Assembly: GCA_964629655.1 (NCBI GenBank) | Contig: CAZVQU010000001.1 | Span: forward strand, 484,056-548,055 | DNA from: an uncultured Planctomycetia bacterium | GTDB lineage: Bacteria; Omnitrophota; Gorgyraeia; Duberdicusellales; 4484-171 | Length of the DNA: 64,000 bases | Direction: 5' to 3' | Part shown: positions 1 to 64,000 of the stretch, in pieces | How positions within the stretch are numbered: the first letter of the stretch is position 1 | Layout: every line of letters starts with the position of its first letter | Position numbers and translations under genes: made by a program | Notes under the pieces: generated by a model | The model's database searches: none | Seen by the model: only the letters and a program-made list of their open reading frames with translations | What the model was told of the DNA's origin: nothing

Positions 1-240
1 GTTCCGCTATGCACTGAAGAGTGCACTATCTCTAAGGATAAGAACTCCTCGTCAGGCAAATCTTCCTTTTTAACTATTCTTTTACCTAATAAATACTGAA
101 TCTTGCCTTTTAGGGTTTTACCAATCAATACCTTATTAAGCTTCTCGACTCCTTGCTTATGAGATGTTCGCTCAATTTCAAGCTTATGAACCTCGAAGGC
201 CTTATCATCAATCGGTAAACTTAAGTCTACTATCTTCATT
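1..240 (-). CDS. Putative cyclase family protein (PF04199-like, kynurenine formamidase-like); only the N-terminal ~80 aa are in the window
   Basis: Minus-strand ATG at 238-240. Translation MKIVDLSLPIDDKAFEVHKLEIERTSHKQG... resembles the N-terminal (I/V)DLSHPI... signature of cyclase/arylformamidase proteins. It lies directly downstream of the ACP gene in the same orientation. Confidence 0.4.
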
Positions 241-257
241 TTATTAACCTTTATGGA

Positions 258-491
258 TTACTGTTTCTTCTTTTCAATTACTCCAACAATTTCATTAAGG
301 GTAGAAAACTTAGTAATCTCATTAGTCTCAATTTTTATACCAAAGTGTTTATTAAAGGTAACTACTAACTCTACCATCTCTGTTGAATCAACACCTATAG
401 AGTCATACAATTTCTGGTCTTCTTTGATCTCGCTTTCTTCTATATCCAAAGTCTTGCTTATAATTCCAAGGACCTCTTCTTTTAAATCCAT
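258..491 (-). CDS. Acyl carrier protein (start at the internal MDLKEE ATG, ~77 aa)
   Basis: Small acidic 4-helix-type sequence. The LYDSIGVDSTEMVELV motif carries the phosphopantetheine Ser in the DS(L/T) position. It sits immediately after the KS/CLF pair. The upstream part of the tracked ORF overlaps the CLF stop, so the internal ATG is preferred. Confidence 0.8.
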   Translation of the reverse strand: MDLKEEVLGIISKTLDIEESEIKEDQKLYDSIGVDSTEMVELVVTFNKHFGIKIETNEITKFSTLNEIVGVIEKKKQ

Positions 492-501
492 AGATACCTC
501 C

Positions 502-1737
502 CTATTCTTTCTCAATAGCCAAAACAACATTTATCCCGCCCCGGCCTCTGGCAATAATCAGGGCTTTATTTATCTTTCTTTGTTTAAGTTTATTTGGTGT
601 GTAATCTAAATCGCAATAAGGATCGCTCATCACCTGGTTAATCGTCGGTATTGCTATTGAGTTTTTCATTGAAAGAAGAGTGACAATTAAATCTAAAGCA
701 CTCTGAGCACCTAATAAATTACCATAGATGCTCTTAGGAGCACTAAGGGTAATATTTTCTATTTCTTTGCCAAATACATTCTTTAAGGCCTTAGTCTCAA
801 GATAATCTCCAACTACAGTCGCCTCGCCATCTAGACAGATATAGTCTATATCTGTCTTATTCCAATCAGCATCCTTTAAGCATTCCTCGATTGCATATTC
901 TAAATCATCTGATTCCGGAGCATATCTTGAATAGTGATAGCCATCAGAGGAAAAGCCTATCCCCCTAATAAATCCGTAAATAGGAACTTCTCTCTTCTTG
1001 GCTTTAGATTCTTTCTCAAGAACCACCATTCCTGAACCCTCACCTAAGACAAAACCATCTCTATCTAAATCATAAGGTTTGTATGCTGTTTTAGGATTAA
1101 GATTGTTTTTTGATAAACTCCCGCAAGTATTTGCGCTCAGCAAAGCATAAGGAGTAATCGGGGCTTCCATCCCACCAGCTAATACAAAATCATTTTTATC
1201 CTGAGCTATTACTTTAGCGCCATACCATAAGCTCAAAGCTGATGAAGCCTTATCGGCAACTATGGTCTTGCTATACCCCTTAAAGCCATAGTATATAGTA
1301 ACCTGACCTTGGGGCGCTGCCGGAAACCAAGCTGAAGCCATATAAGGAGAGATGCCTTCTCTTCCTTCTATATACATATCTCTTAGTTCAGTCTCGGCAA
1401 AGAGCCAGCCACCAATAGCATTACCCATAAACACACCAACTCTATCCTTATCAATTTTCTCTAAATCCATTCCCGAATCCTTTATAGCTTGTTCGCAAGC
1501 AACTAGGGCCATATGAGAAAAAACATCTATCTTCTTAACTAATCTTCCTGAAACATGCGAGTAGTGATCAAGCTCATGGACTTGGCCGGCAATCCGAGAA
1601 GGATAAAGACTAGTGTCAAACCTCTCAATTTCGTCGACAAAAGATTCGCATTTTTTGAGGTTAGCCCAAAAAGTTTCTTTTTTCAATCCACAAGGTGAAA
1701 CTACACCTAGACCGGTTATTGCAACTCTATCACTCAT
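502..1737 (-). CDS. Ketosynthase-like chain-length-factor (KS-beta/CLF-type) protein lacking the catalytic triad
   Basis: Thiolase-fold KS homolog with an N-terminal VAITGLGVVSP. The region that aligns with the KS active-site Cys (TIVADKASSALSLWYGA) has no Cys. Both His motifs are absent (ICLDGEATVVGD and IYGNLLGAQSALD). The stop is 3 nt before the KS start. Confidence 0.75.
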   Translation of the reverse strand: MSDRVAITGLGVVSPCGLKKETFWANLKKCESFVDEIERFDTSLYPSRIAGQVHELDHYSHVSGRLVKKIDVFSHMALVACEQAIKDSGMDLEKIDKDRVGVFMGNAIGGWLFAETELRDMYIEGREGISPYMASAWFPAAPQGQVTIYYGFKGYSKTIVADKASSALSLWYGAKVIAQDKNDFVLAGGMEAPITPYALLSANTCGSLSKNNLNPKTAYKPYDLDRDGFVLGEGSGMVVLEKESKAKKREVPIYGFIRGIGFSSDGYHYSRYAPESDDLEYAIEECLKDADWNKTDIDYICLDGEATVVGDYLETKALKNVFGKEIENITLSAPKSIYGNLLGAQSALDLIVTLLSMKNSIAIPTINQVMSDPYCDLDYTPNKLKQRKINKALIIARGRGGINVVLAIEKE

Positions 1738-1740
1738 TGG

Positions 1741-3012
1741 CTACCTCCACCTCTTAAATACAATAGAAGAATGAATTCCAGAAAACCCACTGCTAGTTTT
1801 AAGTATATATTCCGGTGAAATCTGTCTTTTCTTATTAGGAATATAATCTAGGTCGCACTTAGGATCAGGTTCTTCCTGATTAATGGTTGGCGGAAGATAC
1901 CCTTTCTTAAAAATCATACAACATAATACGCTCTCTACAGCATTAGCAGCTGCTAGGGGATGACCAATCATTGACTTAATCGAACTTATCGGCACCTTAT
2001 AAGCAAAATCTCCTAAAACTTTTTTGTAAGCGTTAGTTTCAAAGGCATCATTCTGCCGGGTAGATGATCCGTGAGCATTTATGTAACCGATATCCTCATT
2101 CTTTATCCCTGAATTCTCTATTGCTTGGCGCATAGAACGAGCCATAGGTTCGCCGTCTTCGGGCAAATCAGTCATATGATAGGCATTGCAACTTGTCCCA
2201 TAGCCGAGGATTTCAGCATAAATATCGGCCCCTCTGGCCTTAGCATGTTCTAATTCCTCTAAAATCAAAATTCCGGCTGCCTCACTAATAACAAAACCAT
2301 TTCGCTTATTATCAAAAGGACGGCTAGCCTTATGAGGTTCATCGTTATTCTTAGCCAAAACGCTTACTACATCAAAAGCTCCAAAGGTAATCGGTGTAAT
2401 TGGTGCTTCAGTTGCTCCAGCAATAACTAGATCTTGTCTTCCCTCTTGAATAAGCTCATAGGCAAAGCCTAAAGAATCGGTTCCGGCAGTACAACCAGTT
2501 GAGACTGTACAATTCATCCCCTTTGCCCCATAAACAGCACCTATCTCAGCGCTGGGAGTATTAAACATAGCCGCATCATAAAGATAGGGACGGCCCTTTC
2601 GGGGATCAATCGGGTTTTTGCCCCAGTCAGTAACTAATAAAAACTCCTCTTCCATAAAACGGGTTCCGCAAATAGCATTTGCTAGGATCACACCGCATCT
2701 GCGCCTGTCTAGTTTATCAAAATCTAGATTGGCGTCTTCTACTGCTCCCTTAGCAGCAGCAATCCCAAATTGAACATACCTATCCATACGTTTATGGTCA
2801 GTTATGCCAAATTTTAAAGGATCGAAATTCAAATCTTGGGAAGCAATCTTTGAAATGAATAAACTTACATCAAAGTTCTCAACCCTTTCAATGCAAGGTT
2901 TACCGTCAACTAGATTGTTATAGAATTCATTCTTTTCTTCTCCGGCCGCAGAGATAACTCCGATTCCAGTAATCACTACTCTCTTCACTTCTCTTTCCTC
3001 CTTAAAATGCAA
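1741..3012 (-). CDS. Beta-ketoacyl-ACP synthase (KAS I/II / KS-alpha-like), catalytically complete
   Basis: Active-site Cys in VSTGCTAGTDSLG, His in NAHGSSTRQND, and the second His in MIGHPLAAANAVES. Start region VVITGIGVISAAG. 423 aa. Confidence 0.85.
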   Translation of the reverse strand: MHFKEEREVKRVVITGIGVISAAGEEKNEFYNNLVDGKPCIERVENFDVSLFISKIASQDLNFDPLKFGITDHKRMDRYVQFGIAAAKGAVEDANLDFDKLDRRRCGVILANAICGTRFMEEEFLLVTDWGKNPIDPRKGRPYLYDAAMFNTPSAEIGAVYGAKGMNCTVSTGCTAGTDSLGFAYELIQEGRQDLVIAGATEAPITPITFGAFDVVSVLAKNNDEPHKASRPFDNKRNGFVISEAAGILILEELEHAKARGADIYAEILGYGTSCNAYHMTDLPEDGEPMARSMRQAIENSGIKNEDIGYINAHGSSTRQNDAFETNAYKKVLGDFAYKVPISSIKSMIGHPLAAANAVESVLCCMIFKKGYLPPTINQEEPDPKCDLDYIPNKKRQISPEYILKTSSGFSGIHSSIVFKRWR

Positions 3013-3021
3013 AAGCTAATC

Positions 3022-3600
3022 TCACTTTCTCGAAACTTTAAAAATAATATTCCCGCCATCGGGACAGGTAACTGTATCGATAGAATTCTGATCGTTCATG
3101 AAGTGAAATTTTGCACCAAAATTTAGGGCAAACAGGGCCGGGAAAGCTGTATGCCAGGCTGCTCCGCAAAACCCAGGAATACACTTTAGGCCTTCGGTTT
3201 CCCACTTATCACCTACTTTATAGTTGTAAAAACACTTACCCTTCGCCTTAACAACTTCAATAACCATTTTTTTCGGATTCGGGCCTTTAAAATCAGGGTC
3301 TTTGCCAACTAGCTCAACCTTACCCTCTTTATTAAAGATCTCAACCTTAAACTCTAACTTCCCCCCGTCAGGACAAGTTACTAACAAAGACCTTTGATTA
3401 TCCATAAAAGGAAATTTTGCTCCAAAACTTAAAGCATAAATTACCGGAAATAATGCATGGGCCAAACCTAAACAAAAGTGTTTAGGTGGATGAGTAAAAT
3501 CCTCTAGAATAAGTTCGTCGCCAGCCTTATAGCCATGATAACAATCTCCATAAACATTAAGCACTGTTAATTTTAATTTTGGGAAAGGTGTTTTAACCAT
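3022..3600 (-). CDS. Tandem duplication of a ~90-aa Cys-containing domain resembling the uncharacterised TIGR04076 family
   Basis: Two internal repeats share GDC(Y/F)..YK.GD, a (H/K).(F)C(L/G)..A....FP block, and TCPDGG.(I/L).FKV. Three Cys per repeat. No other family signature. Confidence 0.45.
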   Translation of the reverse strand: MVKTPFPKLKLTVLNVYGDCYHGYKAGDELILEDFTHPPKHFCLGLAHALFPVIYALSFGAKFPFMDNQRSLLVTCPDGGKLEFKVEIFNKEGKVELVGKDPDFKGPNPKKMVIEVVKAKGKCFYNYKVGDKWETEGLKCIPGFCGAAWHTAFPALFALNFGAKFHFMNDQNSIDTVTCPDGGNIIFKVSRK

Positions 3601-3601
3601 A

Positions 3602-4597
3602 TTACATCTCCATTTCTTTTAATAATTCTCCCCTTTCAAGAAATTTCTTGGACTCCTCTACCCTGTGAACTAGGTCAACTATTTTACTGTTTAGTGGAGA
3701 TTGAAGATTGTTCTCAGAAGCTATTCTCACAATTTCCCCGTTAATATAATCAATCTCCGAGGGCCTACCGCTCTTTATGCTCTGTAATATTGAACCAAAA
3801 AGAGGCTCTTTGCTCAAAGAGGTCATTACTTTTGAAAAAATACCAGAAGCTTCTTCTATGCCCATTGAAACTAGCCCTTCTAATCTGGCTTTGGGGTAAG
3901 TAGGCAAATCGGCTAACTCTATGCCACTACCTTTAGCAACATCAAGGGCTTCTTTGTTTAGCTTTATTGCTAGCTTTGCAAAATTTACATCAGAAAAGGT
4001 CTCTTGCATAGATAAACCTAAAATTGCCGGAATACAATTATTGAGATTGATAAACAGTTTAAGGTATTTAGCCCCTTTTATTTTATCTAGAACTGCTACA
4101 TCAAAAGCAGATTTCAAAAGGCCTTCTACCTCTCTTATATTGACTACTTCTTTATCAAAAATATTGCCTAATATTAAGCTACCTTTAAAATTATGAACGA
4201 TTTTATTCGGTCGATAAAAGGTTGCCCCAAACATCACAATGCCGGTTACAATCTGCCCTTTAGAGAAATACTCACTCAATATATAATCAGCTCTTACTCC
4301 ATTCTGAGTACTAAGAATAGTCGCATCTTTTAAATATTCTAAATTTTCATTTACTAAAACCTCTAGATCGTTTAACTTGCTGGCGAAAATGGCCAAGTCC
4401 ACTCTCTGTTTAAGCTTATTATCAACTCTTACCTTATAGGTATCTTTACCGCTTGGGCCTTCAATCAGCAAGCCATCCTTAAGCAAAGACTCCTTCTGGT
4501 AATCCTTAGCTATACCGAGAACATCAACACTCTTCCCAGAGAGATACCCTAAAAATAATCCGCCAATTGCCCCACAACCTAAGACTGCTACTTTCAT
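3602..4597 (-). CDS. 2-dehydropantoate 2-reductase (ketopantoate reductase, PanE/ApbA) family NAD(P)H-dependent oxidoreductase
   Basis: Rossmann MKVAVLGCGAIGG at the preferred internal start. C-terminal KPR signature GSILQSIKSGRPSEIDYINGEIV. Conserved Lys in GAKYLKLFINL. The tracked ORF extends to 4636, but the ATG at 4595-4597 gives the canonical N-terminus. Confidence 0.8.
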   Translation of the reverse strand: MKVAVLGCGAIGGLFLGYLSGKSVDVLGIAKDYQKESLLKDGLLIEGPSGKDTYKVRVDNKLKQRVDLAIFASKLNDLEVLVNENLEYLKDATILSTQNGVRADYILSEYFSKGQIVTGIVMFGATFYRPNKIVHNFKGSLILGNIFDKEVVNIREVEGLLKSAFDVAVLDKIKGAKYLKLFINLNNCIPAILGLSMQETFSDVNFAKLAIKLNKEALDVAKGSGIELADLPTYPKARLEGLVSMGIEEASGIFSKVMTSLSKEPLFGSILQSIKSGRPSEIDYINGEIVRIASENNLQSPLNSKIVDLVHRVEESKKFLERGELLKEMEM

Positions 4598-4601
4598 TTT
4601 T

Positions 4602-4868
4602 CTACTTCTCTTGGCTAATGTATTGTGAATAATCAATATTTAATTGATTAAGCAGCCTCTGGAGCATATCTTTAAAGGCTGGGGGAACCTCCTGAAAAAA
4701 GGCAACAATTAAATCTTTATCCTCAACCTGTTTAGAATCTCTTGCCTTAGCTAACTCCTCAGACTTCTGCTTAATAAGTTGCTCAGCAATTGTTCTATGG
4801 AATTGCGGTAGATTCTCAACTACTCTATTGAACTTGCTCTTTGTCTCTTGGTTCCAGATAATTTCCAT
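4602..4868 (-). CDS. Small protein with a PCP_red-like domain (protochlorophyllide reductase BchB C-terminal domain family, PF08369-like)
   Basis: Pattern IIW.QE...KFNRVVENLPQFHRTIAEQLIKQKSEELAKAR matches the W..E...(V)..P.F.R...E..A...G layout of PCP_red domains. A strong SD (GAAGGAG) lies 11 nt upstream of the ATG. Confidence 0.4.
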   Translation of the reverse strand: MEIIWNQETKSKFNRVVENLPQFHRTIAEQLIKQKSEELAKARDSKQVEDKDLIVAFFQEVPPAFKDMLQRLLNQLNIDYSQYISQEK

Positions 4869-4886
4869 AATATCTTCCTCTCCTTC

Positions 4887-5621
4887 TTATAATTTATCAA
4901 TAACTGAGAATGCTAAATCAGCCATTTTCATCTCAGCCTCAAAGAATCTATAGTCAGCAAATCCTAATGTCCCGGTAATAAGATTATCGGACACTGCTAA
5001 GACGGCTGCGACTTTTCTTTTGTAGATATTAGCTAGGGTCACGAACGGTGAAGTTACCATATCAACGGCAACCGCACCCTTCTCAATATAAGGATTAACT
5101 ATTTCTTTAGTCTCTCTAAATAAAGCATCAGTTGTCCATACTCCTCCTTGATGCAAGATACCAGCGTTTTTAAAAACATCTTCTATCTTCGATGTCAATT
5201 CGCTGTCTACCTTAGATAGATAATTATCATCTACATAATACTTAGTTGCGCCGTCTCCTCGAATAATATCAGTAGCCAAGATGTAATCTCCAACATTTAT
5301 ATCTTCCCTTAAGGCTCCGCAAGAACCAAGCCTGATTAAAGTGTTGATCCCACCAACACATAAAAACTCAGTAACAAAGGCTGAATCAGGAGCATAAAAT
5401 CCGCCGTTGCCAACAGTCACTTTTTTGCCTTTATAAAACCCTGTCCAGAAAGTATAGCCCAGAAAGGTGAAGTTCTTTACGCAATTCTCTAATTTCTCTA
5501 AGCACATCTTTGCTCTATGCTGCTGGCCGCTAATTAAAGCGATTTCGCCAAAATCGCCATCTTTAAATTGTAAAGAGCCAAGAAGTTCTTTGGGGCTAAG
5601 ATGAATATCTCTTTGCATCAT
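4887..5621 (-). CDS. Purine nucleoside phosphorylase / nucleosidase (PNP_UDP_1 family, DeoD-like)
   Basis: GDFGEIALISGQQHRAK and IRLGSCGAL match the DeoD GDFADVVLMPGDPLRAK and IRVGSCGAV. VAVDMV and VSDNL correspond to the EME and SDH(I) catalytic region. 244 aa. It overlaps the ligase gene by 4 nt. Confidence 0.75.
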   Translation of the reverse strand: MMQRDIHLSPKELLGSLQFKDGDFGEIALISGQQHRAKMCLEKLENCVKNFTFLGYTFWTGFYKGKKVTVGNGGFYAPDSAFVTEFLCVGGINTLIRLGSCGALREDINVGDYILATDIIRGDGATKYYVDDNYLSKVDSELTSKIEDVFKNAGILHQGGVWTTDALFRETKEIVNPYIEKGAVAVDMVTSPFVTLANIYKRKVAAVLAVSDNLITGTLGFADYRFFEAEMKMADLAFSVIDKL

Positions 5622-7126
5622 GATTGATCTCCTGTTTTAAGTTTTCCTTTATCAACCTTCCCGGTTCTATTCTTAGGTAAGTCTTTTACAAATTCAAAGT
5701 GATGTGGAATCTTAAAATGAGCTAAGTGCTCTTTTAGAAAGTCTTTTAACTCCTGCTCACTTAAAGCCTCATCCTCTTTAGAAACTATAAATGCTTTAGG
5801 GACTTCTCCGCGTAAATTATCAGCTACGCCGATAACAGCAACTTCTTTTACCTTAGAATATCTATTTATCTTCTCTTCGACCTCAGCCGAGAAAACTACT
5901 TCACCAGCCACCTTAATCATGTCTCTTTTTCTTCCAACTATATAATGCAAGCCGTCGGAGTCAACTCTGACAATATCCCCGGTCTTAAACCACTTACTTT
6001 CAGTTAGCACCTCTTTAGTCAGACCGGGTTCTTTATAATATTCTCTCATAACCGCTTCGCCCCTGACCCAAAGTTCTCCGTGGAAGCCATTTTCTAACCT
6101 TTTACCAGCTCCATCAACAATTTTTGCCTCGAGATTAAAGTCAAAATAACCAATACTTGATATTTTACTCTCATCGCAAGGAGAAAAAGCATTAGGCGCA
6201 GAGGTTTCGGTCATGCCCCAGCCATTTAAAACTACAGCCTGAGGGCATAATTTGTGGAATCTTTTTAAGAGTATTGGCGATGAAGGTGCGCCAAAAACAA
6301 CTGCATATCTTAACGAAGAAAGGTCAAATTTGTCGTACCCTTTTAAGGAAAGAATAGCCACATACATTGCCGGAACAATGCAGAATATAGTAACTTTATG
6401 TTGTTCTATGTTCCTTAGAAACTCAGAGGGATTAAACCTGCTCATAAGAACAAGTGACGATGAAAAAGTAATCATAAGAAGTATATAGTCTAGCCCGCCA
6501 ACATGCGAGAAAGGAACTCCGCCGCACAAGAAGATATCACCTTCAGATACTCCCAGAAAATGATTAATTGTCTTAGAAGGATTATCAAGGTGTCTATACT
6601 CTAGGCTTACTCCTTTAGGATGACCGGTAGAACCAGAGGTATAAAATACAGCTGCCAAGCTATCTTCCTTATGCTCAAGCGAAGGTTGATCATAACTGCT
6701 CTCTCTTGAAATCACATCCCAAGAAGAAAATTCTCCTTCCCTCTCGGCAAATACAATTATCTCCTTTAAACTTGCACACTCACTCTTAATATTAGCCAAA
6801 TCTATTTTAGAATTGGCAATTAAAACTTTTGCCTGACTATGATTTATAAAATTAATTATCTCATTCTCAGTTAACATAAAATCCAAAGGTACTACTGCTG
6901 CCTCCATACTAAATACACCTAAAAAAGTAAAGATAGCTTCGGGAGTATTGGGTGAGAATATAGCAACTTTATCGCTGCTGTTTACGCCTATCTTAAGAAG
7001 ATAGTTGGCGAGCTTAAATGAAGAGTCCCTAACTTCAGAGAAAGTAATTGCTTTACCCTGAAATAAAATGGCTGATTTTTGAGGATATTTTTCAGCCTGT
7101 TTGGTGAGTAATTCTCTTATATTCAT
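5618..7126 (-). CDS. AMP-dependent synthetase/ligase (fatty-acid or aryl-acid CoA/ACP ligase family)
   Basis: AMP-binding core YTSGSTGHPKGV, GWGMTE, and a C-terminal PKNRTGKVDK-type Lys. First gene of the operon, directly downstream of the promoter. Confidence 0.85.
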   Translation of the reverse strand: MNIRELLTKQAEKYPQKSAILFQGKAITFSEVRDSSFKLANYLLKIGVNSSDKVAIFSPNTPEAIFTFLGVFSMEAAVVPLDFMLTENEIINFINHSQAKVLIANSKIDLANIKSECASLKEIIVFAEREGEFSSWDVISRESSYDQPSLEHKEDSLAAVFYTSGSTGHPKGVSLEYRHLDNPSKTINHFLGVSEGDIFLCGGVPFSHVGGLDYILLMITFSSSLVLMSRFNPSEFLRNIEQHKVTIFCIVPAMYVAILSLKGYDKFDLSSLRYAVVFGAPSSPILLKRFHKLCPQAVVLNGWGMTETSAPNAFSPCDESKISSIGYFDFNLEAKIVDGAGKRLENGFHGELWVRGEAVMREYYKEPGLTKEVLTESKWFKTGDIVRVDSDGLHYIVGRKRDMIKVAGEVVFSAEVEEKINRYSKVKEVAVIGVADNLRGEVPKAFIVSKEDEALSEQELKDFLKEHLAHFKIPHHFEFVKDLPKNRTGKVDKGKLKTGDQS

Positions 7127-7150
7127 CTTTTAAGTAGTCGCGGAATTCAA

Positions 7151-7168
7151 ATAGTAAAATTTTACTAT
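7151..7168. promoter_or_regulatory. Perfect 18-bp palindrome ATAGTAAAATTTTACTAT overlapping the -10 element (candidate operator)
   Basis: The sequence is its own reverse complement. It overlaps the -10 hexamer of the operon promoter. Confidence 0.4.
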
Positions 7169-7186
7169 TTGTAGCAAAATAGTCAA
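7159..7186 (-). promoter_or_regulatory. Sigma70-type promoter of the KS/CLF operon (-35 TTGACT, 16-nt spacer, -10 TAAAAT on the minus strand)
   Basis: Read on the minus strand: TTGACTattttgctacaaatagTAAAAT, ~35 nt upstream of the ligase ATG. Consensus-like hexamers with 16-nt spacing. Confidence 0.45.
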
Positions 7187-7205
7187 GGTTTTTGTATATA
7201 AATTG

Positions 7206-8354
7206 CTATTTTTTCCGTCTCAAGAAGCTTAAAGCCTCAAGATGCGGGGTGTGGGGGAAAAAGTCAAAAGGCTCAATGAAATCAAGGCTATATTGACCTA
7301 AGAACTCTTCCAAGTCCACAAAGAGCGCCTCAGGATTACAGGATGAATAGATGATATTCTTAGGTTCCAACCTTAAAATAGCCCTTATTATCTTGGGTGA
7401 AAGCCCGCAGCGGGGGGGGTTTACAACTAACAAATCAGTATTCTTATAAAATGCACCTTGAGTGTTAAGGAACTTTCTGGAATCAGCAGCAAAAAAAGAA
7501 ATATTATCAATTCCATTAATCTTAGCATTCTGCCAAGCTATGTCAACAATCTCCTTTTCTCTTTCTACACCCCAAACAAATTTTGCATCCCGGGCAAGAA
7601 ACATTCCGATAGAACCTACTCCGCAAAAAAGATCTAATACCTGCTCAAGGGAAGATAGTTTGGCACAATCTCTGATCTTCTTATAAAAACCTACTATGGC
7701 AGAAGGATTAACCTGAAAGAATGTATCAATACCAATTCTAAAAGTCAGATCATCTAATTTCTCTTCGATAAAAGGCTCGCCATATAAAAGTTCTTTTTTA
7801 TCAAAGACCACTGCGTCAGAGAACGAATCGCTAATAACCTGATAGATAGATTTAATCCTAGAATTTAATTTCAACGAAGTTAAAAGATCTGTGAACCCTT
7901 TAACATCCAAGGCTTCACTGCTACTGGTAACTATACCGATCATAATTTCTTTAGTGAATTTTGTTTCCCGAATAATTAAGTAACGCAGAAACCCTTGATG
8001 AGAATACTTATTATATACAGAATGCTTTCTCTTCTTAAAGAAATCTTTAATTGCTTTTATCAGGTCTCCTAAATCTGGAGAAAAGATAAGACATTCCTCT
8101 ATGTCTACCACCTTCCGCCTCTGCCTCTTGCTATAAAGGCCACAGACAAGTTCCTCCTGATCAGCAAAACTAAATTCCATCTTATTGCGATAGTACTCTG
8201 GATTAGAGGAATTAATCGGCCTTACCCCGGTATCAATTTTATGAGAAGTAGCTAAATCCTTAACCTTAGCTTCCTTGACAGCAAGCTGTTCTTTGTAAGG
8301 AATATCCTGGAAGCGACACCCTCCACACTCAAAGAAATGCTTACAAGTTCTCAT
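7206..8354 (-). CDS. 23S rRNA (uracil-C5)-methyltransferase RlmD/RumA family (no TRAM domain)
   Basis: N-terminal 4Fe-4S Cys cluster CKHFFECGGCRFQ. Class I SAM MTase motifs LDLFCGVGSIG. C-terminal catalytic Cys in YSSCNP. Confidence 0.7.
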   Translation of the reverse strand: MRTCKHFFECGGCRFQDIPYKEQLAVKEAKVKDLATSHKIDTGVRPINSSNPEYYRNKMEFSFADQEELVCGLYSKRQRRKVVDIEECLIFSPDLGDLIKAIKDFFKKRKHSVYNKYSHQGFLRYLIIRETKFTKEIMIGIVTSSSEALDVKGFTDLLTSLKLNSRIKSIYQVISDSFSDAVVFDKKELLYGEPFIEEKLDDLTFRIGIDTFFQVNPSAIVGFYKKIRDCAKLSSLEQVLDLFCGVGSIGMFLARDAKFVWGVEREKEIVDIAWQNAKINGIDNISFFAADSRKFLNTQGAFYKNTDLLVVNPPRCGLSPKIIRAILRLEPKNIIYSSCNPEALFVDLEEFLGQYSLDFIEPFDFFPHTPHLEALSFLRRKK

Positions 8355-8845
8355 CTTATGATTAAATCCTTTAACTTCTTTCGCCTTGGGCCTCGGGGAA
8401 AATCAAGAGGGAAACCTAGAGCTAAAACTGCTGCTAGCTCTAAGTTTTTAGGGGTTTTCAAGAGTTTGTGAAGCCGGGTTTTTTGATTTAAAATTTCACC
8501 TAACCAACAAGCCCCCAGGCCTTTAGAGTGAATAGAGATAAGCATATTCTGGATACAGGCACCGATTGCCATTAAATCCTTATCGCGGTTATAAGAATCT
8601 CCTTTATCAAAGAATACCACTATAAGCTTATCGGCACCTTTTACTATATCGGAATATTTTGTGCACTCAGCTAAAGAATCTTTGGCCTCTTTTACCAAAA
8701 CCATAAACTTCCAAGGTTGATTGTTGAGCCCTGAAGGAGCCCAGCGACCGGCCTCCAGAATGTTATCGATAATCTCTTTGCTAACATCTTTATTCTTGAA
8801 TCTCCTTACTGATCTTCTTGTCTTTATAAGTTCTAAAATATCCAT
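8351..8845 (-). CDS. Nitroreductase family protein
   Basis: IKTRRSVRRF start and GAxxQN(M)(L) motifs typical of FMN nitroreductases. 4-nt overlap with the downstream gene. Confidence 0.7.
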   Translation of the reverse strand: MDILELIKTRRSVRRFKNKDVSKEIIDNILEAGRWAPSGLNNQPWKFMVLVKEAKDSLAECTKYSDIVKGADKLIVVFFDKGDSYNRDKDLMAIGACIQNMLISIHSKGLGACWLGEILNQKTRLHKLLKTPKNLELAAVLALGFPLDFPRGPRRKKLKDLIIR

Positions 8846-8864
8846 AGTAATTACTTCCGGTGAA

Positions 8865-9773
8865 CTAAGCCCACCAATAGCCTAATTCTTTTAATATCCG
8901 CGGCCGATCCTGCCAATCTTCCAAAACCTTAACCCAAATATCTAAAAAGACTTTCTTATTGTAAATCTTCTCTATTTCTGGACGCGAGCGGCTTCCTACT
9001 TCCTTAAGTACTTCTCCGGCCTTGCCAATAACGATTCTCTTCTGAGAATTTCTCTTAACATAGATATTGGCTCTTATCGAAACTATCTTTTTCTTATTAT
9101 TTATCTCCTCGATCTCAACTGCTATAGAGTGCGGTAATTCTTTCTTAAGCTGCAAGAATAACTTTTCCCTTATGATGTCAGCAAGGCGAAATTTAAGCGG
9201 AAAATCAGTTAAAGAATTTGTATCATAATAAGGATGGGACTGTGGCAAGTTTTCTAAAATAGAATCTCTTAACTTATCAACGTCTTTTCCGGTCTTGGCT
9301 GATAAAGGCATGTAATAAATTAAAGGATTTCTCTTGCTCTCTGTCTTTTCAGCCCATAAATCAATGTAAGTATTAAGATACTTAAGCCCTAAGTCAACCT
9401 TATTTAAAACCATAATTGTTTTAACCCTTTGTCCGGTAATAATCCGCATTAACTCTGCCTCTTCCTTGCCGGGACGCCGAGATATATCCACCACATAAAT
9501 GACTAGATCGCAACCTTCCAGGGCTCTTTTAGCAACTGCATTTAAGTGCGAAGCTAACTTATCCTCAAAAGAATGGATACCCGGGGTATCAACAAAAATA
9601 ACTTGGGCATTTTCTAGATTTAGAATTCCTTTTATCTGATGGCGCGTGGTCTGGGGAATAGGAGAGATAATACTCACCTTATTATCTATCAGGGCATTAA
9701 GAAGGGTGGATTTGCCTACATTGGGCCTACCAAGAATAGTTACAAACCCTGATTTAAATTTTTTATTTTTCAT
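8865..9773 (-). CDS. era: GTPase Era
   Basis: G1 GRPNVGKSTLLN, DTPG, NKVD, and a C-terminal KH domain. Confidence 0.9.
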   Translation of the reverse strand: MKNKKFKSGFVTILGRPNVGKSTLLNALIDNKVSIISPIPQTTRHQIKGILNLENAQVIFVDTPGIHSFEDKLASHLNAVAKRALEGCDLVIYVVDISRRPGKEEAELMRIITGQRVKTIMVLNKVDLGLKYLNTYIDLWAEKTESKRNPLIYYMPLSAKTGKDVDKLRDSILENLPQSHPYYDTNSLTDFPLKFRLADIIREKLFLQLKKELPHSIAVEIEEINNKKKIVSIRANIYVKRNSQKRIVIGKAGEVLKEVGSRSRPEIEKIYNKKVFLDIWVKVLEDWQDRPRILKELGYWWA

Positions 9774-9791
9774 TTTCGCGAAAAGGTTATT

Positions 9792-11789
9792 TTATCCTTC
9801 CTTATAGCCCATCTTTAAAGACAGATCCAAAAACTCTCCCTTTAAAGGATTATAGCCGTGGTAGGCGAGTAGAAAATAAGCTGTTGAGGCAAGAGAACCG
9901 GTTCTACTTCCCTTGGGAGTCCGCCAACCGTGTCCGGTATCAACAAAAGGACTAGAAGCATAAGGAAGGCAAGGATCTGCCCGGCCGATACGAGAAGGAG
10001 AAGTTATAAGCATTTTCTGCAATTCATTAAAATAAAAAAACGCTTTTTCTAAATATTCTTTAGATTTCTTGGGATTTTTGTCTTTAAAATAATCGGCCAT
10101 AACCTCAAAAGCTAAAATCATCTGAGACGTCCACTCTCCGGATACTACCCCTCCCCGGGGAGCATTTTTAACTTTAGCAAAATCAAAGCCTCTTAATTTA
10201 ACCTCTCCTTTTTTCCGTTTAAATTTTGCGCCAACCTCACAATGTTCAACAGCAAACTTTAGAATTGACTCCGGATTCATCTTCAAAGATAAAAGATCTC
10301 CAGGGCCAAAAGCAGTTATTGACCACGCATAAGTATCAGTAGCTATAGTAGAATCACCTTTACCTCTTTTAACTAAAGACCCGTAATCGGTATAGGAATA
10401 GCGTGAAATCCACCTCTTTACGTTCTCAGCGGTATTCAAATGTTTTTTCTTGCCAGTAACCTCATAAAACAACTTAAAAAAAGCAGAAACATCTAGATTG
10501 TGCTCGGTAGAATACCAAGGCAAATCCGGGCCTCCTCTTACCCCGCCTTCACCATCCATCATTGCCAAGAGGAAATTAGATACTTTCTTAACTATAGGTA
10601 GGTACTTTTTATCACCAGTTTCCTTGGTATAGCAAAGAGCCGCCAAACCCAACCAAGCATTTGGTCCGCTATGAAGCACATACTCAAAGACATCACCTTG
10701 AGTAAAGTAAGCATTGTAAATATCCTGACCTTGGTTTATCTTCTTGAGGTAAAAGTCTAATATTTTCTCAGCTCTAAGTTTATCCCCGGAAATAAGAAAT
10801 ACAATAGCCGCTAAAGACTGATCATAAGTAAAACAAACTCTCTCTAAACTGTTATCCCCTTCATAGCTTAATACCAATCCCCTCCTTAAATCCTGACGGT
10901 TCTTTATCCAACCATACATTCCTTTAATTATCTTCTGGGAAGATTTTACCTCTTCTCTTTGCAGACTTTCAACTGCCTCTTGAATCTCCGAGACTGCGGT
11001 TTTGCTCTCTTTTTCTTTGGTCTTTAAAAAATCATTCTCTCTCCTGAGGCTGGCCAGCTCTAACTCAAGAACAGCAAGTTTCTTCTTAAAACCCAAAGCT
11101 TCTTCTGATGAAGTCGAACTACTATTATTGTTAGCAACCAGGGCATCATATTTGTCCTGCCAGAGAACAACCTCTTTATTGAGTGACTCAATGGCTAGCT
11201 CTAAATTCGATTGTCGCTGTTTAAGAAATTCTTCCTCGCCAAGTCCTTCTTTTAATACTTCCTCAAGAGATGAACGTTTCTCTAGAATACTCACATAATC
11301 ACTTACTAACTTTCTGTTCTTTCTTGCTAAAGAATCCATGCGCCAGAACAAAGAAAGGGAGAAGAAAATAAGCACAGTCATAATCGCACCTATGACAATC
11401 GGTGTCGATTTTTTAACTAGAGCATATCTAAATAGAGAGCTTGCTTCTCTATTGTTAGCTTTTAAAAACTTTAACCCTATTACATAACGGTTAAAATCTT
11501 TTAGTCTTTGTTTTCTAACCCAACTTGCCCGAGCCGTTAAGCACATTGGCGAATGTTTAAAGGGAAGATTTATTTTCAGGAATAGCTGAATATCTTTCTG
11601 TTTTAGGCGCTCAGCAAGCCCCCACCAAAGATCATTCATCAAGAGACAGATACCGCCCTTTCCTATATCGTGGGTAAAGCCCTGAAGCCAAGGCGTAAAT
11701 TTCTTACCATTAGCGTCAAAGACAAAAAACTCAATTGGCAAAACAGTAGAGATTCTTATATACCTTCTCTTGTCGCTTGCTTGTTTCAT
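9792..11789 (-). CDS. PilZ domain / TM helix / coiled-coil / alpha-alpha-toroid-like C-terminal domain protein
   Basis: N-terminal RRYIRIS...DIGKGG PilZ signature. One hydrophobic helix (IVIGAIMTVLIFFSLSLFW). A ~130-aa heptad-rich segment. A C-terminal ~360-aa domain with GGVRGGPD and TDTYAW motifs reminiscent of (alpha/alpha)6 hydrolase/toroid folds. The family is not identified. Confidence 0.55.
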   Translation of the reverse strand: MKQASDKRRYIRISTVLPIEFFVFDANGKKFTPWLQGFTHDIGKGGICLLMNDLWWGLAERLKQKDIQLFLKINLPFKHSPMCLTARASWVRKQRLKDFNRYVIGLKFLKANNREASSLFRYALVKKSTPIVIGAIMTVLIFFSLSLFWRMDSLARKNRKLVSDYVSILEKRSSLEEVLKEGLGEEEFLKQRQSNLELAIESLNKEVVLWQDKYDALVANNNSSSTSSEEALGFKKKLAVLELELASLRRENDFLKTKEKESKTAVSEIQEAVESLQREEVKSSQKIIKGMYGWIKNRQDLRRGLVLSYEGDNSLERVCFTYDQSLAAIVFLISGDKLRAEKILDFYLKKINQGQDIYNAYFTQGDVFEYVLHSGPNAWLGLAALCYTKETGDKKYLPIVKKVSNFLLAMMDGEGGVRGGPDLPWYSTEHNLDVSAFFKLFYEVTGKKKHLNTAENVKRWISRYSYTDYGSLVKRGKGDSTIATDTYAWSITAFGPGDLLSLKMNPESILKFAVEHCEVGAKFKRKKGEVKLRGFDFAKVKNAPRGGVVSGEWTSQMILAFEVMADYFKDKNPKKSKEYLEKAFFYFNELQKMLITSPSRIGRADPCLPYASSPFVDTGHGWRTPKGSRTGSLASTAYFLLAYHGYNPLKGEFLDLSLKMGYKEG

Positions 11790-14149
11790 TTTTTCTTTTC
11801 TAAAATTATTTCTTCACGTAAAAGGTAGAGGGCTCTTTTAAGATATTCCTTAAAATCTTCATAATCTTCTCTTTCTACAAATCTCTTTTTAACTCTGAAT
11901 AGTTGATTAAAAATAACCGAATCGGAGCCTTTCCGATAAGAGACCTCAAGTACAAACCAAGGATTTTCTAAATTAGTAGAGCGCGGTAAGTATTTGACCC
12001 TTAAATTCTTCGGCAAGGTTATGCTTATGTTTGCGCCAATATTATAAATTCCCTCAAAATCAATCGGATATTTCCTATCCTCTTTACTGATCAAAGCATG
12101 ATCAAGGTATACTTGGTCTAAGACCGGCACAATCCTTAAGTCTCTAGCTGGATTAAGAAATTCTTCGGTCTCGAATCTATAGGTAAGCATGGGTTGAATA
12201 TCAAAATCATCAACATCGCTTATCTGATAATCAATCAACTTAGACAATGATGATATCTCCATCATCTTCTGCTGGATTTCTTCCTTTATTATGGCCGGAT
12301 GAGTATACTTTAAATACCAGCGGTAAGAGGACGAGTAGAACCCTTGAGTTGATACTTGTCGCCTAATCGCTGCGCTCTCATCCTCGTTAATCACTATATC
12401 CATCTTATAAGCAAGCTTATTATCTTCTAAGGTATTAATCTTAGCTATGCGCCAAGAATCATCGGTAAATACTAATACTGACCTATCTTGATCAGCAAGA
12501 GGAACATATTCAAAAGCTGTAGTCTCAGCTGTAGGGTCCATAAAAATTAATTCCCCGTCTATCTCAACAGCACAAATAGCATGGTCAAAGATAACAGCCG
12601 GGAAGTCTCCATCCATAGAGTAAGTACTACGAGTAGGTATCAACAACGGGTATCCTTTTAAGCCGGCATGCTTTAGCATCGCCACTAAAAGAATTGCCTG
12701 ATCTTTGCAATCACCATACTTATTCATGAATACTTCATTGGCATAGTGCGGCTCATGGCCACTCTCTCCATACTCTATGGCTACATAGCGAATATTTCTA
12801 GCTACGAATTCATACAACACTTTTGCCTTGTCGTAACCAGCAATAGCATCTTTGGTTAGCTCTCCTACAAAGTCTTTTACTTCTCTGTTTAGCTTAAGTT
12901 TATCTTTGTAGAGAGACCTCCACCACTTATAGATTTCATCCCAGGAAGAAAAACTAGAGACCAAGATCGACGGGTTAATATCGGAGGCATTAGGCATGCT
13001 ATACTCGGGAATAATAGACTTTATTTCATCAAACCGCCAAGAGTATATTTTTTTGCCTTTTCTTTCAATTACCTTAGGTTCAAGGCTAACACCCTCTGCA
13101 TACTCTTTGTTTAAAAACTTAAAATTGATATCTCGATTACTGGGGACAATAAGATCAAACTCACTCTTAAAAACAGGATAGCCTTCACGAAGGCGATAAG
13201 CGAAACTAAAGTCATCTTCATTCATTAACTTGGAAGAACGAATTTTTACCTTATACTCGATAAAAGAACCAACCTCTACTGAAGGCATGGAAACAATAAA
13301 TGCTCGGGAATTGCTGTAGAGAGGGAAATTTAGATATCGACTTACATCACGAATGCTTTCCCCTCCGGCATAGATTACCTTACCATCTTTAGTTATTGTC
13401 CGGGCATATTCTAGCTCTATCTTCTCGTAGGTAGAATCATACCCCATCTCGACCTCAGCTAAACCTTTACCTCTCTCTTGCAGAATTTTCTCTATAACGT
13501 GTACCGTAGATACAGAAGTATTGTCAGGCTTAATTTCAACCTCCTCATCAACCAATAGGTATATTGCCCCCTCATCTTCTAATCTCTTAATAAATTCTTC
13601 AGCTTGCTTAGAAACAGCTACTACTTCTTCGGGAATCCTATCGTCTACCCTGACCTTAATTGATTTTACTCTTTCTAAAGCCTTGGTCTTAAAAGGGGCA
13701 CCCACTTTCTTATATATTTTAAGAGCCTTGGGAAATAAGTTTTTATCCTCCAAAACCTGTCCATAGAGATAGAGGTACTCATTATCTTTGGGAATAGGCT
13801 TTATCTGCTCAAAGATCTCAATAGCGTAATCATAGTCCTTTGCCTTGACCAAAGCTTTTACTAAAATTATCTTTGCCCCTTTATTGTCTACGCTTTCCAG
13901 AATCTCTCTTACCTGTGAATAATCTTTAAAATCATAGTAAAGCTTCGCTAACTTAAGCTTCAGCTCTAAATCATCAGGGTTAAGCTCTAGGAGCTGACGA
14001 TGCTGCGTAACTAACTCCTGATAACGACCTTTAAGCTCTTCTAAACCGATAACACTATCGTCGGAAGGCCCTTTGGAGGTTTGGACGCAACCAAGTGAGC
14101 CAAGAAAAAGTATTATTACTATTAGCTTAGGTAATGATTTTAGAAACAT
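11786..14149 (-). CDS. Lipoprotein with TPR repeats, a DUF3857-like region and a transglutaminase-like cysteine protease domain
   Basis: Lipobox LGSLGCV. N-terminal TPR-like repeats. Transglutaminase core GDCKDQAILLVAMLKHAGL with downstream His/Asp. 4-nt overlap with the PilZ gene. Confidence 0.6.
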   Translation of the reverse strand: MFLKSLPKLIVIILFLGSLGCVQTSKGPSDDSVIGLEELKGRYQELVTQHRQLLELNPDDLELKLKLAKLYYDFKDYSQVREILESVDNKGAKIILVKALVKAKDYDYAIEIFEQIKPIPKDNEYLYLYGQVLEDKNLFPKALKIYKKVGAPFKTKALERVKSIKVRVDDRIPEEVVAVSKQAEEFIKRLEDEGAIYLLVDEEVEIKPDNTSVSTVHVIEKILQERGKGLAEVEMGYDSTYEKIELEYARTITKDGKVIYAGGESIRDVSRYLNFPLYSNSRAFIVSMPSVEVGSFIEYKVKIRSSKLMNEDDFSFAYRLREGYPVFKSEFDLIVPSNRDINFKFLNKEYAEGVSLEPKVIERKGKKIYSWRFDEIKSIIPEYSMPNASDINPSILVSSFSSWDEIYKWWRSLYKDKLKLNREVKDFVGELTKDAIAGYDKAKVLYEFVARNIRYVAIEYGESGHEPHYANEVFMNKYGDCKDQAILLVAMLKHAGLKGYPLLIPTRSTYSMDGDFPAVIFDHAICAVEIDGELIFMDPTAETTAFEYVPLADQDRSVLVFTDDSWRIAKINTLEDNKLAYKMDIVINEDESAAIRRQVSTQGFYSSSYRWYLKYTHPAIIKEEIQQKMMEISSLSKLIDYQISDVDDFDIQPMLTYRFETEEFLNPARDLRIVPVLDQVYLDHALISKEDRKYPIDFEGIYNIGANISITLPKNLRVKYLPRSTNLENPWFVLEVSYRKGSDSVIFNQLFRVKKRFVEREDYEDFKEYLKRALYLLREEIILEKKK

Positions 14150-14227
14150 CTTTTGTTGGTTGATTGGACTCTACGATCTATGATAATTTAAGGGTAAAGC
14201 TAGATACCAAGAAATAAAGATTAGAAG

Positions 14228-15376
14228 TTACAGTTTACTTAAGAATCTCTCTATCCTTACCGCAGCCTCTCTTAAGTTTTCTAGGGAATTAGCATAGGAA
14301 ATTCTTATGTAAGAATCGAACTCTTCACCGAATGCTGTTCCGGGCACTACAGCAACTTTTTCTTGTAGTAATAGTTTCTTAGCAAAATCTAAAGCATTTA
14401 TTTTATATTTCTTTACTGAAGAAAAACAATAGAATGCTCCCTGAGGTTTAACCGTAGAGAGTCCTAAGCGGTTGAACTCCTTAACTATGAAATCCCGTCG
14501 CTTCTGGTATTCTCTTTGCATCTGGCTTACTTCCTTTCTCGCCCCTAGAGCTTCAACTGCAGCAATCTGAGACACAATCGGTCCACAAAGCATTGAATAT
14601 GAGTGTATCTTAGTCATTGCTGAGATAATCTCTTTATCTGCGCAAGCAAAGCCGACTCTAAAACCAGTCATAGCATAGCCCTTAGAGAATCCATTAAGCA
14701 AAATTGTTTTCTTTTTTGCTTTTTTGCTCAGAGAAGAGAATGGAACATGAGCTTTGCCATAGTTTAACTCATCATAAGTCTCATCGCTAATGACAACAAT
14801 GTCTTTCTTGGATAAAATATTCCAAATCTGGCTTAATTCTTTGTGGCTATAGGTTACGCCGGTAGGATTAGAGGGATAATTTAATATTATTGCTTTAGGA
14901 TTTTGTGCAAGCAAGCCCTTAAGTTTCCCAAGATTAATCTTAAAACCCTCTTCTTCCTTGGTTGGCAAATAAAGTACTTTGCCACAACATACCTCGACCA
15001 TAGCCGGATAAGCAACATAATAAGGGGTAACTACGACAACCTTATCACCGGGCTCTAAGATAGCTCTTAAAGCCAAATCCAGACCTTCGCTAACTCCAAC
15101 TGTAATAAGGGTTTCTCCCTCAGGGGCATAGTTTAAAGAATATTTCTTCTCAAGAAGGTTGGTGATACCTTTACGCAGAATAAAAAGGCCCTGGTTAGAG
15201 GTGTAAGATGTCAGTCCCTCCTCTAGGGCAGTAATTGCCTTTTCTCTAATTCTCCAGGGAGTGATGAAGTCAGGTTCACCTACGCCCAGAGAAATAACCT
15301 CGGGCATTCCGAGAACTAAATCAAAGAATTCCCTTATCCCCGAAGGGGGTATTTTTTTTATTCTTTTTGATATCAT
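14228..15376 (-). CDS. Pyridoxal-phosphate-dependent aminotransferase, class I/II (aspartate aminotransferase family)
   Basis: SFSKGYAMTGFRVGF PLP-Lys motif and NPTG motif. 382 aa. Confidence 0.85.
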   Translation of the reverse strand: MISKRIKKIPPSGIREFFDLVLGMPEVISLGVGEPDFITPWRIREKAITALEEGLTSYTSNQGLFILRKGITNLLEKKYSLNYAPEGETLITVGVSEGLDLALRAILEPGDKVVVVTPYYVAYPAMVEVCCGKVLYLPTKEEEGFKINLGKLKGLLAQNPKAIILNYPSNPTGVTYSHKELSQIWNILSKKDIVVISDETYDELNYGKAHVPFSSLSKKAKKKTILLNGFSKGYAMTGFRVGFACADKEIISAMTKIHSYSMLCGPIVSQIAAVEALGARKEVSQMQREYQKRRDFIVKEFNRLGLSTVKPQGAFYCFSSVKKYKINALDFAKKLLLQEKVAVVPGTAFGEEFDSYIRISYANSLENLREAAVRIERFLSKL

Positions 15377-15377
15377 A

Positions 15378-15857
15378 TTAATATGTTATTGGTAATCGCT
15401 GGCTCTTCTCTCCCTTTACTAAGATTACCCCATCCTCTTTGTATTTCTTAAGCATAAAGTGAGTAGCTGTACCTCTCACTGAGCTCAAAGGTGCTAACTT
15501 CTCAGAGACAAAACTTGCCACTGTCTGTATATCCTCTCCGCAAACCTCAAGAAGCAAATCGTAAGTGCCAGAAAGAAGATAGCAACTCTTTACCTCTGGA
15601 AATCTGTAAATTCTCTGAGCGACTAAATCAAAACCGACATCTTTTTGAGGAGCGACCTTAACTTCAATCAAAGCAACTACTCCTTTACTATCAGTCTTCT
15701 GCTTATTTATGATTGTTTTATACTTTACAATTACTCCTTTTTTCTCATAGTTCTTCATTGCTCGTTCGACATCTTTCTTGCTTTTACCAGTTAATTTCTC
15801 TAAATCTTCCAAAGAAATCCTTGCATTGCTCTCCAAAATTTCTAGTACATCATCCAT
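15378..15857 (-). CDS. Lrp/AsnC family transcriptional regulator
   Basis: N-terminal HTH (ILEILESNARISLEDLEKLTG) and a C-terminal RAM/AsnC_trans domain. 2 nt upstream of the aminotransferase gene. Confidence 0.7.
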   Translation of the reverse strand: MDDVLEILESNARISLEDLEKLTGKSKKDVERAMKNYEKKGVIVKYKTIINKQKTDSKGVVALIEVKVAPQKDVGFDLVAQRIYRFPEVKSCYLLSGTYDLLLEVCGEDIQTVASFVSEKLAPLSSVRGTATHFMLKKYKEDGVILVKGEKSQRLPITY

Positions 15858-15953
15858 AACTACCTCCTTCTAATAATTAGCGATATTAATGATTTAATAC
15901 CCCTAATAAATACCTACCTATTTTATCAAAATAACCCTTAAATTCATAGCAAA

Positions 15954-16781
15954 TTAATTGCCTTTGGGTTCTTTTACCTTCAGAATACGGCTTAATTTTA
16001 TGCGTGAGGAGTTTTCTCCCTTACCCTGGAAAAGAAGATAAAAATACCTCCCTTCTTGCAAGATGCGAAGCGGCAGAACTTCTTCCTCTTTCAAGGTATT
16101 ATCTGAAGAAAAATACTTTATTCCTAAAGCTTCCTTCTTTTCTATCGCCGCATTGAGAAAAAGTGTCTTTTTTTCTTCTTTTGATCTAAAAATCTCATTA
16201 TTCAGACCATAGAGAGAGACGAATTCGTCCAATTTTTCTATTCTTTTCTCTTTGAAAATATCAAGGAGCTTTACGAACACTTGAAGAGCAATGGAAGCAT
16301 CGCCTAAAGCCCGATGCAACCCTTGGCTACAATCAATATTGAAAAATTTAGCTGTTGCCTCTAGATTGTATCTGGTCAGCTTAAGAGTATCCCTGGCCAT
16401 GGAGAGAATATCTACTGCTGGTAATTCTAAAGGTGGACGGTTGGATTTCTTTAGATGGTTATTAATAAAACCGACATCAAACTTAATATTGTAAGCACAA
16501 ATTATAGACTCACCCAAGAATGACACAAATTCATCAGCTATATCTTCAAAATAAGGAGCATCTTTTAACTCCTCCTGGGATATCTTATGGACATCGTAAG
16601 CCTGAGCAGGCATATTTCTGTTAGGGTTAATTAAGCTGTGAAACTTATCGATGATTTTTCTCCTCTTAACCTTAAAAGCCCCGATTTCGCATATCGAATC
16701 TCCGGTAACTACGTCTAAGCCGGTAGTTTCTAAATCAAGAACTACTAGATCAAGATCTTCGATATTCTTTGCTAAGTCCAT
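15954..16781 (-). CDS. 3'-5' exonuclease (DnaQ/DEDDh epsilon-like) with a C-terminal extension
   Basis: Exo I DLVVLDLETTG. Exo II/III motifs (YNIKFDVGF and a GLHRALGDA-type H.(A)..D). A ~90-aa C-terminal tail of unknown fold. Confidence 0.7.
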   Translation of the reverse strand: MDLAKNIEDLDLVVLDLETTGLDVVTGDSICEIGAFKVKRRKIIDKFHSLINPNRNMPAQAYDVHKISQEELKDAPYFEDIADEFVSFLGESIICAYNIKFDVGFINNHLKKSNRPPLELPAVDILSMARDTLKLTRYNLEATAKFFNIDCSQGLHRALGDASIALQVFVKLLDIFKEKRIEKLDEFVSLYGLNNEIFRSKEEKKTLFLNAAIEKKEALGIKYFSSDNTLKEEEVLPLRILQEGRYFYLLFQGKGENSSRIKLSRILKVKEPKGN

Positions 16782-16792
16782 CTTTTAAAGAT

Positions 16793-17203
16793 TTAGGTAA
16801 TTATTTTAGCGACAATTTTTCTATCCCTAGCCCGAGTATCAAAATCAATTAAAACTACCTGTTGCCAAGTTCCTAAATCAAGTTTGCCGCCAGTTACTGA
16901 AACAAAAAGGTGAGTTTTGATAAAAGAACTCCTTAAATGCGAGTGACCGTTATCGTCAGACCAGGCAAAATTATGAGCATAATCATCTCTATAAGGCAAG
17001 AGGTCTTCAAGCGCATGTTTTAGGTCTTTCACCAGGCCCCCCTCATACTCCATGGTGGTAAGAGCAGCGGTTGAGCCAATGACTGATAAAAAGATAATTC
17101 CGTCTTCTACCTTTTCATCTTCTATGCTCTTTTGTAATTGTAGGGTAATATCTATAATATCGCTATTACCCTTTGTCTTTACCTTTATGTATATTGTCAA
17201 CAT
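16793..17203 (-). CDS. YjbQ/UPF0047 family protein (secondary thiamine-phosphate synthase-like), copy 1
   Basis: Family-typical size, with GIIFLSVIGSTAALTTMEYE, HSHL and LDLGTWQQVVLIDFD motifs. Confidence 0.75.
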   Translation of the reverse strand: MLTIYIKVKTKGNSDIIDITLQLQKSIEDEKVEDGIIFLSVIGSTAALTTMEYEGGLVKDLKHALEDLLPYRDDYAHNFAWSDDNGHSHLRSSFIKTHLFVSVTGGKLDLGTWQQVVLIDFDTRARDRKIVAKIIT

Positions 17204-17221
17204 AAGTTTGATTGTAAGGCC

Positions 17222-17563
17222 TTACTTTATCAGGCTTCCGGCGGCTATTTCTTTATCTGAAACTATCAAGCTGACATCATCCTTACCCTGAGCAGCCAAC
17301 ACCATACCTTCAGATAGAACCCCTCTAATATTCTTCGGCTCTAAATTGGTCAGAACAACTATAAGTTTGTTCTCCAATTGCTCCGGGGCATAAAAAGGCC
17401 TAATTCCGGCTACCAGTTGAATTACCTTCTCTCCGATATCGACCTTTAATAGATATAGCTTCTCGGCGTCAGGATGAGGATTAACCTCTAAAATCTTGCC
17501 TGTTTTAAGCTCCAGTTTAGAAAAATCATCAAAATTTACCATTGCTCCATCTCCTTCCCGCAT
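17222..17563 (-). CDS. Free-standing tRNA-binding protein (CsaA/Trbp111-like EMAP-fold OB domain)
   Basis: FDDFSKLELKTGKILEV...KLYLLKVDIGE...SEGMVLAA matches the CsaA/Trbp111/MetRS C-terminal domain. The likely start is the internal MVNFDD ATG (17542). Confidence 0.8.
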   Translation of the reverse strand: MREGDGAMVNFDDFSKLELKTGKILEVNPHPDAEKLYLLKVDIGEKVIQLVAGIRPFYAPEQLENKLIVVLTNLEPKNIRGVLSEGMVLAAQGKDDVSLIVSDKEIAAGSLIK

Positions 17564-17693
17564 AGTTTAAATGCCAATATTATATTGATAATCTCCTGTT
17601 TTAAAGGAATATTTTAGCAATTTTGATAATTAAAGCAAATAATTTATTACTATTACATTATGGGAATTCAGATAGGTCGGAAGGGAATGGTCA

Positions 17694-18008
17694 TCAGACA
17701 CCAGCTGTCAAATCTTTCAGTATCACCCAAAGTAAGATAACGATTACCATTAATGAAGCTAAATAGAAGTCATTAAAATATAGGAATTCTCTTATTCGCT
17801 CCAAAGAACGGTCTTTCTTGTCGGGAATATTATACTTTTTCTTTATTGCCGGTTTAATCCTTAAGATATCTTCTTTCTTGAATCTTAAAAATTCCCCAGC
17901 GACCTTAAAGTGAGGAATAATATTTTTATTGGCTAATTCGATAACATCTTTTTCGGAAATACCCACGGTATGGGAAACTTCTCTTGTAGTAAAGAGTTTC
18001 TCTTGCAT
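17694..18008 (-). CDS. HTH (excisionase/HTH_17-type) domain protein with a C-terminal transmembrane helix
   Basis: N-terminal LFTTREVSHTVGISEKDVIELANKNIIPHFKVAGEFLRFKKEDI. C-terminal hydrophobic helix LASLMVIVILLWVIL. Confidence 0.45.
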   Translation of the reverse strand: MQEKLFTTREVSHTVGISEKDVIELANKNIIPHFKVAGEFLRFKKEDILRIKPAIKKKYNIPDKKDRSLERIREFLYFNDFYLASLMVIVILLWVILKDLTAGV

Positions 18009-18035
18009 TTTTTATCTATATTTAGTTTTTGGGGG

Positions 18036-18527
18036 TTAAGATTTATGGGCGACCCAACTCTCCACTTCCCTGCGGTCAAACAATAATTTACTACCTTCCT
18101 TTTCTACAGGAATTTTTCCACCTTCAACCCACTCCACAATCTTCTTCTCTTCAACAGAAAGATAATCAGAAAGCTCTTCTAAGGAAATTCTTGCCTCGGC
18201 TGTCCTACACTTACCATTAAAAATTGCTCCCTGATCAATAGAAATCTTAGGCACTTCTATATTGCCAATAACCTGAGCTGTCGAAAGAAGCCTAACAACC
18301 TCGGTTGCTTTGATATTCCCCTTTATGCTCCCGCTAATAGTTATGTTTTCACCAATAATGTCAGCCTTTATTTCTGCAGCCTGGCCAACAGTAAGTTTTC
18401 CTTTGGTATCGAGGCTACCTTCAAACTTCCCATTTATCCGTAGATTCACAGGATCGGAAAAAACTAAACTCCCTTGCATTGCAGCATTTACATCGAGAAT
18501 TTTATCATCTTCTTTCCGTCTAGCCAT
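18036..18527 (-). CDS. Bactofilin-domain protein fused to a C-terminal HTH_17-type domain
   Basis: Beta-helical bactofilin repeats (G.I.G.V...). C-terminal ISLEELSDYLSVEEKKIVEWVEGGKIP...REVESWV. Confidence 0.55.
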   Translation of the reverse strand: MARRKEDDKILDVNAAMQGSLVFSDPVNLRINGKFEGSLDTKGKLTVGQAAEIKADIIGENITISGSIKGNIKATEVVRLLSTAQVIGNIEVPKISIDQGAIFNGKCRTAEARISLEELSDYLSVEEKKIVEWVEGGKIPVEKEGSKLLFDRREVESWVAHKS

Positions 18528-18547
18528 TTTTCACCCCCTATAATTAT

Positions 18548-18976
18548 CTATAATGCTTCTTTCTCTAACTTCTTTAAAAGCGAAAGGGCCAGGTAAGAAG
18601 CACCTGTTACAATTATCGCTGCGCTAAAGTATCCGCAACCAACAGCTAATCCAATCGCCGCACTAACCCAAATACTCGCTGCTGTAGTTAGACCGTGAAT
18701 CCCCTCTCTACTCCTTATAATCGTGCCTGCACCTAAAAAGCCTATTCCGGTGATTACCCCAGCAGCAATCCTTCCGGGATCAATAGTACAACCTTCTCTC
18801 TGATAAATACCATAGATATAAAGAGAAGTTAACATTACTAAAGTTGCACCAACAGTGACCAAAATATGGGTCCTTAAGCCTGCGCTAACACCCTTTTTCT
18901 CTCGTTCCAGGCCGATCACGCCTCCTAGAACAAAGGCTAAAGTTAACCGTATTATTGTTGAAAATAAATTTATCAT
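18548..18976 (-). CDS. MgtC/SapB family membrane protein
   Basis: GLEREKKGVSAGLRTHILV signature and 4 TM helices. Confidence 0.8.
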   Translation of the reverse strand: MINLFSTIIRLTLAFVLGGVIGLEREKKGVSAGLRTHILVTVGATLVMLTSLYIYGIYQREGCTIDPGRIAAGVITGIGFLGAGTIIRSREGIHGLTTAASIWVSAAIGLAVGCGYFSAAIIVTGASYLALSLLKKLEKEAL

Positions 18977-18977
18977 C

Positions 18978-19967
18978 TTAATTGGGCTGGGCCTTCAACT
19001 CTATAGTGCTTTCTACTCCTTTTACATTATACAGGTAAAAGCCTAATCCTGCAACTATTGCTGCATTATCGCCTGAATACTCCAAAGGCGCAAGAAAAAC
19101 CTTTGTTTCTCTCTTTTCCTCTTCCCTAAGGCGTTTTCGCAAGTACTTATTAGCAACAACACCGCCGCCGCAAACGATCCTCTTCATCCTAAACTTATCT
19201 CTTGCCTCTAAAATCGTACTTATGATTGTCTCTAAAGCTACATATTGGAAAGAGGAAACAAGCTTTTTTCTCATCTCTGGATTAAAAAGACCTTTCTTTT
19301 CGAGTTCGTTCTTCTTGCAAATAAGAGCAGTCTTAATCCCGCTAAAACTTAAATCAAAACCTATTTTTCCACACTTGAAGTTAAAATCATCTTTATATTT
19401 AGCCTTAAAGAGCTTGTCAATGATTGGCCCTCCGGGATAACCCAGATTATAAGCTTTGGCTACCTTATCAAAAACCTCTCCGCAAGCATCATCGAGAGTC
19501 TGTCCTAAAGTCTTTATTTTATCAAAGTCATCGACCTGATAAATCTCTGTGTGACCGCCGGATATTACTACTCCCAAAAAAGGAAATTTCAATTTCTGGG
19601 AATAATTTAAGAAAGGAGCAAAAAGATGAGCATGAAGGTGGTTAATCCCAATAAGAGGTTTTGCTAAAGCTAAAGAGAGAGTTTTAGCGAAGTTAAGTCC
19701 AACAACTAAGGCTCCGACTAAGCCAGGTTTATGAGTCACAGCTATTAAGTCTAACCTTTTTAATGATATTCCGGCTTCTTCACTGGCAGCTGATAAAACC
19801 TTATCAATATTCCTAAGGTGGGCCCGAGTAGCTATCTCTGGTACTACTCCCCCATATTTCTTATGTTCTTTTAAAGAAGATAGCGTTACATTGGAAAGGA
19901 CTTGGTAATCTTTTAGGATTGCACAAGAAGTCTCATCGCAAGAAGTCTCAATACCAAGGATATACAT
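18978..19967 (-). CDS. tsaD: tRNA N6-adenosine threonylcarbamoyltransferase TsaD
   Basis: ILGIETSCDETS N-terminus. Kae1/Gcp family His and metal motifs. Confidence 0.9.
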   Translation of the reverse strand: MYILGIETSCDETSCAILKDYQVLSNVTLSSLKEHKKYGGVVPEIATRAHLRNIDKVLSAASEEAGISLKRLDLIAVTHKPGLVGALVVGLNFAKTLSLALAKPLIGINHLHAHLFAPFLNYSQKLKFPFLGVVISGGHTEIYQVDDFDKIKTLGQTLDDACGEVFDKVAKAYNLGYPGGPIIDKLFKAKYKDDFNFKCGKIGFDLSFSGIKTALICKKNELEKKGLFNPEMRKKLVSSFQYVALETIISTILEARDKFRMKRIVCGGGVVANKYLRKRLREEEKRETKVFLAPLEYSGDNAAIVAGLGFYLYNVKGVESTIELKAQPN

Positions 19968-19971
19968 TAGC

Positions 19972-21183
19972 TCATTTATTTAATACAAGAAGACCTTTGA
20001 TCAGGTCTAAAGCTCTTAATATCTGGTTATCTTCCTTGTAATCAAATTCTTTCTTCTTGTCTAAGTTCTCAAAAACATCCTCTTCTGATTCCTCTGCCAC
20101 TTCTTTCGATACCTCGATATCTGGCTCTACCCCTTTCTCATGGATGCTCTCTTCACTCGGTGTGTAGTATTTAGAAGTAGTAAGGCGCATAGCCGAACCA
20201 TCGGATAAAGGAAGTATCGTTTGAACCGACCCTTTACCAAAGGTGGTTTCTCCAAGCAAAACTGCCCGGTTATTTTCTCTCAAAGCTGAGGCAAGAATTT
20301 CGCTTGCCGAAGCACTACCCTTATTTATCAATACCACCATTGGAATATCTAGATACTTCTTGCCTAAAGACACTGACCTATATATTCTCTTCTCTTCGGT
20401 TCTTGAATCAGTAGAGACTACGGTCATCCCATCCTCCAAAAATCTGCTTGATATGTCTATAGATGAGTTAAGCAATCCTCCGGGGTTATTCCTCACATCA
20501 ATAATCAAAGCTTTTAAGCCATCCTTTTCTAATTGCTTCAAGGCTTTACCCAGATCTTTTGAAGTACTCTCTCTAAACTCTCCAATCTTTACATAGCCAA
20601 TACCGTCTTCTAAAATCGTTGGTCTTTTTATATCTTTTATCTTTATTATATCCCTTACAATAGTTACATCTTCAACTTTCCTGCTTTTTTCTCTCAAGAC
20701 TGTTATAGTAACTTCAGTCTGAGGATCACCGCGTAATTTTTTAACTGCACCATTTAAAGTAATTTCCTTAGTCAATTCGCCATCTATTTTAATAATAATA
20801 TCCCCGGCTTCAATCCCGGCCCGCCAGGCTGGCGTATCTTCTATCGGAGAAATAATAGTAAGAAGACCATTTCTTATGGTAATCTCAATTCCAAGACCTC
20901 CAAATTGTCCTTCGGTCTCTACAAGAAGGTTTTTATAATCATCGGGAGCTAAGAACTGACTATAAGCGTCTAATGAAAGCGCCATCCCTCTCATTGCTCC
21001 GTAGACTAGGTCCTCTGCGGTCTTCTCTTCTACGTATTTTCCCTCAATGACTGCTAGGCCTTCAGCAAATATCTCTAGCTCTCGATACAAATCATCTTTA
21101 TCCTTACCAAACGATACTCCTGCTTGGTATGAAGAAATAACCATTGCTAAAATTACTGTAAGAGCAATAAATCTTCTTTTCAT
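19972..21183 (-). CDS. Carboxyl-terminal processing protease (S41, CtpA-like) with a PDZ domain
   Basis: Signal peptide, PDZ, and S41 Ser/Lys motifs (GETTFGKGSVQ). Confidence 0.85.
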   Translation of the reverse strand: MKRRFIALTVILAMVISSYQAGVSFGKDKDDLYRELEIFAEGLAVIEGKYVEEKTAEDLVYGAMRGMALSLDAYSQFLAPDDYKNLLVETEGQFGGLGIEITIRNGLLTIISPIEDTPAWRAGIEAGDIIIKIDGELTKEITLNGAVKKLRGDPQTEVTITVLREKSRKVEDVTIVRDIIKIKDIKRPTILEDGIGYVKIGEFRESTSKDLGKALKQLEKDGLKALIIDVRNNPGGLLNSSIDISSRFLEDGMTVVSTDSRTEEKRIYRSVSLGKKYLDIPMVVLINKGSASASEILASALRENNRAVLLGETTFGKGSVQTILPLSDGSAMRLTTSKYYTPSEESIHEKGVEPDIEVSKEVAEESEEDVFENLDKKKEFDYKEDNQILRALDLIKGLLVLNK

Positions 21184-22598
21184 CTTTCGATCCTCCTTTT
21201 TAGCATTTCTCTTGCCACTTGTGGGTTAGCTTTACCCTTACTCTTTTTCATTACTTGTCCAACAAGAAACATTATTGCCTGATCCTTACCTTCTAAATAC
21301 TCCTTAACCGGTTTAGGATTCTCTTTTACGGCCTCTTCGATGAATACGCCTAATTGATCTTCCCCGGAAACTTGAGTGAGGCCTTCTTTCTCAATAATAC
21401 TATCTATATCCTGATCAGTAGCGATGCTCAATGAAAGAGCTTTCTTAGCTGATAAATTATTTAATTTCCCCTGGCCAAAGTATTTTACTATCTGAGCAAA
21501 CTTTTGTGCAGATATTTTTACTGAGCCAAATCCCTTCTCTAAAGTATTCACCTGTTCTAGAAATGGTCCTAGAAGCCAATTAGATAACTCTTGCGGTTTA
21601 GGATAAGATTTATTGGCCTCTTCAAAAAAATCAGCTAGCCAAGAATTAGCGATAATTACATCTATTTCTTTGGGGCCAATCTTATAATCTTTTAAGAATC
21701 TCTTTCTCCTCTCTATCGGCAACTCCCCAACCAAAGCTTTTTCTTCCTCGATAAGTTTACTGGAAACAGAAAAATCTAGAAGATCAGGCTCAGGAAAATA
21801 ACGATAGTCATGAGCCCGCTCCTTTGTACGCATAACTACTGTCTTTAGCTTCTCAACATCCCACAACCTGGTCTCCTGGGTTATTTTTTCCTCTGATTCT
21901 ATAGCCTTAGCTTGACGCTTGGCTTCAAACTCTAAAGCTGCCCTGACCCCTTTAAAACTATTCATATTCTTCAGCTCAACTTTTGTACCTAACTTAGTAT
22001 CCCCTTTTCTACGCAGAGAAATATTAGCATCGCAGCGCAAGGAACCCTTCTCCATATCGCAATCAGAAGCACCGATGTATTGAAGAATTAATTTCAAATA
22101 CGTTAAGTAATCATAAGCTTCTTCGGGACTTCTCATGTCCGGCTCAGAGACAATCTCCAGCAATGGTGTGCCAGTGCGATTAAAATCTACCCAGGAACAA
22201 TCATCTTTGTGAATAAGCTTACCAGCATCTTCTTCGAGATGCACTCTATTCACATTTATCTTTTTGCCTGAGGGAAACTCTAAAACTCCAGCCTCTCCCA
22301 AAGGCATTTTATATTGGGAAATTTGATAATCTTTAGGCAAATCAGGATAAAAGTAATTCTTACGTTCAAAGTATATAGACCGATTAATCTTACAGCTTAG
22401 GGCTAGAGAAACTCTTACTGCTAACTCTAAAGCTCGTTTGTTAAAGACCGGTAAAACTCCCGGATAGCCGCAACAAACCGGACAAATATTACTATTAGGT
22501 GAGCTCTGGAATTTTGTAGAGCAAGAACAGAATATTTTCGACTCTGTCTTTAACTGAGTATGGACCTCAAGGCCAATTACAACTTCAAAATTACTCAT
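21180..22598 (-). CDS. gatB: Asp-tRNA(Asn)/Glu-tRNA(Gln) amidotransferase subunit B
   Basis: MSNFEVVIGLEVHTQL start. Full-length GatB. Confidence 0.9.
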   Translation of the reverse strand: MSNFEVVIGLEVHTQLKTESKIFCSCSTKFQSSPNSNICPVCCGYPGVLPVFNKRALELAVRVSLALSCKINRSIYFERKNYFYPDLPKDYQISQYKMPLGEAGVLEFPSGKKINVNRVHLEEDAGKLIHKDDCSWVDFNRTGTPLLEIVSEPDMRSPEEAYDYLTYLKLILQYIGASDCDMEKGSLRCDANISLRRKGDTKLGTKVELKNMNSFKGVRAALEFEAKRQAKAIESEEKITQETRLWDVEKLKTVVMRTKERAHDYRYFPEPDLLDFSVSSKLIEEEKALVGELPIERRKRFLKDYKIGPKEIDVIIANSWLADFFEEANKSYPKPQELSNWLLGPFLEQVNTLEKGFGSVKISAQKFAQIVKYFGQGKLNNLSAKKALSLSIATDQDIDSIIEKEGLTQVSGEDQLGVFIEEAVKENPKPVKEYLEGKDQAIMFLVGQVMKKSKGKANPQVAREMLKRRIER

Positions 22599-24024
22599 GG
22601 CTAACCTTTGGTATCTGGCTATGAAAATCAGTACAACTTTGAAAAGCTGAGCCTAGCTTTATAAGTGTCGCCTCGTCAAACTCTTTCCCAATCAGCTGCC
22701 CCCCTATCGGTAGCCTTTGCGAAGAAAATCCGCAAGGAAAAGATACAGCTGGCAAACCGGCTAGATTCGTAGAAATAGTATAAATATCCGATAAATACAT
22801 GCTTAAAGGATCACTGGCCTTTTCGCCAATTTTAAAGGCGGTTGTCGGAGAGGTTGGGGTAAGAATAGCGTCAACCTTTTTAAAAACCTGATCAAATTCT
22901 CTTCTAATCAGGGTTCTGGCTTTAAGAGCTTTTAGGTAGTAGGCATCATAATATCCGCTGGAAAGGCTATAAGTGCCTAAAAAAATCCTCCTCTTGGCTT
23001 CATCACCAAAACCTTGGCCTCTGGAATTCGCATAAAGATCTTCTAATCTATCAGCCTTTGCTCTTAAGCCATATCTTATCCCATCAAATCTCTGTAGATT
23101 TGAACTAGCTTCAGAAGAAGCAATAATATAATAGGTTGCTACTGCATATTCAGTATGGGGCAGACTGATTCCAATCATTTCTGCTCCTTTTTCTTCAAGA
23201 ATTTTCTTAATCCCCTCAACTGCAGCCTTAACTTCTGAATCTAAACCTTCTGAAAAATACTCCTTTGGTATACCTATCTTTAAACCCTTAATGTCATTGT
23301 TTAAGGATTTGGTAAAATCAGGCAAATCCAAGGAGGCTGAAGTTGAATCTCTATGGTCGTGCCCACAAATTATATTTAAAAGATGAGCACAATCAATAAA
23401 ATCTGTAGTTATCGGACCAATCTGGTCTAAGCTTGAACCAAAAGCAACTAAGCCAAAGCGCGAGACCCGACCATAAGTAGGCTTAAATCCTACTACTCCG
23501 CAAAGACAAGCTGGCTGACGAATTGATCCTCCGGTATCTGAGCCTAAGGCAAAAGGAACTAGGCGAGCTGCCACTGCTGCTGCTGAACCGCCGCTTGAAC
23601 CTCCGACGACTCTTGTTGTATCCCAAGGATTTTTTGTAGGGCCGTAACAAGAATTTTCTGTGGATGAACCAAAAGCAAATTCATCCATGTTTGTGGTTCC
23701 AATAATATCTAACCCGGCATCCTTTAACCTTCTTATTACCTCGGCATCATAGACTGCTATATGGTTGGCTAGGATTTTAGAAGCGCAAGTAATCTTCTTT
23801 CCCTTTATGCAAATATTATCCTTTATAGCAATCGGTAGCCCGGAGAGAAAAGATTTACCAGTTCCGGTAACTGGCTCCTCATAGGGTTCTACAAAACTAC
23901 CCAGGCAAGGATCGATCTTCTTTATTCTGTCTTTAAAGAAAGAAAAGGCCTCTTCTCTTTTTAATTTTTTGGTGCTGATTTTTTCTGCTAGCCCACTTGC
24001 GCTAACATTAACTAGCTCTTCCAT
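22591..24024 (-). CDS. gatA: Glutamyl-tRNA(Gln) amidotransferase subunit A
   Basis: Amidase signature GGSSGGSAAAVA and Ser-cisSer-Lys triad region. Confidence 0.9.
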   Translation of the reverse strand: MEELVNVSASGLAEKISTKKLKREEAFSFFKDRIKKIDPCLGSFVEPYEEPVTGTGKSFLSGLPIAIKDNICIKGKKITCASKILANHIAVYDAEVIRRLKDAGLDIIGTTNMDEFAFGSSTENSCYGPTKNPWDTTRVVGGSSGGSAAAVAARLVPFALGSDTGGSIRQPACLCGVVGFKPTYGRVSRFGLVAFGSSLDQIGPITTDFIDCAHLLNIICGHDHRDSTSASLDLPDFTKSLNNDIKGLKIGIPKEYFSEGLDSEVKAAVEGIKKILEEKGAEMIGISLPHTEYAVATYYIIASSEASSNLQRFDGIRYGLRAKADRLEDLYANSRGQGFGDEAKRRIFLGTYSLSSGYYDAYYLKALKARTLIRREFDQVFKKVDAILTPTSPTTAFKIGEKASDPLSMYLSDIYTISTNLAGLPAVSFPCGFSSQRLPIGGQLIGKEFDEATLIKLGSAFQSCTDFHSQIPKVSHE

Positions 24025-24309
24025 TTATTCAATAACCTTAGGGATTTTAAAATAATCGCCTTCCCGAGATGGGGAATTTCTTAAGATCTCTTCCCGGCAG
24101 TCAGAAGGTATAGCTTTATCCTCACGGAAGACATCTCGGGTAATATGTGCTCCTCTTGAAGGCTGGACCCCGGCTACATCCAGCTCTTTTAGCTTATCAA
24201 TGTAGCCGATAATTTTAGAAAGCTGTTCTTCTAAAGAACTCTCTTGCTGGAGAGTTATCTTTATCCTGGCTAAATTAGCTACATATTCTACATCTTTTTT
24301 TCCAGCCAT
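24025..24309 (-). CDS. gatC: Glutamyl-tRNA(Gln) amidotransferase subunit C
   Basis: ~94 aa, gatC-type, immediately upstream of gatA. Confidence 0.75.
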   Translation of the reverse strand: MAGKKDVEYVANLARIKITLQQESSLEEQLSKIIGYIDKLKELDVAGVQPSRGAHITRDVFREDKAIPSDCREEILRNSPSREGDYFKIPKVIE

Positions 24310-24323
24310 CTCGCTCCTTTTAT

Positions 24324-24352
24324 TTTAAAATTATACCACTCACCATTCAAAA
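24324..24352 (-). promoter_or_regulatory. Extended -10 promoter (gTGgTATAAT) upstream of gatCAB
   Basis: Minus strand ...TTGAATGGTGAGTGGTATAAT... followed by GGAG and the ATG. The same GTGGTATAAT core is seen at 36361. Confidence 0.3.
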
Positions 24353-24395
24353 ATCTATTCATTTTCCTAAAACTCTATTGTTCTATTACTTCTGT

Positions 24396-25940
24396 CTATG
24401 AGGGGCGTAATTTACCTCGAAAGAGGGTGAGTTCCAAGAATGTCTGAAGCCGACGTGAGCGGCTAGGACGCCTTAATTTCTTCAATGCTTTGGCTTCGAT
24501 TTGTCGTATGCGTTCACGGGTAACTTTAAAAATGGTTCCCACTTCTTCTAAGGTTTTAGGGCTGCCATCTTCTAGGCCAAACCTTAAAGTAAGGATATTC
24601 CTTTCGCGATCAGTTAAACTATCCATAGCCTGCTCTAGTTCTTCTTTGAGCATAGAAAATACAGTAGCATTAGCCGGCGACACTGCTTTCTTGTCCTCAA
24701 TGAAATCACCAAAAGAAGTATCTCCATCATCGCCAATAGGCGTATGTATCGATATCGGCTGCTGAGATACCTTAATGATATCCTTTATCTTAGTAACCGG
24801 AAGCCTTAACTCTTTGGATAACTCCTCCGGTGTAGGTTCTTTTCCTTTTTCTTGGATAAAAAGCCGTGAAATACGAATTATCTTATTAATGGTCTCGGTC
24901 ATATGCACAGGGATCCTAATCGTCCGAGCCTGATCAGCGATAGCCCGAGTTATTGCCTGTCTTATCCACCAAGTAGCGTAAGTAGAAAACTTATATCCTC
25001 GCTTATATTCAAACTTCTCTACGGCTTTGATAAGGCCGATATTGCCCTCTTGAATTAAATCTAGAAAGGAAAGGCCACGGTTTACATATTTCTTAGCTAT
25101 ACTCACTACTAACCGCAGGTTTGCCTCAACAAGCGTACTCTTGGCTTGATTATAAAGCGTAGCCTTGTTAAGAATAGCCCGCATCTTATCTTTTACTTCT
25201 TGATCACCAAAGCCTAATTTTCTTATTAGCTTATTCCTCTCTCTTACTAAAGACCTTTTCTCTGTAGCCTTCTTGCTGCTTTTACCCTTTATTTTTTCAA
25301 TCCTTCTTCTTAACTTCTCAGACTCCCGAACGATATTTCTGGTCTTAATAATGATTTGTTCGATAATTCCAATAGTGAAGTTGAATTCTTTTAAAACATT
25401 CTTCTGGCTTCCGATTTTTTTAATTCTCGACAGCTTACCATAAAGCTTTTTTATCCTTTTTATCTCCTTCTCTTTACTCTTAATCTCACCCTTAACAAAA
25501 TCGTCAGGGTTAAGCTGATCTTTAATTAATTGCTTAGAAATGTTTATAAAGGTATCCCGGGATATACCTGTAGAAAATACCTCCTCGCGCAAAATCTCTT
25601 CAGCATCTTCGATTTTCTTCGCCAACCTTATCTCTTCATCGCGAGAAAGCAAAGGAATTTGCCCCATCTGTTTTAAATACATCTTAACCGGATCATCTAT
25701 AGGCTGGGTGGTAGGAGTAACCTGTTTTTTCTTCTCCTTCTCCCACTCCGGAACCTCTTTAGCCTCTAGAACACTTATATCCTTAGTGTCTAAATGCTCA
25801 AAGATAGTATCTAAAGCCTTGGCGTTTATTATCTCTTCGGAAAGAAAATGATTTATTTCATCGTAGGTAAGATAGCCTTTTTTCTTTCCCAGCTCGACTA
25901 ATTGCTTAATGCTTCTGTCTAAAAGTTTCTTCCTAACCAT
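24396..25940 (-). CDS. rpoD: RNA polymerase sigma-70 factor RpoD
   Basis: Regions 1.2-4.2. RpoD box [17 protein letters not shown]. Confidence 0.9.
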
Positions 25941-27702
25941 TCCTTACCTCACTATTAATTTTTTTGTGTTTATTCATTAACTCTATTTTTCTTTTTTCAT
26001 CACCCCTAGCTTCTGCTTCTCTTATCTCCTCGCGCAATCTTTTTTTTAGTTGTTTCACGCCGTCTTTGCACAATTTAACAAGGCTGCCTTTGAACTCTTC
26101 GTTATTCAGTAGTATATTTTCGTCGATCAAAATTTGAGAAACAAAACTGCTGATTTCTTTGTCCTCTATTGCTCCTGAGAACTTTTGCATCGAATTGTTC
26201 CCTTCTGTAGAATAACTGTTAAAAAGAAACGAAACGGTCTTTTGCGATAAATGCGAACTAAAATACTCTTTCTTCAACTTCTTTTTTGCTAAGGCAAGTG
26301 CTTTAGGATTAGTAAGCATACCTTTAATTATCACTCTTTCGGCTATTGGCACGAATTCATTATTTATTCTTGAGCCAGCAGGAGTTGCTGGCGAAGCCTT
26401 AGTTTTGCCGTAATTTTTGTTAGTTTTTGATAAGACATTGCGAAACTCTGCAATCACAATCTCTTCCTTAAGGCCTAAATTATCAGCAAGTTTTTTGATA
26501 TACTCGTACTTCTTAATCTCACTGCTTAATTTATCTAAAGTAATAAGCACCTCTTTAGCAATCTTGGTTTTGCCTTCTATAGAGTCAACATCGTAGGTTC
26601 TCTTTAGACTATCTAACTTATAATCAAAAAAATCAAGCTTCTCATCCAATAGCTTTAGAAAAGCTCCCTTGCCCTGTTTGCGGACTAATGAATCCGGGTC
26701 GTAACCTTTGGCCAAATGTACAACCTTAACTTTCAAATCGCTCTCAAGAAGCAAATCTATTGACCGTGCCGTAGCAGTTTCTCCGGCTTTATCAGAATCA
26801 TAGACTAAGACTACACAAGAAGCATATCTTTTTATTAGACGGATTTGCTCAGAAGTTAAGGCTGTGCCTAAAGAAGCGACGATATTTTTTATCCCTCTCA
26901 TAAAAGGCGTGATCATATCTAAATACCCTTCAACCACAACTACACTATCTTCTTTAATTATTTCATCCTTGGAAAAATTAAGACCGTAAAGATGTTCCCT
27001 CTTGCTATAAAGAACACTTTCTAGGGAATTAATATACTTGGGAGAGTTAGGTATGTCTTTCCAAGTCCGTGCTCCAAACCCAACGACACGAGAACGAATA
27101 TCAAAAATTGGGAAAGTAATTCTATTTATAAATAAGTCACGAAAACTTCCTCGGTTTGAGGTAACCAAAGATGCTTTTTCCAAAACCTCTAAGGTAAAGC
27201 CGGATTTACGCATATGTTGAATAAGGGAATCATGGCCGGGAGCAAACCCGAGGTGAAATTTATTGATCGTCTCTGGACCAATCCCCCTCTTTTCTAAATA
27301 AGTACGGATAACCTGACAGTCCTTACTTTCCCTTAGAATATTATGGAAAAAAGAAGCACCTTTACTGGTAGCTTCGTAGAGAAAATTCTTAGTTTTCACA
27401 TTCTTGCTCTTCTGGTATGGCATAGCCATACCCAATCCCTTAGCCAACATCTCTACAGCTTCGGGAAAAGTTACCTTCTCGATGAGGGTCAGGAATTGAA
27501 AGACCCCTCCGCCTTCACCGCATCCAAAACAATGAAAAATTTGTTTTTGCGGACTTACAATAAAAGACGGGGTTTTCTCACCGTGGAATGGACAGACAGC
27601 CTTAAAATTTCTGCCGGTTTTTTTAAGAGACACATAGCCAGAAATTACCTCTGCAATATCTGTCCTAGATTGAACTTCTTCTATAAATTGTTGAGGAATC
27701 AT
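25933..27702 (-). CDS. dnaG: DNA primase
   Basis: Zn-ribbon [17 protein letters not shown] domain, upstream of rpoD. Confidence 0.9.
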
Positions 27703-27753
27703 AGCCAGACCAGCTAATTAATTGATTGTCTTATTAATCGGTTAAGTGGTTAA

Positions 27754-28713
27754 TTACTTCTTTCGTTTGAATCTTCGGAATCCTGATAATTCGTAAATTT
27801 TGAGTTTTTCTTTTCCCTCGAGATAATCAAGCATAATGTTAATGCCTAAGCTATCAGAGGCGATATGTGAAGCGAAGATTACATTTATCTTGGATTCCTT
27901 ACACTTTTTAAAGTGTTCTTCGGATTGATGCATGGCAATTATGGTATCGACCCCTTTAGAAGCAAGCTCTTTGTAGATACCTTTTGGCCCTTCTGTGCCT
28001 CCGGTAAACTCAAGGTGAATATTCTTGCACCGGGAATTTTTACTTCCCACTACTATTCGAGGAGGATTATTATTCTTTGCAGCATCAAAATACTCAGGAA
28101 TAGTCTGTAAGATATCGGTTATCTTACCCAAAGTTGCCGGTTTGTTCTTATCTATTGTTTTTCTTAGGTGTTGATAAGCAAGGTTGTCACAAGGTGTGTG
28201 AGCGCAGATAAAATTTATATTAAGTAGGCGGGCTATATCAACGCCTCTAGAATGATTAGCTGAACTTACTCTTCTGGCAACTTGAAATTTCCTCTCCTCA
28301 AGAAGTTTCTCGCAAACCCCTAAGGCTACTCCTTCTTTGGCAAAAACATCGATCTGCAAATCCATCACGTCATAGAAATTAGCATAGGCTCGGCCTTGAG
28401 GGTGGTGAGAAACTACTAGATCTATTTTCTTTCCTTTTTCTCTCAACCTATCAACGAGAACCAACTCCCCGCCATCAATGTCTATACCAACAATCATAGA
28501 CTTTATATCACTCACCGGATCACCAACAAGAATACGGGTGTCAGCAAAAGGATTAGATAGCGAATCCTGGTCGAATAGTTCCTTATCTACCTTATCTAAT
28601 TTATTGAATTTCCTCTTATTCCTTTGAAGGAGTGTTTCAATTTCTTTATGGCTACGAACATCAGCATCAATACCTTTCTTTATTATTTCCTGGTAAAGGT
28701 TTTTCAGCTTCAT
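27754..28713 (-). CDS. Nif3-like dinuclear metal centre protein (GTP cyclohydrolase 1 type 2 homolog)
   Basis: ILVGDP...DLVVSHHP and AMHQSEEH motifs. Conserved position next to dnaG-rpoD. Confidence 0.6.
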   Translation of the reverse strand: MKLKNLYQEIIKKGIDADVRSHKEIETLLQRNKRKFNKLDKVDKELFDQDSLSNPFADTRILVGDPVSDIKSMIVGIDIDGGELVLVDRLREKGKKIDLVVSHHPQGRAYANFYDVMDLQIDVFAKEGVALGVCEKLLEERKFQVARRVSSANHSRGVDIARLLNINFICAHTPCDNLAYQHLRKTIDKNKPATLGKITDILQTIPEYFDAAKNNNPPRIVVGSKNSRCKNIHLEFTGGTEGPKGIYKELASKGVDTIIAMHQSEEHFKKCKESKINVIFASHIASDSLGINIMLDYLEGKEKLKIYELSGFRRFKRKK

Positions 28714-29239
28714 AATACTCTTCTACCTCCTTATTTGCTACTATCTTGGAATTAAATTTACCGTAACCTTTAAGGGCTACTAAATAAATCTTAGGGCTAA
28801 TATCTTTAAATATACTATAAGATATACTATGACGATAATACTTCGAGTCAAGAGGAGATAAATGCAATGAAAAAAAGATTACACTCCCTATAAGAGAGGC
28901 TCTAAAAGCTCCTAAAAAGAACAATACTATCCTTGCCTTAAAGCATACTCCATCTTTTTTACAGAAGACAGTTGCTATCATCCTGGAAAGGGTAAAAATT
29001 AACCTTATCCATAGGAAAATTGAGATAAAAGATAGCAGCAGAAAGTATTCTCTACTTAAAAATGGTATCTTATCTGCCAAGGAAGAATAATAATGGAAAG
29101 CAAAAAAAGATCCTAAAAGAATTCCGGCCAGCTTAAAACTTTCACAGACAATTCCTCGAGAAATTGAGATGTAAATAACTCTCAGACAGAGAATTAAAAA
29201 AATAAAATCTATAAAGTTTTGGCTTTCAAATATTTCCAT
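28667..29239 (-). CDS. CvpA family membrane protein
   Basis: N-terminal IDFIFLIL..ISRG pattern typical of CvpA, 4 TM helices. The internal ATG is preferred (M16 of the tracked ORF, about 29239). Confidence 0.55.
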   Translation of the reverse strand: MEIFESQNFIDFIFLILCLRVIYISISRGIVCESFKLAGILLGSFFAFHYYSSLADKIPFLSREYFLLLSFISIFLWIRLIFTLSRMIATVFCKKDGVCFKARIVLFFLGAFRASLIGSVIFFSLHLSPLDSKYYRHSISYSIFKDISPKIYLVALKGYGKFNSKIVANKEVEEYYEAEKPLPGNNKERY

Positions 29240-29454
29240 TTTTAAGTGTAAGTAGTATATAGCATACGCACCAAAATTTGTCAAGGGAACCTTTGCCGAT
29301 CGGCCGGAAAGACCAAATGTATTGATTTTTGGCTATGTTTATGGTAAGTTGAAATCGATGAAAAGATATTTCTTCCTTATCATCCTTGCCTTATTCGCAC
29401 TCCCCTTTTTAGGTTATCGCCAGACAATGGCCAAGGCAAAAGGTGGTTATTTAA

Positions 29455-30582
29455 ATGGATAAAGAGACCTTTGCCATAGCTTTTAGCGAAAAAGAGCAAG
29501 CAGAAGCAATCAAGGAAATTTCTCTAAAGGTAAAATCGGTCTTTCCTAAAACGATAAATTACCTTATTCTTCTCTCCACCCCAGACTATAATCCTAAGAA
29601 TCTTTTAAGGGCAATAAGTCTTACCTTGAAACCCAAAAAAATTTTAGGCCTAAAATCACCATTCTTAATCTTTGAAGACAAAGTTGTTTCCAAGGGAGTT
29701 GTGGCCTGCTGTATAAACAAAGATGGGCTAGAGATTCATGAAACCTTTTCTAAAGCCACCAAACCCCAAGAAATTGAATCATTCTTAATCTCCTCATTCA
29801 AGAAGTTAAAAAGAAGAGATTTTTCTTTCTTATTTTTTGCCTCTTCCCTAGTCGATCCGGCCACCTATGTCAGAGGGATAAAGATGTCTTTGGGAAAATT
29901 CTTTGAACCTCTCGGAGCTGGCTTCATAAAAAAATACTCCTCTTACAATTCCCAAATTGTAGATGGTAATCTTAGCGATGGCTTGGTAAGTATTGCCTTA
30001 AAAGGGCTTGATATACGTTCATCGAGATTAGGGGGATATGTACCTTTGGGAAAACCTTTTACTATCACCAAGACCACGACTAACAGGGCTATCATCATGG
30101 AAATAGATAACCAGCCAGCGATAGACATTTACAAACACTATCTTCAAGAAAAGTTTGATACTTTTGTAAAAAACCATCTTTTCTGTTTTTACCCTCTGGG
30201 GATAAATACCGGCGGCTCTTTGAGGATTATCAATGTTGTTGATTGCCTGGAGGACGGTTCCTTAATGTGCGTAGGTGAAGCGAGAGAAAATGAATATGGG
30301 CATATTATGTTTCTTGACTCCACTCTTTTTGTAAAGAATCTAAAAAGTAATTTAGCCCGGCTAAGAAACAATGGACAAACTTTAACTTTTATTATAAACT
30401 CTTTAACAAGAAAAAAAACCTTAGGTGAAGGAGCCAAGGGAGAAATAGCGGCGATAAAAGAAACTCTCGGGGATAAGTCAAAAGTAATTGGATTATACGT
30501 TGATTACTCTTTCTTGTCGGATAAAGAAAAGGGAGATATTGATATCGAGACCAACAATCTCCTTGTAACCACGTGGGAGTAG
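29455..30582 (+). CDS. Soluble sensory protein, possibly FIST-domain type, first gene of a signalling operon
   Basis: 375 aa, no TM. Strong SD (AGGTGG) 8 nt upstream. 2 nt before the histidine kinase gene. The FIST assignment rests on size and context plus a weak pattern only. Confidence 0.35.
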   Translation: MDKETFAIAFSEKEQAEAIKEISLKVKSVFPKTINYLILLSTPDYNPKNLLRAISLTLKPKKILGLKSPFLIFEDKVVSKGVVACCINKDGLEIHETFSKATKPQEIESFLISSFKKLKRRDFSFLFFASSLVDPATYVRGIKMSLGKFFEPLGAGFIKKYSSYNSQIVDGNLSDGLVSIALKGLDIRSSRLGGYVPLGKPFTITKTTTNRAIIMEIDNQPAIDIYKHYLQEKFDTFVKNHLFCFYPLGINTGGSLRIINVVDCLEDGSLMCVGEARENEYGHIMFLDSTLFVKNLKSNLARLRNNGQTLTFIINSLTRKKTLGEGAKGEIAAIKETLGDKSKVIGLYVDYSFLSDKEKGDIDIETNNLLVTTWE

Positions 30583-30583
30583 C

Positions 30584-32044
30584 ATGTTTAAAAAAATACT
30601 ATCTCTTGACCCTCTAGCTACTTTGGTCTTTATATTTTTCGGTATAATAGTATTCCTCATATTTTATATCATCGGCAGACTGCAAAGCGTCTATAATTTA
30701 AAGAAAGACCTCAGCCAGGCAAATAGAACTATTCAAAACCTAGACCAACAGGCAAAATTAATTATAAAGGGCGACATGGAATTAAAGCTATCTCAACAGG
30801 AGATAGAAAGCGAGCTCACAAAACTAACCCTAATAAAGAACCTTCTCTTTTCTTCTATTTATACTTTAGATAAGGAAAAAATCTTCTCCTCAATAACCGA
30901 AGAAATAATACATGCCTTGGGATTTAAGAAAGGGTTGGTAATTGACTTTCAAGAGAGTAAAGAAAAGGTTAATGTTGGCTTTGACGCTGGTGATGTTGAG
31001 CTATTCAAAGGGGCTTTCAAGCATAAGAAAGAGCTGCTAAAAGATACGCAGATTTTGCGCTCAGGCTCTGGAATTTACAAAGATCTTTTCCCGACTATAG
31101 GAAATAAAAACATTCTTATCGCACCAATAAAAGCAAGGGAGTTCGTATACGCCATATTTATAGTATCTGACCTTAATCTCCACGCTGAGATTAAAAAGTC
31201 AGAAGAAGAGGCATTCTTAATCGTCTGCATGTATCTTAGCCAATGTCTTGATAACATCCGGTTATTTGAAGACCTCTACCATACAAAAGATAACTTAGAG
31301 AAGAAAATCAAGGAACGAACAAGTGAACTTGTTAAAAGTTTAAGGGCAATCGAAGTTATAAGTAAAACTAAGTCTGACTTCATTTCTAGCGTATCCCATG
31401 AACTAAGAACTCCTCTTACCTCAGTAAAGGGGTTCTCTGCCCTTTTGGTTGGTGAAAAATTTGGTAAATTGCCTGAAGAAGCCAGGAAGCGATTGCTAAA
31501 GATAGACGGGAACGTAAATAAACTTATGGTTATTGTAAACACCCTCTTAGATATTTCTCGCATAGAGTCCGGCAAGATGGAAGTAAAGATTGCACCATTT
31601 GAAATTACGAAATTAATCAGAGAGGTAGCAGATTTCTTAAGCCCTCAAGTCCAAGCTAAAGAGATAGGGTTAGCGTTTGAGCTTTCTGAAAGCTTGACCG
31701 CATACCTAGATAAAAATCTTATTGAAAGGGTATTGATCAATCTTATCAATAATGCCATAAAGTTTACTCCTTCCGGGGGGAAAATAACGCTTAGGTGTAT
31801 CCAGAAAGACAAACAAGCTGTTGTCTCTGTGTCTGATACTGGTTGCGGGATGAAAGAAGATGATTTAGGAAAAGTATTCCAGGAATTCTTCAGAGCAGCT
31901 AACCCTGCAATCGCCAAAATAGAAGGCAGCGGCCTAGGTCTTTCTTTAGTGAAAAGAATCATTGATACCCATAAGGAAAAAATATGGGTAGAGTCAAAAC
32001 TAGGAAAAGGTACTACTTTTTCATTTACCCTAAGGATACCTTAA
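30584..32044 (+). CDS. Sensor histidine kinase
   Basis: N-terminal TM, HisKA SHELRTPL, HATPase N box NLINNAIKF and G boxes DTGCGM/GSGLGL. Confidence 0.85.
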   Translation: MFKKILSLDPLATLVFIFFGIIVFLIFYIIGRLQSVYNLKKDLSQANRTIQNLDQQAKLIIKGDMELKLSQQEIESELTKLTLIKNLLFSSIYTLDKEKIFSSITEEIIHALGFKKGLVIDFQESKEKVNVGFDAGDVELFKGAFKHKKELLKDTQILRSGSGIYKDLFPTIGNKNILIAPIKAREFVYAIFIVSDLNLHAEIKKSEEEAFLIVCMYLSQCLDNIRLFEDLYHTKDNLEKKIKERTSELVKSLRAIEVISKTKSDFISSVSHELRTPLTSVKGFSALLVGEKFGKLPEEARKRLLKIDGNVNKLMVIVNTLLDISRIESGKMEVKIAPFEITKLIREVADFLSPQVQAKEIGLAFELSESLTAYLDKNLIERVLINLINNAIKFTPSGGKITLRCIQKDKQAVVSVSDTGCGMKEDDLGKVFQEFFRAANPAIAKIEGSGLGLSLVKRIIDTHKEKIWVESKLGKGTTFSFTLRIP

Positions 32045-32045
32045 G

Positions 32046-32975
32046 ATGTATAAATTAAAAGTCCTAATCATTGACGATAACCCCGATATTCTTGATCTTC
32101 TCGAAGCCACCTTGCAGGATGAATTCGAACTAATAAAAGCCTCTTCCGGCAATGAGGCTTTAGAGAAGCTAAAAGCCAATAGTCCCAACTTTTTAGTCTT
32201 AGACTATGTTCTCCCTGATTTAAAAGGCCCGGAAATTTGCAAGATAATAAGAAAAGATCCTCTATTCCTAAACGTCCCTATTCTTATGCTTACCGGCAAA
32301 GGTGAGGTAGAAGATAAAGTTACTGGGCTTGAAGCTGGCGCTGACGATTACATGCTGAAACCCTTTGACCCCCAAGAATTAATCGCCCGGGTAAGAATGC
32401 TTATACGACGTTCCTCTGCAAACTTAGACGCCAATCCCTTAACCCGATTACCAGGGAATGTTTCGATCAATAAGGAACTAACTGAAAAAATTCAAAGTAA
32501 AGAAATGTTTGCTGTGCTCTATATTGACATTGATAATTTTAAAGCTGTAAATGACTACTACGGATTTGAAGAGGGCGACAATGTAATTAAGGAAACTGCT
32601 CGAATCCTTATTGACTCTATCCAGAAAAAAGGAACGGCTAAGGATTTTGTAGGGCACATTGGCGGAGATGACTTTGCTATTGTAACAACCCCTGGAAAAT
32701 TCGAAGAAATAGCTAAAAAGGTAATAACCGATTTTGACAATATCGCGCCAACCTTCTTTGCGGAAAAAGACAGATTAAGAGGTTATATTGAAACAAAAGG
32801 ACGTGATAATAAAATACATAGATTTGGTTTCCCGACCATCTCTCTTGGGATAATTACTAATCTAAAACAAAATTTTACCCATACTGCCGAGGTAAATTCT
32901 CTAGGGGCAGAAATGAAAAGCCTGGCCAAAAAATTCCCAGAAAGTAAGTACATAGTTAATAAGAGAAGTTCTTAA
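32046..32975 (+). CDS. Response regulator receiver + GGDEF domain protein (non-canonical GGDDF motif)
   Basis: REC domain (DD...D...K). GGDEF domain with LTRLPGN, DIDNFKAVND, and HIGGDDF instead of GG(D/E)EF. No RxxD I-site before it. Confidence 0.85.
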   Translation: MYKLKVLIIDDNPDILDLLEATLQDEFELIKASSGNEALEKLKANSPNFLVLDYVLPDLKGPEICKIIRKDPLFLNVPILMLTGKGEVEDKVTGLEAGADDYMLKPFDPQELIARVRMLIRRSSANLDANPLTRLPGNVSINKELTEKIQSKEMFAVLYIDIDNFKAVNDYYGFEEGDNVIKETARILIDSIQKKGTAKDFVGHIGGDDFAIVTTPGKFEEIAKKVITDFDNIAPTFFAEKDRLRGYIETKGRDNKIHRFGFPTISLGIITNLKQNFTHTAEVNSLGAEMKSLAKKFPESKYIVNKRSS

Positions 32976-32980
32976 TGCTT

Positions 32981-33067
32981 GCGAGGGTGGCGGAATTGGC
33001 AGACGCACTAGCTTGAGGGGCTAACGGTAGCGATACCGTAGGGGTTCAAGTCCCCTCCCTCGCACCA
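32981..33067 (+). tRNA. tRNA-Leu (anticodon GAG)
   Basis: 87 nt. Acceptor GCGAGGG/CCCTCGC. Anticodon loop TTGAGGG. Long variable arm. T-arm GGTTCAAGTCC. CCA encoded. Confidence 0.85.
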
Positions 33068-33084
33068 CTATTTTTACGATAAGA

Positions 33085-33801
33085 CTAATTTGCAATTTCT
33101 AAATCTCCCCACAAAAATATCTTTTCTCCAAAAGCAACTAGTAATCCTTCAATCGGAAGTTTGTTTTTAGCTTCATCTAAAACCTTATCTACATCCTCTA
33201 CTTTTTTTATCCTATTAGATATAGCAGTGGCAAAACTGTCGGCAATAATTATATTTTTAGCAACTACGCTAACTAGATCGGCTTTACCGAAATTAAGGCT
33301 ATGCCCCAAAGATGATGATGAGGAGGCAATCCCAAAGGCCTGGCTTCTTTTCTTTATCTTTAACTTAAGATTATTTATCTTAAACTCTTGGCCTAAGTAA
33401 ACCCCGATAATCTTATCTTCATTAATTTTTAGAAAGATATCCCCGCCATTCTCTACAATGAGCTCCTGACAATGATTTAAGAGCTCGCCTCCTACGTAGG
33501 AAGCGACTGCTCCGGCAACAGCAGAAAAGGGACCAATACCGGTAACTTTTGAGCTCTCTAGCATCTCTCTTATGATCGGTGGTGCTGTTTGGTCGATTTC
33601 CAAAGGAAAAAGAGACCTCGAAAAGAGAGGGTTTTCCTTTATATAATCTTCTATCTGCTCATAACACTCTACTAAAATACCCTGGGCTTTTTCCTTGTCA
33701 ATCACCTTATCGCTACAAATTAAAAGGTCACTTTCTTTGAAAGAAACCTCAATCTTAAATTTTGAGAAGATTTGATCGCGGTAGAGTCTTTCTTCGTACA
33801 T
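33085..33801 (-). CDS. ApbE-like/UPF0280-like protein
   Basis: GIGPFSAVAGAVASYVG and IVENGGDIFL resemble ApbE-family motifs. 238 aa. Confidence 0.3.
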   Translation of the reverse strand: MYEERLYRDQIFSKFKIEVSFKESDLLICSDKVIDKEKAQGILVECYEQIEDYIKENPLFSRSLFPLEIDQTAPPIIREMLESSKVTGIGPFSAVAGAVASYVGGELLNHCQELIVENGGDIFLKINEDKIIGVYLGQEFKINNLKLKIKKRSQAFGIASSSSSLGHSLNFGKADLVSVVAKNIIIADSFATAISNRIKKVEDVDKVLDEAKNKLPIEGLLVAFGEKIFLWGDLEIAN

Positions 33802-33808
33802 ACTTTTA

Positions 33809-34450
33809 TTAACGTTGGTATTTTAAAACAACTATTTTCTTAAATGATCCTATATTATCTCGGCTAAGCACCAGTGAATCTTTCTCCTCGTAATCAGGAT
33901 TAGCTTTCAAAAACTTATCCACGCCGTCAATATCAAATCCCAGCTTGGGAGTCTTATAGTGCATTGGAATGGTAATCTTGGGACTAATCTCTCTTATCAA
34001 CTGGCTTGCCTCGGCTGCATCAATAGTAAAGGTTCCTCCGACTGGAATTATAGCAATGTCAATATCACTAAAAGAGGTCAAATCAATGTCTTTTTCTCCT
34101 AAATCGCCAAAGTGAACAATTTTTAAATTATCAGCCCCAATAGTAAAAATTATATTCTCGCCGCGAGAGCGCCCCTTATCCTTATCATGGTAAGAAAGCA
34201 TACCTTTGATCTCTATATCCTTTGTCGAGGCTTCTCCCTCTTGGTTAACAATCAAAGCATCTTTGAAGTCCTGAATGTTGTTATGGTCAGCATGTTTATG
34301 CGAAGCAGTAACAATGTCAGCCTCAAGATTAATAGCCTCATAACCTACTGCTCCGCCATAACCGCCAGACTCATAAGGGTCCGTAATCAATCTAGTCCCT
34401 TGGCTAGTCTCTAATAAAAAACAAGCATGGCCTAAGAAACTTATTTCCAT
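33809..34450 (-). CDS. MBL-fold metal-dependent hydrolase (UPF0173-like)
   Basis: FLGHACFLLET...ITDPY and H.H.DH motif (SHKHADHNN). Confidence 0.7.
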   Translation of the reverse strand: MEISFLGHACFLLETSQGTRLITDPYESGGYGGAVGYEAINLEADIVTASHKHADHNNIQDFKDALIVNQEGEASTKDIEIKGMLSYHDKDKGRSRGENIIFTIGADNLKIVHFGDLGEKDIDLTSFSDIDIAIIPVGGTFTIDAAEASQLIREISPKITIPMHYKTPKLGFDIDGVDKFLKANPDYEEKDSLVLSRDNIGSFKKIVVLKYQR

Positions 34451-35127
34451 TACTCTTCTGACCCTTTGTTATTTATTAATTCCTCTAGGATACTTCGGGA
34501 TATCCCAATGTCCACTATAGATATCTGGCCACAAAGACTCGGGCCTTGGTTTAGATAAAATCCTAACTTAGGGGCAATAAAACTTACTGTGTAATCAGCT
34601 TTGACCGCTTGGCCTAAAACTTTTCCTTCATCTGGAGACAAACCTGAGGGTATATCGCAAGATACTGTTTTCTTACCGCTTTCATTTATAAGACCAATAG
34701 CCTCTTTCAAAAAAGAGCTAAGCTCACCCTTTACTCCGATTCCCAAGATTCCCTCAAGGATAAAATCTCTATCTTCAAATAGCTTTTTAAGCTTGAGGAT
34801 ATTGTTATTGTCAAAAAAAGATATCTGATGCCCTATCTCTTCAAGAACCCCTTTTTGAAAAGAAACTTGGGGGCCTAACTCTTTCTCTACTAAAATAGCC
34901 ACCGTTACATCATAACCGGAAGAAGAGAGTTTTCGGGCACAACTCAAAACATCAGCACCGTTATTGCCCCGACCGGATATAACAAGTACTTTTTCCCCTA
35001 AATTCAACCTATCAATTACCTTAAAAAGATTACTTGAGGCATTCTCGATGAGTATCCTCTCTTCCAAGCCAATTTTCTTAGCCATATCATCTAGCTCTCG
35101 TAGTTTACTAACCTCCAAACCCTTCAT
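34450..35127 (-). CDS. NAD(P)H-hydrate epimerase (YjeF N-terminal domain)
   Basis: VLVISGRGNNGADVLSCARKL signature. Confidence 0.7.
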   Translation of the reverse strand: MKGLEVSKLRELDDMAKKIGLEERILIENASSNLFKVIDRLNLGEKVLVISGRGNNGADVLSCARKLSSSGYDVTVAILVEKELGPQVSFQKGVLEEIGHQISFFDNNNILKLKKLFEDRDFILEGILGIGVKGELSSFLKEAIGLINESGKKTVSCDIPSGLSPDEGKVLGQAVKADYTVSFIAPKLGFYLNQGPSLCGQISIVDIGISRSILEELINNKGSEE

Positions 35128-35185
35128 CCAATGACTTCCTTCTTTTTTAGTATTTTAATTATCGCGGGGAGAAAAAGATGCACCT

Positions 35186-36151
35186 TTAATGCGTTTCTTT
35201 ACCTTTCTTCTTAAACAAATCCAGGAATTTATCCTCATATTCCTTATAGACATTCCAGCGGTCAAGCTCACCCTTTAGCTTATTAGCTAAAGTTATATCT
35301 TTCCCGGCGTCGCTGAAAAGCTTTTCTATTTCTTTACGGGCTGATTGGGGTAGCTTTGTGTAGGCAGCTAAATCTTTTTTGATCTTATCAATATCGTCAT
35401 CGCTTAAGGGGCTATGTCCCGGAGTGGGGGTTTCTCCTTTCAAGTAAGTTATCAGCTTATCTATTTCCTCTTCAATAAACTTACTGCGAGAGGCTATCGA
35501 AGTAAGATTCAAATCTACTTTAAGATACTTGCCCATTGCTTCTAAAATACTACGAGTTGCCTTAGGATTTTCGATTTGAACAGTATAAAAAGGGATCTCT
35601 CCTAATAAACATACCCCTTTTATAGATTTCTTCTTTCCTACGCCCAAAATAATTCCATTAAGCCCACTTACCTGGCCTTCTTTCAGAACTTTTAAGTCAA
35701 GCTTCTCTAAGGGCTTTAGGAGTTCGCCGTGGGTTACCGCCACCCATACCTTAGACTTACTCTTATGGTCAATCGGCTCGGGTTTAGCTGCAAAGGTAAA
35801 CATCTGGTTTACTTTATACTTCCTTATAAAATTAACAATCATCAAAGATAAGGCTTGAGCATATTCTAATGGCGGCTGTACTTCGCCTAAGAAAAGAATT
35901 ATATCCGGTGATTTCTTGCCTTTATGGTAGTAGAAGAATCCGGCTGGCATTTCAGGAATATTAAGGACTCCCTTTTCTACAGATACTGCTGCTGGTTTAA
36001 AGAATTGTGGAGCTTGAAGCTTAGCAAAAACCTTAAACTCTAAAACCTCCTTTAAAAAAAGAGCAGCCCGGTAAGCTACCTCCCCCATTCCTGGCCAAGC
36101 AGCGATAAAAATTGGATTCTTTAGTTTTGGTGAAGCAATTTCTTTAATCAT
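35186..36151 (-). CDS. PAC2-family-like protein (start at ATG 36151 preferred over the TTG at 36175)
   Basis: IAAWPGMGEVA N-terminal motif and size consistent with bacterial PAC2 family. The tracked ORF begins at a TTG with no SD. The ATG at 36151 has a weak GGTAGAG upstream. Confidence 0.4.
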   Translation of the reverse strand: MIKEIASPKLKNPIFIAAWPGMGEVAYRAALFLKEVLEFKVFAKLQAPQFFKPAAVSVEKGVLNIPEMPAGFFYYHKGKKSPDIILFLGEVQPPLEYAQALSLMIVNFIRKYKVNQMFTFAAKPEPIDHKSKSKVWVAVTHGELLKPLEKLDLKVLKEGQVSGLNGIILGVGKKKSIKGVCLLGEIPFYTVQIENPKATRSILEAMGKYLKVDLNLTSIASRSKFIEEEIDKLITYLKGETPTPGHSPLSDDDIDKIKKDLAAYTKLPQSARKEIEKLFSDAGKDITLANKLKGELDRWNVYKEYEDKFLDLFKKKGKETH

Positions 36152-36185
36152 CTTAAATACTCTACCATAAGTCAAACAAAAGACA

Positions 36186-36356
36186 AATAAAAAACCCCGC
36201 CATTTATCCGTTACAGGCGATCGCTATCAGTTTCTCATCTCTACACGTGGGCGCCGCATCTTTCCCGCCTAGGCAGTAAGAAATATTAGCTCCCTTATTA
36301 ATGGCGTTAGCTGTAGCGTTCTGACCTGCTATCGCGATAGGCAGGGTTATTTTCAT
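36186..36356 (-). other. Orphan transcription unit: candidate sRNA, cis-regulatory leader, or leaderless 50-aa Cys-containing ORF, ending in a G-rich/U7 terminator-like tail
   Basis: A ~170-nt GC-enriched segment from the predicted TSS to GGCGGGGUUUUUUUAUUU. It contains the near-perfect 21-bp palindrome CCTGCTATCGCGATAGGCAGG (36325-36345). An AUG at the predicted TSS opens MKITLPIAIAGQNATANAINKGANISYCLGGKDAAPTCRDEKLIAIACNG. Confidence 0.3.
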
Positions 36357-36360
36357 ATCT

Positions 36361-36389
36361 ATTATACCACTACCTTTTTGTTTTTTCAA
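36361..36389 (-). promoter_or_regulatory. Strong sigma70-like promoter (-35 TTGAAA, 17-nt spacer, TGgTATAAT) with no annotated gene directly behind it
   Basis: Minus strand TTGAAAaaacaaaaaggtagtggTATAAT. It lies 50-75 nt downstream of the pheT stop. Confidence 0.45.
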
Positions 36390-36439
36390 TCTAGACACTA
36401 CCCCGCTACAAAAATATCTTCAAGCGAACTAAGGAATCT

Positions 36440-38446
36440 CTAACGTAAGCTCACACCTTCTTGTTGGCTTAAGCTTTGCCTTATCTGGTTGTGAAAAGAA
36501 TCAACTTCGCTAGAGACAAGAGTCTTCTCAGTTGATTGATAAAAAATCCTTAAGGTGAAAGCCTTATGCTCCGGGGGGATATCTTTACCTTTATAAACGT
36601 CAACAATAGTCAACCCAGCCAGATAATTACCTTTGGCTTTGATAATCCCTTCAATCTCTTTAAATTTTATAGATTTCTTTAAAGAAATACTTATGTCTCG
36701 CCATATAGCCGGATAAGAACTAAGAGGTTTGTATTTCTTCTGGCCCCTGATTTTTACGCAAAGCGATAAATCTAATTGAGCGAAAAATAAGTTTTCTTTT
36801 AAGCCAAGGTTTTTCTTTTGCAGTTGATCTAACTTGCCCATGAATCCTAAATTACGATTCCCGACACTGACTTTCAAAGAGTTGGTAAAGTTATTTAAAG
36901 AGCTCTCCTTAAATTCGAAGCTGCTTATATTGAGGAAGTTCAAGATTCTTTCTATGGCGCCTTTTAAAAGAAAAAAATCATCATCTTTGCCGCTGATAGC
37001 TAAGGCTAGGGTAGGAGTTTCCAGAAAGCCTTTGCTATTTTTAGAATAGGTATCAGCTATTTCAAATAACCATAGACTACCTTGGTTACCTGTGCCGGTT
37101 AGGGCGCGATTCAAATTATGCCGCAGGCTCCTAGCCATTCCAAAAAGCAAATTGCTCCGCAAGGCATTCTCTTGGCTACGCAAAGGATTGATAAGTTCTA
37201 TAACATCTTTGTCTTCTATTCTTAATTGCTCTTTCTCCTCTAAGCTATAGGTGATTATCTCTTTAAATCCCAGCAGAGCTGCAAGGTTCGCCAGCTCTCC
37301 TTTAAAATGGTAGTAGTCTGTTTGACTAGAAATAGTTAAATTCCTCTTCAGAAATGGAATCTGAGCCGGTATCTTATCGTACCCGTAGATACGGGAAAAC
37401 TCTTCATAAACATCAACCTCGCTGTTAATATCAAACCGAGAACCCGGAGGCGAAACCACTATTCTATTTTTAGATAAATCCTTTACCTTAAAATCAAGGC
37501 TCTGGAGAATCTTCTTTGCCTCAAGCTTAAGAGTCCTCAGGCCTAAATAAGCACCTAAGGCATCGAAGCTTATTGTTATATTCTTTTTTGCTAATCGGGG
37601 TCTCTTACCGGCGGCCTTATACCCCTTAATTTTCCCTCCACTTACATCAGCTATTAATTTAGCAGCTTCGCAAGAAGCATGTTCTAGCAGGTGAGGCGAA
37701 ACCATTCGTTCAAAACGATAGGAAGACTCTGTATCCAGGCCAGCGGCTCTTCGAGAACGTCTCACGGTCAAAGGAGAAAATACTGCTGCTTCAAGAAAGA
37801 TATTATTGGTGGTTTTAGTTACCTCTGTATTTTTGCCCCCGATAATTCCGGCTAAAGCAATTACCTTCTTACTGTCAGCGATTACTAAGTTCTCTTTACC
37901 TAAAACTCTTTCCTTACCATCAATTCCCACCAATGACTCATTTTTCTTCGCTCTACGTATATAGATATTGCCCTCTAATTTATCAGCATCAAAAGCATGC
38001 AAGGGATTGCCCCATTTAAGCATAGAGTAGTTAGTAATGTCTACGGTGTCATTAACCAGGGTAAGCCCACAATTTAGAACTCGCTCTCGCAACCAAGCTC
38101 CAGATTCAGATACTCTTACCCCCTCTATTCTTCTACCAATGTAATAAGAACAATCTCCCTTATCTTCGATTAGAATATCTCTTGTTGCAAGAAGAGGTTT
38201 TGTAATTGAGACCGGGTAATTAACCTTTAACTTCTTTCCTAAAATAGCAGCTATCTCTCTGGATATCCCTAATATTGAGAGCCAGTCATACCTATTAGTA
38301 GTGACCTCAATATCAAAAATCCAATCTGAAAGCCCCTTCTCTAGGCCTTCGACCTCCATGCCGGCCATAGTAAGAAGAGAGGCCAACTCTCTAGGTGAGA
38401 TATCCACCTTTAAAAATTCCTGAATAAAATTTAAACTGAATCTCAT
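36440..38446 (-). CDS. pheT: Phenylalanine-tRNA ligase beta subunit (short form lacking the N-terminal OB/tRNA-binding domain)
   Basis: B1 start MRFSLNFIQEFL, then B3/4, B5 and FDX-ACB regions. 668 aa versus ~800 for the long form. Confidence 0.9.
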   Translation of the reverse strand: MRFSLNFIQEFLKVDISPRELASLLTMAGMEVEGLEKGLSDWIFDIEVTTNRYDWLSILGISREIAAILGKKLKVNYPVSITKPLLATRDILIEDKGDCSYYIGRRIEGVRVSESGAWLRERVLNCGLTLVNDTVDITNYSMLKWGNPLHAFDADKLEGNIYIRRAKKNESLVGIDGKERVLGKENLVIADSKKVIALAGIIGGKNTEVTKTTNNIFLEAAVFSPLTVRRSRRAAGLDTESSYRFERMVSPHLLEHASCEAAKLIADVSGGKIKGYKAAGKRPRLAKKNITISFDALGAYLGLRTLKLEAKKILQSLDFKVKDLSKNRIVVSPPGSRFDINSEVDVYEEFSRIYGYDKIPAQIPFLKRNLTISSQTDYYHFKGELANLAALLGFKEIITYSLEEKEQLRIEDKDVIELINPLRSQENALRSNLLFGMARSLRHNLNRALTGTGNQGSLWLFEIADTYSKNSKGFLETPTLALAISGKDDDFFLLKGAIERILNFLNISSFEFKESSLNNFTNSLKVSVGNRNLGFMGKLDQLQKKNLGLKENLFFAQLDLSLCVKIRGQKKYKPLSSYPAIWRDISISLKKSIKFKEIEGIIKAKGNYLAGLTIVDVYKGKDIPPEHKAFTLRIFYQSTEKTLVSSEVDSFHNQIRQSLSQQEGVSLR

Positions 38447-38460
38447 AATTTACTCTTAGC

Positions 38461-39519
38461 TTACAGAGAAAATTGTTTTAAGAATCTTACGTCGTTCTCG
38501 TAAAAAAGACGAATATCATCAATGCCATATTTAAGCATAGCTATTCTCTCTACGCCCATTCCAAAGGCAAACCCTTTGTGCTTTTTAGAATCTATCCGGC
38601 AAGCTTTTAATACCTTGGGATGGATCATCCCGCAGCCTAAGATTTCAAGCCAACCTTTGCCCTTGCAGACACTGCACTTCTTAACCCCTTCTTCTTTGCT
38701 TGCTCTCTCTGCTTTTTTTCTTCTACAAATGAAACAAGATATATCCACCTCTGCCGAGGGCTCAGTGAAGGGGAAAAAATGAGGCCGGAACCGAAGCTCT
38801 ACTTCATTTGAGAAAAATTCACGGGCGAAATGGAGCAGGACTCCTTTGAGATGAGAAAAGTTTATATCCTCATCTACTACAAAACCCTCTATCTGATGAA
38901 ACATAAACGAATGGGTAGCATCTACCGCGTCGGGTCGATAGACCCTTCCTGGTGAAATTACTGCCAATGGTGGTTTTGCCTCCTGCATAACCCTTATCTG
39001 AGAAGGTGAGGTATGACTTCTTAAGAGATACTTACCTCTATCTTTTTCGCCGATACCTAGATAAAAAGTATCAAAGGCTTCCCGAGAAGGATGTTCTAAG
39101 GGAATATTTAAAGCCTCAAAGTTATACCACTCCTCTTCAATCTCCTTACCCTCGATAGTAGCAAATCCTAGCTTCTCGAATATAGAACAAATCTTCTCGC
39201 TAACTGTGCTTAAAATATGGCGCGAACCAGATTCTAAGGAAACGGAAGGCGGGGTTAAATCGATTTTTCCTTCCCTGCCCTTTCCCTGGCTCGCCTCTGC
39301 CTCTAGCAAAGAGGTTATCTTTTGCTTAAAAGCATTTAACCTCTTGCCCCAAATGCCCCTTTCTTCTGGCTCAAGAGTAGGAATTCGGGAGAAGAGCTGA
39401 GTAAAAGTAGACTTTCTGCCTAAATATTTAATTTTCAAGATTTCTAACTCCTTGGGGGACTTAGCTTCCTGAAAATCTCTTTGAAGTTCTTCTTCTAGAC
39501 GTTTAATCTCGTTTTCCAT
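38461..39519 (-). CDS. pheS: Phenylalanine-tRNA ligase alpha subunit with a CxxC...CxxC insertion
   Basis: Class II motifs, FRPHFFPFTEPSAEVD, and C-terminal GFAFGMGVERIAMLKYGIDDIR. A ~25-aa insertion SCFICRRKKAERASKEEGVKKCSVCKGKG precedes WLEILGCGMIHP. Confidence 0.9.
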   Translation of the reverse strand: MENEIKRLEEELQRDFQEAKSPKELEILKIKYLGRKSTFTQLFSRIPTLEPEERGIWGKRLNAFKQKITSLLEAEASQGKGREGKIDLTPPSVSLESGSRHILSTVSEKICSIFEKLGFATIEGKEIEEEWYNFEALNIPLEHPSREAFDTFYLGIGEKDRGKYLLRSHTSPSQIRVMQEAKPPLAVISPGRVYRPDAVDATHSFMFHQIEGFVVDEDINFSHLKGVLLHFAREFFSNEVELRFRPHFFPFTEPSAEVDISCFICRRKKAERASKEEGVKKCSVCKGKGWLEILGCGMIHPKVLKACRIDSKKHKGFAFGMGVERIAMLKYGIDDIRLFYENDVRFLKQFSL

Positions 39520-40003
39520 ATCTTAACTTTATAAGGTAAATGAATGCTATTGTCAAACATATCATCGAGAGTATCTTGGCTAATTTTCGCTTTTGGGGAG
39601 AAATTTTGTACTCATTTCTATAGCCGCTTCGAATAACCTCTAAGCTCCCCAAATGCATATCGCTTATCTGATGGTCTGGACATTCTTTGTAAAAAATTCC
39701 TTTTATTCTTACCTGGTCTCCGGTTGCGCTATAGCTACCCCAATATGCTATCTCTTCTACCATTTCTTTATCAGCCGAAAAGACTCCTATCTGCTGTGAT
39801 CCGGCTGACACATTCAGCCAGATACCTCGAGCATCATTTAAGGCCTCACCAATTACTTCTCCCTCTATTTGAAACTCCCGGCCACTAAACTCCTCGGGAG
39901 AAGCAAATATATCTTCCAAAGAAATATTTTCGGCATAGGCAAGGGGAGTAACTAACACAATAAGTAACAAGCATAAAATAAAAAGTTTTAATTTAACTCT
40001 CAT
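39503..40003 (-). CDS. Hypothetical exported protein with a C-terminal membrane anchor
   Basis: Signal peptide (LAYA/EN) and a C-terminal hydrophobic helix plus basic tail. No family recognised. Confidence 0.4.
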   Translation of the reverse strand: MRVKLKLFILCLLLIVLVTPLAYAENISLEDIFASPEEFSGREFQIEGEVIGEALNDARGIWLNVSAGSQQIGVFSADKEMVEEIAYWGSYSATGDQVRIKGIFYKECPDHQISDMHLGSLEVIRSGYRNEYKISPQKRKLAKILSMICLTIAFIYLIKLRYGKRD

Positions 40004-40005
40004 AC

Positions 40006-41487
40006 CTATCTCCTAAATAACGATAAGGCAAAACCCAACGAGACAAAAATTGAGATAAATTCTAATCTACCAGCCCACATCTGAAAGATATAAACCAGTT
40101 TTAAAGTTAAAGGCATCGTTGGAGCAGTTATCCCCACTGACAACCCGACATTAGCGGTTGCTGAAACAGACTCGAACAGAGCCTCTGATGCCGGATAACC
40201 AAAACCTATAGCCACAATTGCTCCAGCTACATAGGTAAAGATGAAAAGAAAGAAAAATAAATAAGCCTCTTTCATTCTCTTGTCTGAAAGGACTAAACTC
40301 TGCAGATGGTGAAATCTATCTTTGTAAACAGCTCTAAAAGGCATCATCCAACGCTTAATCTCCATAAAGAATGATTTAAAGACAATGCCTAGCCTCATCA
40401 ACTTTATTCCACCGGTTGTAGAACAGACACCTCCTCCGATCATCATCGCAAAGATGACCGCCAGTAATCCTAAGGTTGGAAAGTGGTTTAGTTCTCCACT
40501 AGCTAAATTAGTAAATCCACAACCGCTATGAGCAGAAATTAATTGATAAAATCCTTTACGAAACATTGCTGGGCCGATCTTTGAAAGAGAAAAATAGAGG
40601 ATAAGGCTAAGCGAGCAAACTGTAAAAAAGAAAGTTCTTATTTCAAAGTTCTTGAAGATCTCTTTCTTGCTTTTATTCCATAGCCAAAAGTGAAGATTAA
40701 AATTTATCGCGCCGAGAATCATAAAGACAATAGTAGCTATCTCTAGAGGAAAGGAGTGGTAATAAGCGATATTTTGAGCTTGAGGAGCAAAACCGCCAGT
40801 ATCAAAAGAGGCGAAGAAGAGCCAAAGAGCATGAAAGAATGACCTTTGACCAGACAATCCTTGGCTATAAAGAATAGTGAAAAAAGTAATTACTCCTAAG
40901 ATCAAATAGACAAAGCTTACCTTCCAGATAAATCTTGCAGTAGCAATTACGTTGGGTAGAATTTTTTCCTGGCGGGCTTCGCCGATATAAAAACCTAAAG
41001 CAACCGAGCGAGCTCTGGTTAAAATAGACAAACTAGCTAAGATAATTCCCTGGCCCCCGATAAACATAGTTAAATGCCGCCACATATTATGGGAGATAGA
41101 AAGATGGTCTAAATCTTGAATGAGAATTAACCCGGTAGTTGCGAATCCACTCATTGACTCAAACCAAGCATCAATGAAAGATGAGAAGTGTGCAGATAAA
41201 TACAATGGTATTGCTCCCAGAAGTGAAAACACAAGCCAACCTAAACTAACTGTAAAAAAAGCATGTATCCAACCAGCCTCTTTTTTTATCGGGAAAATGA
41301 GGGTAAGAAGCATCCCTAGGGTAGCACTGAATGTAAAACCAATAAGAAAATCGAGAAGAGGAGAGTATTCACCCTTTATTAAGGCTACTATGATTGGGAT
41401 AACCATAAAGAGACTTAAACCTAAGATAAGCCTCCCTAAAATGTTTAGGATTGTGGAAAAATCTCTTCTATCTGGGGAAATAATCAT
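40006..41487 (-). CDS. TrkH/KtrB family potassium uptake membrane subunit
   Basis: Repeated pore loops with GFATTG, GCGFTN-like and TTGG selectivity-filter-type motifs. ~10 TM segments. Confidence 0.85.
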   Translation of the reverse strand: MIISPDRRDFSTILNILGRLILGLSLFMVIPIIVALIKGEYSPLLDFLIGFTFSATLGMLLTLIFPIKKEAGWIHAFFTVSLGWLVFSLLGAIPLYLSAHFSSFIDAWFESMSGFATTGLILIQDLDHLSISHNMWRHLTMFIGGQGIILASLSILTRARSVALGFYIGEARQEKILPNVIATARFIWKVSFVYLILGVITFFTILYSQGLSGQRSFFHALWLFFASFDTGGFAPQAQNIAYYHSFPLEIATIVFMILGAINFNLHFWLWNKSKKEIFKNFEIRTFFFTVCSLSLILYFSLSKIGPAMFRKGFYQLISAHSGCGFTNLASGELNHFPTLGLLAVIFAMMIGGGVCSTTGGIKLMRLGIVFKSFFMEIKRWMMPFRAVYKDRFHHLQSLVLSDKRMKEAYLFFFLFIFTYVAGAIVAIGFGYPASEALFESVSATANVGLSVGITAPTMPLTLKLVYIFQMWAGRLEFISIFVSLGFALSLFRR

Positions 41488-41626
41488 AACTCTTAAGATA
41501 AACTACAAAGACTTCTCTTGTCTTAAAAGATTAAAGAAAGACAATACCCTAGACCAACAATAAAAAGACAAAAAATAATTTCAGTTATGATTCCTGTTAC
41601 TACCCGCATCTTAGTTATCTATCTAA

Positions 41627-42292
41627 TTAAATCTTGCCGATAAGTGCTTTAATTAATTCTTTCTCTACATCAATTAAAGCAGCAGCAATTACTTCATCAC
41701 CAGGCAATATTACTGTTGAACCATAGGGAATAATTATGTCTGGACCTCTTAAGATAGAGACGAGAACGGAATTGTGTGGCAGGCTAATATCTTTTAAGGC
41801 TTTATTGGCAACTGGTGAAGTTTGGGGAATATCAACTCTTACAATTGACAGCCTCCCCTTCTTAATACTTAAAAGGCTCATCACGTCAGTAAAGGAAGCC
41901 TCTTCCTCTACAACCCGAGCGATTATAGATGTAGAATCTACAGGGTTGTCCACTTCCATATATTTATAGAGAGGTATATGCTTAGGATCATTAACCCTAG
42001 CCACAGTTCTTTTTACCCCAAATAGCTCCTTTGCCAGGTAGCAAACAATTGTGTTATCCTCATCATTAGAGGTAGCACTCACACAAACATCAGCCTTTTC
42101 TATCTTTGCCTGTTGCAAAACCTCAGGATAAGTAGCATCTCCTCTGATGATTAGAGTATCTTGCAGCTCTCCGGCTAGCTTATTGCAAAGAATCTCACTC
42201 TTATCAATAAGGCAAATCTGATGACTGTCTTCTTTTAGCTTCTTGCCTAAAATTAAACCTAATCTACCTGCTCCGGCTATGACGATATACAT
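41627..42292 (-). CDS. TrkA/KtrA potassium uptake regulatory subunit (RCK N + C domains)
   Basis: Rossmann IVIAGAGRLG. C-terminal TrkA_C. Confidence 0.8.
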   Translation of the reverse strand: MYIVIAGAGRLGLILGKKLKEDSHQICLIDKSEILCNKLAGELQDTLIIRGDATYPEVLQQAKIEKADVCVSATSNDEDNTIVCYLAKELFGVKRTVARVNDPKHIPLYKYMEVDNPVDSTSIIARVVEEEASFTDVMSLLSIKKGRLSIVRVDIPQTSPVANKALKDISLPHNSVLVSILRGPDIIIPYGSTVILPGDEVIAAALIDVEKELIKALIGKI

Positions 42293-42675
42293 TTCTTTAA
42301 CACCTCGGCAATTAAATAGGTACGATTAACAATAGTTAAGCCTTCTTCCTTAAATATCTTCTTCTTCATGACATCGTTTACCTGCAAGATAACCTTCTTG
42401 ACCCCATACTTTCTCTTCACAACCTTGCCGACAACTAAATTAATATTATCATTACCAGTAAGTAGGTACACCGCATCAGCGCCTTTTGCTTCGGCTTTTT
42501 CAAAAGTGGTTATATCCAAAGCATCGGCCCAAATCTTCTTACCGTTAAAATCATCGCCCAAGGAATCTAAACTCTTCAGGCTCTTGTCTACAACTACAAC
42601 ATTCTCCTCTTTAGATAGCTCAAGGGCTAAATTTTTTCCGGTCTTGCCACAGCCGATAATAATTATATATCTCAT
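42277..42675 (-). CDS. TrkA-N (RCK N-terminal, NAD-binding) domain protein
   Basis: IIIIGCGKTG Rossmann motif. 132 aa. Confidence 0.7.
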   Translation of the reverse strand: MRYIIIIGCGKTGKNLALELSKEENVVVVDKSLKSLDSLGDDFNGKKIWADALDITTFEKAEAKGADAVYLLTGNDNINLVVGKVVKRKYGVKKVILQVNDVMKKKIFKEEGLTIVNRTYLIAEVLKKCISS

Positions 42676-43016
42676 TTTTGGACTGTTTCTACGATTTTTG
42701 CAAATACTTCTGGGTGCTCAGCAGCGATTTTTGCCAACATATCCCGGGAAAGAACGATCTCTTTCTTTTTTAAAGCATTCATAAACTTACTATAAGAAAG
42801 ATCGACCCCTTCTAGGGCTGCATTAATACGGGTAATCCAGAGAGAACGAAATTCCCGTTTCTTTGTCCGTCTATGCCGATAAGCAAAAGCGTAAGCTCTT
42901 CTTAGAGTCTCAATGGCCCGACGGTATTTTTTGGAACGCTCCCCCCAATAACCCTTAGCTGATTTTAAAACTTTTTTCTTCCTCTTACGGGAAGTTACGG
43001 AACTTTTTACCTTCAT
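42672..43016 (-). CDS. rplT: 50S ribosomal protein L20
   Basis: KRKKKVLKSAKGYWGERSK...RAYAFAYRHRR. Confidence 0.9.
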   Translation of the reverse strand: MKVKSSVTSRKRKKKVLKSAKGYWGERSKKYRRAIETLRRAYAFAYRHRRTKKREFRSLWITRINAALEGVDLSYSKFMNALKKKEIVLSRDMLAKIAAEHPEVFAKIVETVQK

Positions 43017-43030
43017 TATAAATCTCCTTT

Positions 43031-43231
43031 CTACATAGAATAGGGCAATGCTTTTTTCAATGCCCTCTTATCACCTTCTGATACTTTAGCCTTACGCCTT
43101 AGTTTCCGCTTTCTCTTCTTAGCCTTACCGCTTAGCAGATGACGTCGGCCAGCCTTAGACCTTAAGGCTTTCTTCTTCTTAGTAATCTTTACTCTTTTAG
43201 CTGTTGATTTTCTCGTTTTTAACTTCGGCAT
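43031..43231 (-). CDS. rpmI: 50S ribosomal protein L35
   Basis: MPKLKTRKSTAKRVKIT..., 66 aa. Confidence 0.9.
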   Translation of the reverse strand: MPKLKTRKSTAKRVKITKKKKALRSKAGRRHLLSGKAKKRKRKLRRKAKVSEGDKRALKKALPYSM

Positions 43232-43289
43232 TTCTCGCTCCTTTGTCTCTCTTCTTATTATATGAGAAATTAAAAGATATAAAAGTTGT

Positions 43290-43793
43290 TTATTTCGGGC
43301 TCAAAATTAAAACCATGGTCTTACCCAACATATGGGGTTCCCGGTCTATCCTTCCAATTTTCTCGACATCCTTAAGAAGTTTATCAATTACTTTATTTCC
43401 AATCTCTTTATGGGTAATTTCTCTACCCCTAAACCACATTCTCACTCTTACTTTATGTTTTTTCTCTAAAAATTCTTTTATATGTTTAAGCTTAATTTCA
43501 TAATCATGAATCCCTATGCGAGGCCTAATTCTTACCTCTTTAAGCTGAGCTTGTTTTTGATGTTTCCTTACTTCCTTCTCTCTCTTCTCCTGTTCATATT
43601 TATATTTAGAAAAATCTATTATCCGGCAAACCGGTGGGTCGGCTTGAGGAGCAACCTCCACTAAGTCTAAATCAAATTCATCGGCCTTCTTAAAGGCCAT
43701 ATCGCGAGGGAAAACGCCTAATTGTTCCCCTTCAGGGCCGACTACCCGTAATGTTTTTGCAAAAATTCTCTCATTTACCCTCACATACTTCAC
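43290..43793 (-). CDS. infC: Translation initiation factor IF-3
   Basis: IF3 N and C domains (RIDREPHMLGKTMVLILSPK C-terminus). infC-rpmI-rplT order. The exact start is uncertain because IF-3 often uses a non-ATG start. Confidence 0.85.
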   Translation of the reverse strand: MKYVRVNERIFAKTLRVVGPEGEQLGVFPRDMAFKKADEFDLDLVEVAPQADPPVCRIIDFSKYKYEQEKREKEVRKHQKQAQLKEVRIRPRIGIHDYEIKLKHIKEFLEKKHKVRVRMWFRGREITHKEIGNKVIDKLLKDVEKIGRIDREPHMLGKTMVLILSPK

Positions 43794-45502
43794 TTAGCGT
43801 CATCCTCCTTTTTTAAAATACCTACTAACTCTTCTGTTCCCATACCACCCAAATTCTTCATACCTCTGCCCCGCAAAGAAATCTTTCCTTCCTGCATCTC
43901 CTTTTTCCCAACAATTACCATGTAAGGAATTTTTAAAAGTTCTTTCTCGCGGATTTTTTTCTGTAAGGTCTCATCGCGTAAATCTACTTCTACCCGAAAT
44001 CCTTGTTTCTCCAAATCTCCTTTTATCTTAGAAGCATAATCTCCTGCATCGGCGGTTACGTTTAAGACACTCACTTGAACCGGAGCAAGCCAAAGGGGAA
44101 ATTTCCCGGCATAGTGCTCGATCAAAGTAGCAATAAAGCGTTCGAAGCTCCCCAAGATTACCCGGTGAATCATAACTGCCCGCTCATTCGTTCCCGAAGA
44201 AGCCCGATAAGTTACATCGAACCGCTTAGGAATATTATAATCTAACTGCACAGTAGCACACTGCCATTCTCGACCAATAGCATCTCGCAGTTTAATGTCA
44301 ATTTTCGGACCGTAGAATGCGCCGTCTCCAGCATTCACCCGATATTTGAAATCTTTTTTCTTTAAGACTTCTTCTAAGATGCTTTCGGAATTATCCCAAT
44401 CTTCTACCTCACCAATAAATTCTTTAGGCCTTGTGCTTAACTCAGCAGTGAAATCAGTAAAGCCAAACTTATCCATAGCTACTTTTACAAACTCCAAAAC
44501 TCCCTCTATTTCACTATAAAGATCTTCCTTTTTACAAAAGATATGCGCATCATCCTGGGTAAAACCCCTTACTCTTAAAAGACCATGCAACACTCCACTT
44601 TTTTCATAACGATAAACTGTCCCCAATTCAAGTAACCGCAAGGGCAAATCACGCCAGCTACGCAATTGGGACTTATAGATAAGGATATGCCCGGGACAAT
44701 TCATCGGTTTTAAAACAAACTCCTGATTATCTTTTTGGACTGAATACATATAGTCTTGATAATACTCTAAGTGGCCGCTTCTTTCCCATAACTTCTTATC
44801 CATAATATGGGGGGTCTCAACCATCTTATATCCTCTCTTTAAATGCTCTCTTATCTCCCAATCTTCTATTATTCTCTTTAAAATTGCCCCTTTAGGCAGA
44901 TAAAAAACTAAACCGGCACCAGCTTGGTTGTGATAAATATCAAAGAGCCCTAACTCTTTACCTAATTTGCGATGATCTCTTTTTTTTGCTTCTTCTAAGT
45001 TCTTAAGATGTGTATTTAGCTCCTCCTTGGTAGAAAAAGCAGTTCCGTAAATACGCAGTAGCTGAGGATTGCCTTCCTCACCCTTCCAATAAGCACCTGA
45101 GACCGAGAGTAGCTTAAAGTACTTTACCTTCCCGGTTGACTCAACATGAGGCCCTTTACATAAATCTGTAAACTCCCCGTGTTTATAAATTGAAACCTTA
45201 TCACTGCCTAATTCTTTTATTAGCTCTAGCTTATACTTTTCGCCCTGCTTTTTGAAGAAATTTATTGCCTCCTTAACATCCTGTTCTTGGCAGTCAAAGG
45301 AAAGGTTTGCTTTTACCTCTTCTTTCATTAGCTTTTCGATTTTAGGCAGATCTTCTTCGCTTATCCCTCCCGGGATATCAAAGTCATAGTAAAAGCCATT
45401 CTCAATTGCCGGACCAATACCCAGCTTAGCCTGAGGGTAGAGCTTTTTTACCACGCTAGCCAAGATATGCGAACAAGAGTGTCTTAAAGCATTTAGATCC
45501 AT
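43790..45502 (-). CDS. thrS: Threonine-tRNA ligase (lacks the N-terminal TGS domain)
   Basis: Begins in the N2/editing domain (RHSCSHILA). Class II catalytic core and C-terminal anticodon-binding domain. 570 aa. Confidence 0.9.
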   Translation of the reverse strand: MDLNALRHSCSHILASVVKKLYPQAKLGIGPAIENGFYYDFDIPGGISEEDLPKIEKLMKEEVKANLSFDCQEQDVKEAINFFKKQGEKYKLELIKELGSDKVSIYKHGEFTDLCKGPHVESTGKVKYFKLLSVSGAYWKGEEGNPQLLRIYGTAFSTKEELNTHLKNLEEAKKRDHRKLGKELGLFDIYHNQAGAGLVFYLPKGAILKRIIEDWEIREHLKRGYKMVETPHIMDKKLWERSGHLEYYQDYMYSVQKDNQEFVLKPMNCPGHILIYKSQLRSWRDLPLRLLELGTVYRYEKSGVLHGLLRVRGFTQDDAHIFCKKEDLYSEIEGVLEFVKVAMDKFGFTDFTAELSTRPKEFIGEVEDWDNSESILEEVLKKKDFKYRVNAGDGAFYGPKIDIKLRDAIGREWQCATVQLDYNIPKRFDVTYRASSGTNERAVMIHRVILGSFERFIATLIEHYAGKFPLWLAPVQVSVLNVTADAGDYASKIKGDLEKQGFRVEVDLRDETLQKKIREKELLKIPYMVIVGKKEMQEGKISLRGRGMKNLGGMGTEELVGILKKEDDAK

Positions 45503-45538
45503 GTTTTTCTTCTATTGTTTAGCTTTTAGCTTTATTTT

Positions 45539-45613
45539 TGGTGGGCGGTGTAGGATTTGAACCCACGACCCCCTCGGTGTAAACGAGATGCGCTTCCACT
45601 GCGCCAACCGCCC
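45539..45613 (-). tRNA. tRNA-Val (anticodon TAC)
   Basis: Minus-strand 75 nt. Acceptor GGGCGGT/ACCGCCC. Anticodon loop TTTACAC. T-arm GGTTCAAATCC. CCA encoded. Confidence 0.85.
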
Positions 45614-45639
45614 AAAGTATATCGGTAAATAATACCAAA

Positions 45640-45698
45640 ATATTAAGAAAAAGCAAGCAACTTTACCTGGCCCTTAGTTTACTATACTTTAGGTAAAG
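45640..45698 (-). terminator. Possible intrinsic terminator after the V-ATPase operon
   Basis: 8-bp stem (CUUUACCU/AGGUAAAG) spanning the atpK stop, followed by UUGCUUGCUUUUUCUU. The loop is long (22 nt), so the assignment is weak. Confidence 0.25.
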
Positions 45699-46128
45699 CC
45701 ATCATGCAAAAAGCCATAACAAATAGGGCAACGGTCTCAATAATCCCTAAAACCATTATATACTGGCCAAACCCCTTGCCAGTCTCAGCTAAAGCATCAG
45801 AAGCGCTGGCTCCGGCTTTACCCTGCATCCAGGCTGAAGCACCCATAGCCAAACCAGCAGCTAAGCCGATTATCATCTGATAGGTATAATTTTGAGCAGT
45901 TGCCGGGAGATTAGCCTCGAGTATCTTACCTCTTAAGATCATACCGTAAATTGTCTGAGTTAAAGGAGCTCCGACAAAAGCAATCAGTGCAAACGGTGCA
46001 GCCTTATTCTGAGTGAAAGCCTTTTTCCAAGCCCCAACTGCTGCCATACCGGCGACTCCAGTACCTAAAGCTGAACCTATGGCAGCGAAAGCTAAAGACA
46101 AATTCATATCGCCAAAACCTTGAGTCAT
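45682..46128 (-). CDS. V-type ATPase subunit K (proteolipid)
   Basis: Two hairpin repeats, Gly/Ala-rich TM helices, ~148 aa. Confidence 0.8.
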   Translation of the reverse strand: MTQGFGDMNLSLAFAAIGSALGTGVAGMAAVGAWKKAFTQNKAAPFALIAFVGAPLTQTIYGMILRGKILEANLPATAQNYTYQMIIGLAAGLAMGASAWMQGKAGASASDALAETGKGFGQYIMVLGIIETVALFVMAFCMMALPKV

Positions 46129-46143
46129 GATAACCTCCCTTTT

Positions 46144-47916
46144 TTATTCTCTAAACGGTTCGTATTTAACGCCTGACCACTCCATATCTAAGTGGCCGGA
46201 AAACTCTAACATATTAAGCCGGATGCCATGAACAATCACAGCCATCAAAGCTAAAAGTATATTTAAAGCATGGCCTAAGAAGAGTATCAAAGCTGCCATT
46301 ACTCCTGAAAATATACTGTTGATACCTGAGGCTAAAGCCATACTATTGAAAGCCATGGCTACCGCCACCGTAGCATAACCAACAGCAAATAATCTTAGAT
46401 AAGACACCACATCTGAAAAAGAACTAATAACCTTCAAAGGCAAATCAGCTAATGAGAGCAAAGCGCCTTTAAATATACTCTTATTAGGGTAGGAAAACAG
46501 AATAACTAAACCGGAACCGAGAATAAAGAGCGGCAAGGTGGCAGCCGGAACTTCTTTGTCCAAAACCAACTTACCGGCAACAAAAAATACGCTCCAGATA
46601 ATTGATATCCAGCCTAGCTGAGATAAGGCCAGCCGAGAGTTAATAAAGCGAAAAACTCTTATCCCATGGGCTATAGTCAGATGAATTGCCCCGATAAAGA
46701 AGCATAAGTATATCATAAAAATCTGGTTAGAACCAACAAAGCTATTTATATTACTTATTACTAAGGAATTCAAAAAAGGCAGCTGAGCTATTTTCTCAAA
46801 GCCAAACCAGGTACCGGTAAGCGCCCCCCAGACGACAGTGGCACCACTTAAAAGATAGAGCAAGAAAAAAATATTTTGCTCGGCTCTCTCGAACTTTCTT
46901 TGGACGAAAAAGGTAATTATTAAAAATAATAAACCATAGCCAGCATCGCCGACCAGCATAGCAAAAAATATACTAAAAAAGACAAGAAACCATAAACTTA
47001 TATCATACTCTTTATACCCGGGGATAGTCCCGATAAAATTAAATATTGGTTTTATGATTTCTACCCAGCCAGGATTACGGGTAAGTGTTGGCGCAACTTC
47101 ATCTTCGTCGGGTTCTTGATCAACGGTTGCCCAACCTTGAGCTTTAGCAGCTTTGTTGATTTCAGAAACTGCTTCAGTGGGGCAAAACCCCTGGATACAG
47201 CAGATCTCTCCTTGAGAAGAAACACCGAACCGAACCTTATAAAATTCTATTTTTTTCAGGATCTCTCTTCTATGTTCGATGAATTGCTTTCGGTAGGTGG
47301 CGGCTTTATCTAGTTCTTTTTTAATATCGTCCAGCTCTCTTTGAACAACTGTTACTTTCCGCTGCAGGGAGCGTAAATTTCCTTGGGGAACTTCCACTTC
47401 TTCTAGGCTTAAAGAGTCTTCCTGACTACTTAAAAAAGCTGCTAAATAAAATCTACCTTTATTCTTTCCCAGGGTATAGACCACTCTCTCTTTAGGGAGT
47501 TGCTTTAGGTCCTTTCTGCTTCCAATATAGAGCTTTACGAATACACCGGAGTCTCTTAACTCGGCCAAGGAACGTGACGAAATATTCCCCCACTCTTTAA
47601 ACCAGAGGAGTTTGTCTTGGAAACTCTTAAGCCTGTTTTCGAGCTCACGTTTCTTCCTATTGAGGACAATAACCTCTTTTATATAAAAAGAAATATGGTG
47701 TTTATCCAGGTCTTTACTCTGGATTTTTGAGTCGCTGAGAAGATACAGGGCACGATCCAAGAGTCCTAACTTGTTTTCCCAGGTTGAAATAAGATCAGCT
47801 GCCGGCTCCTTCATGTGCTTAACATGCATGAGGCCTAGCTTCCTCAAATGCCCCAAAGCATTATTTATATGCTTATCGGAAATAAGCAGGGTAATTTTTT
47901 TCATCTTAACTATCAT
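46144..47916 (-). CDS. V-type ATPase subunit I (a-subunit)
   Basis: Soluble N-terminal coiled-coil domain plus a C-terminal multi-TM domain. Operon position between D and K. Confidence 0.8.
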   Translation of the reverse strand: MIVKMKKITLLISDKHINNALGHLRKLGLMHVKHMKEPAADLISTWENKLGLLDRALYLLSDSKIQSKDLDKHHISFYIKEVIVLNRKKRELENRLKSFQDKLLWFKEWGNISSRSLAELRDSGVFVKLYIGSRKDLKQLPKERVVYTLGKNKGRFYLAAFLSSQEDSLSLEEVEVPQGNLRSLQRKVTVVQRELDDIKKELDKAATYRKQFIEHRREILKKIEFYKVRFGVSSQGEICCIQGFCPTEAVSEINKAAKAQGWATVDQEPDEDEVAPTLTRNPGWVEIIKPIFNFIGTIPGYKEYDISLWFLVFFSIFFAMLVGDAGYGLLFLIITFFVQRKFERAEQNIFFLLYLLSGATVVWGALTGTWFGFEKIAQLPFLNSLVISNINSFVGSNQIFMIYLCFFIGAIHLTIAHGIRVFRFINSRLALSQLGWISIIWSVFFVAGKLVLDKEVPAATLPLFILGSGLVILFSYPNKSIFKGALLSLADLPLKVISSFSDVVSYLRLFAVGYATVAVAMAFNSMALASGINSIFSGVMAALILFLGHALNILLALMAVIVHGIRLNMLEFSGHLDMEWSGVKYEPFRE

Positions 47917-48524
47917 ATTCTTGCAGCCTCTTTTCTTCTTTCGATCTTAGCCTTGGCGATTTTTCCTCTTACAACCTCAGCGGTCTGAAGCTCACCCAAA
48001 TGTATCTGTATGACTCGAATAGTTTCCTGAGCCTGAGGTATCTTTACCTTCTCAAATAAATTAACTCTTTGAGTAGAAATTCTCAGCTCTTCTTTCAAGA
48101 TGCCCATCTGCTTATGATATATAAGCAACTTTGCTTTTAAAGTTAACATCTCCTTCTCTATGAAAATAGCTTTATCAACCCAAAGAGGCGTGAGCAGAAA
48201 ATCATAAGATTTCTCAATAAGCTCAACGCTTACAAATACCGGTATGTCTATTCCAGCAACGTTTCCTTGGTCAGTACTTATCCTGCCCGGTTTGCAGAGC
48301 TCTTCTATGGAAACATCTTCAGCAAATACATCAACCCACTTTAAAGCGCTATTTCTTAAATCACCTACTTCGGAAGAAGTAGCTTGGATGGCTTGGTGAA
48401 CTTTTATTATCTCCAGCTGCAGTTGTTTCTTCTTTAGCTGCAGCATCGGCAGATACCGCCGGTATCTCTTAAGATCCTCTTTTTGTTTTTTTAATTCGTT
48501 TTTAGTTAATCTGATTTTAGCCAT
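47913..48524 (-). CDS. V-type ATPase subunit D
   Basis: MAKIRLTKNELKKQKEDLKRYRRYLPMLQLKKKQL. Confidence 0.85.
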   Translation of the reverse strand: MAKIRLTKNELKKQKEDLKRYRRYLPMLQLKKKQLQLEIIKVHQAIQATSSEVGDLRNSALKWVDVFAEDVSIEELCKPGRISTDQGNVAGIDIPVFVSVELIEKSYDFLLTPLWVDKAIFIEKEMLTLKAKLLIYHKQMGILKEELRISTQRVNLFEKVKIPQAQETIRVIQIHLGELQTAEVVRGKIAKAKIERRKEAARI

Positions 48525-49823
48525 TTAAGCTTTCTTGGGCCAGAACTCCTTTATTAAGTCTGTACGGAAGCTGGTCTCATCAGGCGAGAAGCATTCGCTG
48601 AGAATCTTCCAGCCATTATCAAGGGCCTCTTCTAGAGAAACCTTAACTGATAAGTCCATCATCTGAGATTCAAAAAGTTTCCCGTACTTTAACAACTTCT
48701 CATCCCAATTACTCATCCTAAAGCCCATAGCCTTCTTTTCCTGGCTCTCTTTAAATTGAGAATAAAGCTGTATCATTCCGTCCATAATCGCCCGGTGATC
48801 TCTACGAGTCTTATCATTTACCTGTTGTTTAAGACGGCTTAGGGAACCAAAAGGTTCAATCCTTCCGGCCCGTAAGTAAAATTGTCCTTCGGTGATATAA
48901 CCTGTATTATCAGGAACTGGATGAGTAACGTCATCCCCGGGCATGGTGGTCACAGCCAAAATAGTAATCGAACCAGCCCCTTGAAAATCAACTGCCTTCT
49001 CATAACGCTTGGCTAACTGGCTATACAAATCACCGGGATAGCCCCTGTTAGAAGGAACTCTCTCCATGGTTATTGATATCTCCTTTAAGGCATCGGAGAA
49101 GTTGGTCATATCAGTAAGAAGGACTAAAACATCTTTTCCGCCTAAAGCAAACTTCTCAGCCACGGCTAAGCATAAATCCGGCACCATCAATCCTTCGACT
49201 ATCGGGTCAGACGCGGTATTAACAAAAAAGACTGACTTGCTTAATGCTTCTCCTTCCTCAAGCGTATCTTTAAAGAACATATATTGATCATATTTTAGGC
49301 CTATTCCGCCTAAGACAATCGTATCAACTTCAGCCTGAAGAGCTATCCGGGCTAATAGCTCATTGTAGGGCTCACCAGATATAGAGAATATCGGTAACTT
49401 CTGTGAGACTACCAAAGAGTTAAAAACATCTATCATCGGAATGTTAGTTCTGATCATTCTCTCAGGAATAATTCTTTTGGCCGGATTAACTGGCGGCCCG
49501 CTTATCTCAATTAAATTATCAGCTAAGGATGGTCCTTTATCCCGAGGCGCTCCGCTGCCATCAAAAATTCTTCCCAATATATTCTTTGAAAAAGTAACTC
49601 TCATCGGATGGCCTAGGAATCTTACCTCGTCATCGGTAGAGATACCTCTGCTACCAGAAAAAACCTGCAAAGACACAATATCATCCTCTAGCTTAATAAC
49701 CTGAGCTAAGGATTTACCGCGAGAAGTCTTTACCTCGGCCAACTCCTCATAGGCAACGTCTTTGGCCTTTACGGTAATAACATTACCGGCAATGCTAAGT
49801 ATTTTGCTGTGGACCTTCCTCAT
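48525..49823 (-). CDS. V-type ATPase subunit B
   Basis: Non-catalytic alpha/beta-fold nucleotide-binding subunit. Adjacent to A. Confidence 0.9.
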
Positions 49824-51562
49824 TGGTTCTCTCCGGTTCGGGTTTGTTTATCAACAAAACCTTCTATCGTCTTTTCCTGACTTTTAAAATCCTGGCTGCC
49901 GAATTCCTTATAATTCCAATCTATGAATAAGTGCCTCAGCTCATAGAAAGTTTTTCGAGCCCTTTCTTTTTGATCAAAACTAAATTCTTTATTCAATATC
50001 TCTGAGACCTTACTGAAAACATACTCTTGCCGTTTAAGATCAGTAGCGGCATCAACCTTATCAAAACCATTTTGCTGCAAATACACACTATCTAGAAACT
50101 CAGCCTTTAAGTAAACTATGAAGTCTTCCATAGAGGTTCCTTCCTCGCCAACAACCTTCATCATTTGATGAACCTCATTACCATTATTTAAAATATCTTT
50201 AGCTCTTGCTACTGCACCGAGATCAATAAAACCCTCATATCGAGACCAGCTGTCAATTGGGTCTATTGAAGGAAAGCAGCGGGCATTAGCTCTATCCCGG
50301 GATAACCCGTGGAAGGCTCCGACGACTTTTAAGGTAGCCTGGGTTACCGGTTCCTCAAAATTTCCTCCAGCCGGGCTTACTGTTCCGCCAATAGTAAGGC
50401 TCCCTTTTTCTCCGTTGCTAAGGCCGACTAGGCCTGAGCGCTCATAGAACTCCGCGATTCGAGATTCTAAGTAGGCTGGGTAGGCTTCTTCTCCGGGAAT
50501 CTCCTCCAGACGACCGGACACTTCCCGCATAGCCTGGGCCCACCGGGAGGTAGAATCAGCCAAGAGTAAGACGTTTAAGCCCATCTGACGATAGTACTCA
50601 CCTAAAGTTGCTCCGGTGTACACTGAAGCATCCCTGGCAGCAACCGGCATTGAAGATGTGTTACAGATAATAATTGTTCTTTCGATTAAAGATTTGCCGG
50701 TTCTTGGATCCGTTAACTCCGGGAATTTTCTCAAGGTTTCAACTACCTCACCGGCTCTTTCACCGCAAGCAGCTATGATTACAATATCTATCTCGGCATA
50801 GCGGCTGGTAAGTTGTTGCAGGACTGTCTTGCCGGCACCGAAAGGGCCGGGAATGCAATAAGTTCCACCCTTAGCCACTGAGAAAAAAGTATCAATAATG
50901 CGGACCTTGGTAATCAATGGCTCCTGGGGAGTAAATTTTTCTTTATAAACACCTATGGGAACTTTTATCGGCCATTCGAAAACCATGGTTAATTCTATAA
51001 CCTCTGCCTTCTGGTTTTTAATTTCAACGATTTTATCTTTAACGGTATATTTGCCCTTAGCGACGATATCTTTAACAACAAAATCTCCCTCTAAGTTAAA
51101 AGGCACCATAATGTAGTGCTTGAATATCCCTTCTGTGACAAAACCTAACCGAGCACCTTTTGTTACCTTGGTTTTAGCTTTAACTAGAGGAGTAAATTCC
51201 CACTTTTTCTTCTCATTAAGAGGCTCAAGATGAACGCCACGGGGTAGAAAGAAATCAAATTTTTCAGCTAGCTGAGGAAGGGGGTTTTGCAAACCGTCAT
51301 ATACCTGGCCTAAGAGGCCCGGCCCTAGCTTTACTGAGAGCATCTCTGAAGAAAACGCTACCTCATCTCCGATTTTTATACCTTTGGTGTCTTCAAAGAC
51401 TTGCATGTAGGCAATGTTTGTGCTTATCCTAATAACTTCGGCCATTAAGCGTTCTCCGCCGGTGAGAACATAGCCGACTTCGTTTTGGATAATATCGCCA
51501 TCAAAAGCAACAGTTATCATGTTCCCCTGTACTGATGTAATCTGGCCCTTGTTTTTACTCAT
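49820..51562 (-). CDS. V-type ATPase catalytic subunit A
   Basis: P-loop GPFGAGKTV and the non-homologous insertion region typical of A subunits. Confidence 0.9.
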
Positions 51563-52050
51563 CCGGCTACCTCACACAACTTATCAAAAACGACCGTACC
51601 TTTGTCTCTATCGAAAGTAAATAGCCTTTCTAATACTTGCAGCTTTAAGAAGTGAAGAATCAAAATCTCTAAGTCAAAAAAGTGTCCTCCTTCTAAAGAT
51701 TCGATGAACTCCCAACGCAGGTGCAAAAGTGCCTTCTCTATTTCTAAGGGTGTGCCTTGGTTTAAGTTTAAATCAAAAGAACTTCCTATGCGGCTCTCAT
51801 TCCTGCGAAATCGAGAGATCTCCTCTCTCAAAGCCCTCTCGAAATTTTTATAGTTAGCTAAAACCTCACTGTCCCCATCTCTGGGATAAAAATCATTGAG
51901 GCTAACGCCAGACACGCTCGAGAAATCTTTATCCGACAACCACTTTTTAGCCTCACCTAAAAAACCTTCTTTATCAATGTAGCTTTCTTGCCCAAAAGTT
52001 AAAAAGGGAAGTTGGGATACGAAATAATAATACTTATCCATTGTTTGCAT
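51559..52050 (-). CDS. DUF2764-like protein of V-ATPase operons
   Basis: Operon position between E and A, as in Bacteroidetes/Chlamydiae-type operons. 163 aa. No other signature. Confidence 0.4.
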   Translation of the reverse strand: MQTMDKYYYFVSQLPFLTFGQESYIDKEGFLGEAKKWLSDKDFSSVSGVSLNDFYPRDGDSEVLANYKNFERALREEISRFRRNESRIGSSFDLNLNQGTPLEIEKALLHLRWEFIESLEGGHFFDLEILILHFLKLQVLERLFTFDRDKGTVVFDKLCEVAG

Positions 52051-52642
52051 CTAGGATTGCCGAAAGGGAGGGATTCAAGAATTCTTTCAAAGCCTCTAAA
52101 ATACTCTGGTCGGTAAAGTCGTAATGAAGGTCTTCTCCTTTTATGCCAATACGAAACCCTTTATCTATTGCCTTACTCACCTTTACCTCTATTGTTGCCT
52201 TAGCTTGGCTTTTCAAAGAAGCTATAAGTAGCTTGGTTATCTTTTCTTGCTCGGCCTTACTTACTAACACTTCCCACGATGCACTATTGCTTAAGGGCCA
52301 CTTATCTACTATCTTAGTAATTAACCCTACCATAAACTCGGGGCTTAAAGCTTCCCCGCATTTTTGCTTTAAGATTCGGCCGAACAAAGCAATTAGTTCT
52401 TCCTTCAAGGTCAACACTAAATCCCGGGATGCTTGCTTAAGGGAATCTTGGGAATTGGATTTTAACTTGGCAGCTGAAGCTTTTGCTCTCTCTTCTATTT
52501 TTTTAGCCGAGTCTTTAGCTTCTTTGACAATGGTTTCAGCCTCGGTCTTAGCTTTTTTAATGATCTCTTTAGAGGCTTTCTTAGCCTCGTCTATGCCATC
52601 CTGTTTGATTTTAGCGATTAAACTCTCTAATGTTACATCCAT
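52034..52642 (-). CDS. V-type ATPase subunit E
   Basis: N-terminal long Lys/Glu/Ala-rich helix and a C-terminal globular part. First gene of the operon. Confidence 0.6.
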   Translation of the reverse strand: MDVTLESLIAKIKQDGIDEAKKASKEIIKKAKTEAETIVKEAKDSAKKIEERAKASAAKLKSNSQDSLKQASRDLVLTLKEELIALFGRILKQKCGEALSPEFMVGLITKIVDKWPLSNSASWEVLVSKAEQEKITKLLIASLKSQAKATIEVKVSKAIDKGFRIGIKGEDLHYDFTDQSILEALKEFLNPSLSAILDANNG

Positions 52643-52686
52643 TTACCTATTCTCCTTCCAACAGAGCCTTTAGAAAAAGTATTCTA

Positions 52687-52714
52687 ATTATATAACTTAC
52701 CCGGAAAAAAGCAA
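52687..52714 (-). promoter_or_regulatory. Promoter of the V-ATPase operon (-35 TTGCTT, 16 nt, -10 TATAAT) with an upstream A-tract
   Basis: Minus strand aaaaaaaaTTGCTTttttccgggtaagttaTATAAT. GGAG SD before the subunit E ATG. Confidence 0.4.
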
Positions 52715-52726
52715 TTTTTTTTATCT

Positions 52727-53398
52727 TTATCCCTTTAGAATGTCTTCGGCGGCCTTTAGGTAGTCGCTTTTCCCAATAATTGGTCTGCCAACAACTATAT
52801 AATCAGCACCATTATCAAAAGCTACAGAAGCGGTAGCAACCCTTCTTTGGTCTCCCTTTGCATCTTGGGGGTTGCGGATACCAGGAGTAACTACTTTAAG
52901 CCCAGGGAAATCCTTTTTTATCTCTTTAACCTCATTAGCCGAGGAGATTACCCCTCCTAAGCCTAGGCGCTCAGCAAGTTTAACTAGATTATTAATCTCA
53001 TCTTTACTAGCTTGGGAACTAGTAAGCACACTAACTCCTAAAATCAATGGTTCAGGCTCACCCAACTTCTTGGCCGTATCTGCGACTGCTGCCTTTACTG
53101 CTGTGAGAGCTTGGTTTCCGGAGTGTAAGTGCACAGTAAAAGCCCAACACCCTAGCTCGGTAATAACCGAGGATGCCTTAGCCATAGTATTAGGGATATC
53201 ATATAGCTTTAGATCTAGAAAGATATCTATGTCTTGACTGATAAATCCTCTTACAAAGTCTGGCCCAAACTTAGTGAAAGCAATTGAGCCAATTTTAAAT
53301 TTAACTCCCTTAGGTGCGAGCACATCAACTACCCTTTCAATTTCACTTTTCTCCTCTAAGTCCAAAGCAACAATTAGTTTTTCCCAATTATTATTCAA
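52727..53398 (-). CDS. pyrF: Orotidine 5'-phosphate decarboxylase
   Basis: LIVALDLEE...KFKIG and a catalytic DxK-type region. Confidence 0.85.
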   Translation of the reverse strand: MNNNWEKLIVALDLEEKSEIERVVDVLAPKGVKFKIGSIAFTKFGPDFVRGFISQDIDIFLDLKLYDIPNTMAKASSVITELGCWAFTVHLHSGNQALTAVKAAVADTAKKLGEPEPLILGVSVLTSSQASKDEINNLVKLAERLGLGGVISSANEVKEIKKDFPGLKVVTPGIRNPQDAKGDQRRVATASVAFDNGADYIVVGRPIIGKSDYLKAAEDILKG

Positions 53399-54302
53399 TC
53401 AGGCCTCCTCGTAACTTTCCTATATCACTCACTTTATTTTTCCTCATATACTTCTTTACCCCCGATAAAACACCTTCAGCACTATTAGGATTAACTAAAT
53501 TTATAGTTCCTAAACTAACTGCGCTGGCTCCGGCTAAGATGAATTCAACCGCATCAGAAGCACTCTCTATCCCCCCGCCGCCAATTATCGGAATCTTAAC
53601 TTCCTTGGCCACCTTCCAGACCCGATAAAGACTCATTGGTTTAATTGCCTTCCCGGAATAACCCCCGTAAACATTGCCTAAGTAAGGCCTTCTAGTCTCG
53701 GTGTTTATTCGAAGTGAGAAGAATGTATTAACTAAAGATATCCCGTCAGCCCCGCCTCTTTTTACTGCTTTTGCAATTTTGACAATATCGCTTACCTCAG
53801 GGGTAATTTTTATAAATAGAGGTTTTTTAGTCACCTTCCTTAAAGCCTTGGTCAAACTATAAGTTGCCTTAGCATCCTGGGAGATTAGTTTTTTCAGCCT
53901 TAAGTTAGGACAGGACAGATTAATCTCTAAACCATCTACTCCTTTTTCTTTTGATAAAGCCTTTGCAACTTGGCTGTACTCCTGATTAGAAAAACCGCCG
54001 ACGCTGACAATGCACTTGCTATTTAATTTTCGAATCTCTGGTAATTTTTCGCCTATAAAGACCTTTAACCCCGGATTTTCCAAGCCTACCGAGTTCATCA
54101 CCCCGCATTCACTCTCGTAGATTCTTGGCGGCCGATTTCCAGCCCGCGGTTTTAAGGTTATGGTCTTGGTAGTAATAGCTCCAATGGCTTTGAGGTTGGC
54201 CAAGTCTTTTAGCTCATCGCCATAGCCAAATGTACCGGAAGCAGAAATGATCGGAACATCCAGCTTAAGTTTACCTAATTTTACCTTTAGATTAGTCTTC
54301 AT
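53391..54302 (-). CDS. pyrD: Dihydroorotate dehydrogenase catalytic subunit (class 1B)
   Basis: NLSCPN and GG(G)(I) motifs. Pairs with pyrK nearby. Confidence 0.85.
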   Translation of the reverse strand: MKTNLKVKLGKLKLDVPIISASGTFGYGDELKDLANLKAIGAITTKTITLKPRAGNRPPRIYESECGVMNSVGLENPGLKVFIGEKLPEIRKLNSKCIVSVGGFSNQEYSQVAKALSKEKGVDGLEINLSCPNLRLKKLISQDAKATYSLTKALRKVTKKPLFIKITPEVSDIVKIAKAVKRGGADGISLVNTFFSLRINTETRRPYLGNVYGGYSGKAIKPMSLYRVWKVAKEVKIPIIGGGGIESASDAVEFILAGASAVSLGTINLVNPNSAEGVLSGVKKYMRKNKVSDIGKLRGGLIE

Positions 54303-54655
54303 TTTCCTAAAATCATATTTATCGATATTAAAAGTAAAAATATTCCAAAGACCTTCTTTAATATCAGCGCTGGCACCTTGTGAACAAAAATTGCTCCAAT
54401 CAATCCTCCGACTAAAAACCCTATGCAGATAAAAGCAGCCATGTTCAGCTTAACATTACCCTCGGTATAATACTTCCAGGCAGCTAAAAGGCCAATTGGC
54501 GGAATCATTATTGCTAGAGTTGTACCTTGAGCCTGATGTTGGCTAAGGCCAAAAATATATACCAGTATTGGAATTAATACTGAGCCTCCACCGATTCCAA
54601 GAAAACCGCTGGCAACTCCTGCCATTAGCCCTAAAGCTATATATGTATACCACAT
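54299..54655 (-). CDS. TSUP (TauE/SafE) family half-size membrane protein
   Basis: GIGGGSVLIPILV motif and 4 TM helices. 118 aa. Confidence 0.55.
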   Translation of the reverse strand: MWYTYIALGLMAGVASGFLGIGGGSVLIPILVYIFGLSQHQAQGTTLAIMIPPIGLLAAWKYYTEGNVKLNMAAFICIGFLVGGLIGAIFVHKVPALILKKVFGIFLLLISINMILGK

Positions 54656-54671
54656 ATCTACCTTCTCCCTT

Positions 54672-55457
54672 TTACCAAATATCTTTTATGTCAAATACCG
54701 GACCATCCTTACATACTTTTCTATAACCGTCTTTGGTTTCAATGGTGCATCCGCAACACGCTCCCAGGCCACAGCCCATAAACTGTTCGAAGGAAACCTG
54801 ACAGTTTACATTCTTATTCTTACCGATAACTTTCCTTATTCCTTTGAACATAGCCTCCGGGCCACAGGTGTATATGTTTATTTTATCACTCTTATTAAAC
54901 TTTTTCGAAAGACTTTTTAAAATATCTACTGCGGTTCCTTTCTCACCCATTGACCCATCTTCAGTAGCGAGATAAACCTTACAGCCTCTCCTCTTAAACT
55001 GATCTACCCCTATACTATCCTGCTTATTCTTTGCCCCTAAGATAACTAGCGGTTTAGGTTTTTTTAGTTTATCAGCAAGGAATACCAACGGGGCAACGCC
55101 TAGTCCTCCGGCAAGAAGAATATTCTCATCAGCCCTGCCGTTTAAACGAAACCCTTCCCCCAGGGGACCGATAATACTTAGCTTGTCCCCGGCCTTGTAT
55201 CCGGACAAAATCTTGGTTCCTCTTCCCCGAATTCTAAAGAGGACGAACACGGTTTTGCCCCTAAGACAATGGATACTAAACGGTCTCCGGAGAATAGTTT
55301 TAATTATTTTAATATGCAGGAATTGTCCGGGCTGAGATTTCTTTGAAATATAGGCAGAATCAAAGCTTAAAAGAAAGACATCGGGCTTGATTTTATTGAG
55401 TTTTTTGACCCTTACGGTAAGTTCTTTAGGGGTATGAACCTTCATCATGCTTCCCAT
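54672..55457 (-). CDS. pyrK: Dihydroorotate dehydrogenase electron-transfer subunit
   Basis: FAD/NAD-binding ferredoxin-reductase fold (RPFS) and a C-terminal 2Fe-2S Cys cluster CGLGACCGC. Confidence 0.8.
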   Translation of the reverse strand: MGSMMKVHTPKELTVRVKKLNKIKPDVFLLSFDSAYISKKSQPGQFLHIKIIKTILRRPFSIHCLRGKTVFVLFRIRGRGTKILSGYKAGDKLSIIGPLGEGFRLNGRADENILLAGGLGVAPLVFLADKLKKPKPLVILGAKNKQDSIGVDQFKRRGCKVYLATEDGSMGEKGTAVDILKSLSKKFNKSDKINIYTCGPEAMFKGIRKVIGKNKNVNCQVSFEQFMGCGLGACCGCTIETKDGYRKVCKDGPVFDIKDIW

Positions 55458-55468
55458 ATTATAGCAGA

Positions 55469-57295
55469 TTATTTTAGTTTAACAATGGGGGAAAATCGAG
55501 GTTTTATGGTTGCCAAAAGACCCTTCACAGAGTTGCCAATATAGACTTTATCAGCACTCCTAAGGTCTTTTAGGTAGAGTATTTTCTCTTTTACTTTTCC
55601 TTCCTTTATGAGATGTTCCCTTAAGACTCCCGGCAAAAGACCGCTTCCAATCGGTGGGGTATAGAATTTTTTATTCTTAAGGATAAAAAGATTAGCTATG
55701 GCCCCCTCAGTGAGTTCTCCTCTTTCATTTAAAAAGATGGTTTCAAAATACCCTTTAGCTAATCCTTTTTTTCTTTCCTTATCATAAAAAGCCCTTTTAG
55801 TTGTTTTATGGTAGAGAAACTTATCTTTAGAGTTTATTCTTCTCTCACTTATTCTTATCTTAATCGGAGCCTTGATCTTTTTTACTGGTTCTTTGGTAAT
55901 GTTAATACTTCCTTGCGAATCTAAAGCTAACCTTACCTTTAAATTCTTCTTTTCACTCAAGATAGATTTTTTTAATTCCTTTTTAATCTCTTTCTCTTTG
56001 TAAGGATAAGAAAAATGCTTAGCTGATTTCTTCAATCTCCTTAAATGTAAATCCAAAAGATAATAGCCTTTACCTTTCTCCCAAAGAATACTCTCAATAA
56101 GGCCTGGCTTTTCTAACCGGTCTTTAAAAAACTTGGCTTTAAGCAGTGCCTCCTCATATTCAGCTTTCGGCTTTGAGTCATAGACTATTCCTCCGCCGAT
56201 TCCCAGCTCTCCTTTATTCTTCTTAATCTGAACCGTTCTTATCGCTACATTAAAGCAACACTTTGCCTTTGGTGAGATATACCCGATTGCTCCGGTATAT
56301 ATTCCCCGAGGTTCTTTCTCTAACTTATTAATTATCTGCATGGTCTTAATCTTTGGTGCTCCGGTCACTGAGCCACAGGGGAAAAGCGAAGAAAATACCT
56401 CTTTTAATGTTAAATTCTTCTTTAGTTTTCCCTCTATGGTTGAAGTCATCTGATAAAGGGTAGGATGTTTTTCAATATTAAAAAGCCTAGGTGCCCGCAC
56501 TAAGCTAGAGACTCTTCCTAGATCATTTCGCAACAGATCGACTATCATCAGATTCTCGGCTCTTACCTTTTTACTCTCTCTTAAATCAGCTTTACTCTGG
56601 GAATCTTCTTCTTCAGTATCTCCTCTTTTAATTGTTCCCTTCATCGGCCGAGCAATGATTTTACTATTATCAATCCTAAAAAATAGCTCCGGGGATAACG
56701 AAAGTATCTTCTCTTCTCGAGTGTTAATCAAAGCTGAATAAGAGGTTGGTTGAGCCTTTCTTAAATCTGAGTACAAACTAACTATATCGCCCTTGAAATC
56801 GAACTTTTCCTTAAAGGTAAAATTAACCTGGTAGCTTAAGCCTTGCTCAAGGTAGCATTTTATTTTTTTTATTTTTCCAGCATACTCTCTTTGACTAATA
56901 TTCGGCCTTATGTTTTTTACTTTGTATGGTGGTTTATCCAAGAGAGAACGGGAACATTTCCGGTTAATCTTTTTCTTATTGCTTATCTCTTTGGGCTTTT
57001 TACAAACCCCGACCCAAGCTAAAGGAGTTTTTCCCTTTAGCCTTAGGCTCCGGTGCGCTCCTTCTAAGAAATACCCAAATTCATAAGAGAAATAACCGGC
57101 AAGCCAATAACCTCTTTTAGAGTACCCTTCTAATTTCCTAAAAAATAGATCTAAACTATCCCCGGGCTTGAAAGTAACGATGTCTTTAAAGTTGGAAAAT
57201 ATAAAAGAAAACCTATCTTCCTGAGTTCTGGATAGGGTCTCAAGAAATATAAAGGGCGGTTTTAAATTATGAAGGTAATTAAGTGGATAGCTCAT
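55469..57295 (-). CDS. Bifunctional aminodeoxychorismate synthase component I / aminodeoxychorismate lyase (PabB-PabC fusion)
   Basis: Chorismate-binding domain (PMKGT.KRG, LMIVDLLRNDL, SVTGAPK-type motifs) fused to a class IV aminotransferase-like C-terminal domain. The internal ATG (MSYPLNY..., ~57295) is preferred because the tracked ORF overlaps mutM by 73 nt. Confidence 0.7.
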   Translation of the reverse strand: MSYPLNYLHNLKPPFIFLETLSRTQEDRFSFIFSNFKDIVTFKPGDSLDLFFRKLEGYSKRGYWLAGYFSYEFGYFLEGAHRSLRLKGKTPLAWVGVCKKPKEISNKKKINRKCSRSLLDKPPYKVKNIRPNISQREYAGKIKKIKCYLEQGLSYQVNFTFKEKFDFKGDIVSLYSDLRKAQPTSYSALINTREEKILSLSPELFFRIDNSKIIARPMKGTIKRGDTEEEDSQSKADLRESKKVRAENLMIVDLLRNDLGRVSSLVRAPRLFNIEKHPTLYQMTSTIEGKLKKNLTLKEVFSSLFPCGSVTGAPKIKTMQIINKLEKEPRGIYTGAIGYISPKAKCCFNVAIRTVQIKKNKGELGIGGGIVYDSKPKAEYEEALLKAKFFKDRLEKPGLIESILWEKGKGYYLLDLHLRRLKKSAKHFSYPYKEKEIKKELKKSILSEKKNLKVRLALDSQGSINITKEPVKKIKAPIKIRISERRINSKDKFLYHKTTKRAFYDKERKKGLAKGYFETIFLNERGELTEGAIANLFILKNKKFYTPPIGSGLLPGVLREHLIKEGKVKEKILYLKDLRSADKVYIGNSVKGLLATIKPRFSPIVKLK

Positions 57296-58092
57296 CGCTG
57301 ACAGTGCTTGCAAAAACAAGTTCCTCTTCCTCCTAAAGAAATCTTCTCCAGGGGTCTTTTGCAACTATAGCAGGTTTTATCTTTTCTCCCGTATACCTTT
57401 AACCTTTTTTCCATTCCGCCCCTGTCTCCTCCTAAATCCCGATAGGTGTCGACTGATGACCCTTTATACTTTATGGCTTCTTTTAACACCGAGACTATTT
57501 TTTCGTAGAGACATTTTATCTCTCTCTCGTTCAAAGAGTCAGAGGGCCTTCTAGGGTCTATCTTAGCTAAGAATAGAGCTTCTTGAGCGTAAATATTTCC
57601 TAACCCGGAGATTAGAGTTTGATCTAGGAGTAAGACTTTTATCTTGGTCTTTTTGGCCATTAAAAGTTCTTTGAATTTAGTTAATCTCATGTCCAAAGCT
57701 TCAGGCCCCAATGTTTTTATAAATTTTAGATCTTCATAGTCCTTACACAGCCTTAATTCTCCTAACACCCGAGAATCCATATAATTTAAGACCTTGCCAT
57801 CGGAGAGATAAAAAACTGCCCGGGCTCTGGGGTCTTCTTCCCCATAAAGAAGCCAACCTGATATTCTTAAATGTATTACTAAAAACTTATCTTCTTTTAA
57901 TTGAATTATGATAAGTTTAGCTCGGCGGCTTACCGCTTTAACTTTTTCACCGATTAAGCCCCTTTTAAAACCGGCAGCCGAGGGTTCTTTAATCAGTGCC
58001 GGTTTAGCTATCTTAAAATTAACAATTTTTTTGTTGGTAATCTTTTCGGCGAGTTCTCTTCTTATTGTCTCAACTTCTGGTAGCTCTGGCAT
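57292..58092 (-). CDS. mutM: Formamidopyrimidine-DNA glycosylase
   Basis: MPELPEVE N-terminus and a C-terminal zinc finger CxxC...CxxC. Confidence 0.9.
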   Translation of the reverse strand: MPELPEVETIRRELAEKITNKKIVNFKIAKPALIKEPSAAGFKRGLIGEKVKAVSRRAKLIIIQLKEDKFLVIHLRISGWLLYGEEDPRARAVFYLSDGKVLNYMDSRVLGELRLCKDYEDLKFIKTLGPEALDMRLTKFKELLMAKKTKIKVLLLDQTLISGLGNIYAQEALFLAKIDPRRPSDSLNEREIKCLYEKIVSVLKEAIKYKGSSVDTYRDLGGDRGGMEKRLKVYGRKDKTCYSCKRPLEKISLGGRGTCFCKHCQR

Positions 58093-58095
58093 CTC

Positions 58096-58491
58096 TTATC
58101 CTTTAATAACTTTTACATAAACTTTTCTACTTCTTGGCCCGTCAAACTCACAAAAGTATACTCCCTGCCAAGTCCCTAAGGCTAGTCTTCCACCTTCGAC
58201 AATAATATTTAATGAACTGCCTAAAACAGAGGCTTTTATATGAGAATCAGAATTTCCTTCAAGATGAGAATATCCTTTTCCTTCGGGAATTAGCCTACCA
58301 AGATGATTGATAATATCTTTTTTAACTGAGGGGTCGGCATTTTCATTTATGGTTAAGGCGGCAGTTGTATGAGGACAAAAAATAATACAGAGTCCGGAAT
58401 CTATTTTTGCCTGGCTAAGGAACTTGCTGACATCTTTAGTGATATCAACAAATTCGTCTCTCTCTTTGGTAGTTATTCTTATGGTTTGCAT
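58096..58491 (-). CDS. YjbQ/UPF0047 family protein, copy 2
   Basis: LCIIFCPHTTAALTINE, GNSDSHIKASVLG and LALGTWQGVYFCEFDG motifs. Confidence 0.75.
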   Translation of the reverse strand: MQTIRITTKERDEFVDITKDVSKFLSQAKIDSGLCIIFCPHTTAALTINENADPSVKKDIINHLGRLIPEGKGYSHLEGNSDSHIKASVLGSSLNIIVEGGRLALGTWQGVYFCEFDGPRSRKVYVKVIKG

Positions 58492-58494
58492 CTC

Positions 58495-58722
58495 TTAGAT
58501 AGATCTCAAAACAAGAAGTATAAAGGCAATGATTAGAAAAACCGCTATCACTGAAACCCAGGGGCTTTTTTTGCGCCAGACACTCTCTTGGCCGCAATAA
58601 AGACACATAATTGCATCTTGGGGAATTGGTTTCTTGCAATGCGGGCAAGGAATTAGTTTCCCAAAATCTAGATCTTCGTTCTCTTCAGACACAGCGTCAT
58701 AATCAAATTGGCCTTCGCCCAT
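58495..58722 (-). CDS. Small zinc-ribbon protein with a C-terminal transmembrane helix
   Basis: CPHCKK...CLYCGQ zinc ribbon followed by a VIAVFLIIAFILLVL helix. 75 aa. Confidence 0.4.
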   Translation of the reverse strand: MGEGQFDYDAVSEENEDLDFGKLIPCPHCKKPIPQDAIMCLYCGQESVWRKKSPWVSVIAVFLIIAFILLVLRSI

Positions 58723-58733
58723 CTTTACAAATC

Positions 58734-59246
58734 CTATTTTAAGTTCTTATAGATTCCTTGATATTCTTCGGTCTCATCGACCGCGATAAACATCAACTGG
58801 ACTACCCTGGCATTCTGCTTAAGGTTTATTCCCTTCGGGTTGGAAACCACTAAGATAAATTCACCCCTGCCCTTAAACCCGGCATCCCAGATTCCATTCT
58901 GAGTAAGCGCTCCCATTCTAAGAAGTGAAGTCCGGGTAAAGCCCAAAGCTGCTAAATTATTAGGTAAGTTTACAACTTCATTGGTTCTAACCTTGTAAGC
59001 CCCCTGCGCTAGCTTCCACCAGCCATACTTATCTTGGTCTTTTCTTTTCTCGGGGATCAACTCTTTACCTTCCGGTACCACTCTCTGGGAATTAGAGAAG
59101 TCTAAATCACCGGCAGAGTCAAATTCAAAAACCTTGCCAACGGTTATGTCGAACCCGTTAGGAGTCAGCTGCTTATCCTGGTTAATATAATCTTCAATTA
59201 AATTCTTCTCTTTAATCAATTGTTCAATCTCTTTTTTATTTAACAT
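58734..59246 (-). CDS. dCTP deaminase/dUTPase-fold (Dcd family-like) protein
   Basis: LTPNGFDITVG and GIWDAGFKGRGEFILVVSN...VVQLMF match dCTP deaminase/dUTPase motifs. 170 aa. Confidence 0.6.
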   Translation of the reverse strand: MLNKKEIEQLIKEKNLIEDYINQDKQLTPNGFDITVGKVFEFDSAGDLDFSNSQRVVPEGKELIPEKRKDQDKYGWWKLAQGAYKVRTNEVVNLPNNLAALGFTRTSLLRMGALTQNGIWDAGFKGRGEFILVVSNPKGINLKQNARVVQLMFIAVDETEEYQGIYKNLK

Positions 59247-59688
59247 TCTTAACCTTTCTTTTTATGTAGCTTATTGCCTCTTTAGCACTGTTTACTTTTT
59301 TTATCCCCTCTATCTCCCAAGTATCTATCCCAACTATTAGTTTGGCCTCATTGAAGGCAAAAGCAATTTCGGATAAGGTTCCGTACTCACCGTCAATCGC
59401 AACTACTGCGTCGGCAGCCCTTACCACTAAAATATTCCGGGCATAGCCTAAGCCGGTAGGAATTTTTACATCTACATACCTATTAACATCTTTGCCGTTG
59501 GAACTGGGAAGGATCCCCACGGTTAAACCGTTTTGTTTCTTAGCGCCTTTGCAGGCTGCTTCCATTACTCCGGTTCTGCCTCCGCAGACTAAAATCCATC
59601 CTTGTGCGGCGATAAGGCTGCCTATTTCTTCGGCTAGACGATAAATTTTTTTGGAACATTTATGCCCGCCTACTACTGCAATATTCAT
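59236..59688 (-). CDS. TIGR00725/SLOG-type Rossmann-fold protein (LOG/DprA-like superfamily)
   Basis: IAVVGG...LVCGGRTGVMEA and AVVAIDGEYGTLSE pattern. 150 aa. Overlaps the Dcd-like gene by 11 nt. Confidence 0.55.
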   Translation of the reverse strand: MNIAVVGGHKCSKKIYRLAEEIGSLIAAQGWILVCGGRTGVMEAACKGAKKQNGLTVGILPSSNGKDVNRYVDVKIPTGLGYARNILVVRAADAVVAIDGEYGTLSEIAFAFNEAKLIVGIDTWEIEGIKKVNSAKEAISYIKRKVKNVK

Positions 59689-59733
59689 CTTTTGTTTCTG
59701 GTGTCCACTTTTGTAGCAGCTCTTTTTTACTTT

Positions 59734-61362
59734 TTACCAATCAAGGGATTCCGGCAGCTTTCTGCAACCCTGATTTACTTTTTCAACACACTCGTTTACC
59801 GTTCTTAGCATTTTCGCTCGTACTTCAGGCGGGGCATCTTCTACTCCTATTCCCATCATTCTACAGAATGCCCCATAAAAATTACTACAGCCTGAACGAG
59901 TCATGGTCTCCTTGTATATTGTTCTAAAGGCTTCCACCCCTTCTTTGATTTTGGCTTCGCTTTCTCCTTGGCCTCGCCAAGTTTCAATCATTCCCTGTTC
60001 TCTTTTAGTAAGTATACTAACGCATTGTTCGACACTATGATACATTCCCTGGCCCCTATCTTTCATCTGCTTGCGCGTGCTCGCCTCAAGGTTTGAATAC
60101 AATACGCCTTGTATCTCAAGGTATATCGGGCAGTATTTCTGGTAAAAACCTTCTAATTCAAATGCCCTTACGTTGATTAAACCCCGGTTGCGGTGTTTTT
60201 TTCTAATTTTTCCCCTTCGATAAAGGTATTTTATTTTTCTATCTTCAGGAACTTCCAGCACTATCTCAAGAGAAGATTTTTTATTATTTTGTAAAAAGCC
60301 CGATTTAATAAGTGAGTAAAGAGTAATTCTGAATTCATATTTTCCTTCCGAGTCAGTAAAAGTTTCAACTAATCCCGGCATTTTTACCTTTAAGCCTTTG
60401 ATTTTTTCTCTTGGACCAATGACTTTCCCAGTCACTTTATACTCTCGGTTTAATTCCTCAATTAAATCTTTAAATCTTTCAAGTACATTTTGAGTGTATT
60501 TCTCCATGTTCTCGTTTACCATTACCCGAAAGAAAGGCTTAAGATAAGGCAGAATTATAACTCCTTTTAGATACTTATTAAACTCCTCCTTTTTTTCTCC
60601 CAGCCTCCCTTTTGAGCATCGCACCATGCCAGCACTGCCGGAATTTTCAGATCGGTAAGTTGCCTCAACATACTCGAGGTTATTCCATACCTGGTGTTCA
60701 AGAAAGTTATCAACTATTATCATTACTTCTTCTTTAGTTTTTACGTTGCTTTGTCGAAATGTATTTTTCAGCCCTTCTAATGCTATCTTCCCGTCAGTCC
60801 ACTCTTTAAAATAAAATCTAAATGCACTACACCAAAAATCGTCATGTTTTTTGTATAATATATCGGCAATTTTACCTAAATACCATTCAACAGCAACGGC
60901 TCCGACTACGCCTAGCTTCATGCCTCGTGAACCCCATTTACCAATAGCGTAAAAAAGACTCCCTTTAGAAAAGTTGACATTGGCGGCTTTAAAATCTTGA
61001 TTGATTAAATCAATGCCTAGTTGAAGGACAACTAAACCGCCGCCCACCTCACCAAGCATTGAATTAATATTGCTTAGAAAAGAAAGGCTTAGGCACTCCT
61101 CCAAAACAGTAAAAACTGCTCCTTGTAACCCGAGATTTTGATTGAAAGCTTGCCAGCCGGCACCTATAGCCTCTTTTGGCGCAAACCCGTCAGATATTCC
61201 AAATTCAGAAAACTCAAATTCTTGCCTTGCATAATTGACTATGTCATCTGAGTATAAATACCTGGTAGGTACTTTTTCTAAAGCCTGAGAAGAATACCCA
61301 AAACAAGGCTTAAGGTATAAGAAAAAAATACCAACAAAAATTGCTACTTTTAGTTTACGCAT
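59734..61362 (-). CDS. Secreted hypothetical protein, 542 aa, no recognisable domain
   Basis: N-terminal signal peptide (VAIFVGIFFLYLKPCFG). Multiple Cys in the C-terminal third. No motif matched. Confidence 0.5.
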   Translation of the reverse strand: MRKLKVAIFVGIFFLYLKPCFGYSSQALEKVPTRYLYSDDIVNYARQEFEFSEFGISDGFAPKEAIGAGWQAFNQNLGLQGAVFTVLEECLSLSFLSNINSMLGEVGGGLVVLQLGIDLINQDFKAANVNFSKGSLFYAIGKWGSRGMKLGVVGAVAVEWYLGKIADILYKKHDDFWCSAFRFYFKEWTDGKIALEGLKNTFRQSNVKTKEEVMIIVDNFLEHQVWNNLEYVEATYRSENSGSAGMVRCSKGRLGEKKEEFNKYLKGVIILPYLKPFFRVMVNENMEKYTQNVLERFKDLIEELNREYKVTGKVIGPREKIKGLKVKMPGLVETFTDSEGKYEFRITLYSLIKSGFLQNNKKSSLEIVLEVPEDRKIKYLYRRGKIRKKHRNRGLINVRAFELEGFYQKYCPIYLEIQGVLYSNLEASTRKQMKDRGQGMYHSVEQCVSILTKREQGMIETWRGQGESEAKIKEGVEAFRTIYKETMTRSGCSNFYGAFCRMMGIGVEDAPPEVRAKMLRTVNECVEKVNQGCRKLPESLDW

Positions 61363-61373
61363 TGCTTAATAAT

Positions 61374-61874
61374 TTAGAAGTCCCATCCACCGCTGACCGT
61401 CTCTTCTGATTCCCAATCTAATTCCTTTTGAAATTCTTCATTTTCTTCTTTGGCTCGGCTTTGCCCGGAGTAGCGATTTTCTGCAGATCTAGGATCTTCG
61501 GTCGCGGTTAAATTGTTAACCGGTTTTAAATAGACAGAGACACTTTGATGCCTTTCGTTTTTGGGTAAATTGGGATATACGGTGTAAGTACCGGCTTCTA
61601 AGGTTTTATTGACCGCATTTTTCGGGTTCCAAAATTTATAAATATTTTTTACCCGGTAGCCTTCTTTTTTGTTTATCCAGAAACCCCTTTTGCCTCCGGT
61701 TACTTTTGTAATAACTGACTTTTGTGATAAGGCAACAGGTTCTGATTCAAGTTTTGCGCTGAAATGTTGGCCGAGTTTGGATTGAGTGCCTGATAAAATG
61801 TAAGTATTTTGTGAAAAGGATATTTGGGCAAAAGACAAAAGCCAGATACAAATAATCAGTCTTTTTGCTATCAT
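61374..61874 (-). CDS. Secreted hypothetical protein, 166 aa
   Basis: Signal peptide (LIICIWLLSFAQISFSQ). Acidic C-terminus ending in GGWDF. Confidence 0.5.
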   Translation of the reverse strand: MIAKRLIICIWLLSFAQISFSQNTYILSGTQSKLGQHFSAKLESEPVALSQKSVITKVTGGKRGFWINKKEGYRVKNIYKFWNPKNAVNKTLEAGTYTVYPNLPKNERHQSVSVYLKPVNNLTATEDPRSAENRYSGQSRAKEENEEFQKELDWESEETVSGGWDF

Positions 61875-62036
61875 TTCCTCATTCTCCCCAGATCCTCTTT
61901 AGTTTATTTTGCTGCTGGAAATTTTCCTTTTCGATTGCAAACTGTTTATATTTTAATATCTATCTGTAGGTAAGGCAAGGATTTTTGTTTTATTGCCAAA
62001 AAGAGCATGCCGATCGCCAGCCAATGAACAAATAAT

Positions 62037-62108
62037 TGTCCCCGGCAGGACTCGAACCTGCATTTTTGGCTCCGGAGGCCAACGCTCTATCCGTTGAGCT
62101 ACGGGGAC
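62037..62108 (-). tRNA. tRNA-Arg (anticodon CCG)
   Basis: Minus-strand 72 nt. Acceptor GTCCCCG/CGGGGAC. Anticodon loop CTCCGGA. T-arm GGTTCGAGTCC. CCA not encoded. Confidence 0.85.
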
Positions 62109-62135
62109 GCCTTATCTAGGATAAGAAAACTACTC

Positions 62136-62642
62136 TTAGGGATTCAGATTGATTAGAAGAGACTTGATGAGCCTTTTAAAGCTCCACTCCAGATAAACAC
62201 TATCGCCGGTCTTTGCCCCTGATAAGTTCTTGGAGAATAAAACTCTCATCTTCTTTTCCCCTAAGATATTCTCTAGCTCTTCTAAAGCTCTCTTGCTCCC
62301 AGCCCCAGAACCGAAAGTTAAAAAGCAAGCTGCTGTTTTGTTTTCTAGGCCGCTAGCTTTATTTAAATAGCTACGCAGAGCCGGCGCATAGGTAAAAGCC
62401 CAGACCGGAGAAGCAAAGATAATAAAATCATAGGCTCCTAAATCATAATCAACCTCTAGCAGACGGGGTTTTTTCTTCAAGGCTGCCTCTAGGCACTGTT
62501 TAAAAAAAGGAACTACTTCTTTTTCTAATTTTAAATCAATTAAGTCTAGGCTGCTACCTAAGCCCCCGATCGCCTCTTGTAAGAATAAGCAGGCCTTTCT
62601 GGTATTGCCGGAAAACGAATAAAAAACTGCTGCCCCACGCAT
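62136..62642 (-). CDS. Flavodoxin-like fold protein (NAD(P)H-dependent FMN reductase/flavodoxin family)
   Basis: N-terminal AAVFYSFSGNTRK and IIFASPVWAF motifs. Confidence 0.65.
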   Translation of the reverse strand: MRGAAVFYSFSGNTRKACLFLQEAIGGLGSSLDLIDLKLEKEVVPFFKQCLEAALKKKPRLLEVDYDLGAYDFIIFASPVWAFTYAPALRSYLNKASGLENKTAACFLTFGSGAGSKRALEELENILGEKKMRVLFSKNLSGAKTGDSVYLEWSFKRLIKSLLINLNP

Positions 62643-62645
62643 AGC

Positions 62646-63881
62646 TTAAAATAATTTTAGCTGATCTGCTACCTTTTCATCTTCTTTCTTAAAGATTTTA
62701 ATTATACCATACTCACCATCATGACCAGGGATTACCTCTATATCCTTATCTCTTACTTTTTTTATACCCTCGGCTACTCTGCCCGGTAACTTATTAAACA
62801 GTTCATCGACTGACATCTTATTCAAAATATTAAACTCACTCCCGTTAGCGTAGATTATATCTAAATACTCGCGTTGAACAGCCTTGCTTTGTTTGCCCAC
62901 ACCTTTAGCCTCAGCAATTATTTCATCTAAACATACCCTGCTCTTGTAGCTGATAGCATTCTCGGGAATGAACCCTTCTTCGGTGTCTGCTAGTTCTTCT
63001 ACTCGGCTTAATACCCCTCGGGTTAGAGGCTTCTTGCAAACCGGGCAATTACCTTGATGCTTTTTCGTCTCCTCAGGATGAAAGTTCACCTTACAATTTC
63101 TATGTCCATCATAATGGTATCTGCCTTCCTCGGGAAAGAATTCTATAGTATAAAGAAACTTCTCCTTATCCTTAGTCTCTAAAACATGTTTGATCTCTTG
63201 ATAGCTAAGTTCACAACCAAAGACATTAGCCTCTCGGCCAATTCGAGAAGGAGAGTGAGAATCAGAGTTTGAAACTAAGGAATACTTACCGATCTTTGAA
63301 ACCCTCCAATTCATCGCCGGGTCAGAAGAAAGCCCGGTCTCTAAGGCAGTTATTTTCTCGGTGTATTCCCCGTAAGCGTCTTCAAGGGAATTAAAGCCTG
63401 ACCTTGAACCAAAGACTGAGAACCAAGGTGTCCAGATGTGAGCCGGGATTAACATTAAATCTGAAGATATTTTAAATAACTCTTCGGCTAATTTCTTGCA
63501 GCTTAAGCCTAATATCGGCCGGCCGTCAGAAGCAATATTACCATGGGATGAGAGCATCTTGTTTATCTCGCCAACCACCTCCAAAGAGGGAGCCAACACC
63601 ACATTATGAACCCGGTAGACTCCTCCGTCTTGAGAAAAAATACTTGAAATCTCAGCTGAAGGTATAAAGCGGATACCTTGATAAATATATAGACCGCTCT
63701 TTTTATCAGGCACTAAATATCTTTTTAGCTCCTGGCACCAGAGATGGTGGGTAAAGTCTCCAGTTCCCAGCAGGTCTACCCCTTTAAGCTTAGCCCACTT
63801 GGCTAAGTTAGGAATATCCATAGACCGGGAAGTGGCCCGGGAATATTTTGAGTGGATATGAAAATCAGCTACAAACTCCAT
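62646..63881 (-). CDS. PHP-domain protein with a C-terminal Zn-ribbon (endonuclease Q-like, TIGR00375-type)
   Basis: DFHIHSKYSRATS PHP motif with further His/Asp motifs. CPVCKK...C Zn-ribbon near the C-terminal third. Confidence 0.55.
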   Translation of the reverse strand: MEFVADFHIHSKYSRATSRSMDIPNLAKWAKLKGVDLLGTGDFTHHLWCQELKRYLVPDKKSGLYIYQGIRFIPSAEISSIFSQDGGVYRVHNVVLAPSLEVVGEINKMLSSHGNIASDGRPILGLSCKKLAEELFKISSDLMLIPAHIWTPWFSVFGSRSGFNSLEDAYGEYTEKITALETGLSSDPAMNWRVSKIGKYSLVSNSDSHSPSRIGREANVFGCELSYQEIKHVLETKDKEKFLYTIEFFPEEGRYHYDGHRNCKVNFHPEETKKHQGNCPVCKKPLTRGVLSRVEELADTEEGFIPENAISYKSRVCLDEIIAEAKGVGKQSKAVQREYLDIIYANGSEFNILNKMSVDELFNKLPGRVAEGIKKVRDKDIEVIPGHDGEYGIIKIFKKEDEKVADQLKLF

Positions 63882-64000
63882 ATGCTTAACTCTCTCTTAA
63901 AGCCTTAACTGTTAACGTTTCTAAATTATCGCTCGGATAACTAAAAGTGTCAAAAGATAATATTGGAATTAATCTTTGTGGCGGGAATAGATAACTTTGC

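Follow-up and report, generated by a model that had tools for sequence, protein, structure and literature searches.

The Photorhabdus anthraquinone (AQ-256) cluster is a Gram-negative type II polyketide synthase (PKS) system that also encodes a CoA ligase; to our knowledge it contains no radical SAM enzyme, phosphorylase, aldolase-SCP2 fusion or TIGR04076 protein. In the fluoroacetate pathway a phosphorylase (FlB) is followed by an isomerase, an aldolase and an aldehyde dehydrogenase. Adenosylation has precedents in HpnH, acting on diploptene, and in MqnE of the futalosine route. The Omnitrophota are small-genome, mostly anaerobic bacteria, and in small genomes unrelated genes are often packed into one operon. 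The DHAP shunt is found widely as a salvage pathway in its own right, and its phosphorylase/isomerase/aldolase route is known chemistry (PMC6079011, PMC12632272). Ca. Omnitrophica is among the phyla with KS-CLF hits in a catalogue of such pairs (PMC10132072), the sole prior listing returned by our literature search, which found no paper describing the present cluster, in line with the earlier proposal of an undescribed pathway. Already catalogued is the KS-CLF pair only; the operon as a whole is an uncharacterised type II PKS variant.

The window analysed here is a stretch of 64,000 nucleotides, of which positions 1-7126 hold nine minus-strand genes (Table 1). A first-pass annotation had described these as co-directional and tightly packed; the gene coordinates bore out this arrangement, and Pfam and NCBIfam searches the families named. 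The ninth gene was indeed a PF04199-type cyclase running off the edge: over residues 1-79 the truncated product shares 91% identity with the PF04199 cyclase (265 aa) of a close relative (L051), and the orthologue in another locus (L001) matches PF04199 with E 2e-28. In relatives the operon continues with this cyclase, an SRPBCC cyclase, an MFS transporter, an SDR, a BchE-like B12-radical SAM enzyme, a decarboxylase-like amidohydrolase, an MtnA-like isomerase, a class II aldolase-SCP2 fusion and an aldehyde dehydrogenase. We read region 1-7190 as the promoter-proximal half of a ~17.5-kb, 17-gene Candidatus Omnitrophota operon composed of two cassettes, A and B, and for this reading as a whole, taking operon, cassettes and proposed mechanism jointly, our confidence is somewhat above even.

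Table 1. Features at positions 1-7190 of the window.
Feature	Position	Strand	Basis and remarks
Promoter and overlapping putative operator	7152-7186	-	Consensus scan and alignment of relatives
ANL-family ligase	5618-7126	-	PF00501 and PF13193; 502 aa; first gene of the operon
DeoD/MTAP-like nucleoside phosphorylase	4887-5621	-	PF01048; 244 aa
DUF2621/PCP_red-like mini-protein	4602-4868	-	PF11084, E 1.6e-9; 88 aa
KPR (ketopantoate-reductase-family NAD(P)H oxidoreductase)	3602-4597	-	PF02558 (ApbA) and PF08546 (ApbA_C)
Tandem TIGR04076 protein	3022-3600	-	Two TIGR04076 stretches; 192 aa
KS, active (KS-alpha type)	1741-3012	-	PF00109 and PF02801
KS-like partner, catalytically dead (CLF-like, Lys/Arg type)	502-1737	-	PF00109 and PF02801
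ACP	258-491	-	PF00550; 77 aa counted from Met at 491
PF04199 (DpsY-type) cyclase, first 79 codons	1-239	-	Truncated by the window edge

Cassette B comprises the KS, its dead partner, the ACP, the PF04199 and SRPBCC cyclases, the MFS, SDR and amidohydrolase proteins, the KPR and the tandem TIGR04076 protein, and corresponds to a type II PKS. The KS is complete, with Cys174, His314, Lys346 and His351 invariant in 73 orthologues, and its best solved structures are AntD of Photorhabdus (6smo_B, 368 bits) and the actinorhodin KS (1tqy_A, 363), ahead of FabF (352). In a neighbour-joining (NJ) tree it grouped with a Bacillus plasmid KS that adjoins a Cys-less KS partner (198/200 bootstraps) and with a Streptomyces KS-alpha (104/200). 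Three of its best plasmid matches were inspected (Azospirillum, Bacillus, Streptomyces), and each lies beside a second KS or CLF gene and SRPBCC/aromatase cyclases. A role of the pair in housekeeping FASII, as FabF/FabB-type elongation enzymes, would fit the KS score against PRK07314, a broad NCBIfam subfamily named 'beta-ketoacyl-ACP synthase II' (442 bits, cut-off 387). However, the KS stays below the FabF equivalog cut-off (455 against 494), the partner lacks the catalytic Cys and His, and both proteins fall outside the E. coli FabF/FabB group in this small tree. Moreover, as had been claimed for FabH, FabD and FabG, tblastn with these E. coli proteins and AcpP gave no match in the 64-kb window at E <= 1e-3, and, the cluster SDR excepted, no FabH, FabD or FabG turned up in the window or in the 10-kb flanks of 80 loci. 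Residue and context data already contradict this identity, which we regard as extremely improbable; the earlier distinction of KS, dead partner and ACP from housekeeping FASII, and of the locus from aryl-polyene loci, is supported.

The partner, 32% identical to the KS, has Lys163 in place of the cysteine (Lys in 43 and Arg in 33 orthologues), Asp303 for the first His, Lys335, and Asn340 for the second His, which confirms the earlier description of a KS homolog devoid of Cys/His/His. In the NJ tree 25 Cys-less partners, this one and a Streptomyces CLF among them, form one clade (182/200), a clustering that could partly reflect long-branch attraction, and against our reading it scores higher with FabF structures (276 bits) than with the actinorhodin CLF (197). 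It may be called CLF-like on the strength of this small tree, although it has Lys/Arg where canonical CLFs have Gln. The ACP, whose orthologues measure 77-79 aa and whose ORF can extend to 530, carries the predicted serine in an Asp48-Ser49-Thr50 motif that is invariant in 66 orthologues. Also against our reading, the cluster contains no malonyl-CoA:ACP transacylase, phosphopantetheinyl transferase or thioesterase.

The absence of an SDR ketoreductase and an aromatase, noted at first, holds for the window but not for the operon: the window edge cuts it, and in relatives the SDR and an SRPBCC protein (Polyketide_cyc2) follow directly beyond, together with the full PF04199 cyclase. The argument from this absence that the gene set is of another kind than aromatic type II PKSs is not supported. 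The PF04199 cyclase is 44% identical to that of the Bacillus plasmid cluster, but, less favourably, the SRPBCC protein aligns weakly with a Streptomyces aromatase/cyclase (hhalign probability 38%) and the SDR shares just 25% identity with a polyketide ketoreductase of Streptomyces. The KPR, present in 31/33 loci and extendable to a TTG at 4636, passes TIGR00745 (148 bits, cut-off 141); the tandem TIGR04076 protein, in which Cys and His are conserved, scores 105.5 bits where the cut-off is 33. Conceivably the acyl chain built by the KS pair is non-aromatic and largely reduced, as expected of a highly reducing type II PKS or a specialised fatty-acid synthase; the 'cyclases' would then be a hydrolase and a dehydratase. 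The partner's higher score with FabF than with the actinorhodin CLF, the two reductases and a setting related to lipids (SCP2; in variant loci MMPL) are in keeping with this, as are the nearest solved structures of the PF04199 protein, which are hydrolases (isatin hydrolase, weak matches); dehydratases and lipid binders also exist among SRPBCC proteins. Yet the scan of cluster genes, here and in relatives, turned up neither a FabZ/FabA-type dehydratase nor an enoyl reductase, the KS groups with KS-alpha from clusters bearing aromatase/cyclases, and the ACMSD/LigW-like amidohydrolase is nearest to the decarboxylases ACMSD, LigW and IDCase, enzymes of the aromatic-acid type. We consider such a chain quite improbable.

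Cassette A consists of the ligase, the phosphorylase, the BchE-like B12-radical SAM enzyme with the mini-protein, the MtnA-like isomerase, the class II aldolase-SCP2 fusion and the aldehyde dehydrogenase. The ligase (29/33 loci with long flanks) matches PRK06187 best among NCBIfam families, at 420 bits under a cut-off of 476, and among solved structures it comes closest to 4-coumarate, feruloyl and fatty-acyl-CoA ligases (~200 bits); by homology it would be an ANL-family acyl/aryl-CoA (or -ACP) ligase. The phosphorylase gene overlaps the ligase stop by 4 nt. Its product has a DeoD-type best NCBIfam match, with Sulfolobus solfataricus 5'-methylthioadenosine phosphorylase (1jds) as nearest solved structure, and in rearranged relatives the gene adjoins those of the isomerase and aldolase. 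We propose that its substrate is 5'-deoxyadenosine or a 5'-substituted adenosine, and the enzyme is best taken as the one that opens a DHAP-shunt-like route. It is no odd orphan: the set to which it belongs matches known 5'-deoxynucleoside processing, and the other members lie past the window edge. The isomerase passes the cut-off of an MtnA-related subfamily, and the aldolase retains Glu75/His94/His96/His155 and carries an SCP2 domain in 29/30 orthologues (best E 4e-8). The radical SAM enzyme matches BchE best (200 bits), then HpnJ (143). The mini-protein, initially called PCP_red-like, is DUF2621 according to Pfam; a weak likeness to PCP_red is seen in orthologues and fusions only. In three loci (L043, L047, L052) the B12-radical SAM enzyme carries a homologous domain as a C-terminal fusion, and in a rearranged clade the mini-protein gene adjoins the radical SAM gene; the mini-protein is probably a partner of this enzyme.

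The neighbourhood is strongly conserved. The 17-gene set was found again in 77 species-level genomes, the majority labelled Omnitrophota and most with the same gene order, and of 33 long-flank loci 25-33 contain any given gene, apart from the last gene, whose count is flank-limited. KS identity equals or exceeds Era identity in 15/16 genome pairs (e.g., 82% against 57% for L035); the operon core is under purifying selection and is more conserved than Era. With a uniform base composition and housekeeping genes as neighbours, the region shows nothing to suggest a recent island. The operon product appears important to Omnitrophota cells. A promoter ahead of the nine genes had been claimed and is supported: a consensus scan, as a whole not above shuffles, gave TTGACT-16-TAAAAT at 7186-7159 (-35 at 7181-7186), with the -10 inside a perfect 16-bp palindrome, TAGTAAAATTTTACTA, at 7152-7167. 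The promoter call gains support because an 11-locus alignment shows the -35, the -10 and likewise the palindrome unchanged amid variable flanking intergenic DNA. The palindrome has a single copy in the window and occurs exactly once per locus, upstream of the ligase or the cluster, in 60 loci covering all three gene orders; it is a predicted operator, exactly conserved, that precedes the combined operon.

Could the PKS and 5'-deoxynucleoside genes be two independent functions sharing an operon by chance, the phosphorylase, isomerase, aldolase and dehydrogenase serving general salvage of radical-SAM and polyamine by-products? The stand-alone and widespread nature of the DHAP shunt (PMC6079011, PMC12632272) would agree with this, as would the packing of unrelated genes in small genomes and the occurrence of the cassette A enzymes without PKS genes. 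The complete genome CP070684.1 also speaks for it and against our reading: there the PKS half lacks ligase, phosphorylase, DUF2621 and KPR genes upstream, and the phosphorylase is not adjacent to the PKS. Nevertheless, both sets stay together through at least two gene orders and are, beyond mere adjacency, interleaved in the common one; a single conserved operator precedes them, and known DHAP-shunt loci show neither an aldolase-SCP2 fusion nor a ligase and a B12-radical SAM enzyme as constant companions. Chance association therefore seems improbable to us.

A further alternative assigns cassette A a biosynthetic instead of a salvage function. The radical SAM or another enzyme would transfer the 5'-deoxyadenosyl moiety from SAM onto a lipophilic acceptor, phosphorylase, isomerase and SCP2-aldolase would trim the ribose to two carbons (R-CH2-CHO), and the dehydrogenase would yield R-CH2-COOH, to be loaded by the ligase as PKS starter or, in PKS-less loci, used as a lipid building block. 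This gives all six cassette enzymes and SCP2 a role in one linear route, in the enzyme order of the fluoroacetate pathway, and it would suit the ligase/phosphorylase overlap. It also fits the cohesion of the six enzymes across three gene orders in a separable cassette, and the position of PKS-less cassettes beside lipid-export genes encoding MMPL (sterol-sensing-like), LolA-like and DUF1302 proteins. Plain 5'-deoxyadenosine salvage, by comparison, fails to account for SCP2 on the aldolase and leaves the travelling of ligase and dehydrogenase with the cassette unexplained, which counts against our reading. On the other hand, we know of no B12-dependent radical SAM enzyme that adenosylates its substrate, the enzyme here resembles BchE, HpnJ and HpnR and not HpnH or MqnE, no acceptor can be named, and SCP2 could instead bind the final product or serve assembly. 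We judge this route unlikely, if worth keeping in mind.

What we observed is the gene content, the catalytic residues, the position in the tree, the degree of conservation, the operator and the fact that the cassettes can be separated; all of the chemistry, and what kind of product results, we infer. In the mechanism that we favour, the ligase would activate a carboxylic-acid starter, probably lipophilic, which KS and partner would elongate with malonyl units on the ACP, the transferases for malonyl and phosphopantetheinyl groups being supplied from elsewhere in the genome. SDR and KPR would reduce the chain, the two cyclases would fold it, the amidohydrolase would remove a carboxylate and the B12-radical SAM enzyme would carry out radical tailoring that needs no oxygen. 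Phosphorylase, isomerase, aldolase and dehydrogenase would successively convert the 5'-deoxyadenosyl product of this tailoring to adenine, DHAP and a carboxylic acid. The product, probably a lipidic cyclised polyketide, would be moved by the MFS protein and is most likely hydrophobic and destined for the cell envelope. The lipid/nucleoside link suggested at the outset is plausible given the aldolase-SCP2 fusion and the exporters of the PKS-less variants; overall, the first-pass observation was confirmed and its interpretation partly supported.

How the locus relates to known systems differs between its parts. The B12-binding and radical SAM core shares with BchE, the anaerobic Mg-protoporphyrin IX monomethyl ester cyclase, a PCP_red/DUF2621-like accessory domain, and hopanoid side-chain loci (HpnJ, HpnR, HpnG) resemble this neighbourhood in having both a PNP-family enzyme and a transporter of the MMPL type. 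However, scores lie far under the family cut-offs (BchE 200/481, HpnJ 143/578, HpnG 39/187), and tetrapyrrole or hopanoid genes are not nearby. The DHAP shunt, or 5-deoxyribose salvage (MtnP or MtnN+MtnK, MtnA and Ald2; DrdK/DrdI/DrdA), uses the same families in the same logical order, i.e., nucleoside phosphorylase, MtnA-like isomerase, metal-dependent class II aldolase and aldehyde dehydrogenase (PMC6079011, PMC12632272). Here, in contrast, the aldolase bears a C-terminal SCP2 lipid-binding domain, and the set always accompanies an ANL ligase and a B12-radical SAM enzyme under one operator, embedded in a PKS operon or beside MMPL/LolA-like lipid exporters. Families and order also agree with the fluoroacetate route, but there is no fluorinase or chlorinase.

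A KS heterodimer with inactive partner and discrete ACP is common to ishigamide (Iga11/12), cispentacin (AmcF/AmcG) and aryl polyene (ApeO/ApeC) systems; matches are nonetheless weak for AmcF (168 bits, cut-off 325) and AmcB in NCBIfam and only 213 bits for the Iga11 structure, and the locus, compared with these highly reducing or non-aromatic systems, has cyclases and lacks a dehydratase/enoyl-reductase set. The comparison with Photorhabdus AntD/AntE/AntF (PDB 6SMO) covered KS and AntD, the top-scoring solved structure. The closest cluster found in a cultured organism is an uncharacterised one on a Bacillus bombysepticus plasmid (NZ_CP085408.1; identities KS 47%, partner 39%, PF04199 cyclase as above). 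Its partner has Arg at the cysteine position, as some partners here do, but keeps both His, and the cluster encodes methyltransferases, an FAD oxidoreductase, a cupin and AcpS and has nothing of cassette A, KPR or TIGR04076. With the aromatic type II PKSs (actinorhodin KS/CLF, 1TQY; Streptomyces lavendulae pSA3239; Azospirillum brasilense Sp7 p3) the operon shares a KS with adjacent Cys-less partner, a discrete ACP, an SRPBCC cyclase, an SDR and a second cyclase. Its KS is 44% identical to a Streptomyces KS-alpha, and Asp at the first-His position is common to both partners (Q-D-K-R in the Streptomyces CLF, K/R-D-K-N here). It differs in having Lys/Arg, not Gln, at the position of the lost cysteine, in lacking oxygenases and in an SDR that is not orthologous to ActIII-type ketoreductases, and it adds the KPR, TIGR04076, B12-radical SAM and decarboxylase-like amidohydrolase proteins and the 5'-deoxynucleoside cassette. 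Unlike those systems, the operon is chromosomal, vertically inherited and, across the phylum, more conserved than Era.

Nine co-directional ORFs occupy the minus strand of the window from position 7126 to its edge, and Pfam and NCBIfam agree on families for them that match those named in the first-pass annotation. The last of these ORFs, cut by the window edge, shares 91% identity with residues 1-79 of a 265-aa protein from a close relative (locus L051); the counterpart of this protein in L001, another fetched locus, matches the PF04199 cyclase family (E 2e-28). The annotation had further described a complete ketosynthase (KS), an adjacent KS homologue lacking Cys/His/His (here the partner) and an acyl carrier protein (ACP) with a DS(T) serine, and had noted that FabH, FabD and FabG are missing. 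The ORF layout, the family assignments, the catalytic residues and searches with E. coli FabH, FabD, FabG and AcpP, which gave no further match in the 64-kb window, confirm this description. FabH and FabD also gave no match in the 10-kb flanks of 80 loci. The remaining genes of the window are housekeeping genes (GatA/B, RpoD, DnaG, PheT, TsaD), its base composition is uniform, and an Rfam search of the 64 kb returned three tRNAs only and no riboswitch ahead of the operon. The window also encodes a PabB-PabC-like fusion of a chorismate-binding enzyme with a class IV aminotransferase. The operon is preceded by an Era-nitroreductase-TrmA block and, upstream of this, by two further large genes, a neighbourhood common to several relatives; the L001 orthologue of the first has a weak PilZ match.

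Coordinates of the operon and associated features in the window and in loci fetched from other genomes or metagenomes (L-numbers)
Feature	Location	Strand	Remarks
ANL ligase, gene 1	window 5618-7126	-	Pfam and NCBIfam
PNP_UDP_1 phosphorylase, gene 2	window 4887-5621	-	4-nt overlap with ligase stop; Pfam and NCBIfam
DUF2621 protein (88 aa), gene 3	window 4602-4868	-	Pfam and NCBIfam
Ketopantoate-reductase-family protein (KPR), gene 4	window 3602-4597	-	Pfam and NCBIfam
Tandem TIGR04076 protein, gene 5	window 3022-3600	-	Pfam and NCBIfam
Ketosynthase, gene 6	window 1741-3012	-	Pfam and NCBIfam
KS homologue (partner), gene 7	window 502-1737	-	Pfam and NCBIfam
ACP, gene 8	window 258-491	-	PF00550
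ORF cut by window edge, gene 9	window, start 239, off edge	-	first 79 codons of PF04199 gene
Perfect 16-bp palindrome TAGTAAAATTTTACTA	window 7152-7167		overlaps/contains -10; single copy in window
TAGTAAAATTTTACTA in relatives (examples)	L001 4503-4518; L088 4606-4621		
665-aa protein	window 9792-11789	-	
787-aa TPR/DUF3857/transglutaminase-like protein	window 11786-14149	-	
PabB-PabC-like fusion (631 aa)	window 55469-57364	-	
Operon in genome CP070684.1 (L002/L015)	834626-855861		TIGR04076 through aldolase kept
rSAM fusions	L043 14788-16515; L047 15316-17052; L052 14651-16384		separate upstream DUF2621 gene kept
Aldolase-SCP2 fusion	L001 18261-19256; L051 17976-18974		28 other loci aligned as well; fusion in 29 of the 30 orthologues
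PKS-less loci	L088 4744-17789; L099 4749-18169		also L092, L098, L104; in L088 and L099 a short IF-2B-like fragment ORF (157-161 aa, no Pfam match) ahead of aldolase
Arg/Lys partner, Bacillus plasmid cluster	L083 8313-9554		

The genes following the ACP were read from two gene-called contigs, L001 and the complete 1.27-Mb genome CP070684.1, and their families were checked. In these relatives the ACP gene is followed by genes for the PF04199 cyclase, a 145-aa SRPBCC protein (Polyketide_cyc2), an MFS transporter, a 255-aa SDR, a 486-aa B12-binding radical SAM enzyme (rSAM), an Amidohydro_2 protein, an IF-2B/MtnA-like isomerase, a class II aldolase and an aldehyde dehydrogenase. The earlier statement that neither an SDR nor an aromatase is present is correct for the window but not for the operon, since relatives carry both downstream and the window offers a truncated view of a 17-gene operon. 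In L051, the closest relative, the downstream genes are packed as tightly as those of the window, and rlmN lies beyond the end of the operon. Complete Omnitrophota genomes that carry the cluster include, besides CP070684.1, CP070797.1, CP070807.1 and CP070837.1. Genome CP070684.1 is without the ligase, phosphorylase, DUF2621 and KPR genes upstream and without the exact palindrome; an Aminotran_4 gene is inserted after its amidohydrolase gene, and DeoC and Zn-ADH genes come after its aldolase gene.

The KS residues Cys174, His314 and His351 are, together with Lys346, invariant among 73 orthologues. The partner, whose gene starts 3 nt downstream, is 32% identical to the KS in a pairwise alignment and has Lys, Asp, Lys and Asn at the positions of the KS Cys, His, Lys and His. 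Among 76 orthologues the former Cys is Lys in 43 and Arg in 33, followed by Asp, Lys and Asn; the glutamine of canonical chain length factors (CLFs; ‘KSQ’), which the reference Streptomyces CLF has, does not occur at this position. The Asp-Ser-Thr of the phosphopantetheine attachment site is invariant in the ACP (66 orthologues). The best solved relatives of the KS are AntD (368 bits) and the actinorhodin KS-alpha (363 bits), with FabF slightly lower (352 bits), and those of the partner are FabF structures (276 bits), above the actinorhodin CLF (197 bits). Three of the best plasmid matches, from Azospirillum, Bacillus and Streptomyces, were inspected; each lies beside a second KS or CLF gene, and the Azospirillum and Streptomyces clusters also have an SRPBCC or aromatase/cyclase gene and an SDR or FabG-type reductase gene. 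In a neighbor-joining tree with 200 bootstraps, the support of which is moderate because the tree is small and based on this method only, all Cys-less partners, among them those of Omnitrophota and Bacillus and a Streptomyces CLF, form one clade (182/200). The Omnitrophota KS clusters with the Bacillus plasmid KS that adjoins a Cys-less partner (198/200) and, at 104/200, with the Streptomyces KS-alpha. Since the E. coli proteins FabF and FabB fall outside, this tree places the KS and its partner with KS-alpha/KS-beta and not with FabF/FabB. Housekeeping FASII is ruled out by the residues, the scores (455 for the KS and 368 for the partner against a cut-off of 494 for the FabF equivalog TIGR03150), the tree and the context.

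The Streptomyces CLF and the Omnitrophota partner share an Asp at the position of the first His, and the PF04199 protein of the operon has 44% identity to its counterpart in the Bacillus cluster. In all 33 relative loci PF04199 and Polyketide_cyc2/Polyketide_cyc proteins, both above the Pfam cut-offs, directly follow the ACP; the SRPBCC protein matches a Streptomyces ARO/CYC only weakly at the profile level (probability 38%), and the solved relatives of the PF04199 cyclase are weak as well. The SDR, present in 31 of the 33 relatives, scores below the FabG cut-offs and, at only 25% identity to the ketoreductase of the Streptomyces cluster, is probably not an ActIII orthologue. Based on the structure matches, the plasmid neighbours, the tree, the shared Asp and the PF04199 likeness, the predicted system has most of the defining features of a type II PKS and lacks the canonical Gln. 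The cispentacin, aryl-polyene and ishigamide families are ruled out by their scores (for the cispentacin models NF058662/NF058660, KS 168 and partner 124 vs. a cut-off of 325, and ACP 42 vs. 80).

A search of 1.8 billion representatives revealed numerous single-domain relatives in which Arg or Lys replaces the cysteine, as well as fused KS-partner proteins. Such Arg/Lys partners include the database proteins P0241, P0243, P0250, P0252, P0260, P0273, P0280, P0287, P0289, P0297, P0346, and P0358 and that of the Bacillus plasmid cluster; several keep one or both His. The fused proteins (P0242, P0249, P0265, P0272, P0275) are 780-870 aa long.

More than 120 cluster representatives match the partner protein at 70-94% identity, and all named ones are Candidatus Omnitrophota. 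A look-up of the exact partner sequence retrieved no public contig, and the comparisons were made with relatives. A scan of one genome per species yielded 77 loci, 53 labelled Omnitrophota or Omnitrophica and the rest with automatic MAG labels. A tblastn synteny map gave a common 17-gene order in most of them, so the gene neighbourhood is indeed conserved in related genomes. Each operon gene was found in 25-33 of 33 long-flank loci, the count for the last gene being limited by the 10-kb flank. A divergent clade has a rearranged order (ligase, phosphorylase, isomerase, aldolase, dehydrogenase, rSAM, DUF2621, KPR, KS, partner, ACP, cyclase and onwards). In nearly all comparable genome pairs the KS is more conserved than the Era GTPase or TrmA, two housekeeping proteins encoded near the operon, and the same usually holds for the partner, the TIGR04076 protein and the phosphorylase; in L035, for example, identities are 57% for Era, 82% for the KS and 76% for the partner. 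Taken with the uniform base composition and the housekeeping genes of the window, the operon looks like vertically inherited, strongly constrained core content and not like a mobile secondary-metabolite island. The tandem TIGR04076 protein, whose two repeats reach 105.5 bits against a family cut-off of 33, is among its most conserved products: each of its 120 best-matching database clusters has an identity of at least 77%, and it exceeds Era in conservation in most genome pairs. Since it is absent from the rearranged clade, its role may be strongly constrained but replaceable. The operon also occurs in MAGs labelled uncultured Planctomycetia (L004, L007, L011, L012, L051, and others), Methanosarcinales (L008), Deltaproteobacteria (L062, L065) and Victivallales (L056). 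Some of these encode proteins 87-94% identical to those of the window and have the same Era/TrmA neighbours; they probably reflect mislabelling or contamination of bins and not transfer.

The ligase gene is preceded by a 79-bp gap holding TTGACT-16-TAAAAT, and the promoter postulated ahead of the operon is supported by its relatives: in an alignment of the gap from 11 loci the -35 and the palindrome TAGTAAAATTTTACTA, which bears the -10, are invariant and the adjoining DNA is variable. Exactly one copy of TAGTAAAATTTTACTA is present per locus in 60 fetched loci. Wherever its position was compared with the ligase start it lies just upstream of this gene, in all three gene orders, and in a few loci without a ligase match it lies upstream of the cluster instead. 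This conservation supports a single regulated promoter with a putative repressor or activator acting at TAGTAAAATTTTACTA; no regulator gene was found within the cluster. A further AATTTTACTA half-site follows TAGTAAAATTTTACTA in many relatives and is degenerate in the window.

The rSAM is BchE-like only, reaching 200 bits against the BchE model TIGR02026 (cut-off 481), and its next-best match, HpnJ (143 bits), is also far under the cut-off. In three genomes it is ~576 aa long and carries a C-terminal PCP_red/DUF2621-like domain, and these fusions tie the DUF2621 mini-protein of the window to the rSAM. The nearest solved relatives of the amidohydrolase, which has an N-terminal His-x-His motif, are ACMSD, LigW, IDCase and 2,3-DHBA decarboxylases. 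For the ligase, solved relatives at ~200 bits span 4-coumarate to fatty-acyl ligases, and no solved structure matched at 1e-60. The phosphorylase (PF01048) is below all NCBIfam equivalog cut-offs and is closest to the solved structure of an archaeal MTA phosphorylase (100 bits); an assignment as futalosine hydrolase or HpnG was rejected, the matches being very weak (17 and 39 bits, respectively). The isomerase of the relatives, encoded outside the window, scores 206 against the MtnA-related TIGR00524 (cut-off 186) and 251 against PRK05720 (cut-off 271). The aldolase is of the FucA-like class II type (PF00596 in 30 of 30 relatives), with invariant metal-binding and catalytic residues Glu75, His94, His96 and His155, and 29 of the 30 orthologues bear a C-terminal SCP2 lipid-binding domain (best E 4e-8). 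An SCP2 domain is not known from Ald2 or DrdA, and we found no literature report of such a fusion in DHAP-shunt aldolases.

The succession of phosphorylase, isomerase, aldolase and dehydrogenase is shared with the fluoroacetate route. The DHAP shunt, which processes 5'-deoxyadenosine and MTA, follows this order as well (PMC6079011, PMC12632272). The SCP2 fusion goes beyond plain salvage, as does a third architecture obtained in a metagenome scan anchored on the aldolase-SCP2 protein, in which genes for the ligase, rSAM, phosphorylase, isomerase, aldolase-SCP2 and dehydrogenase stand on their own, PKS genes being absent from the surrounding 7-10 kb. Two of these loci (L088 and L099) were scanned, and in them genes for MMPL (with a sterol-sensing-like region), LolA-like/DUF1329 and DUF1302 proteins lie inside or directly after this set. 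Given these neighbours and the SCP2 domain, the six genes constitute a lipid-associated cassette (A) that is separable from cassette B, made up of the PKS genes, and the window-type operon interleaves both.

In the pathway that we infer as the best supported, the ligase would supply a probably lipophilic starter, which the KS and its partner would extend on the ACP. The SDR and the KPR would reduce the chain, the two cyclases would fold it, the amidohydrolase would decarboxylate it, and the BchE-like rSAM with the mini-protein would carry out oxygen-free tailoring. A 5'-deoxyadenosyl product would then pass to the phosphorylase, isomerase, aldolase and dehydrogenase, and the final product would be a hydrophobic cyclised polyketide for the envelope. 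The step involving the 5'-deoxyadenosyl product may be either the disposal of free 5'-deoxyadenosine or the biosynthetic trimming of an adenosylated lipid, after which the ligase would load the trimmed acid. Trimming would account for the SCP2 domain and for the constant presence of the ligase and dehydrogenase, but has no precedent for a B12-rSAM. In a rather improbable reading, the operon would produce an envelope or redox lipid central to the physiology of Omnitrophota, starting from a SAM-derived lipophilic 5'-substituted 5'-deoxyadenosine. The phosphorylase, the MtnA-like isomerase and the SCP2-bearing class II aldolase would then cut this adenosine derivative to a two-carbon-extended aldehyde, which, once oxidised and adenylated, would be the starter of the Lys/Arg-type type II PKS, and cyclisation, decarboxylation and oxygen-free BchE-like radical tailoring would produce an alkyl-aromatic, quinone-like head group. 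If so, a polyketide lipid would draw carbon from the ribose of SAM, by a chemistry without earlier description, and a type II PKS would belong to core rather than secondary metabolism.

In a 2023 catalogue (PMC10132072), Ca. Omnitrophica is one of 14 phyla with KS-CLF hits, within a non-actinobacterial clade that is largely unexplored; the supplement contains no Omnitrophica rows. Our literature searches turned up no account of the cluster or of its conservation, operator and cassettes, and polyketide genes go unmentioned in two phylum-wide genome studies of Omnitrophota. Elucidation of the product could bring to light a new membrane lipid or redox carrier and a biomarker for Omnitrophota, and would illuminate the oxygen-free tailoring of aromatic polyketides. 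The role of the CLF glutamine is debated, and the Lys/Arg-type partners, present also in Bacillus and numerous metagenomic sequences, are relevant to it. The association of a type II PKS with a BchE-like cobalamin radical SAM enzyme and a lipid-adapted DHAP-shunt route is a combination not previously seen. Type II PKSs are usually seen as dispensable machinery of actinomycetes for antibiotics or pigments. This operon, in contrast, has housekeeping surroundings in a phylum that is uncultured and whose cells are very small and mostly anaerobic, keeps its gene order over dozens of species, has a core that evolves more slowly than the Era GTPase and shares one exactly conserved operator, all of which points to a product that the cells need and not to an occasional weapon.

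Follow-up and report, generated by a model that had tools for sequence, protein, structure and literature searches.

A ketosynthase paralogue without the Cys-His-His triad as probable chain-length factor of an aromatic type II polyketide synthase in Omnitrophota

Introduction

The described systems closest to the locus analysed here are type II polyketide synthases (PKS) from outside the actinobacteria, in which a catalytic ketosynthase (KS, KS-alpha) is paired with a chain-length factor (CLF, KS-beta). KrCLF of Ktedonobacter racemifer is part of a minimal type II PKS of the "ancient resistomycin clade"; its purification from E. coli gave a heterodimer of KS and CLF (SV-AUC), and its sequence as printed has Arg, Ala and Asn at the positions of the catalytic triad (bioRxiv 10.1101/2020.05.18.102780). 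AntE of the Photorhabdus anthraquinone PKS (PDB 6SMO/6SMP) is a CLF without the Gln that is the hallmark of actinobacterial CLFs, has Asp at that position and forms a functional heterodimer (PMC6638757). KS-CLF pairs have been catalogued in 14 phyla, Candidatus Omnitrophica among them (2023 catalogue, PMC10132072), and the initial annotation of the locus described below, which had called a KS paralogue without triad unusual outside actinomycete and aryl-polyene systems, was overstated in this respect. A literature search returned no paper on Arg or Lys at the former Cys position of a CLF and nothing on Omnitrophota in combination with ketosynthases. Omnitrophota are small, often host-dependent anaerobes, and we know of no cultured producers and no natural products from them.

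Results

The window is the whole stretch of 64,000 nucleotides that was analysed (contig CAZVQU010000001.1 of GenBank assembly GCA_964629655.1). Two KS-like proteins and an acyl carrier protein (ACP) are encoded side by side:

502..1737, minus strand: KS-beta/CLF-like paralogue, 411 aa, with Lys163/Asp303/Asn340 for Cys/His/His and Lys335 kept
1741..3012, minus strand: catalytic KS of the KS-alpha type, with Cys174/His314/His351/Lys346
258..491, minus strand: ACP, 77 aa, with a DS(T) phosphopantetheine site and an ATG at 491 behind a GGAGG site

The ORF of the paralogue is intact and full-length and encodes a protein of the KS (thiolase) fold in which both KS Pfam domains are complete (PF00109, 1.8e-43; PF02801, 1.9e-24); its public annotation is only "beta-ketoacyl-ACP synthase family protein". 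The KS gene is located 3 nt upstream and the ACP gene 10 nt downstream. The orthologues of the KS have 415 aa, so its translation probably begins a few codons downstream of the TTG that is listed; the ACP as listed, with a start at 530 that overlaps the paralogue, is probably too long. The KS carries the motifs VSTGCTAG at residue 170, AHGSST at 313 and IGHPL at 349. Its best PDB matches are AntD (6SMO_B, 4e-109) and the actinorhodin (act) KS (1TQY_A, 1.5e-107), and in a neighbour-joining tree it groups with the KS-alpha of Streptomyces, Azospirillum and Bacillus (94% bootstrap).

BLASTP aligned the paralogue with the adjacent KS over the full length (32% identity, E 1e-74) and paired the triad motifs with TIVADKASS at residue 158, LDGEAT at 302 and YGNLLG at 338 of the paralogue. 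In a phmmer alignment with the Listeria FabF 3O04, Lys163, Asp303 and Asn340 fell on the positions of Cys163, His303 and His340, and the same placement was obtained with MAFFT when four real KS/CLF pairs and E. coli FabF were included; Lys335, which belongs to the catalytic apparatus of a KS, is still present. The loss of Cys and both His claimed in the initial annotation is thus confirmed (BLASTP, phmmer and MAFFT), and the motif strings quoted there are all present in the two proteins. A Cys or Gln at the active-site position had been named there as the observation that would refute this loss, and neither was found at the nucleophile position in any alignment made. The Gln itself, described there as not obvious, is indeed absent from the paralogue family, where Lys takes its place in the window and Arg in one third of the orthologues, and is present in the two Streptomyces CLFs aligned. 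The residue beside this column is acidic in all of them, reading DK in the paralogue and EQ or DQ in the two Streptomyces CLFs. Classical CLF priming, i.e. Gln-type decarboxylation of malonyl-ACP by a Gln that is masked by misalignment, is highly improbable and, as far as the sequence goes, refuted: apart from general CLF homology nothing argues for it, Lys occupies the Cys/Gln column in four independent alignments, no Gln is found within three residues on either side and both His are absent. The paralogue was also rejected as a KSQ-type decarboxylating KS, which carries Gln and both His where the paralogue has Lys, Asp and Asn.

Orthologues of the paralogue with 70–94% identity were found in about 55 Omnitrophota species, and at least 120 homologue clusters lie in this range of identity. 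Among 121 family members, 79 have K and 42 have R at position 163, Asp162 and Lys335 are present in all 121 and Asp303 and Asn340 in 120 each. Invariant across the 121 sequences are 107 of the 411 positions, and the interface segment GNAxGGWLFAETELRD (105–120) and the motif ARGRGG (396–401) are invariant as well. The dN/dS ratio of the paralogue amounted to 0.05–0.07 in six comparisons and was equal to that of the valid KS comparisons (three of six, L052, L007 and L008, were left out for the KS, with pN ~0.7 and codon mis-registration). With mean identities across 55 species of 78% (CLF) and 81% (KS), the two are the best-conserved genes of the cluster, setting aside a DeoC homologue present in just two loci. 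Purifying selection on the paralogue is strong. A KS pseudogene, either decaying or, as the initial annotation had put it, frameshifted, would account for the loss of all three catalytic residues, but it is refuted by the family-wide conservation and a dN/dS of about 0.06; the intact ORF with two complete Pfam domains, the 107 invariant positions and a structural model that spans the whole KS fold (TM about 0.9 to FabF) also stand against it, and its probability is close to nil.

In the neighbour-joining tree, the paralogue formed a clade with the CLFs of Ktedonobacter, Clostridium beijerinckii/puniceum and a Bacillus plasmid type II PKS with 100% bootstrap support; the deep nodes of this tree are not resolved, and the node joining the non-actinobacterial to the Streptomyces CLFs has <20% support. 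Judged from its sequence, the paralogue belongs to the non-actinobacterial CLF clade in which Arg or Lys replaces the actinobacterial Gln. It has derived states in common with the Streptomyces CLFs (Tyr219, Asp303, Asp349, Arg399 and an acidic residue at 162), and these favour a common origin of both. The CLF-like reading of the initial annotation is supported by this clade and these shared states, by the intact-triad KS upstream, whose best solved relatives are KS-alpha subunits of type II PKSs, and by the ACP that follows.

Of the described proteins, KrCLF has 36% identity to the paralogue over the full length (E 6e-97) and, like it, adjoins a KS-alpha, reads Asp-Arg/Lys where the Cys would be, has Asn for the second His, lacks any catalytic His and contains the GGW..A...L gate pattern and the motifs AWFPAA and ARG.GG. 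KrCLF differs in its Chloroflexota origin and in having Ala, not Asp, at the first His position. AntE, also non-actinobacterial and Gln-less, shares the motifs GGW.h.E.E and ATAWFPAA.QGQ with the paralogue, and among solved structures the KS in the window is matched best by AntD, the partner of AntE; a CoA-ligase-like enzyme, a ketoreductase (KR), a cyclase and an aromatase likewise take part in the ant pathway. However, AntE has Asp at the Cys column and only 371 aa with a divergent C-terminal third, whereas the 411 aa paralogue has a complete C-terminal domain. The Clostridium beijerinckii/puniceum CLF (P0130), from an anaerobe, is placed in the same clade and is 40% identical; it has Asp-Arg where the Cys would be and is acidic at 303 but, unlike the paralogue, keeps the second His. 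Judging only by the organism names, it is probably the CLF of the clostrubin PKS. The act CLF (PDB 1TQY chain B; phmmer E 2.9e-57) and the Streptomyces CLFs share with the paralogue the KS fold, the acidic residue before the former Cys, Asp at His303, Tyr219, Asp349 and an ARG(R/H) motif, but have ~30% identity to it, Gln161 instead of Lys/Arg and Arg instead of Asn at 340. In the MAFFT alignment, an acidic residue at 303 was always accompanied by a basic one at 163 or 340 (13 of 13 CLFs), at 163 in the non-actinobacterial CLFs and at 340 in the Streptomyces type. Since KrCLF has Ala at 303, the proposed ion pair of Asp303 would not be universal in the clade. Natural KS-CLF fusion proteins exist, one of which (P0129) carries D-R in its second domain.

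The genes around the KS, the paralogue and the ACP were assigned as follows:

1..239, minus strand: PF04199 "putative cyclase", first 79 codons, cut by the window edge
3022..3600, minus strand: tandem TIGR04076-domain protein, 192 aa, Cys-rich (domain match)
3602..4597, minus strand: ApbA/PanE-family NAD(P)-dependent reductase, with MKVAVLG as the likely start
4602..4868, minus strand: DUF2621 protein, 88 aa (domain match)
4887..5621, minus strand: PNP_UDP_1-family nucleoside phosphorylase/nucleosidase (domain match)
5618..7126, minus strand: AMP-forming acyl-CoA/acyl-ACP ligase, which heads the conserved gene block

The cyclase fragment is 76% identical to a PF04199 protein of 266 aa from an orthologous locus (L001), and the TTG start listed for the ApbA/PanE reductase, 4636, overlaps the upstream gene. 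The continuation to the left of the window was read from orthologues with 79–94% identity. The strongly syntenic cluster of ~16 kb comprises genes for the AMP-ligase, the PNP-like protein, DUF2621, the ApbA-like reductase, the two TIGR04076 domains, KS and CLF, followed by ACP, the PF04199 cyclase, a TcmN-type aromatase/cyclase (SRPBCC), an MFS exporter, an SDR and a B12 radical-SAM enzyme. From the KS to the radical-SAM enzyme, this order is kept in about 55 Omnitrophota genomes, of which three are complete chromosomes. The order KS/CLF/ACP was the same as in the window in 54 of 55 orthologous loci, and the contig of the remaining one ends within the cluster; the TIGR04076 protein is encoded directly upstream of the KS wherever the contig extends there. 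In some genomes, one or two esterase-like genes lie between KS and CLF or between CLF and ACP, so tight translational coupling is not universal. The same core is present in a MAG labelled as Deltaproteobacteria (CLF 56% identical), but there the B12 radical-SAM gene lies upstream of the KS and the stretch read contains no SDR.

The SRPBCC protein matched the TcmN and WhiE aromatase/cyclases at 2e-27. The SDR has no specific likeness to ActKR and the PF04199 cyclase has no close relative among solved structures; neither helps to predict the product. The AMP-ligase is possibly a starter-unit or ACP-loading enzyme. Aromatase/cyclase and cyclase genes are thus clustered with KS, CLF and ACP, although the window itself holds only the first 79 cyclase codons, and the cluster most likely encodes an aromatic type II PKS.

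A KS pair from a fatty-acid (FAS) or other lipid pathway, i.e. a duplicated FAS KS or an antiSMASH "ladderane" cluster, has to be weighed against this. FabFs are the best matches of the paralogue in sequence and fold, its raw similarity in phmmer is higher to FabF (276 bits) than to the act CLF (197 bits) and fabF is its top NCBIfam model. Many non-actinobacterial "CLFs" are put in type II FAS by NaPDoS2 (PMC10132072), and ladderane-type BGCs have been called in Omnitrophota MAGs (PMC9902471). However, both the paralogue (368.1 bits) and the KS (455 bits) score below the trusted cut-off of the fabF model (493.75, NCBIfam TIGR03150), the KS clusters with the KS-alpha subunits of PKSs whose aromatic nature is proven, neither a FabZ/FabA dehydratase nor an enoyl reductase was found in the Pfam gene lists of three loci, and the TcmN/WhiE-type aromatase/cyclase and the PF04199 cyclase are part of the conserved cluster. 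A lipid pathway is, hence, distinctly improbable. An identity of the paralogue as FabF/KAS II was rejected on the missing triad and the score below the cut-off: E. coli FabF is 34% identical, with identical residue numbering and Lys335 in common (TM 0.87–0.90 for the FabF matches), but its Cys-His-His triad and its Phe400 gate are absent from the paralogue, which is encoded in a polyketide cluster. Aryl-polyene clusters combine KS/CLF with FabZ/FabA-type dehydratases, a FabG-type KR and lipid-export/acyltransferase genes and lead to a non-cyclised polyene. An aryl-polyene PKS of the ApeO/ApeC type was rejected, since the three loci contain no dehydratase family and aromatic cyclases are present instead.

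The AlphaFold2 model of the paralogue is of moderate quality (pLDDT 75; <50 in 109–140 and 195–224), and all its top matches in a Foldseek search of the PDB were FabFs with TM about 0.9, a comparison that does not separate CLF from FabF. By analogy to act KS-CLF, AntDE and KrKS-CLF, the paralogue and the upstream KS would form a 1:1 heterodimer; the invariant interface segment, the purified KrKS-CLF complex and the natural KS-CLF fusions lend this indirect support. In this complex the KS would carry out every decarboxylative condensation on malonyl-ACP; the paralogue would supply half of the dimer interface, cap the end of the acyl tunnel and help to set the chain length. The tunnel may be closed by segment 109–120 of the paralogue, whose interface helix carries Trp111, Ala114 and Leu118, aligned with the gate residues Phe109, Thr112 and Phe116 of the act CLF. 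A charged and conserved cluster (Asp162, Lys/Arg163, Asp303, Asn340 and Lys335) is predicted to fill the former active-site pocket, with the basic residue 163 as the probable partner of Asp303. Having neither the Gln nor the two His, the CLF is unlikely to prime the chain by Gln-type decarboxylation; this step may be taken by the KS or by the AMP-ligase that is conserved with it.

The same pocket could also belong to a neo-functionalised enzyme that binds and acts on a carboxylate substrate or acyl/malonyl-ACP; a non-Gln priming decarboxylase, an acyltransferase or a helper in cyclisation or hydrolysis, working in a heterodimer or homodimer, are possible. In line with this, specific residues, fixed throughout the 121 sequences, have taken the place of the triad, which is not the picture of random decay, a positive charge at 163 (K or R) is kept in several phyla, Lys335 is retained and the paralogue is almost as constrained as the catalytic KS. 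However, interface and tunnel constraints explain the high conservation equally well, and the protein has neither a nucleophile nor a His to polarise a thioester. The interchange of K and R at 163 excludes Schiff-base chemistry, and position 303, which is D, E, H, A or N in relatives, leaves no fixed catalytic constellation. Moreover, the CLF pocket is reportedly buried in the act KS-CLF crystal structure of Keatinge-Clay et al. from 2004. We regard a new enzymatic function as unlikely.

Discussion

In sum, the ORF at 502–1737 most likely encodes the non-catalytic KS-beta (CLF) subunit of an Omnitrophota aromatic type II PKS. It is a well-conserved member of a non-actinobacterial CLF branch that is already catalogued and little studied; Gln-less CLFs and Omnitrophica KS-CLF pairs are on record and nothing is overturned. 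Seen as a CLF, the paralogue allows a type II aromatic polyketide cluster to be recognised across about 55 Omnitrophota species. It also provides a signature for non-actinobacterial CLFs, consisting of an acidic residue followed by Arg or Lys at the former Cys position, Tyr219, Asp349 and the motifs AWFP and ARG.GG. Tools whose training set was the CLFs of Streptomyces misclassify such proteins as FAS enzymes. There is a demand for FabF-like KS-CLF pairs, as they tend to soluble expression in E. coli, the bottleneck of type II PKS engineering.

A wider joint reading, which we consider speculative and rather unlikely as a whole, is that the Omnitrophota KS/CLF cluster is a vertically inherited, lineage-wide core pathway and not an accessory antibiotic pathway, that its CLFs are a mechanistically distinct "basic" class and that the co-conserved genes serve the starter unit or a by-product. 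If this were true, the product would be an aromatic polyketide with a central function in the cell, such as a quinone-like redox carrier or a pigment or lipid of the envelope, the basic residue of the CLF would have a function such as binding a carboxylate or the ACP or controlling priming by the AMP-ligase, and the genes for the TIGR04076, ApbA-like, PNP, MtnA-like and class II aldolase proteins would act in the supply or recycling of an unusual starter unit or of a radical-SAM by-product.

Loss of the catalytic triad in an intact ketosynthase paralog

The paralog is encoded next to a ketosynthase (KS) gene and contains both KS domains in complete form (Pfam: PF00109, N-terminal, 1.8e-43; PF02801, C-terminal, 1.9e-24). 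The genes at this end of the window are:

502-1737, minus strand: paralog, intact, 411 aa
1741-3012, minus strand: KS, 423 aa as listed, with the paralog 3 nt downstream
ATG at 491, minus strand: acyl carrier protein (ACP), 77 aa, downstream of the paralog, GGAGG site before the ATG
239 nt up to the window edge: PF04199 cyclase, the rest taken from orthologous contigs

The listed starts of the ACP (530) and of an ApbA-like gene (TTG 4636) overlap upstream genes, and the listed KS start (TTG 3012) is probably too long and overlaps its upstream gene. Orthologues are shorter than the listed ORFs (ACP 77 aa, ApbA-like 331 aa, KS 415 aa); translation more likely begins at 491 (ACP), at 4597 (ApbA-like) and a few codons downstream of 3012 (KS).

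Paralog and KS are 32% identical over the full length (BLASTP, E 1e-74). The initial annotation had reported that Cys and both His are missing from the paralog, and the motif strings it gave were all found in the two proteins. [quoted passage not shown] Lys335 is retained, and the triad of the KS is intact (Cys174/His314/His351, plus Lys346). Neither Cys nor Gln could be placed in the nucleophile column of the paralog in these alignments, confirming that the Gln typical of CLFs is not evident there.

An aromatic type II PKS cluster

Synteny was determined by tblastn over 55 loci, with the cluster beyond the window edge read from orthologous contigs. The gene order was nearly invariant:

Genes 1-5: AMP-ligase, PNP_UDP_1, DUF2621, ApbA-like reductase, tandem TIGR04076 protein
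Genes 6-9: KS, CLF (the paralog), ACP, PF04199 cyclase
Genes 10-13: SRPBCC protein, MFS transporter, SDR, B12-binding radical-SAM enzyme
Genes 14-17: Amidohydro_2, aminotransferase IV (some loci only), IF-2B/MtnA-like protein(s), class II aldolase

The SRPBCC protein matches the aromatase/cyclases TcmN and WhiE (2e-27), and neither a dehydratase nor an enoyl reductase was found in the Pfam gene lists of three loci. The cluster is an aromatic type II PKS; a FAS cluster was rejected because both enzymes are missing from these lists and the TcmN/WhiE-like protein is present, and an aryl-polyene cluster because of the same protein and the missing dehydratase.

The core genes are not always contiguous, since in some Omnitrophota genomes alpha/beta-hydrolase genes (signal peptide, esterase/depolymerase-like, GxSNGG, ~350 aa) are inserted, two between KS and CLF in locus L011 (7847-9978) and one between CLF and ACP in locus L018 (11122-12237). 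In the loci examined (window 3022-3600; L011 4904-6514; L083 8029-8619), the gene immediately before the KS encodes a Cys-rich protein with two TIGR04076 domains. Its L011 version forms a single 536-aa ORF with the ApbA-like reductase, which suggests that the two work together. A related core was found in a Deltaproteobacteria-labelled MAG (L083). There, the KS has the B12 radical-SAM gene on its upstream side, and the stretch read contains no SDR. Two additional aldehyde:ferredoxin oxidoreductases (4851-6824 and 14177-16156) and a FAD-dependent oxidase hint at strictly anaerobic tailoring chemistry; PNP, IF-2B and aldolase-SCP2 genes are present as well.

Both in Omnitrophota (L001, 17883-20275) and in L083 (18447-21242), the PKS is accompanied by three co-conserved elements: PNP_UDP_1 (window 4887-5621), IF-2B/MtnA-like isomerase genes (one or two) and a class II aldolase-SCP2 fusion. 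This trio, which resembles the 5'-deoxyadenosine/methylthioadenosine "DHAP shunt", shares the cluster with the B12-binding radical-SAM enzyme and could serve recycling of radical-SAM by-products or precursor supply. No riboswitch or other Rfam family was found near the cluster in the window, whose only RNA genes found were tRNAs (Leu-GAG, 32981-33067; Val-TAC, 45539-45613; Arg-CCG, 62037-62108).

A complete Omnitrophota cluster with an 87% identical paralog lies on JAIWAR010000044.1 (L010), from a MAG labelled Methanosarcinales archaeon, and many other cluster contigs (L006, L009, L013, L014 and others) are labelled "uncultured Planctomycetia". Errors in binning or labelling are the probable cause; for the archaeal label, physical association of Omnitrophota with an archaeon is another possible reason, and an Omnitrophota species attacking Methanosaeta has been reported.

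Conservation of the paralog

A search of 5.8 billion proteins gave at least 120 clusters of homologues at 70-94% identity, and all organism-named clusters among them were Candidatus Omnitrophota/Omnitrophica. Aligning 121 members showed 107 invariant positions out of 411; residue 163 was Lys in 79 sequences and Arg in the other 42, Asp162 and Lys335 were found in all 121, and Asp303 and Asn340 in 120 each. The gene occurs in ~55 Omnitrophota species (one genome scanned per GTDB species), and three complete chromosomes carry it (1.27, 1.52 and 1.82 Mb). With mean identities of 78% (paralog) and 81% (KS) over these ~55 genomes, the two are the best-conserved genes of the cluster, barring a DeoC homologue detected in just two loci. 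The dN/dS of the paralog was 0.05-0.07 against six close orthologues, and that of the KS was equal in the three valid comparisons; three further KS values near 1 were artefacts of codon registration and were left out. The paralog is under strong constraint. A frameshifted KS pseudogene, raised initially as an alternative, is ruled out by the intact ORF, the invariant and fixed "dead" positions and the low dN/dS.

Relationship to known chain-length factors

The closest solved relatives of the KS were AntD from the Photorhabdus anthraquinone PKS (6SMO_B, 4e-109) and actinorhodin (act) KS-alpha (1TQY_A, 1.5e-107), both narrowly ahead of FabFs. Those of the paralog were, by sequence, FabFs (276 bits; act CLF, 197 bits). 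The CLF comparison used E. coli FabF, plasmid-borne pairs from Streptomyces (two, annotated "ketosynthase chain-length factor") and Bacillus (one), and one further pair from Azospirillum.

Table. Former active-site regions in the MAFFT alignment
Region; Streptomyces CLFs; paralog
Cys163 column; E-Q or D-Q; ...VADKASS (D-K)
His303; ADG (Asp303); LDG (Asp303)
His340; GR (Arg340); GN (Asn340)
Phe400; ARGRHG or ARGHGG; ARGRGG

Judged on columns conserved in at least eight of nine KS/FabF sequences, Tyr219, Asp303, Asp349 and Arg/His399 are derived states that the paralog family has in common with the Streptomyces CLFs; both groups are also acidic at 162. By neighbour joining (200 bootstraps), the paralog grouped with its relatives P0121, P0126 and P0254 and the Clostridium, Ktedonobacter and Bacillus CLFs (100%), and the KS with Bacillus, Azospirillum and Streptomyces KS-alpha (94%); the node uniting these "basic" CLFs with the Streptomyces Gln CLFs had under 20%. 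The clade and the common derived states support the initial CLF-like interpretation.

Among 1.84 billion representatives, Asp-Arg/Lys at the Cys column was found in a wide range of single-domain KS-like proteins, including P0121 from Deltaproteobacteria-labelled MAGs (56% identity to the paralog). Cluster look-up named Clostridium beijerinckii/puniceum (P0130), Ktedonobacter racemifer (P0153) and Archangium (P0167); judged from organism names only, P0130 is probably the CLF of the clostrubin PKS. In AntE, the CLF of Photorhabdus (6SMO_C), the Cys column is occupied by Asp, as its authors also point out (PMC6638757); AntE shares the motifs GGW..E.E and AWFPAA.QGQ with the paralog. The Ktedonobacter CLF (KrCLF; 36% identity to the paralog, E 6e-97), whose sequence is given in a preprint, reads FLSDRASGA / LFAAGSAV / KSAFGNLFG, with Arg, Ala and Asn at the triad positions, so the entire triad is lost there too; with its KS it forms a heterodimer of ~99 kDa by sedimentation (bioRxiv 10.1101/2020.05.18.102780). 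KS-CLF fusions occur naturally, and the second domain of one (P0129) is of the D-R type. Given AntE, KrCLF and this fusion, a CLF without Gln and without His is a known kind of protein, though literature remarks on Arg/Lys at the former Cys position were not found. A 2023 catalogue of type II PKS clusters lists KS-CLF pairs in 14 phyla, including Candidatus Omnitrophica, and states that in non-actinobacteria the "type II KS + FAS-like KS" pairing seen here is common and has not been explored (PMC10132072). The rarity assumed outside actinomycete and aryl-polyene systems was, with these pairs and the Gln-less AntE and KrCLF on record, overstated.

Proposed function

The paralog has neither nucleophile nor histidines and adjoins KS and ACP in orthologous loci, and its clade includes the sequence-related KrCLF, a proven heterodimer subunit. 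By analogy, it would be the non-catalytic partner of the KS. An invariant stretch of the paralog, GNAxGGWLFAETELRD (105-120), is aligned with the gate region of act CLF, so that Trp111, Ala114 and Leu118 may cap the acyl tunnel; Phe110/Thr113/Phe117 of the Streptomyces CLF correspond to act CLF residues 109/112/116 (Tang et al. 2003; Keatinge-Clay et al. 2004). Ktedonobacter and Bacillus CLFs share the W-A-L trio (MAFFT).

The former active site is a fixed charged cluster. All 13 aligned CLFs that are acidic at 303 also carry a basic residue; in the non-actinobacterial type it is residue 163, in the Streptomyces type residue 340. This suggests a buried ion pair plugging the old pocket; with Ala303 in KrCLF, this pair is not universal. 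Decarboxylative priming by the CLF is unlikely because the paralog has no Gln or His, and the likely source of the primer is either the KS or the AMP-ligase conserved in the cluster, for which AntG, proposed as ACP loader (PMC6638757), is a possible parallel. An AlphaFold2 model of the paralog (pLDDT 75, pTM 0.84) has the full KS fold (TM ~0.9 to FabFs), but confidence drops precisely at residues 109-140 and 195-224, where interface and cap lie; this is compatible with a need of these regions for the partner, and a shallow alignment would produce the same picture.

In sum, the paralog is a very well conserved member of a known non-actinobacterial CLF group, in a cluster of a type already catalogued.

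Follow-up and report, generated by a model that had tools for sequence, protein, structure and literature searches.

A probable 6S RNA gene between pheT and a PAC2-family gene in a Candidatus Omnitrophota bacterium

Introduction

6S RNA is a rod of 160 to 200 nt with an enlarged internal loop that binds the σ70/σA holoenzyme and templates a short product RNA, the pRNA (PMC8414754; PMC3847290). Promoters and 6S RNA are rivals for the RNA polymerase that contains the housekeeping sigma factor, and the RNA is released when the enzyme makes the pRNA from it (PMC8414754; PMC3847290). In C. jejuni and H. pylori, the 6S transcript and a 13-nt pRNA have both been detected experimentally, and the C. 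jejuni RNA, encoded upstream of purD, had initially been taken for a purine riboswitch (PMC3847290). Mycobacterial Ms1, an abundant structured small RNA, also interacts with RNA polymerase, but it binds the sigma-less core and is not matched by the 6S model (PMC4191392). We found no literature on 6S RNA in Omnitrophica. The RNA is said to be mentioned in a planctomycete study.

The element described here lies on the minus strand of a 64,000-nt stretch of DNA (the window), in the interval of 264 nt that separates pheT (36440-38446) from a PAC2-family gene, the identities of both neighbors being confirmed by Pfam. We interpret it as the probable ssrS gene encoding the 6S RNA of a Candidatus Omnitrophota bacterium, a reading to which we give a probability of about 0.92 from sequence and structure comparisons. 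Like other RNAs of the 6S/SsrS family RF00013 (E. coli ssrS; B. subtilis 6S-1/bsrA), it gives a full-length model match, measures about 160 to 165 nt, folds as a rod with G-C pairs flanking the bubble, follows a strong housekeeping promoter, and is non-coding. It departs from them in the sub-threshold score of the window member and in an apical arm shorter than the consensus. A U-tract also follows the closing stem in almost every member of this clade, and the genomic context is pheT and PAC2 or rarA, not ygfA. As in the epsilonproteobacteria C. jejuni and H. pylori, where 6S RNA is encoded upstream of purD, we see a stand-alone, σ70-driven gene just upstream of a protein gene, although phylum, sequence, and neighbors differ and the present element is known from sequence alone (PMC3847290). 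The rod, the promoter of its own, and the putative terminator at the end recall the 6S RNAs of lactic acid bacteria (PMC8414754), and rarA/mgsA adjoins the element in two related loci (L016 and L041). However, 6S lies downstream of rarA in lactic acid bacteria and upstream of it here, and rarA is absent from the window locus; the shared neighbor may reflect coincidence or an old linkage. The resemblance to Ms1 is that of one structured small RNA to another, but the present element and its orthologs, unlike Ms1, are matched by the 6S model.

Results

Promoter and 3′ end of the unit

An earlier note on this DNA had pointed to a near-consensus promoter followed by a GC-enriched segment ending in GGCGGGG and a U7 tract, and had read the whole as a small RNA (sRNA) gene, a riboswitch-like leader, or a leaderless mini-ORF. 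The promoter (TTGAAA, 17 nt, TGgTATAAT) is present on the minus strand at 36389-36361, and the segment is indeed enriched, with a G+C fraction of 0.49 (36189-36350) against about 0.35 to 0.40 in the flanks. GGCGGGG is found at its end, but the U7 tract is not: the sequence there reads T6-A-T3 (36200-36185), i.e., U6 interrupted by an A. The arrangement of promoter, body, and end is conserved as a whole unit in 38 other genomes, which places it beyond chance. The elements at the borders of the RNA are as follows.

36384-36389, minus strand: -35 hexamer TTGAAA
36361-36369, minus strand: extended -10 element TGgTATAAT, with the TATAAT hexamer at 36366-36361
36351-36356, minus strand: predicted start region and short 5′ leader, 5 to 10 nt after the -10 element
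36189-36194, minus strand: U6 tract, directly after the closing stem, likely the 3′ end or a terminator

With 11 of 12 matches plus the TG, the promoter is the best σ70-like site in a 12-kb scan. TTGAAA-N14-TGNTATAAT at ≤1 mismatch has a single match in the 64-kb window, compared to 0.13 expected by chance. Among the 38 matched promoters of relatives, TTGAAA is aligned in 30, the 17-nt spacer in 33, the TG extension in 36, and TATAAT in 28; promoter and U-tract are kept in about 37 to 38 of 39 sequences. The stretch between the -10 element and the first base of the closing stem is, by comparison, unconserved and ranges from 6 to 33 nt in relatives. It varies in both length and sequence. The ATG located at the predicted start has no conserved role.

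The extended -10 element GTGGTATAAT has two exact copies in the window, against 0.06 expected. As the earlier note had remarked, the second copy lies near gatC: it occupies 24339-24330 on the minus strand, in the 86-nt gap from rpoD (24396-25940), which encodes the primary sigma factor RpoD with regions 1.1 to 4, to gatC (24025-24309). This copy is probably the gatCA promoter.

At the other end of the unit, 38 of 39 sequences have at least five T residues among the first 8 nt that follow the closing stem. A simple terminator scan nevertheless did not call the 3′ end, as it found no compact hairpin before the U-tract. The only strong stem partner of GGCGGGG is situated about 145 nt upstream, which accounts for this blank result. 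The 3′ end of E. coli 6S RNA is made by nuclease trimming. In the present clade, the closing stem of almost every member runs straight into the U-tract, which suggests a 3′ end made by termination; the long-range closing stem would then serve as the terminator stem, or else the U-tract may be a processing or stability element.

Orthologs and consensus structure

Eighty loci were retrieved from species-representative genomes by means of the PAC2 protein. Their record titles were mostly Candidatus Omnitrophota, the others comprising about 20 "uncultured Planctomycetia," a few "bacterium," and one "Methanosarcinales archaeon." An nhmmer search with the 210-nt unit found it in 38 loci and in the window's own duplicate contig (E values of 1e-46 to 1e-13). 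The resulting alignment of 39 sequences, termed A1, has a mean column identity of 75%. RNAalifold applied to A1 returned a closing stem (columns 4-18 with 148-164), a short helix (columns 25-26 with 142-143), an internal stem (columns 34-43 with 123-134), a central bubble, and an apical stem with its tip hairpin (columns 59-65 with 101-107). Transferred to the window, the parts of the RNA are as follows.

36189-36350, minus strand: body of the putative 6S RNA (ssrS), backed by the RF00013 match, the covariance model R1, and orthologs above the gathering score
36333-36347, minus strand: closing stem, 5′ strand (ACCCUGCCUAUCGCG), pairing with 36194-36210 and corresponding to the 5′ half of a near-palindrome
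36309-36318, minus strand: internal stem, 5′ strand (CGCUACAGCU), pairing with 36222-36233
36295-36308, minus strand: central bubble, 5′ strand (AACGCCAUUAAUAA), 14 nt, unpaired in the consensus structure
36249-36294, minus strand: apical arm, GGGAGCU (36294-36288) pairing with GGCGCCC (36255-36249)
36287-36256, minus strand: irregular tip hairpin, part of the apical arm
36234-36248, minus strand: central bubble, 3′ strand (ACGUGUAGAGAUGAG), 15 nt, unpaired in the consensus structure
36222-36233, minus strand: internal stem, 3′ strand (AAACUGAUAGCG), from the consensus structure
36194-36210, minus strand: closing stem, 3′ strand (CGGAUAAAUGGCGGGGU), from the consensus structure

Compensatory changes were seen in 15 of the 32 pairs and, once four apical pairs were added, at 18 of 36. 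In A1, 96.3% of the paired cells hold standard pairs, compared to 34 to 48% when the partners are slid by one to three columns, and the covariation score is 0.245, compared to at most 0.093 in these slid controls. None of 500 shuffles reached the observed pairing and covariation values, a significance that is overstated because the A1 sequences are kin; the slid-partner control is free of that weakness. A comparative alignment had been suggested in the earlier note as a way to distinguish base-pair covariation from codon-pattern conservation, and it is the former that was seen.

The body measures 157 to 164 nt across the sequences, with a predicted transcript of about 165 nt here. The two helices of the closing stem are 98% paired across the 39 sequences, four pairs being changed on both sides, and the internal stem has compensatory changes in four of seven pairs. 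The 5′ strand of the bubble is 13 to 14 nt long in 37 of 39 sequences, with a family consensus that begins AAcAcc and is preceded by the stem bases gCc, and the 3′ strand is 14 to 15 nt long in 34 of 39 (consensus ACtTgtatgag...). In the apical arm, the GGG/CCC pairs are invariant, while the tip helix has changes on both sides in seven of eight pairs. The minimum-free-energy fold of the single transcript agrees with the consensus: it is a long rod with its two ends paired (-53 kcal/mol; z = -2.4).

The covariance model R1 was then built from A1. Sense strands score 122 to 167 bits with it and antisense strands no more than 28 bits, making the strand clear; the minus strand of the window, where the element is present in a single copy, scores 160 bits. 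In the 41 remaining loci, R1 detected no element within 3 kb on the upstream side of PAC2; in those genomes, 6S RNA must be encoded elsewhere or be too divergent.

Assignment to the 6S family

A default scan of the window at the Rfam gathering thresholds returned three tRNAs only and no 6S RNA. The earlier note had proposed an Rfam scan with 6S among its listed models, and a permissive scan of the 501 nt around the unit did yield RF00013 as the sole meaningful match among 4227 families. The match covers 36190-36350 on the minus strand and model positions 1-187, with 34.9 bits and an E value of 1.6e-5, or about 2e-3 by our own scaling to the 64-kb window, which is significant but sub-threshold. 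The curated gathering score of RF00013 is 46.4 bits, an operational cut-off and not a biological property; the window element scores below it and was therefore missed by the default scan. In the RF00013 alignment, the conserved ends of the closing stem (CCCUGC ... GCGGGG) are present, and the G-C pairs apical to the bubble are conserved (GGGAGC ... GCGCCCAC). The shortened apical arm explains part of the low score.

We also scanned 20 orthologous loci at the curated threshold. Five pass as 6S RNA (L042, 51.9 bits; L015, 49.7; L041, 49.2; L023, 47.5; and L011, 46.6), and the remaining 15 fall below. The five are close to the window element by other measures, with nhmmer E values of 1e-17 to 1e-30 against it and R1 scores of 145 to 167 bits. 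Consequently, the ortholog group belongs to the 6S family by Rfam's own criterion, even though the window member falls short of it. The size and shape are those of a 6S RNA as well, i.e., a rod of about 160 to 200 nt with a closing stem, a large bubble, and an apical stem-loop. The sRNA gene suspected in the earlier note was thus a correct reading, which the Rfam match, the orthologs, and the covariation now make specific.

An RNA could have the 6S shape and act otherwise, either as a base-pairing regulator or, like Ms1, by binding core polymerase or another protein. The score of the window member below the 6S gathering threshold would be in keeping with this, and non-classical rod-like RNAs with internal loops do exist, as exemplified by Ms1 (PMC4191392). 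Yet orthologs of the same element exceed the curated 6S threshold, the match runs the full length of the model and takes in the conserved G-C pairs on either side of the bubble, the size and position of the bubble fit 6S RNA, and no other Rfam family was matched. We consider such a different mode of action very unlikely.

Palindromes and the 5′ hairpin

The 21-bp near-palindrome reported earlier exists as a 21-nt sequence on the minus strand (CCTGCCTATCGCGATAGCAGG, 36346-36326), and the short palindromes GCGATCGC and CACGTG are likewise present. The latter two were considered as operator sites and rejected: they are not kept as palindromes in relatives and so look incidental. The near-palindrome can fold into a local 5′ hairpin, and 35 of 39 sequences can form a comparable one, in shifting registers and with a median of -7.2 kcal/mol; this hairpin and the 6S closing stem exclude each other. 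In a fixed register, this hairpin is 86.6% paired and shows no covariation beyond shuffles (318 of 500 were as good). As it lacks covariation support, we claim no function for it; it may arise as an intermediate of folding or simply from the complementarity of CCUG and CAGG. One could further imagine that the closing stem, spanning about 145 nt, acts as an intrinsic terminator stem with the conserved U-tract, and that the 5′ hairpin is a co-transcriptional switch setting the 6S stop versus read-through into PAC2 or rarA, but we regard this combination as unlikely.

The 50-codon frame

One further feature overlaps the RNA.

36204-36356, minus strand: 50-codon ORF, a chance frame inside the RNA gene

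The frame is exactly as it had been quoted, opening with an ATG at 36356-36354. It had raised the idea of a leaderless mRNA that would encode a cysteine-containing peptide of 50 residues (MKITLPIAIAGQ...), to which the uninterrupted 50 codons and the position of the ATG 5 nt past the -10 element lend some appeal, as do long frames in L020 (49 aa) and L008 (58 aa). The comparison with relatives gives a different picture. At the position of the start codon, close relatives have ATA, GTA, TTA, or TAA; in-frame stops interrupt the aligned frame in L002 to L006, within the first few codons in L003 to L005, and the longest sense ORF in the last three is only 7 to 20 aa. Indels that are not multiples of three occur in 33 of 38 relatives, including a 1-nt deletion in the bubble strand of L002. 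Substitutions are spread evenly over the codon positions (e.g., 7/5/6 in L002), without a third-position bias, and nucleotide conservation tracks base pairs, not codons. The ORF has no Pfam match and no Shine-Dalgarno sequence, and its decay is already apparent in relatives whose PAC2 protein is 85 to 96% identical. By these alignments, the 50-codon ORF is not a conserved coding sequence and the element is non-coding; the mini-ORF reading is almost certainly wrong.

Neighboring genes

The upstream gene is pheT in 32 of 39 loci. In the seven others it is not, the genes at the loci read encoding acetolactate decarboxylase (L041) and amine oxidase (L057). On the downstream side, PAC2 follows directly in the window and in about 14 loci, while in most of the remaining loci, from more distant relatives, the element is situated about 1.5 kb upstream of PAC2. 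The intervening gene in two such loci that were read is rarA/mgsA, encoding an AAA+ ATPase (L016:1662-2912 and L041:1614-2858). The flanking genes thus vary while promoter and U-tract are kept, which argues for an independent gene and not a leader of the PAC2 operon.

Some features of the window and of L045 would fit a cis-acting leader, i.e., a riboswitch or a terminator/antiterminator attenuator controlling the downstream PAC2-family operon. The PAC2 ORF starts mechanically at a TTG (36175) but is recorded elsewhere only as a 321-aa product from an ATG at 36151, so that the gene probably starts at 36151, only about 37 nt past the U-tract. With this start, a promoter-like site at 36175-36147 overlaps the start codon and is probably spurious; the promoter scan gave no convincing separate PAC2 promoter, and in L045 PAC2 is joined directly to the promoter of the unit. 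On the other hand, a leader would hold a fixed position and form an exclusive terminator/antiterminator, but here the gene that follows is not the same in all genomes: in most of the more distant relatives about 1.5 kb separate the element from PAC2, and in the two loci read (L016 and L041) the gene in between is rarA/mgsA. Promoter, body, and U-tract remain intact in the seven loci where the upstream gene is not pheT. Moreover, no riboswitch model was matched in the permissive scan of about 500 nt around the unit with the 4227 Rfam families, and the structure kept by the orthologs is one rod, for which no alternative pairing has covariation support. The earlier riboswitch prediction for C. 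jejuni 6S RNA was a misprediction made on the same positional grounds (PMC3847290). Taken together, these observations make a leader highly improbable and speak for a 6S RNA gene. Read-through into PAC2 in addition to the 6S function is possible. In E. coli, ssrS is co-transcribed with its downstream gene.

Several other features of the region were noted. At L045:2910-3005, the PAC2 start codon comes immediately after a shortened unit that consists of the 6S promoter and the first 55 nt or so of the RNA, ending with the 5′ bubble strand (CCAACATTAATTT); the 3′ two-thirds of the 6S gene and the U-tract are absent. This is either a natural deletion that places PAC2 under the 6S promoter or an assembly artifact. 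In the window, a tRNA-Leu (GAG) on the opposite strand (32981-33067, plus strand) closes the cluster formed by PAC2, YjeF_N, a metallo-beta-lactamase-fold gene, and a 238-aa gene. A tRNA of 81 to 84 nt recurs on the opposite strand a few kilobases downstream of PAC2 in at least 11 relatives, so the block appears syntenic across the clade. The same pheT-6S-PAC2 order, with PAC2 proteins 77 to 96% identical, is found in L006 (JAIWAR010000023.1), L002, L003, L007, and others; those contigs, titled "Methanosarcinales archaeon" or "uncultured Planctomycetia," are likely mis-binned or mislabeled Omnitrophota.

Discussion

By homology with characterized 6S RNAs, the strong σ70-type extended -10 promoter would drive a non-coding RNA of about 165 nt, predicted to form a long, irregular rod made up of a closing stem, an internal stem, a two-sided bubble, and an apical stem-loop. 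The rod would mimic the melted DNA of an open promoter and, in RNA polymerase bound to the primary sigma factor, fill the cleft of the active site. The RpoD encoded in the window is the candidate for that factor. Polymerase occupied in this way would damp housekeeping transcription during a slowdown of growth. Once nucleotides are available again, the polymerase would copy the 5′ bubble strand and the internal stem into a short product RNA, which would refold the 6S RNA and free the enzyme. Expression, the exact transcript ends, polymerase binding, and product-RNA synthesis are all predictions of this model.

The template can tentatively be placed. A conserved CCAACACC (CUAACGCC in the window) is located at the junction of the internal stem and the 5′ bubble strand, with the stem sequence GCGCUACAG just upstream. 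From the alignment, the E. coli product-RNA start would map near 36306-36310, within the CCAACACC segment, and the 5′ strand of the internal stem is likely the template region. With the start in CCAACACC and the template running into GCGCUACAG, the product RNA is predicted to begin roughly 5′-GUUAGCUGUAGCG.

With this element, a known family gains a new, sub-threshold member, which is unsurprising, and no new biological question is opened by the identification. Its value lies mostly in annotation, as it assigns a known global regulator to a gap that had no annotation. At the default Rfam threshold, 6S RNA goes undetected here and in roughly three of every four related Omnitrophota genomes scanned, whereas the clade-specific alignment A1 and model R1 find it unambiguously, at 120 to 167 bits. 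The relatives include two complete chromosomes, of 1.3 and 1.8 Mb. For the biology of the group, the finding indicates that these uncultivated bacteria keep the growth-phase control circuit formed by 6S RNA and RNA polymerase.
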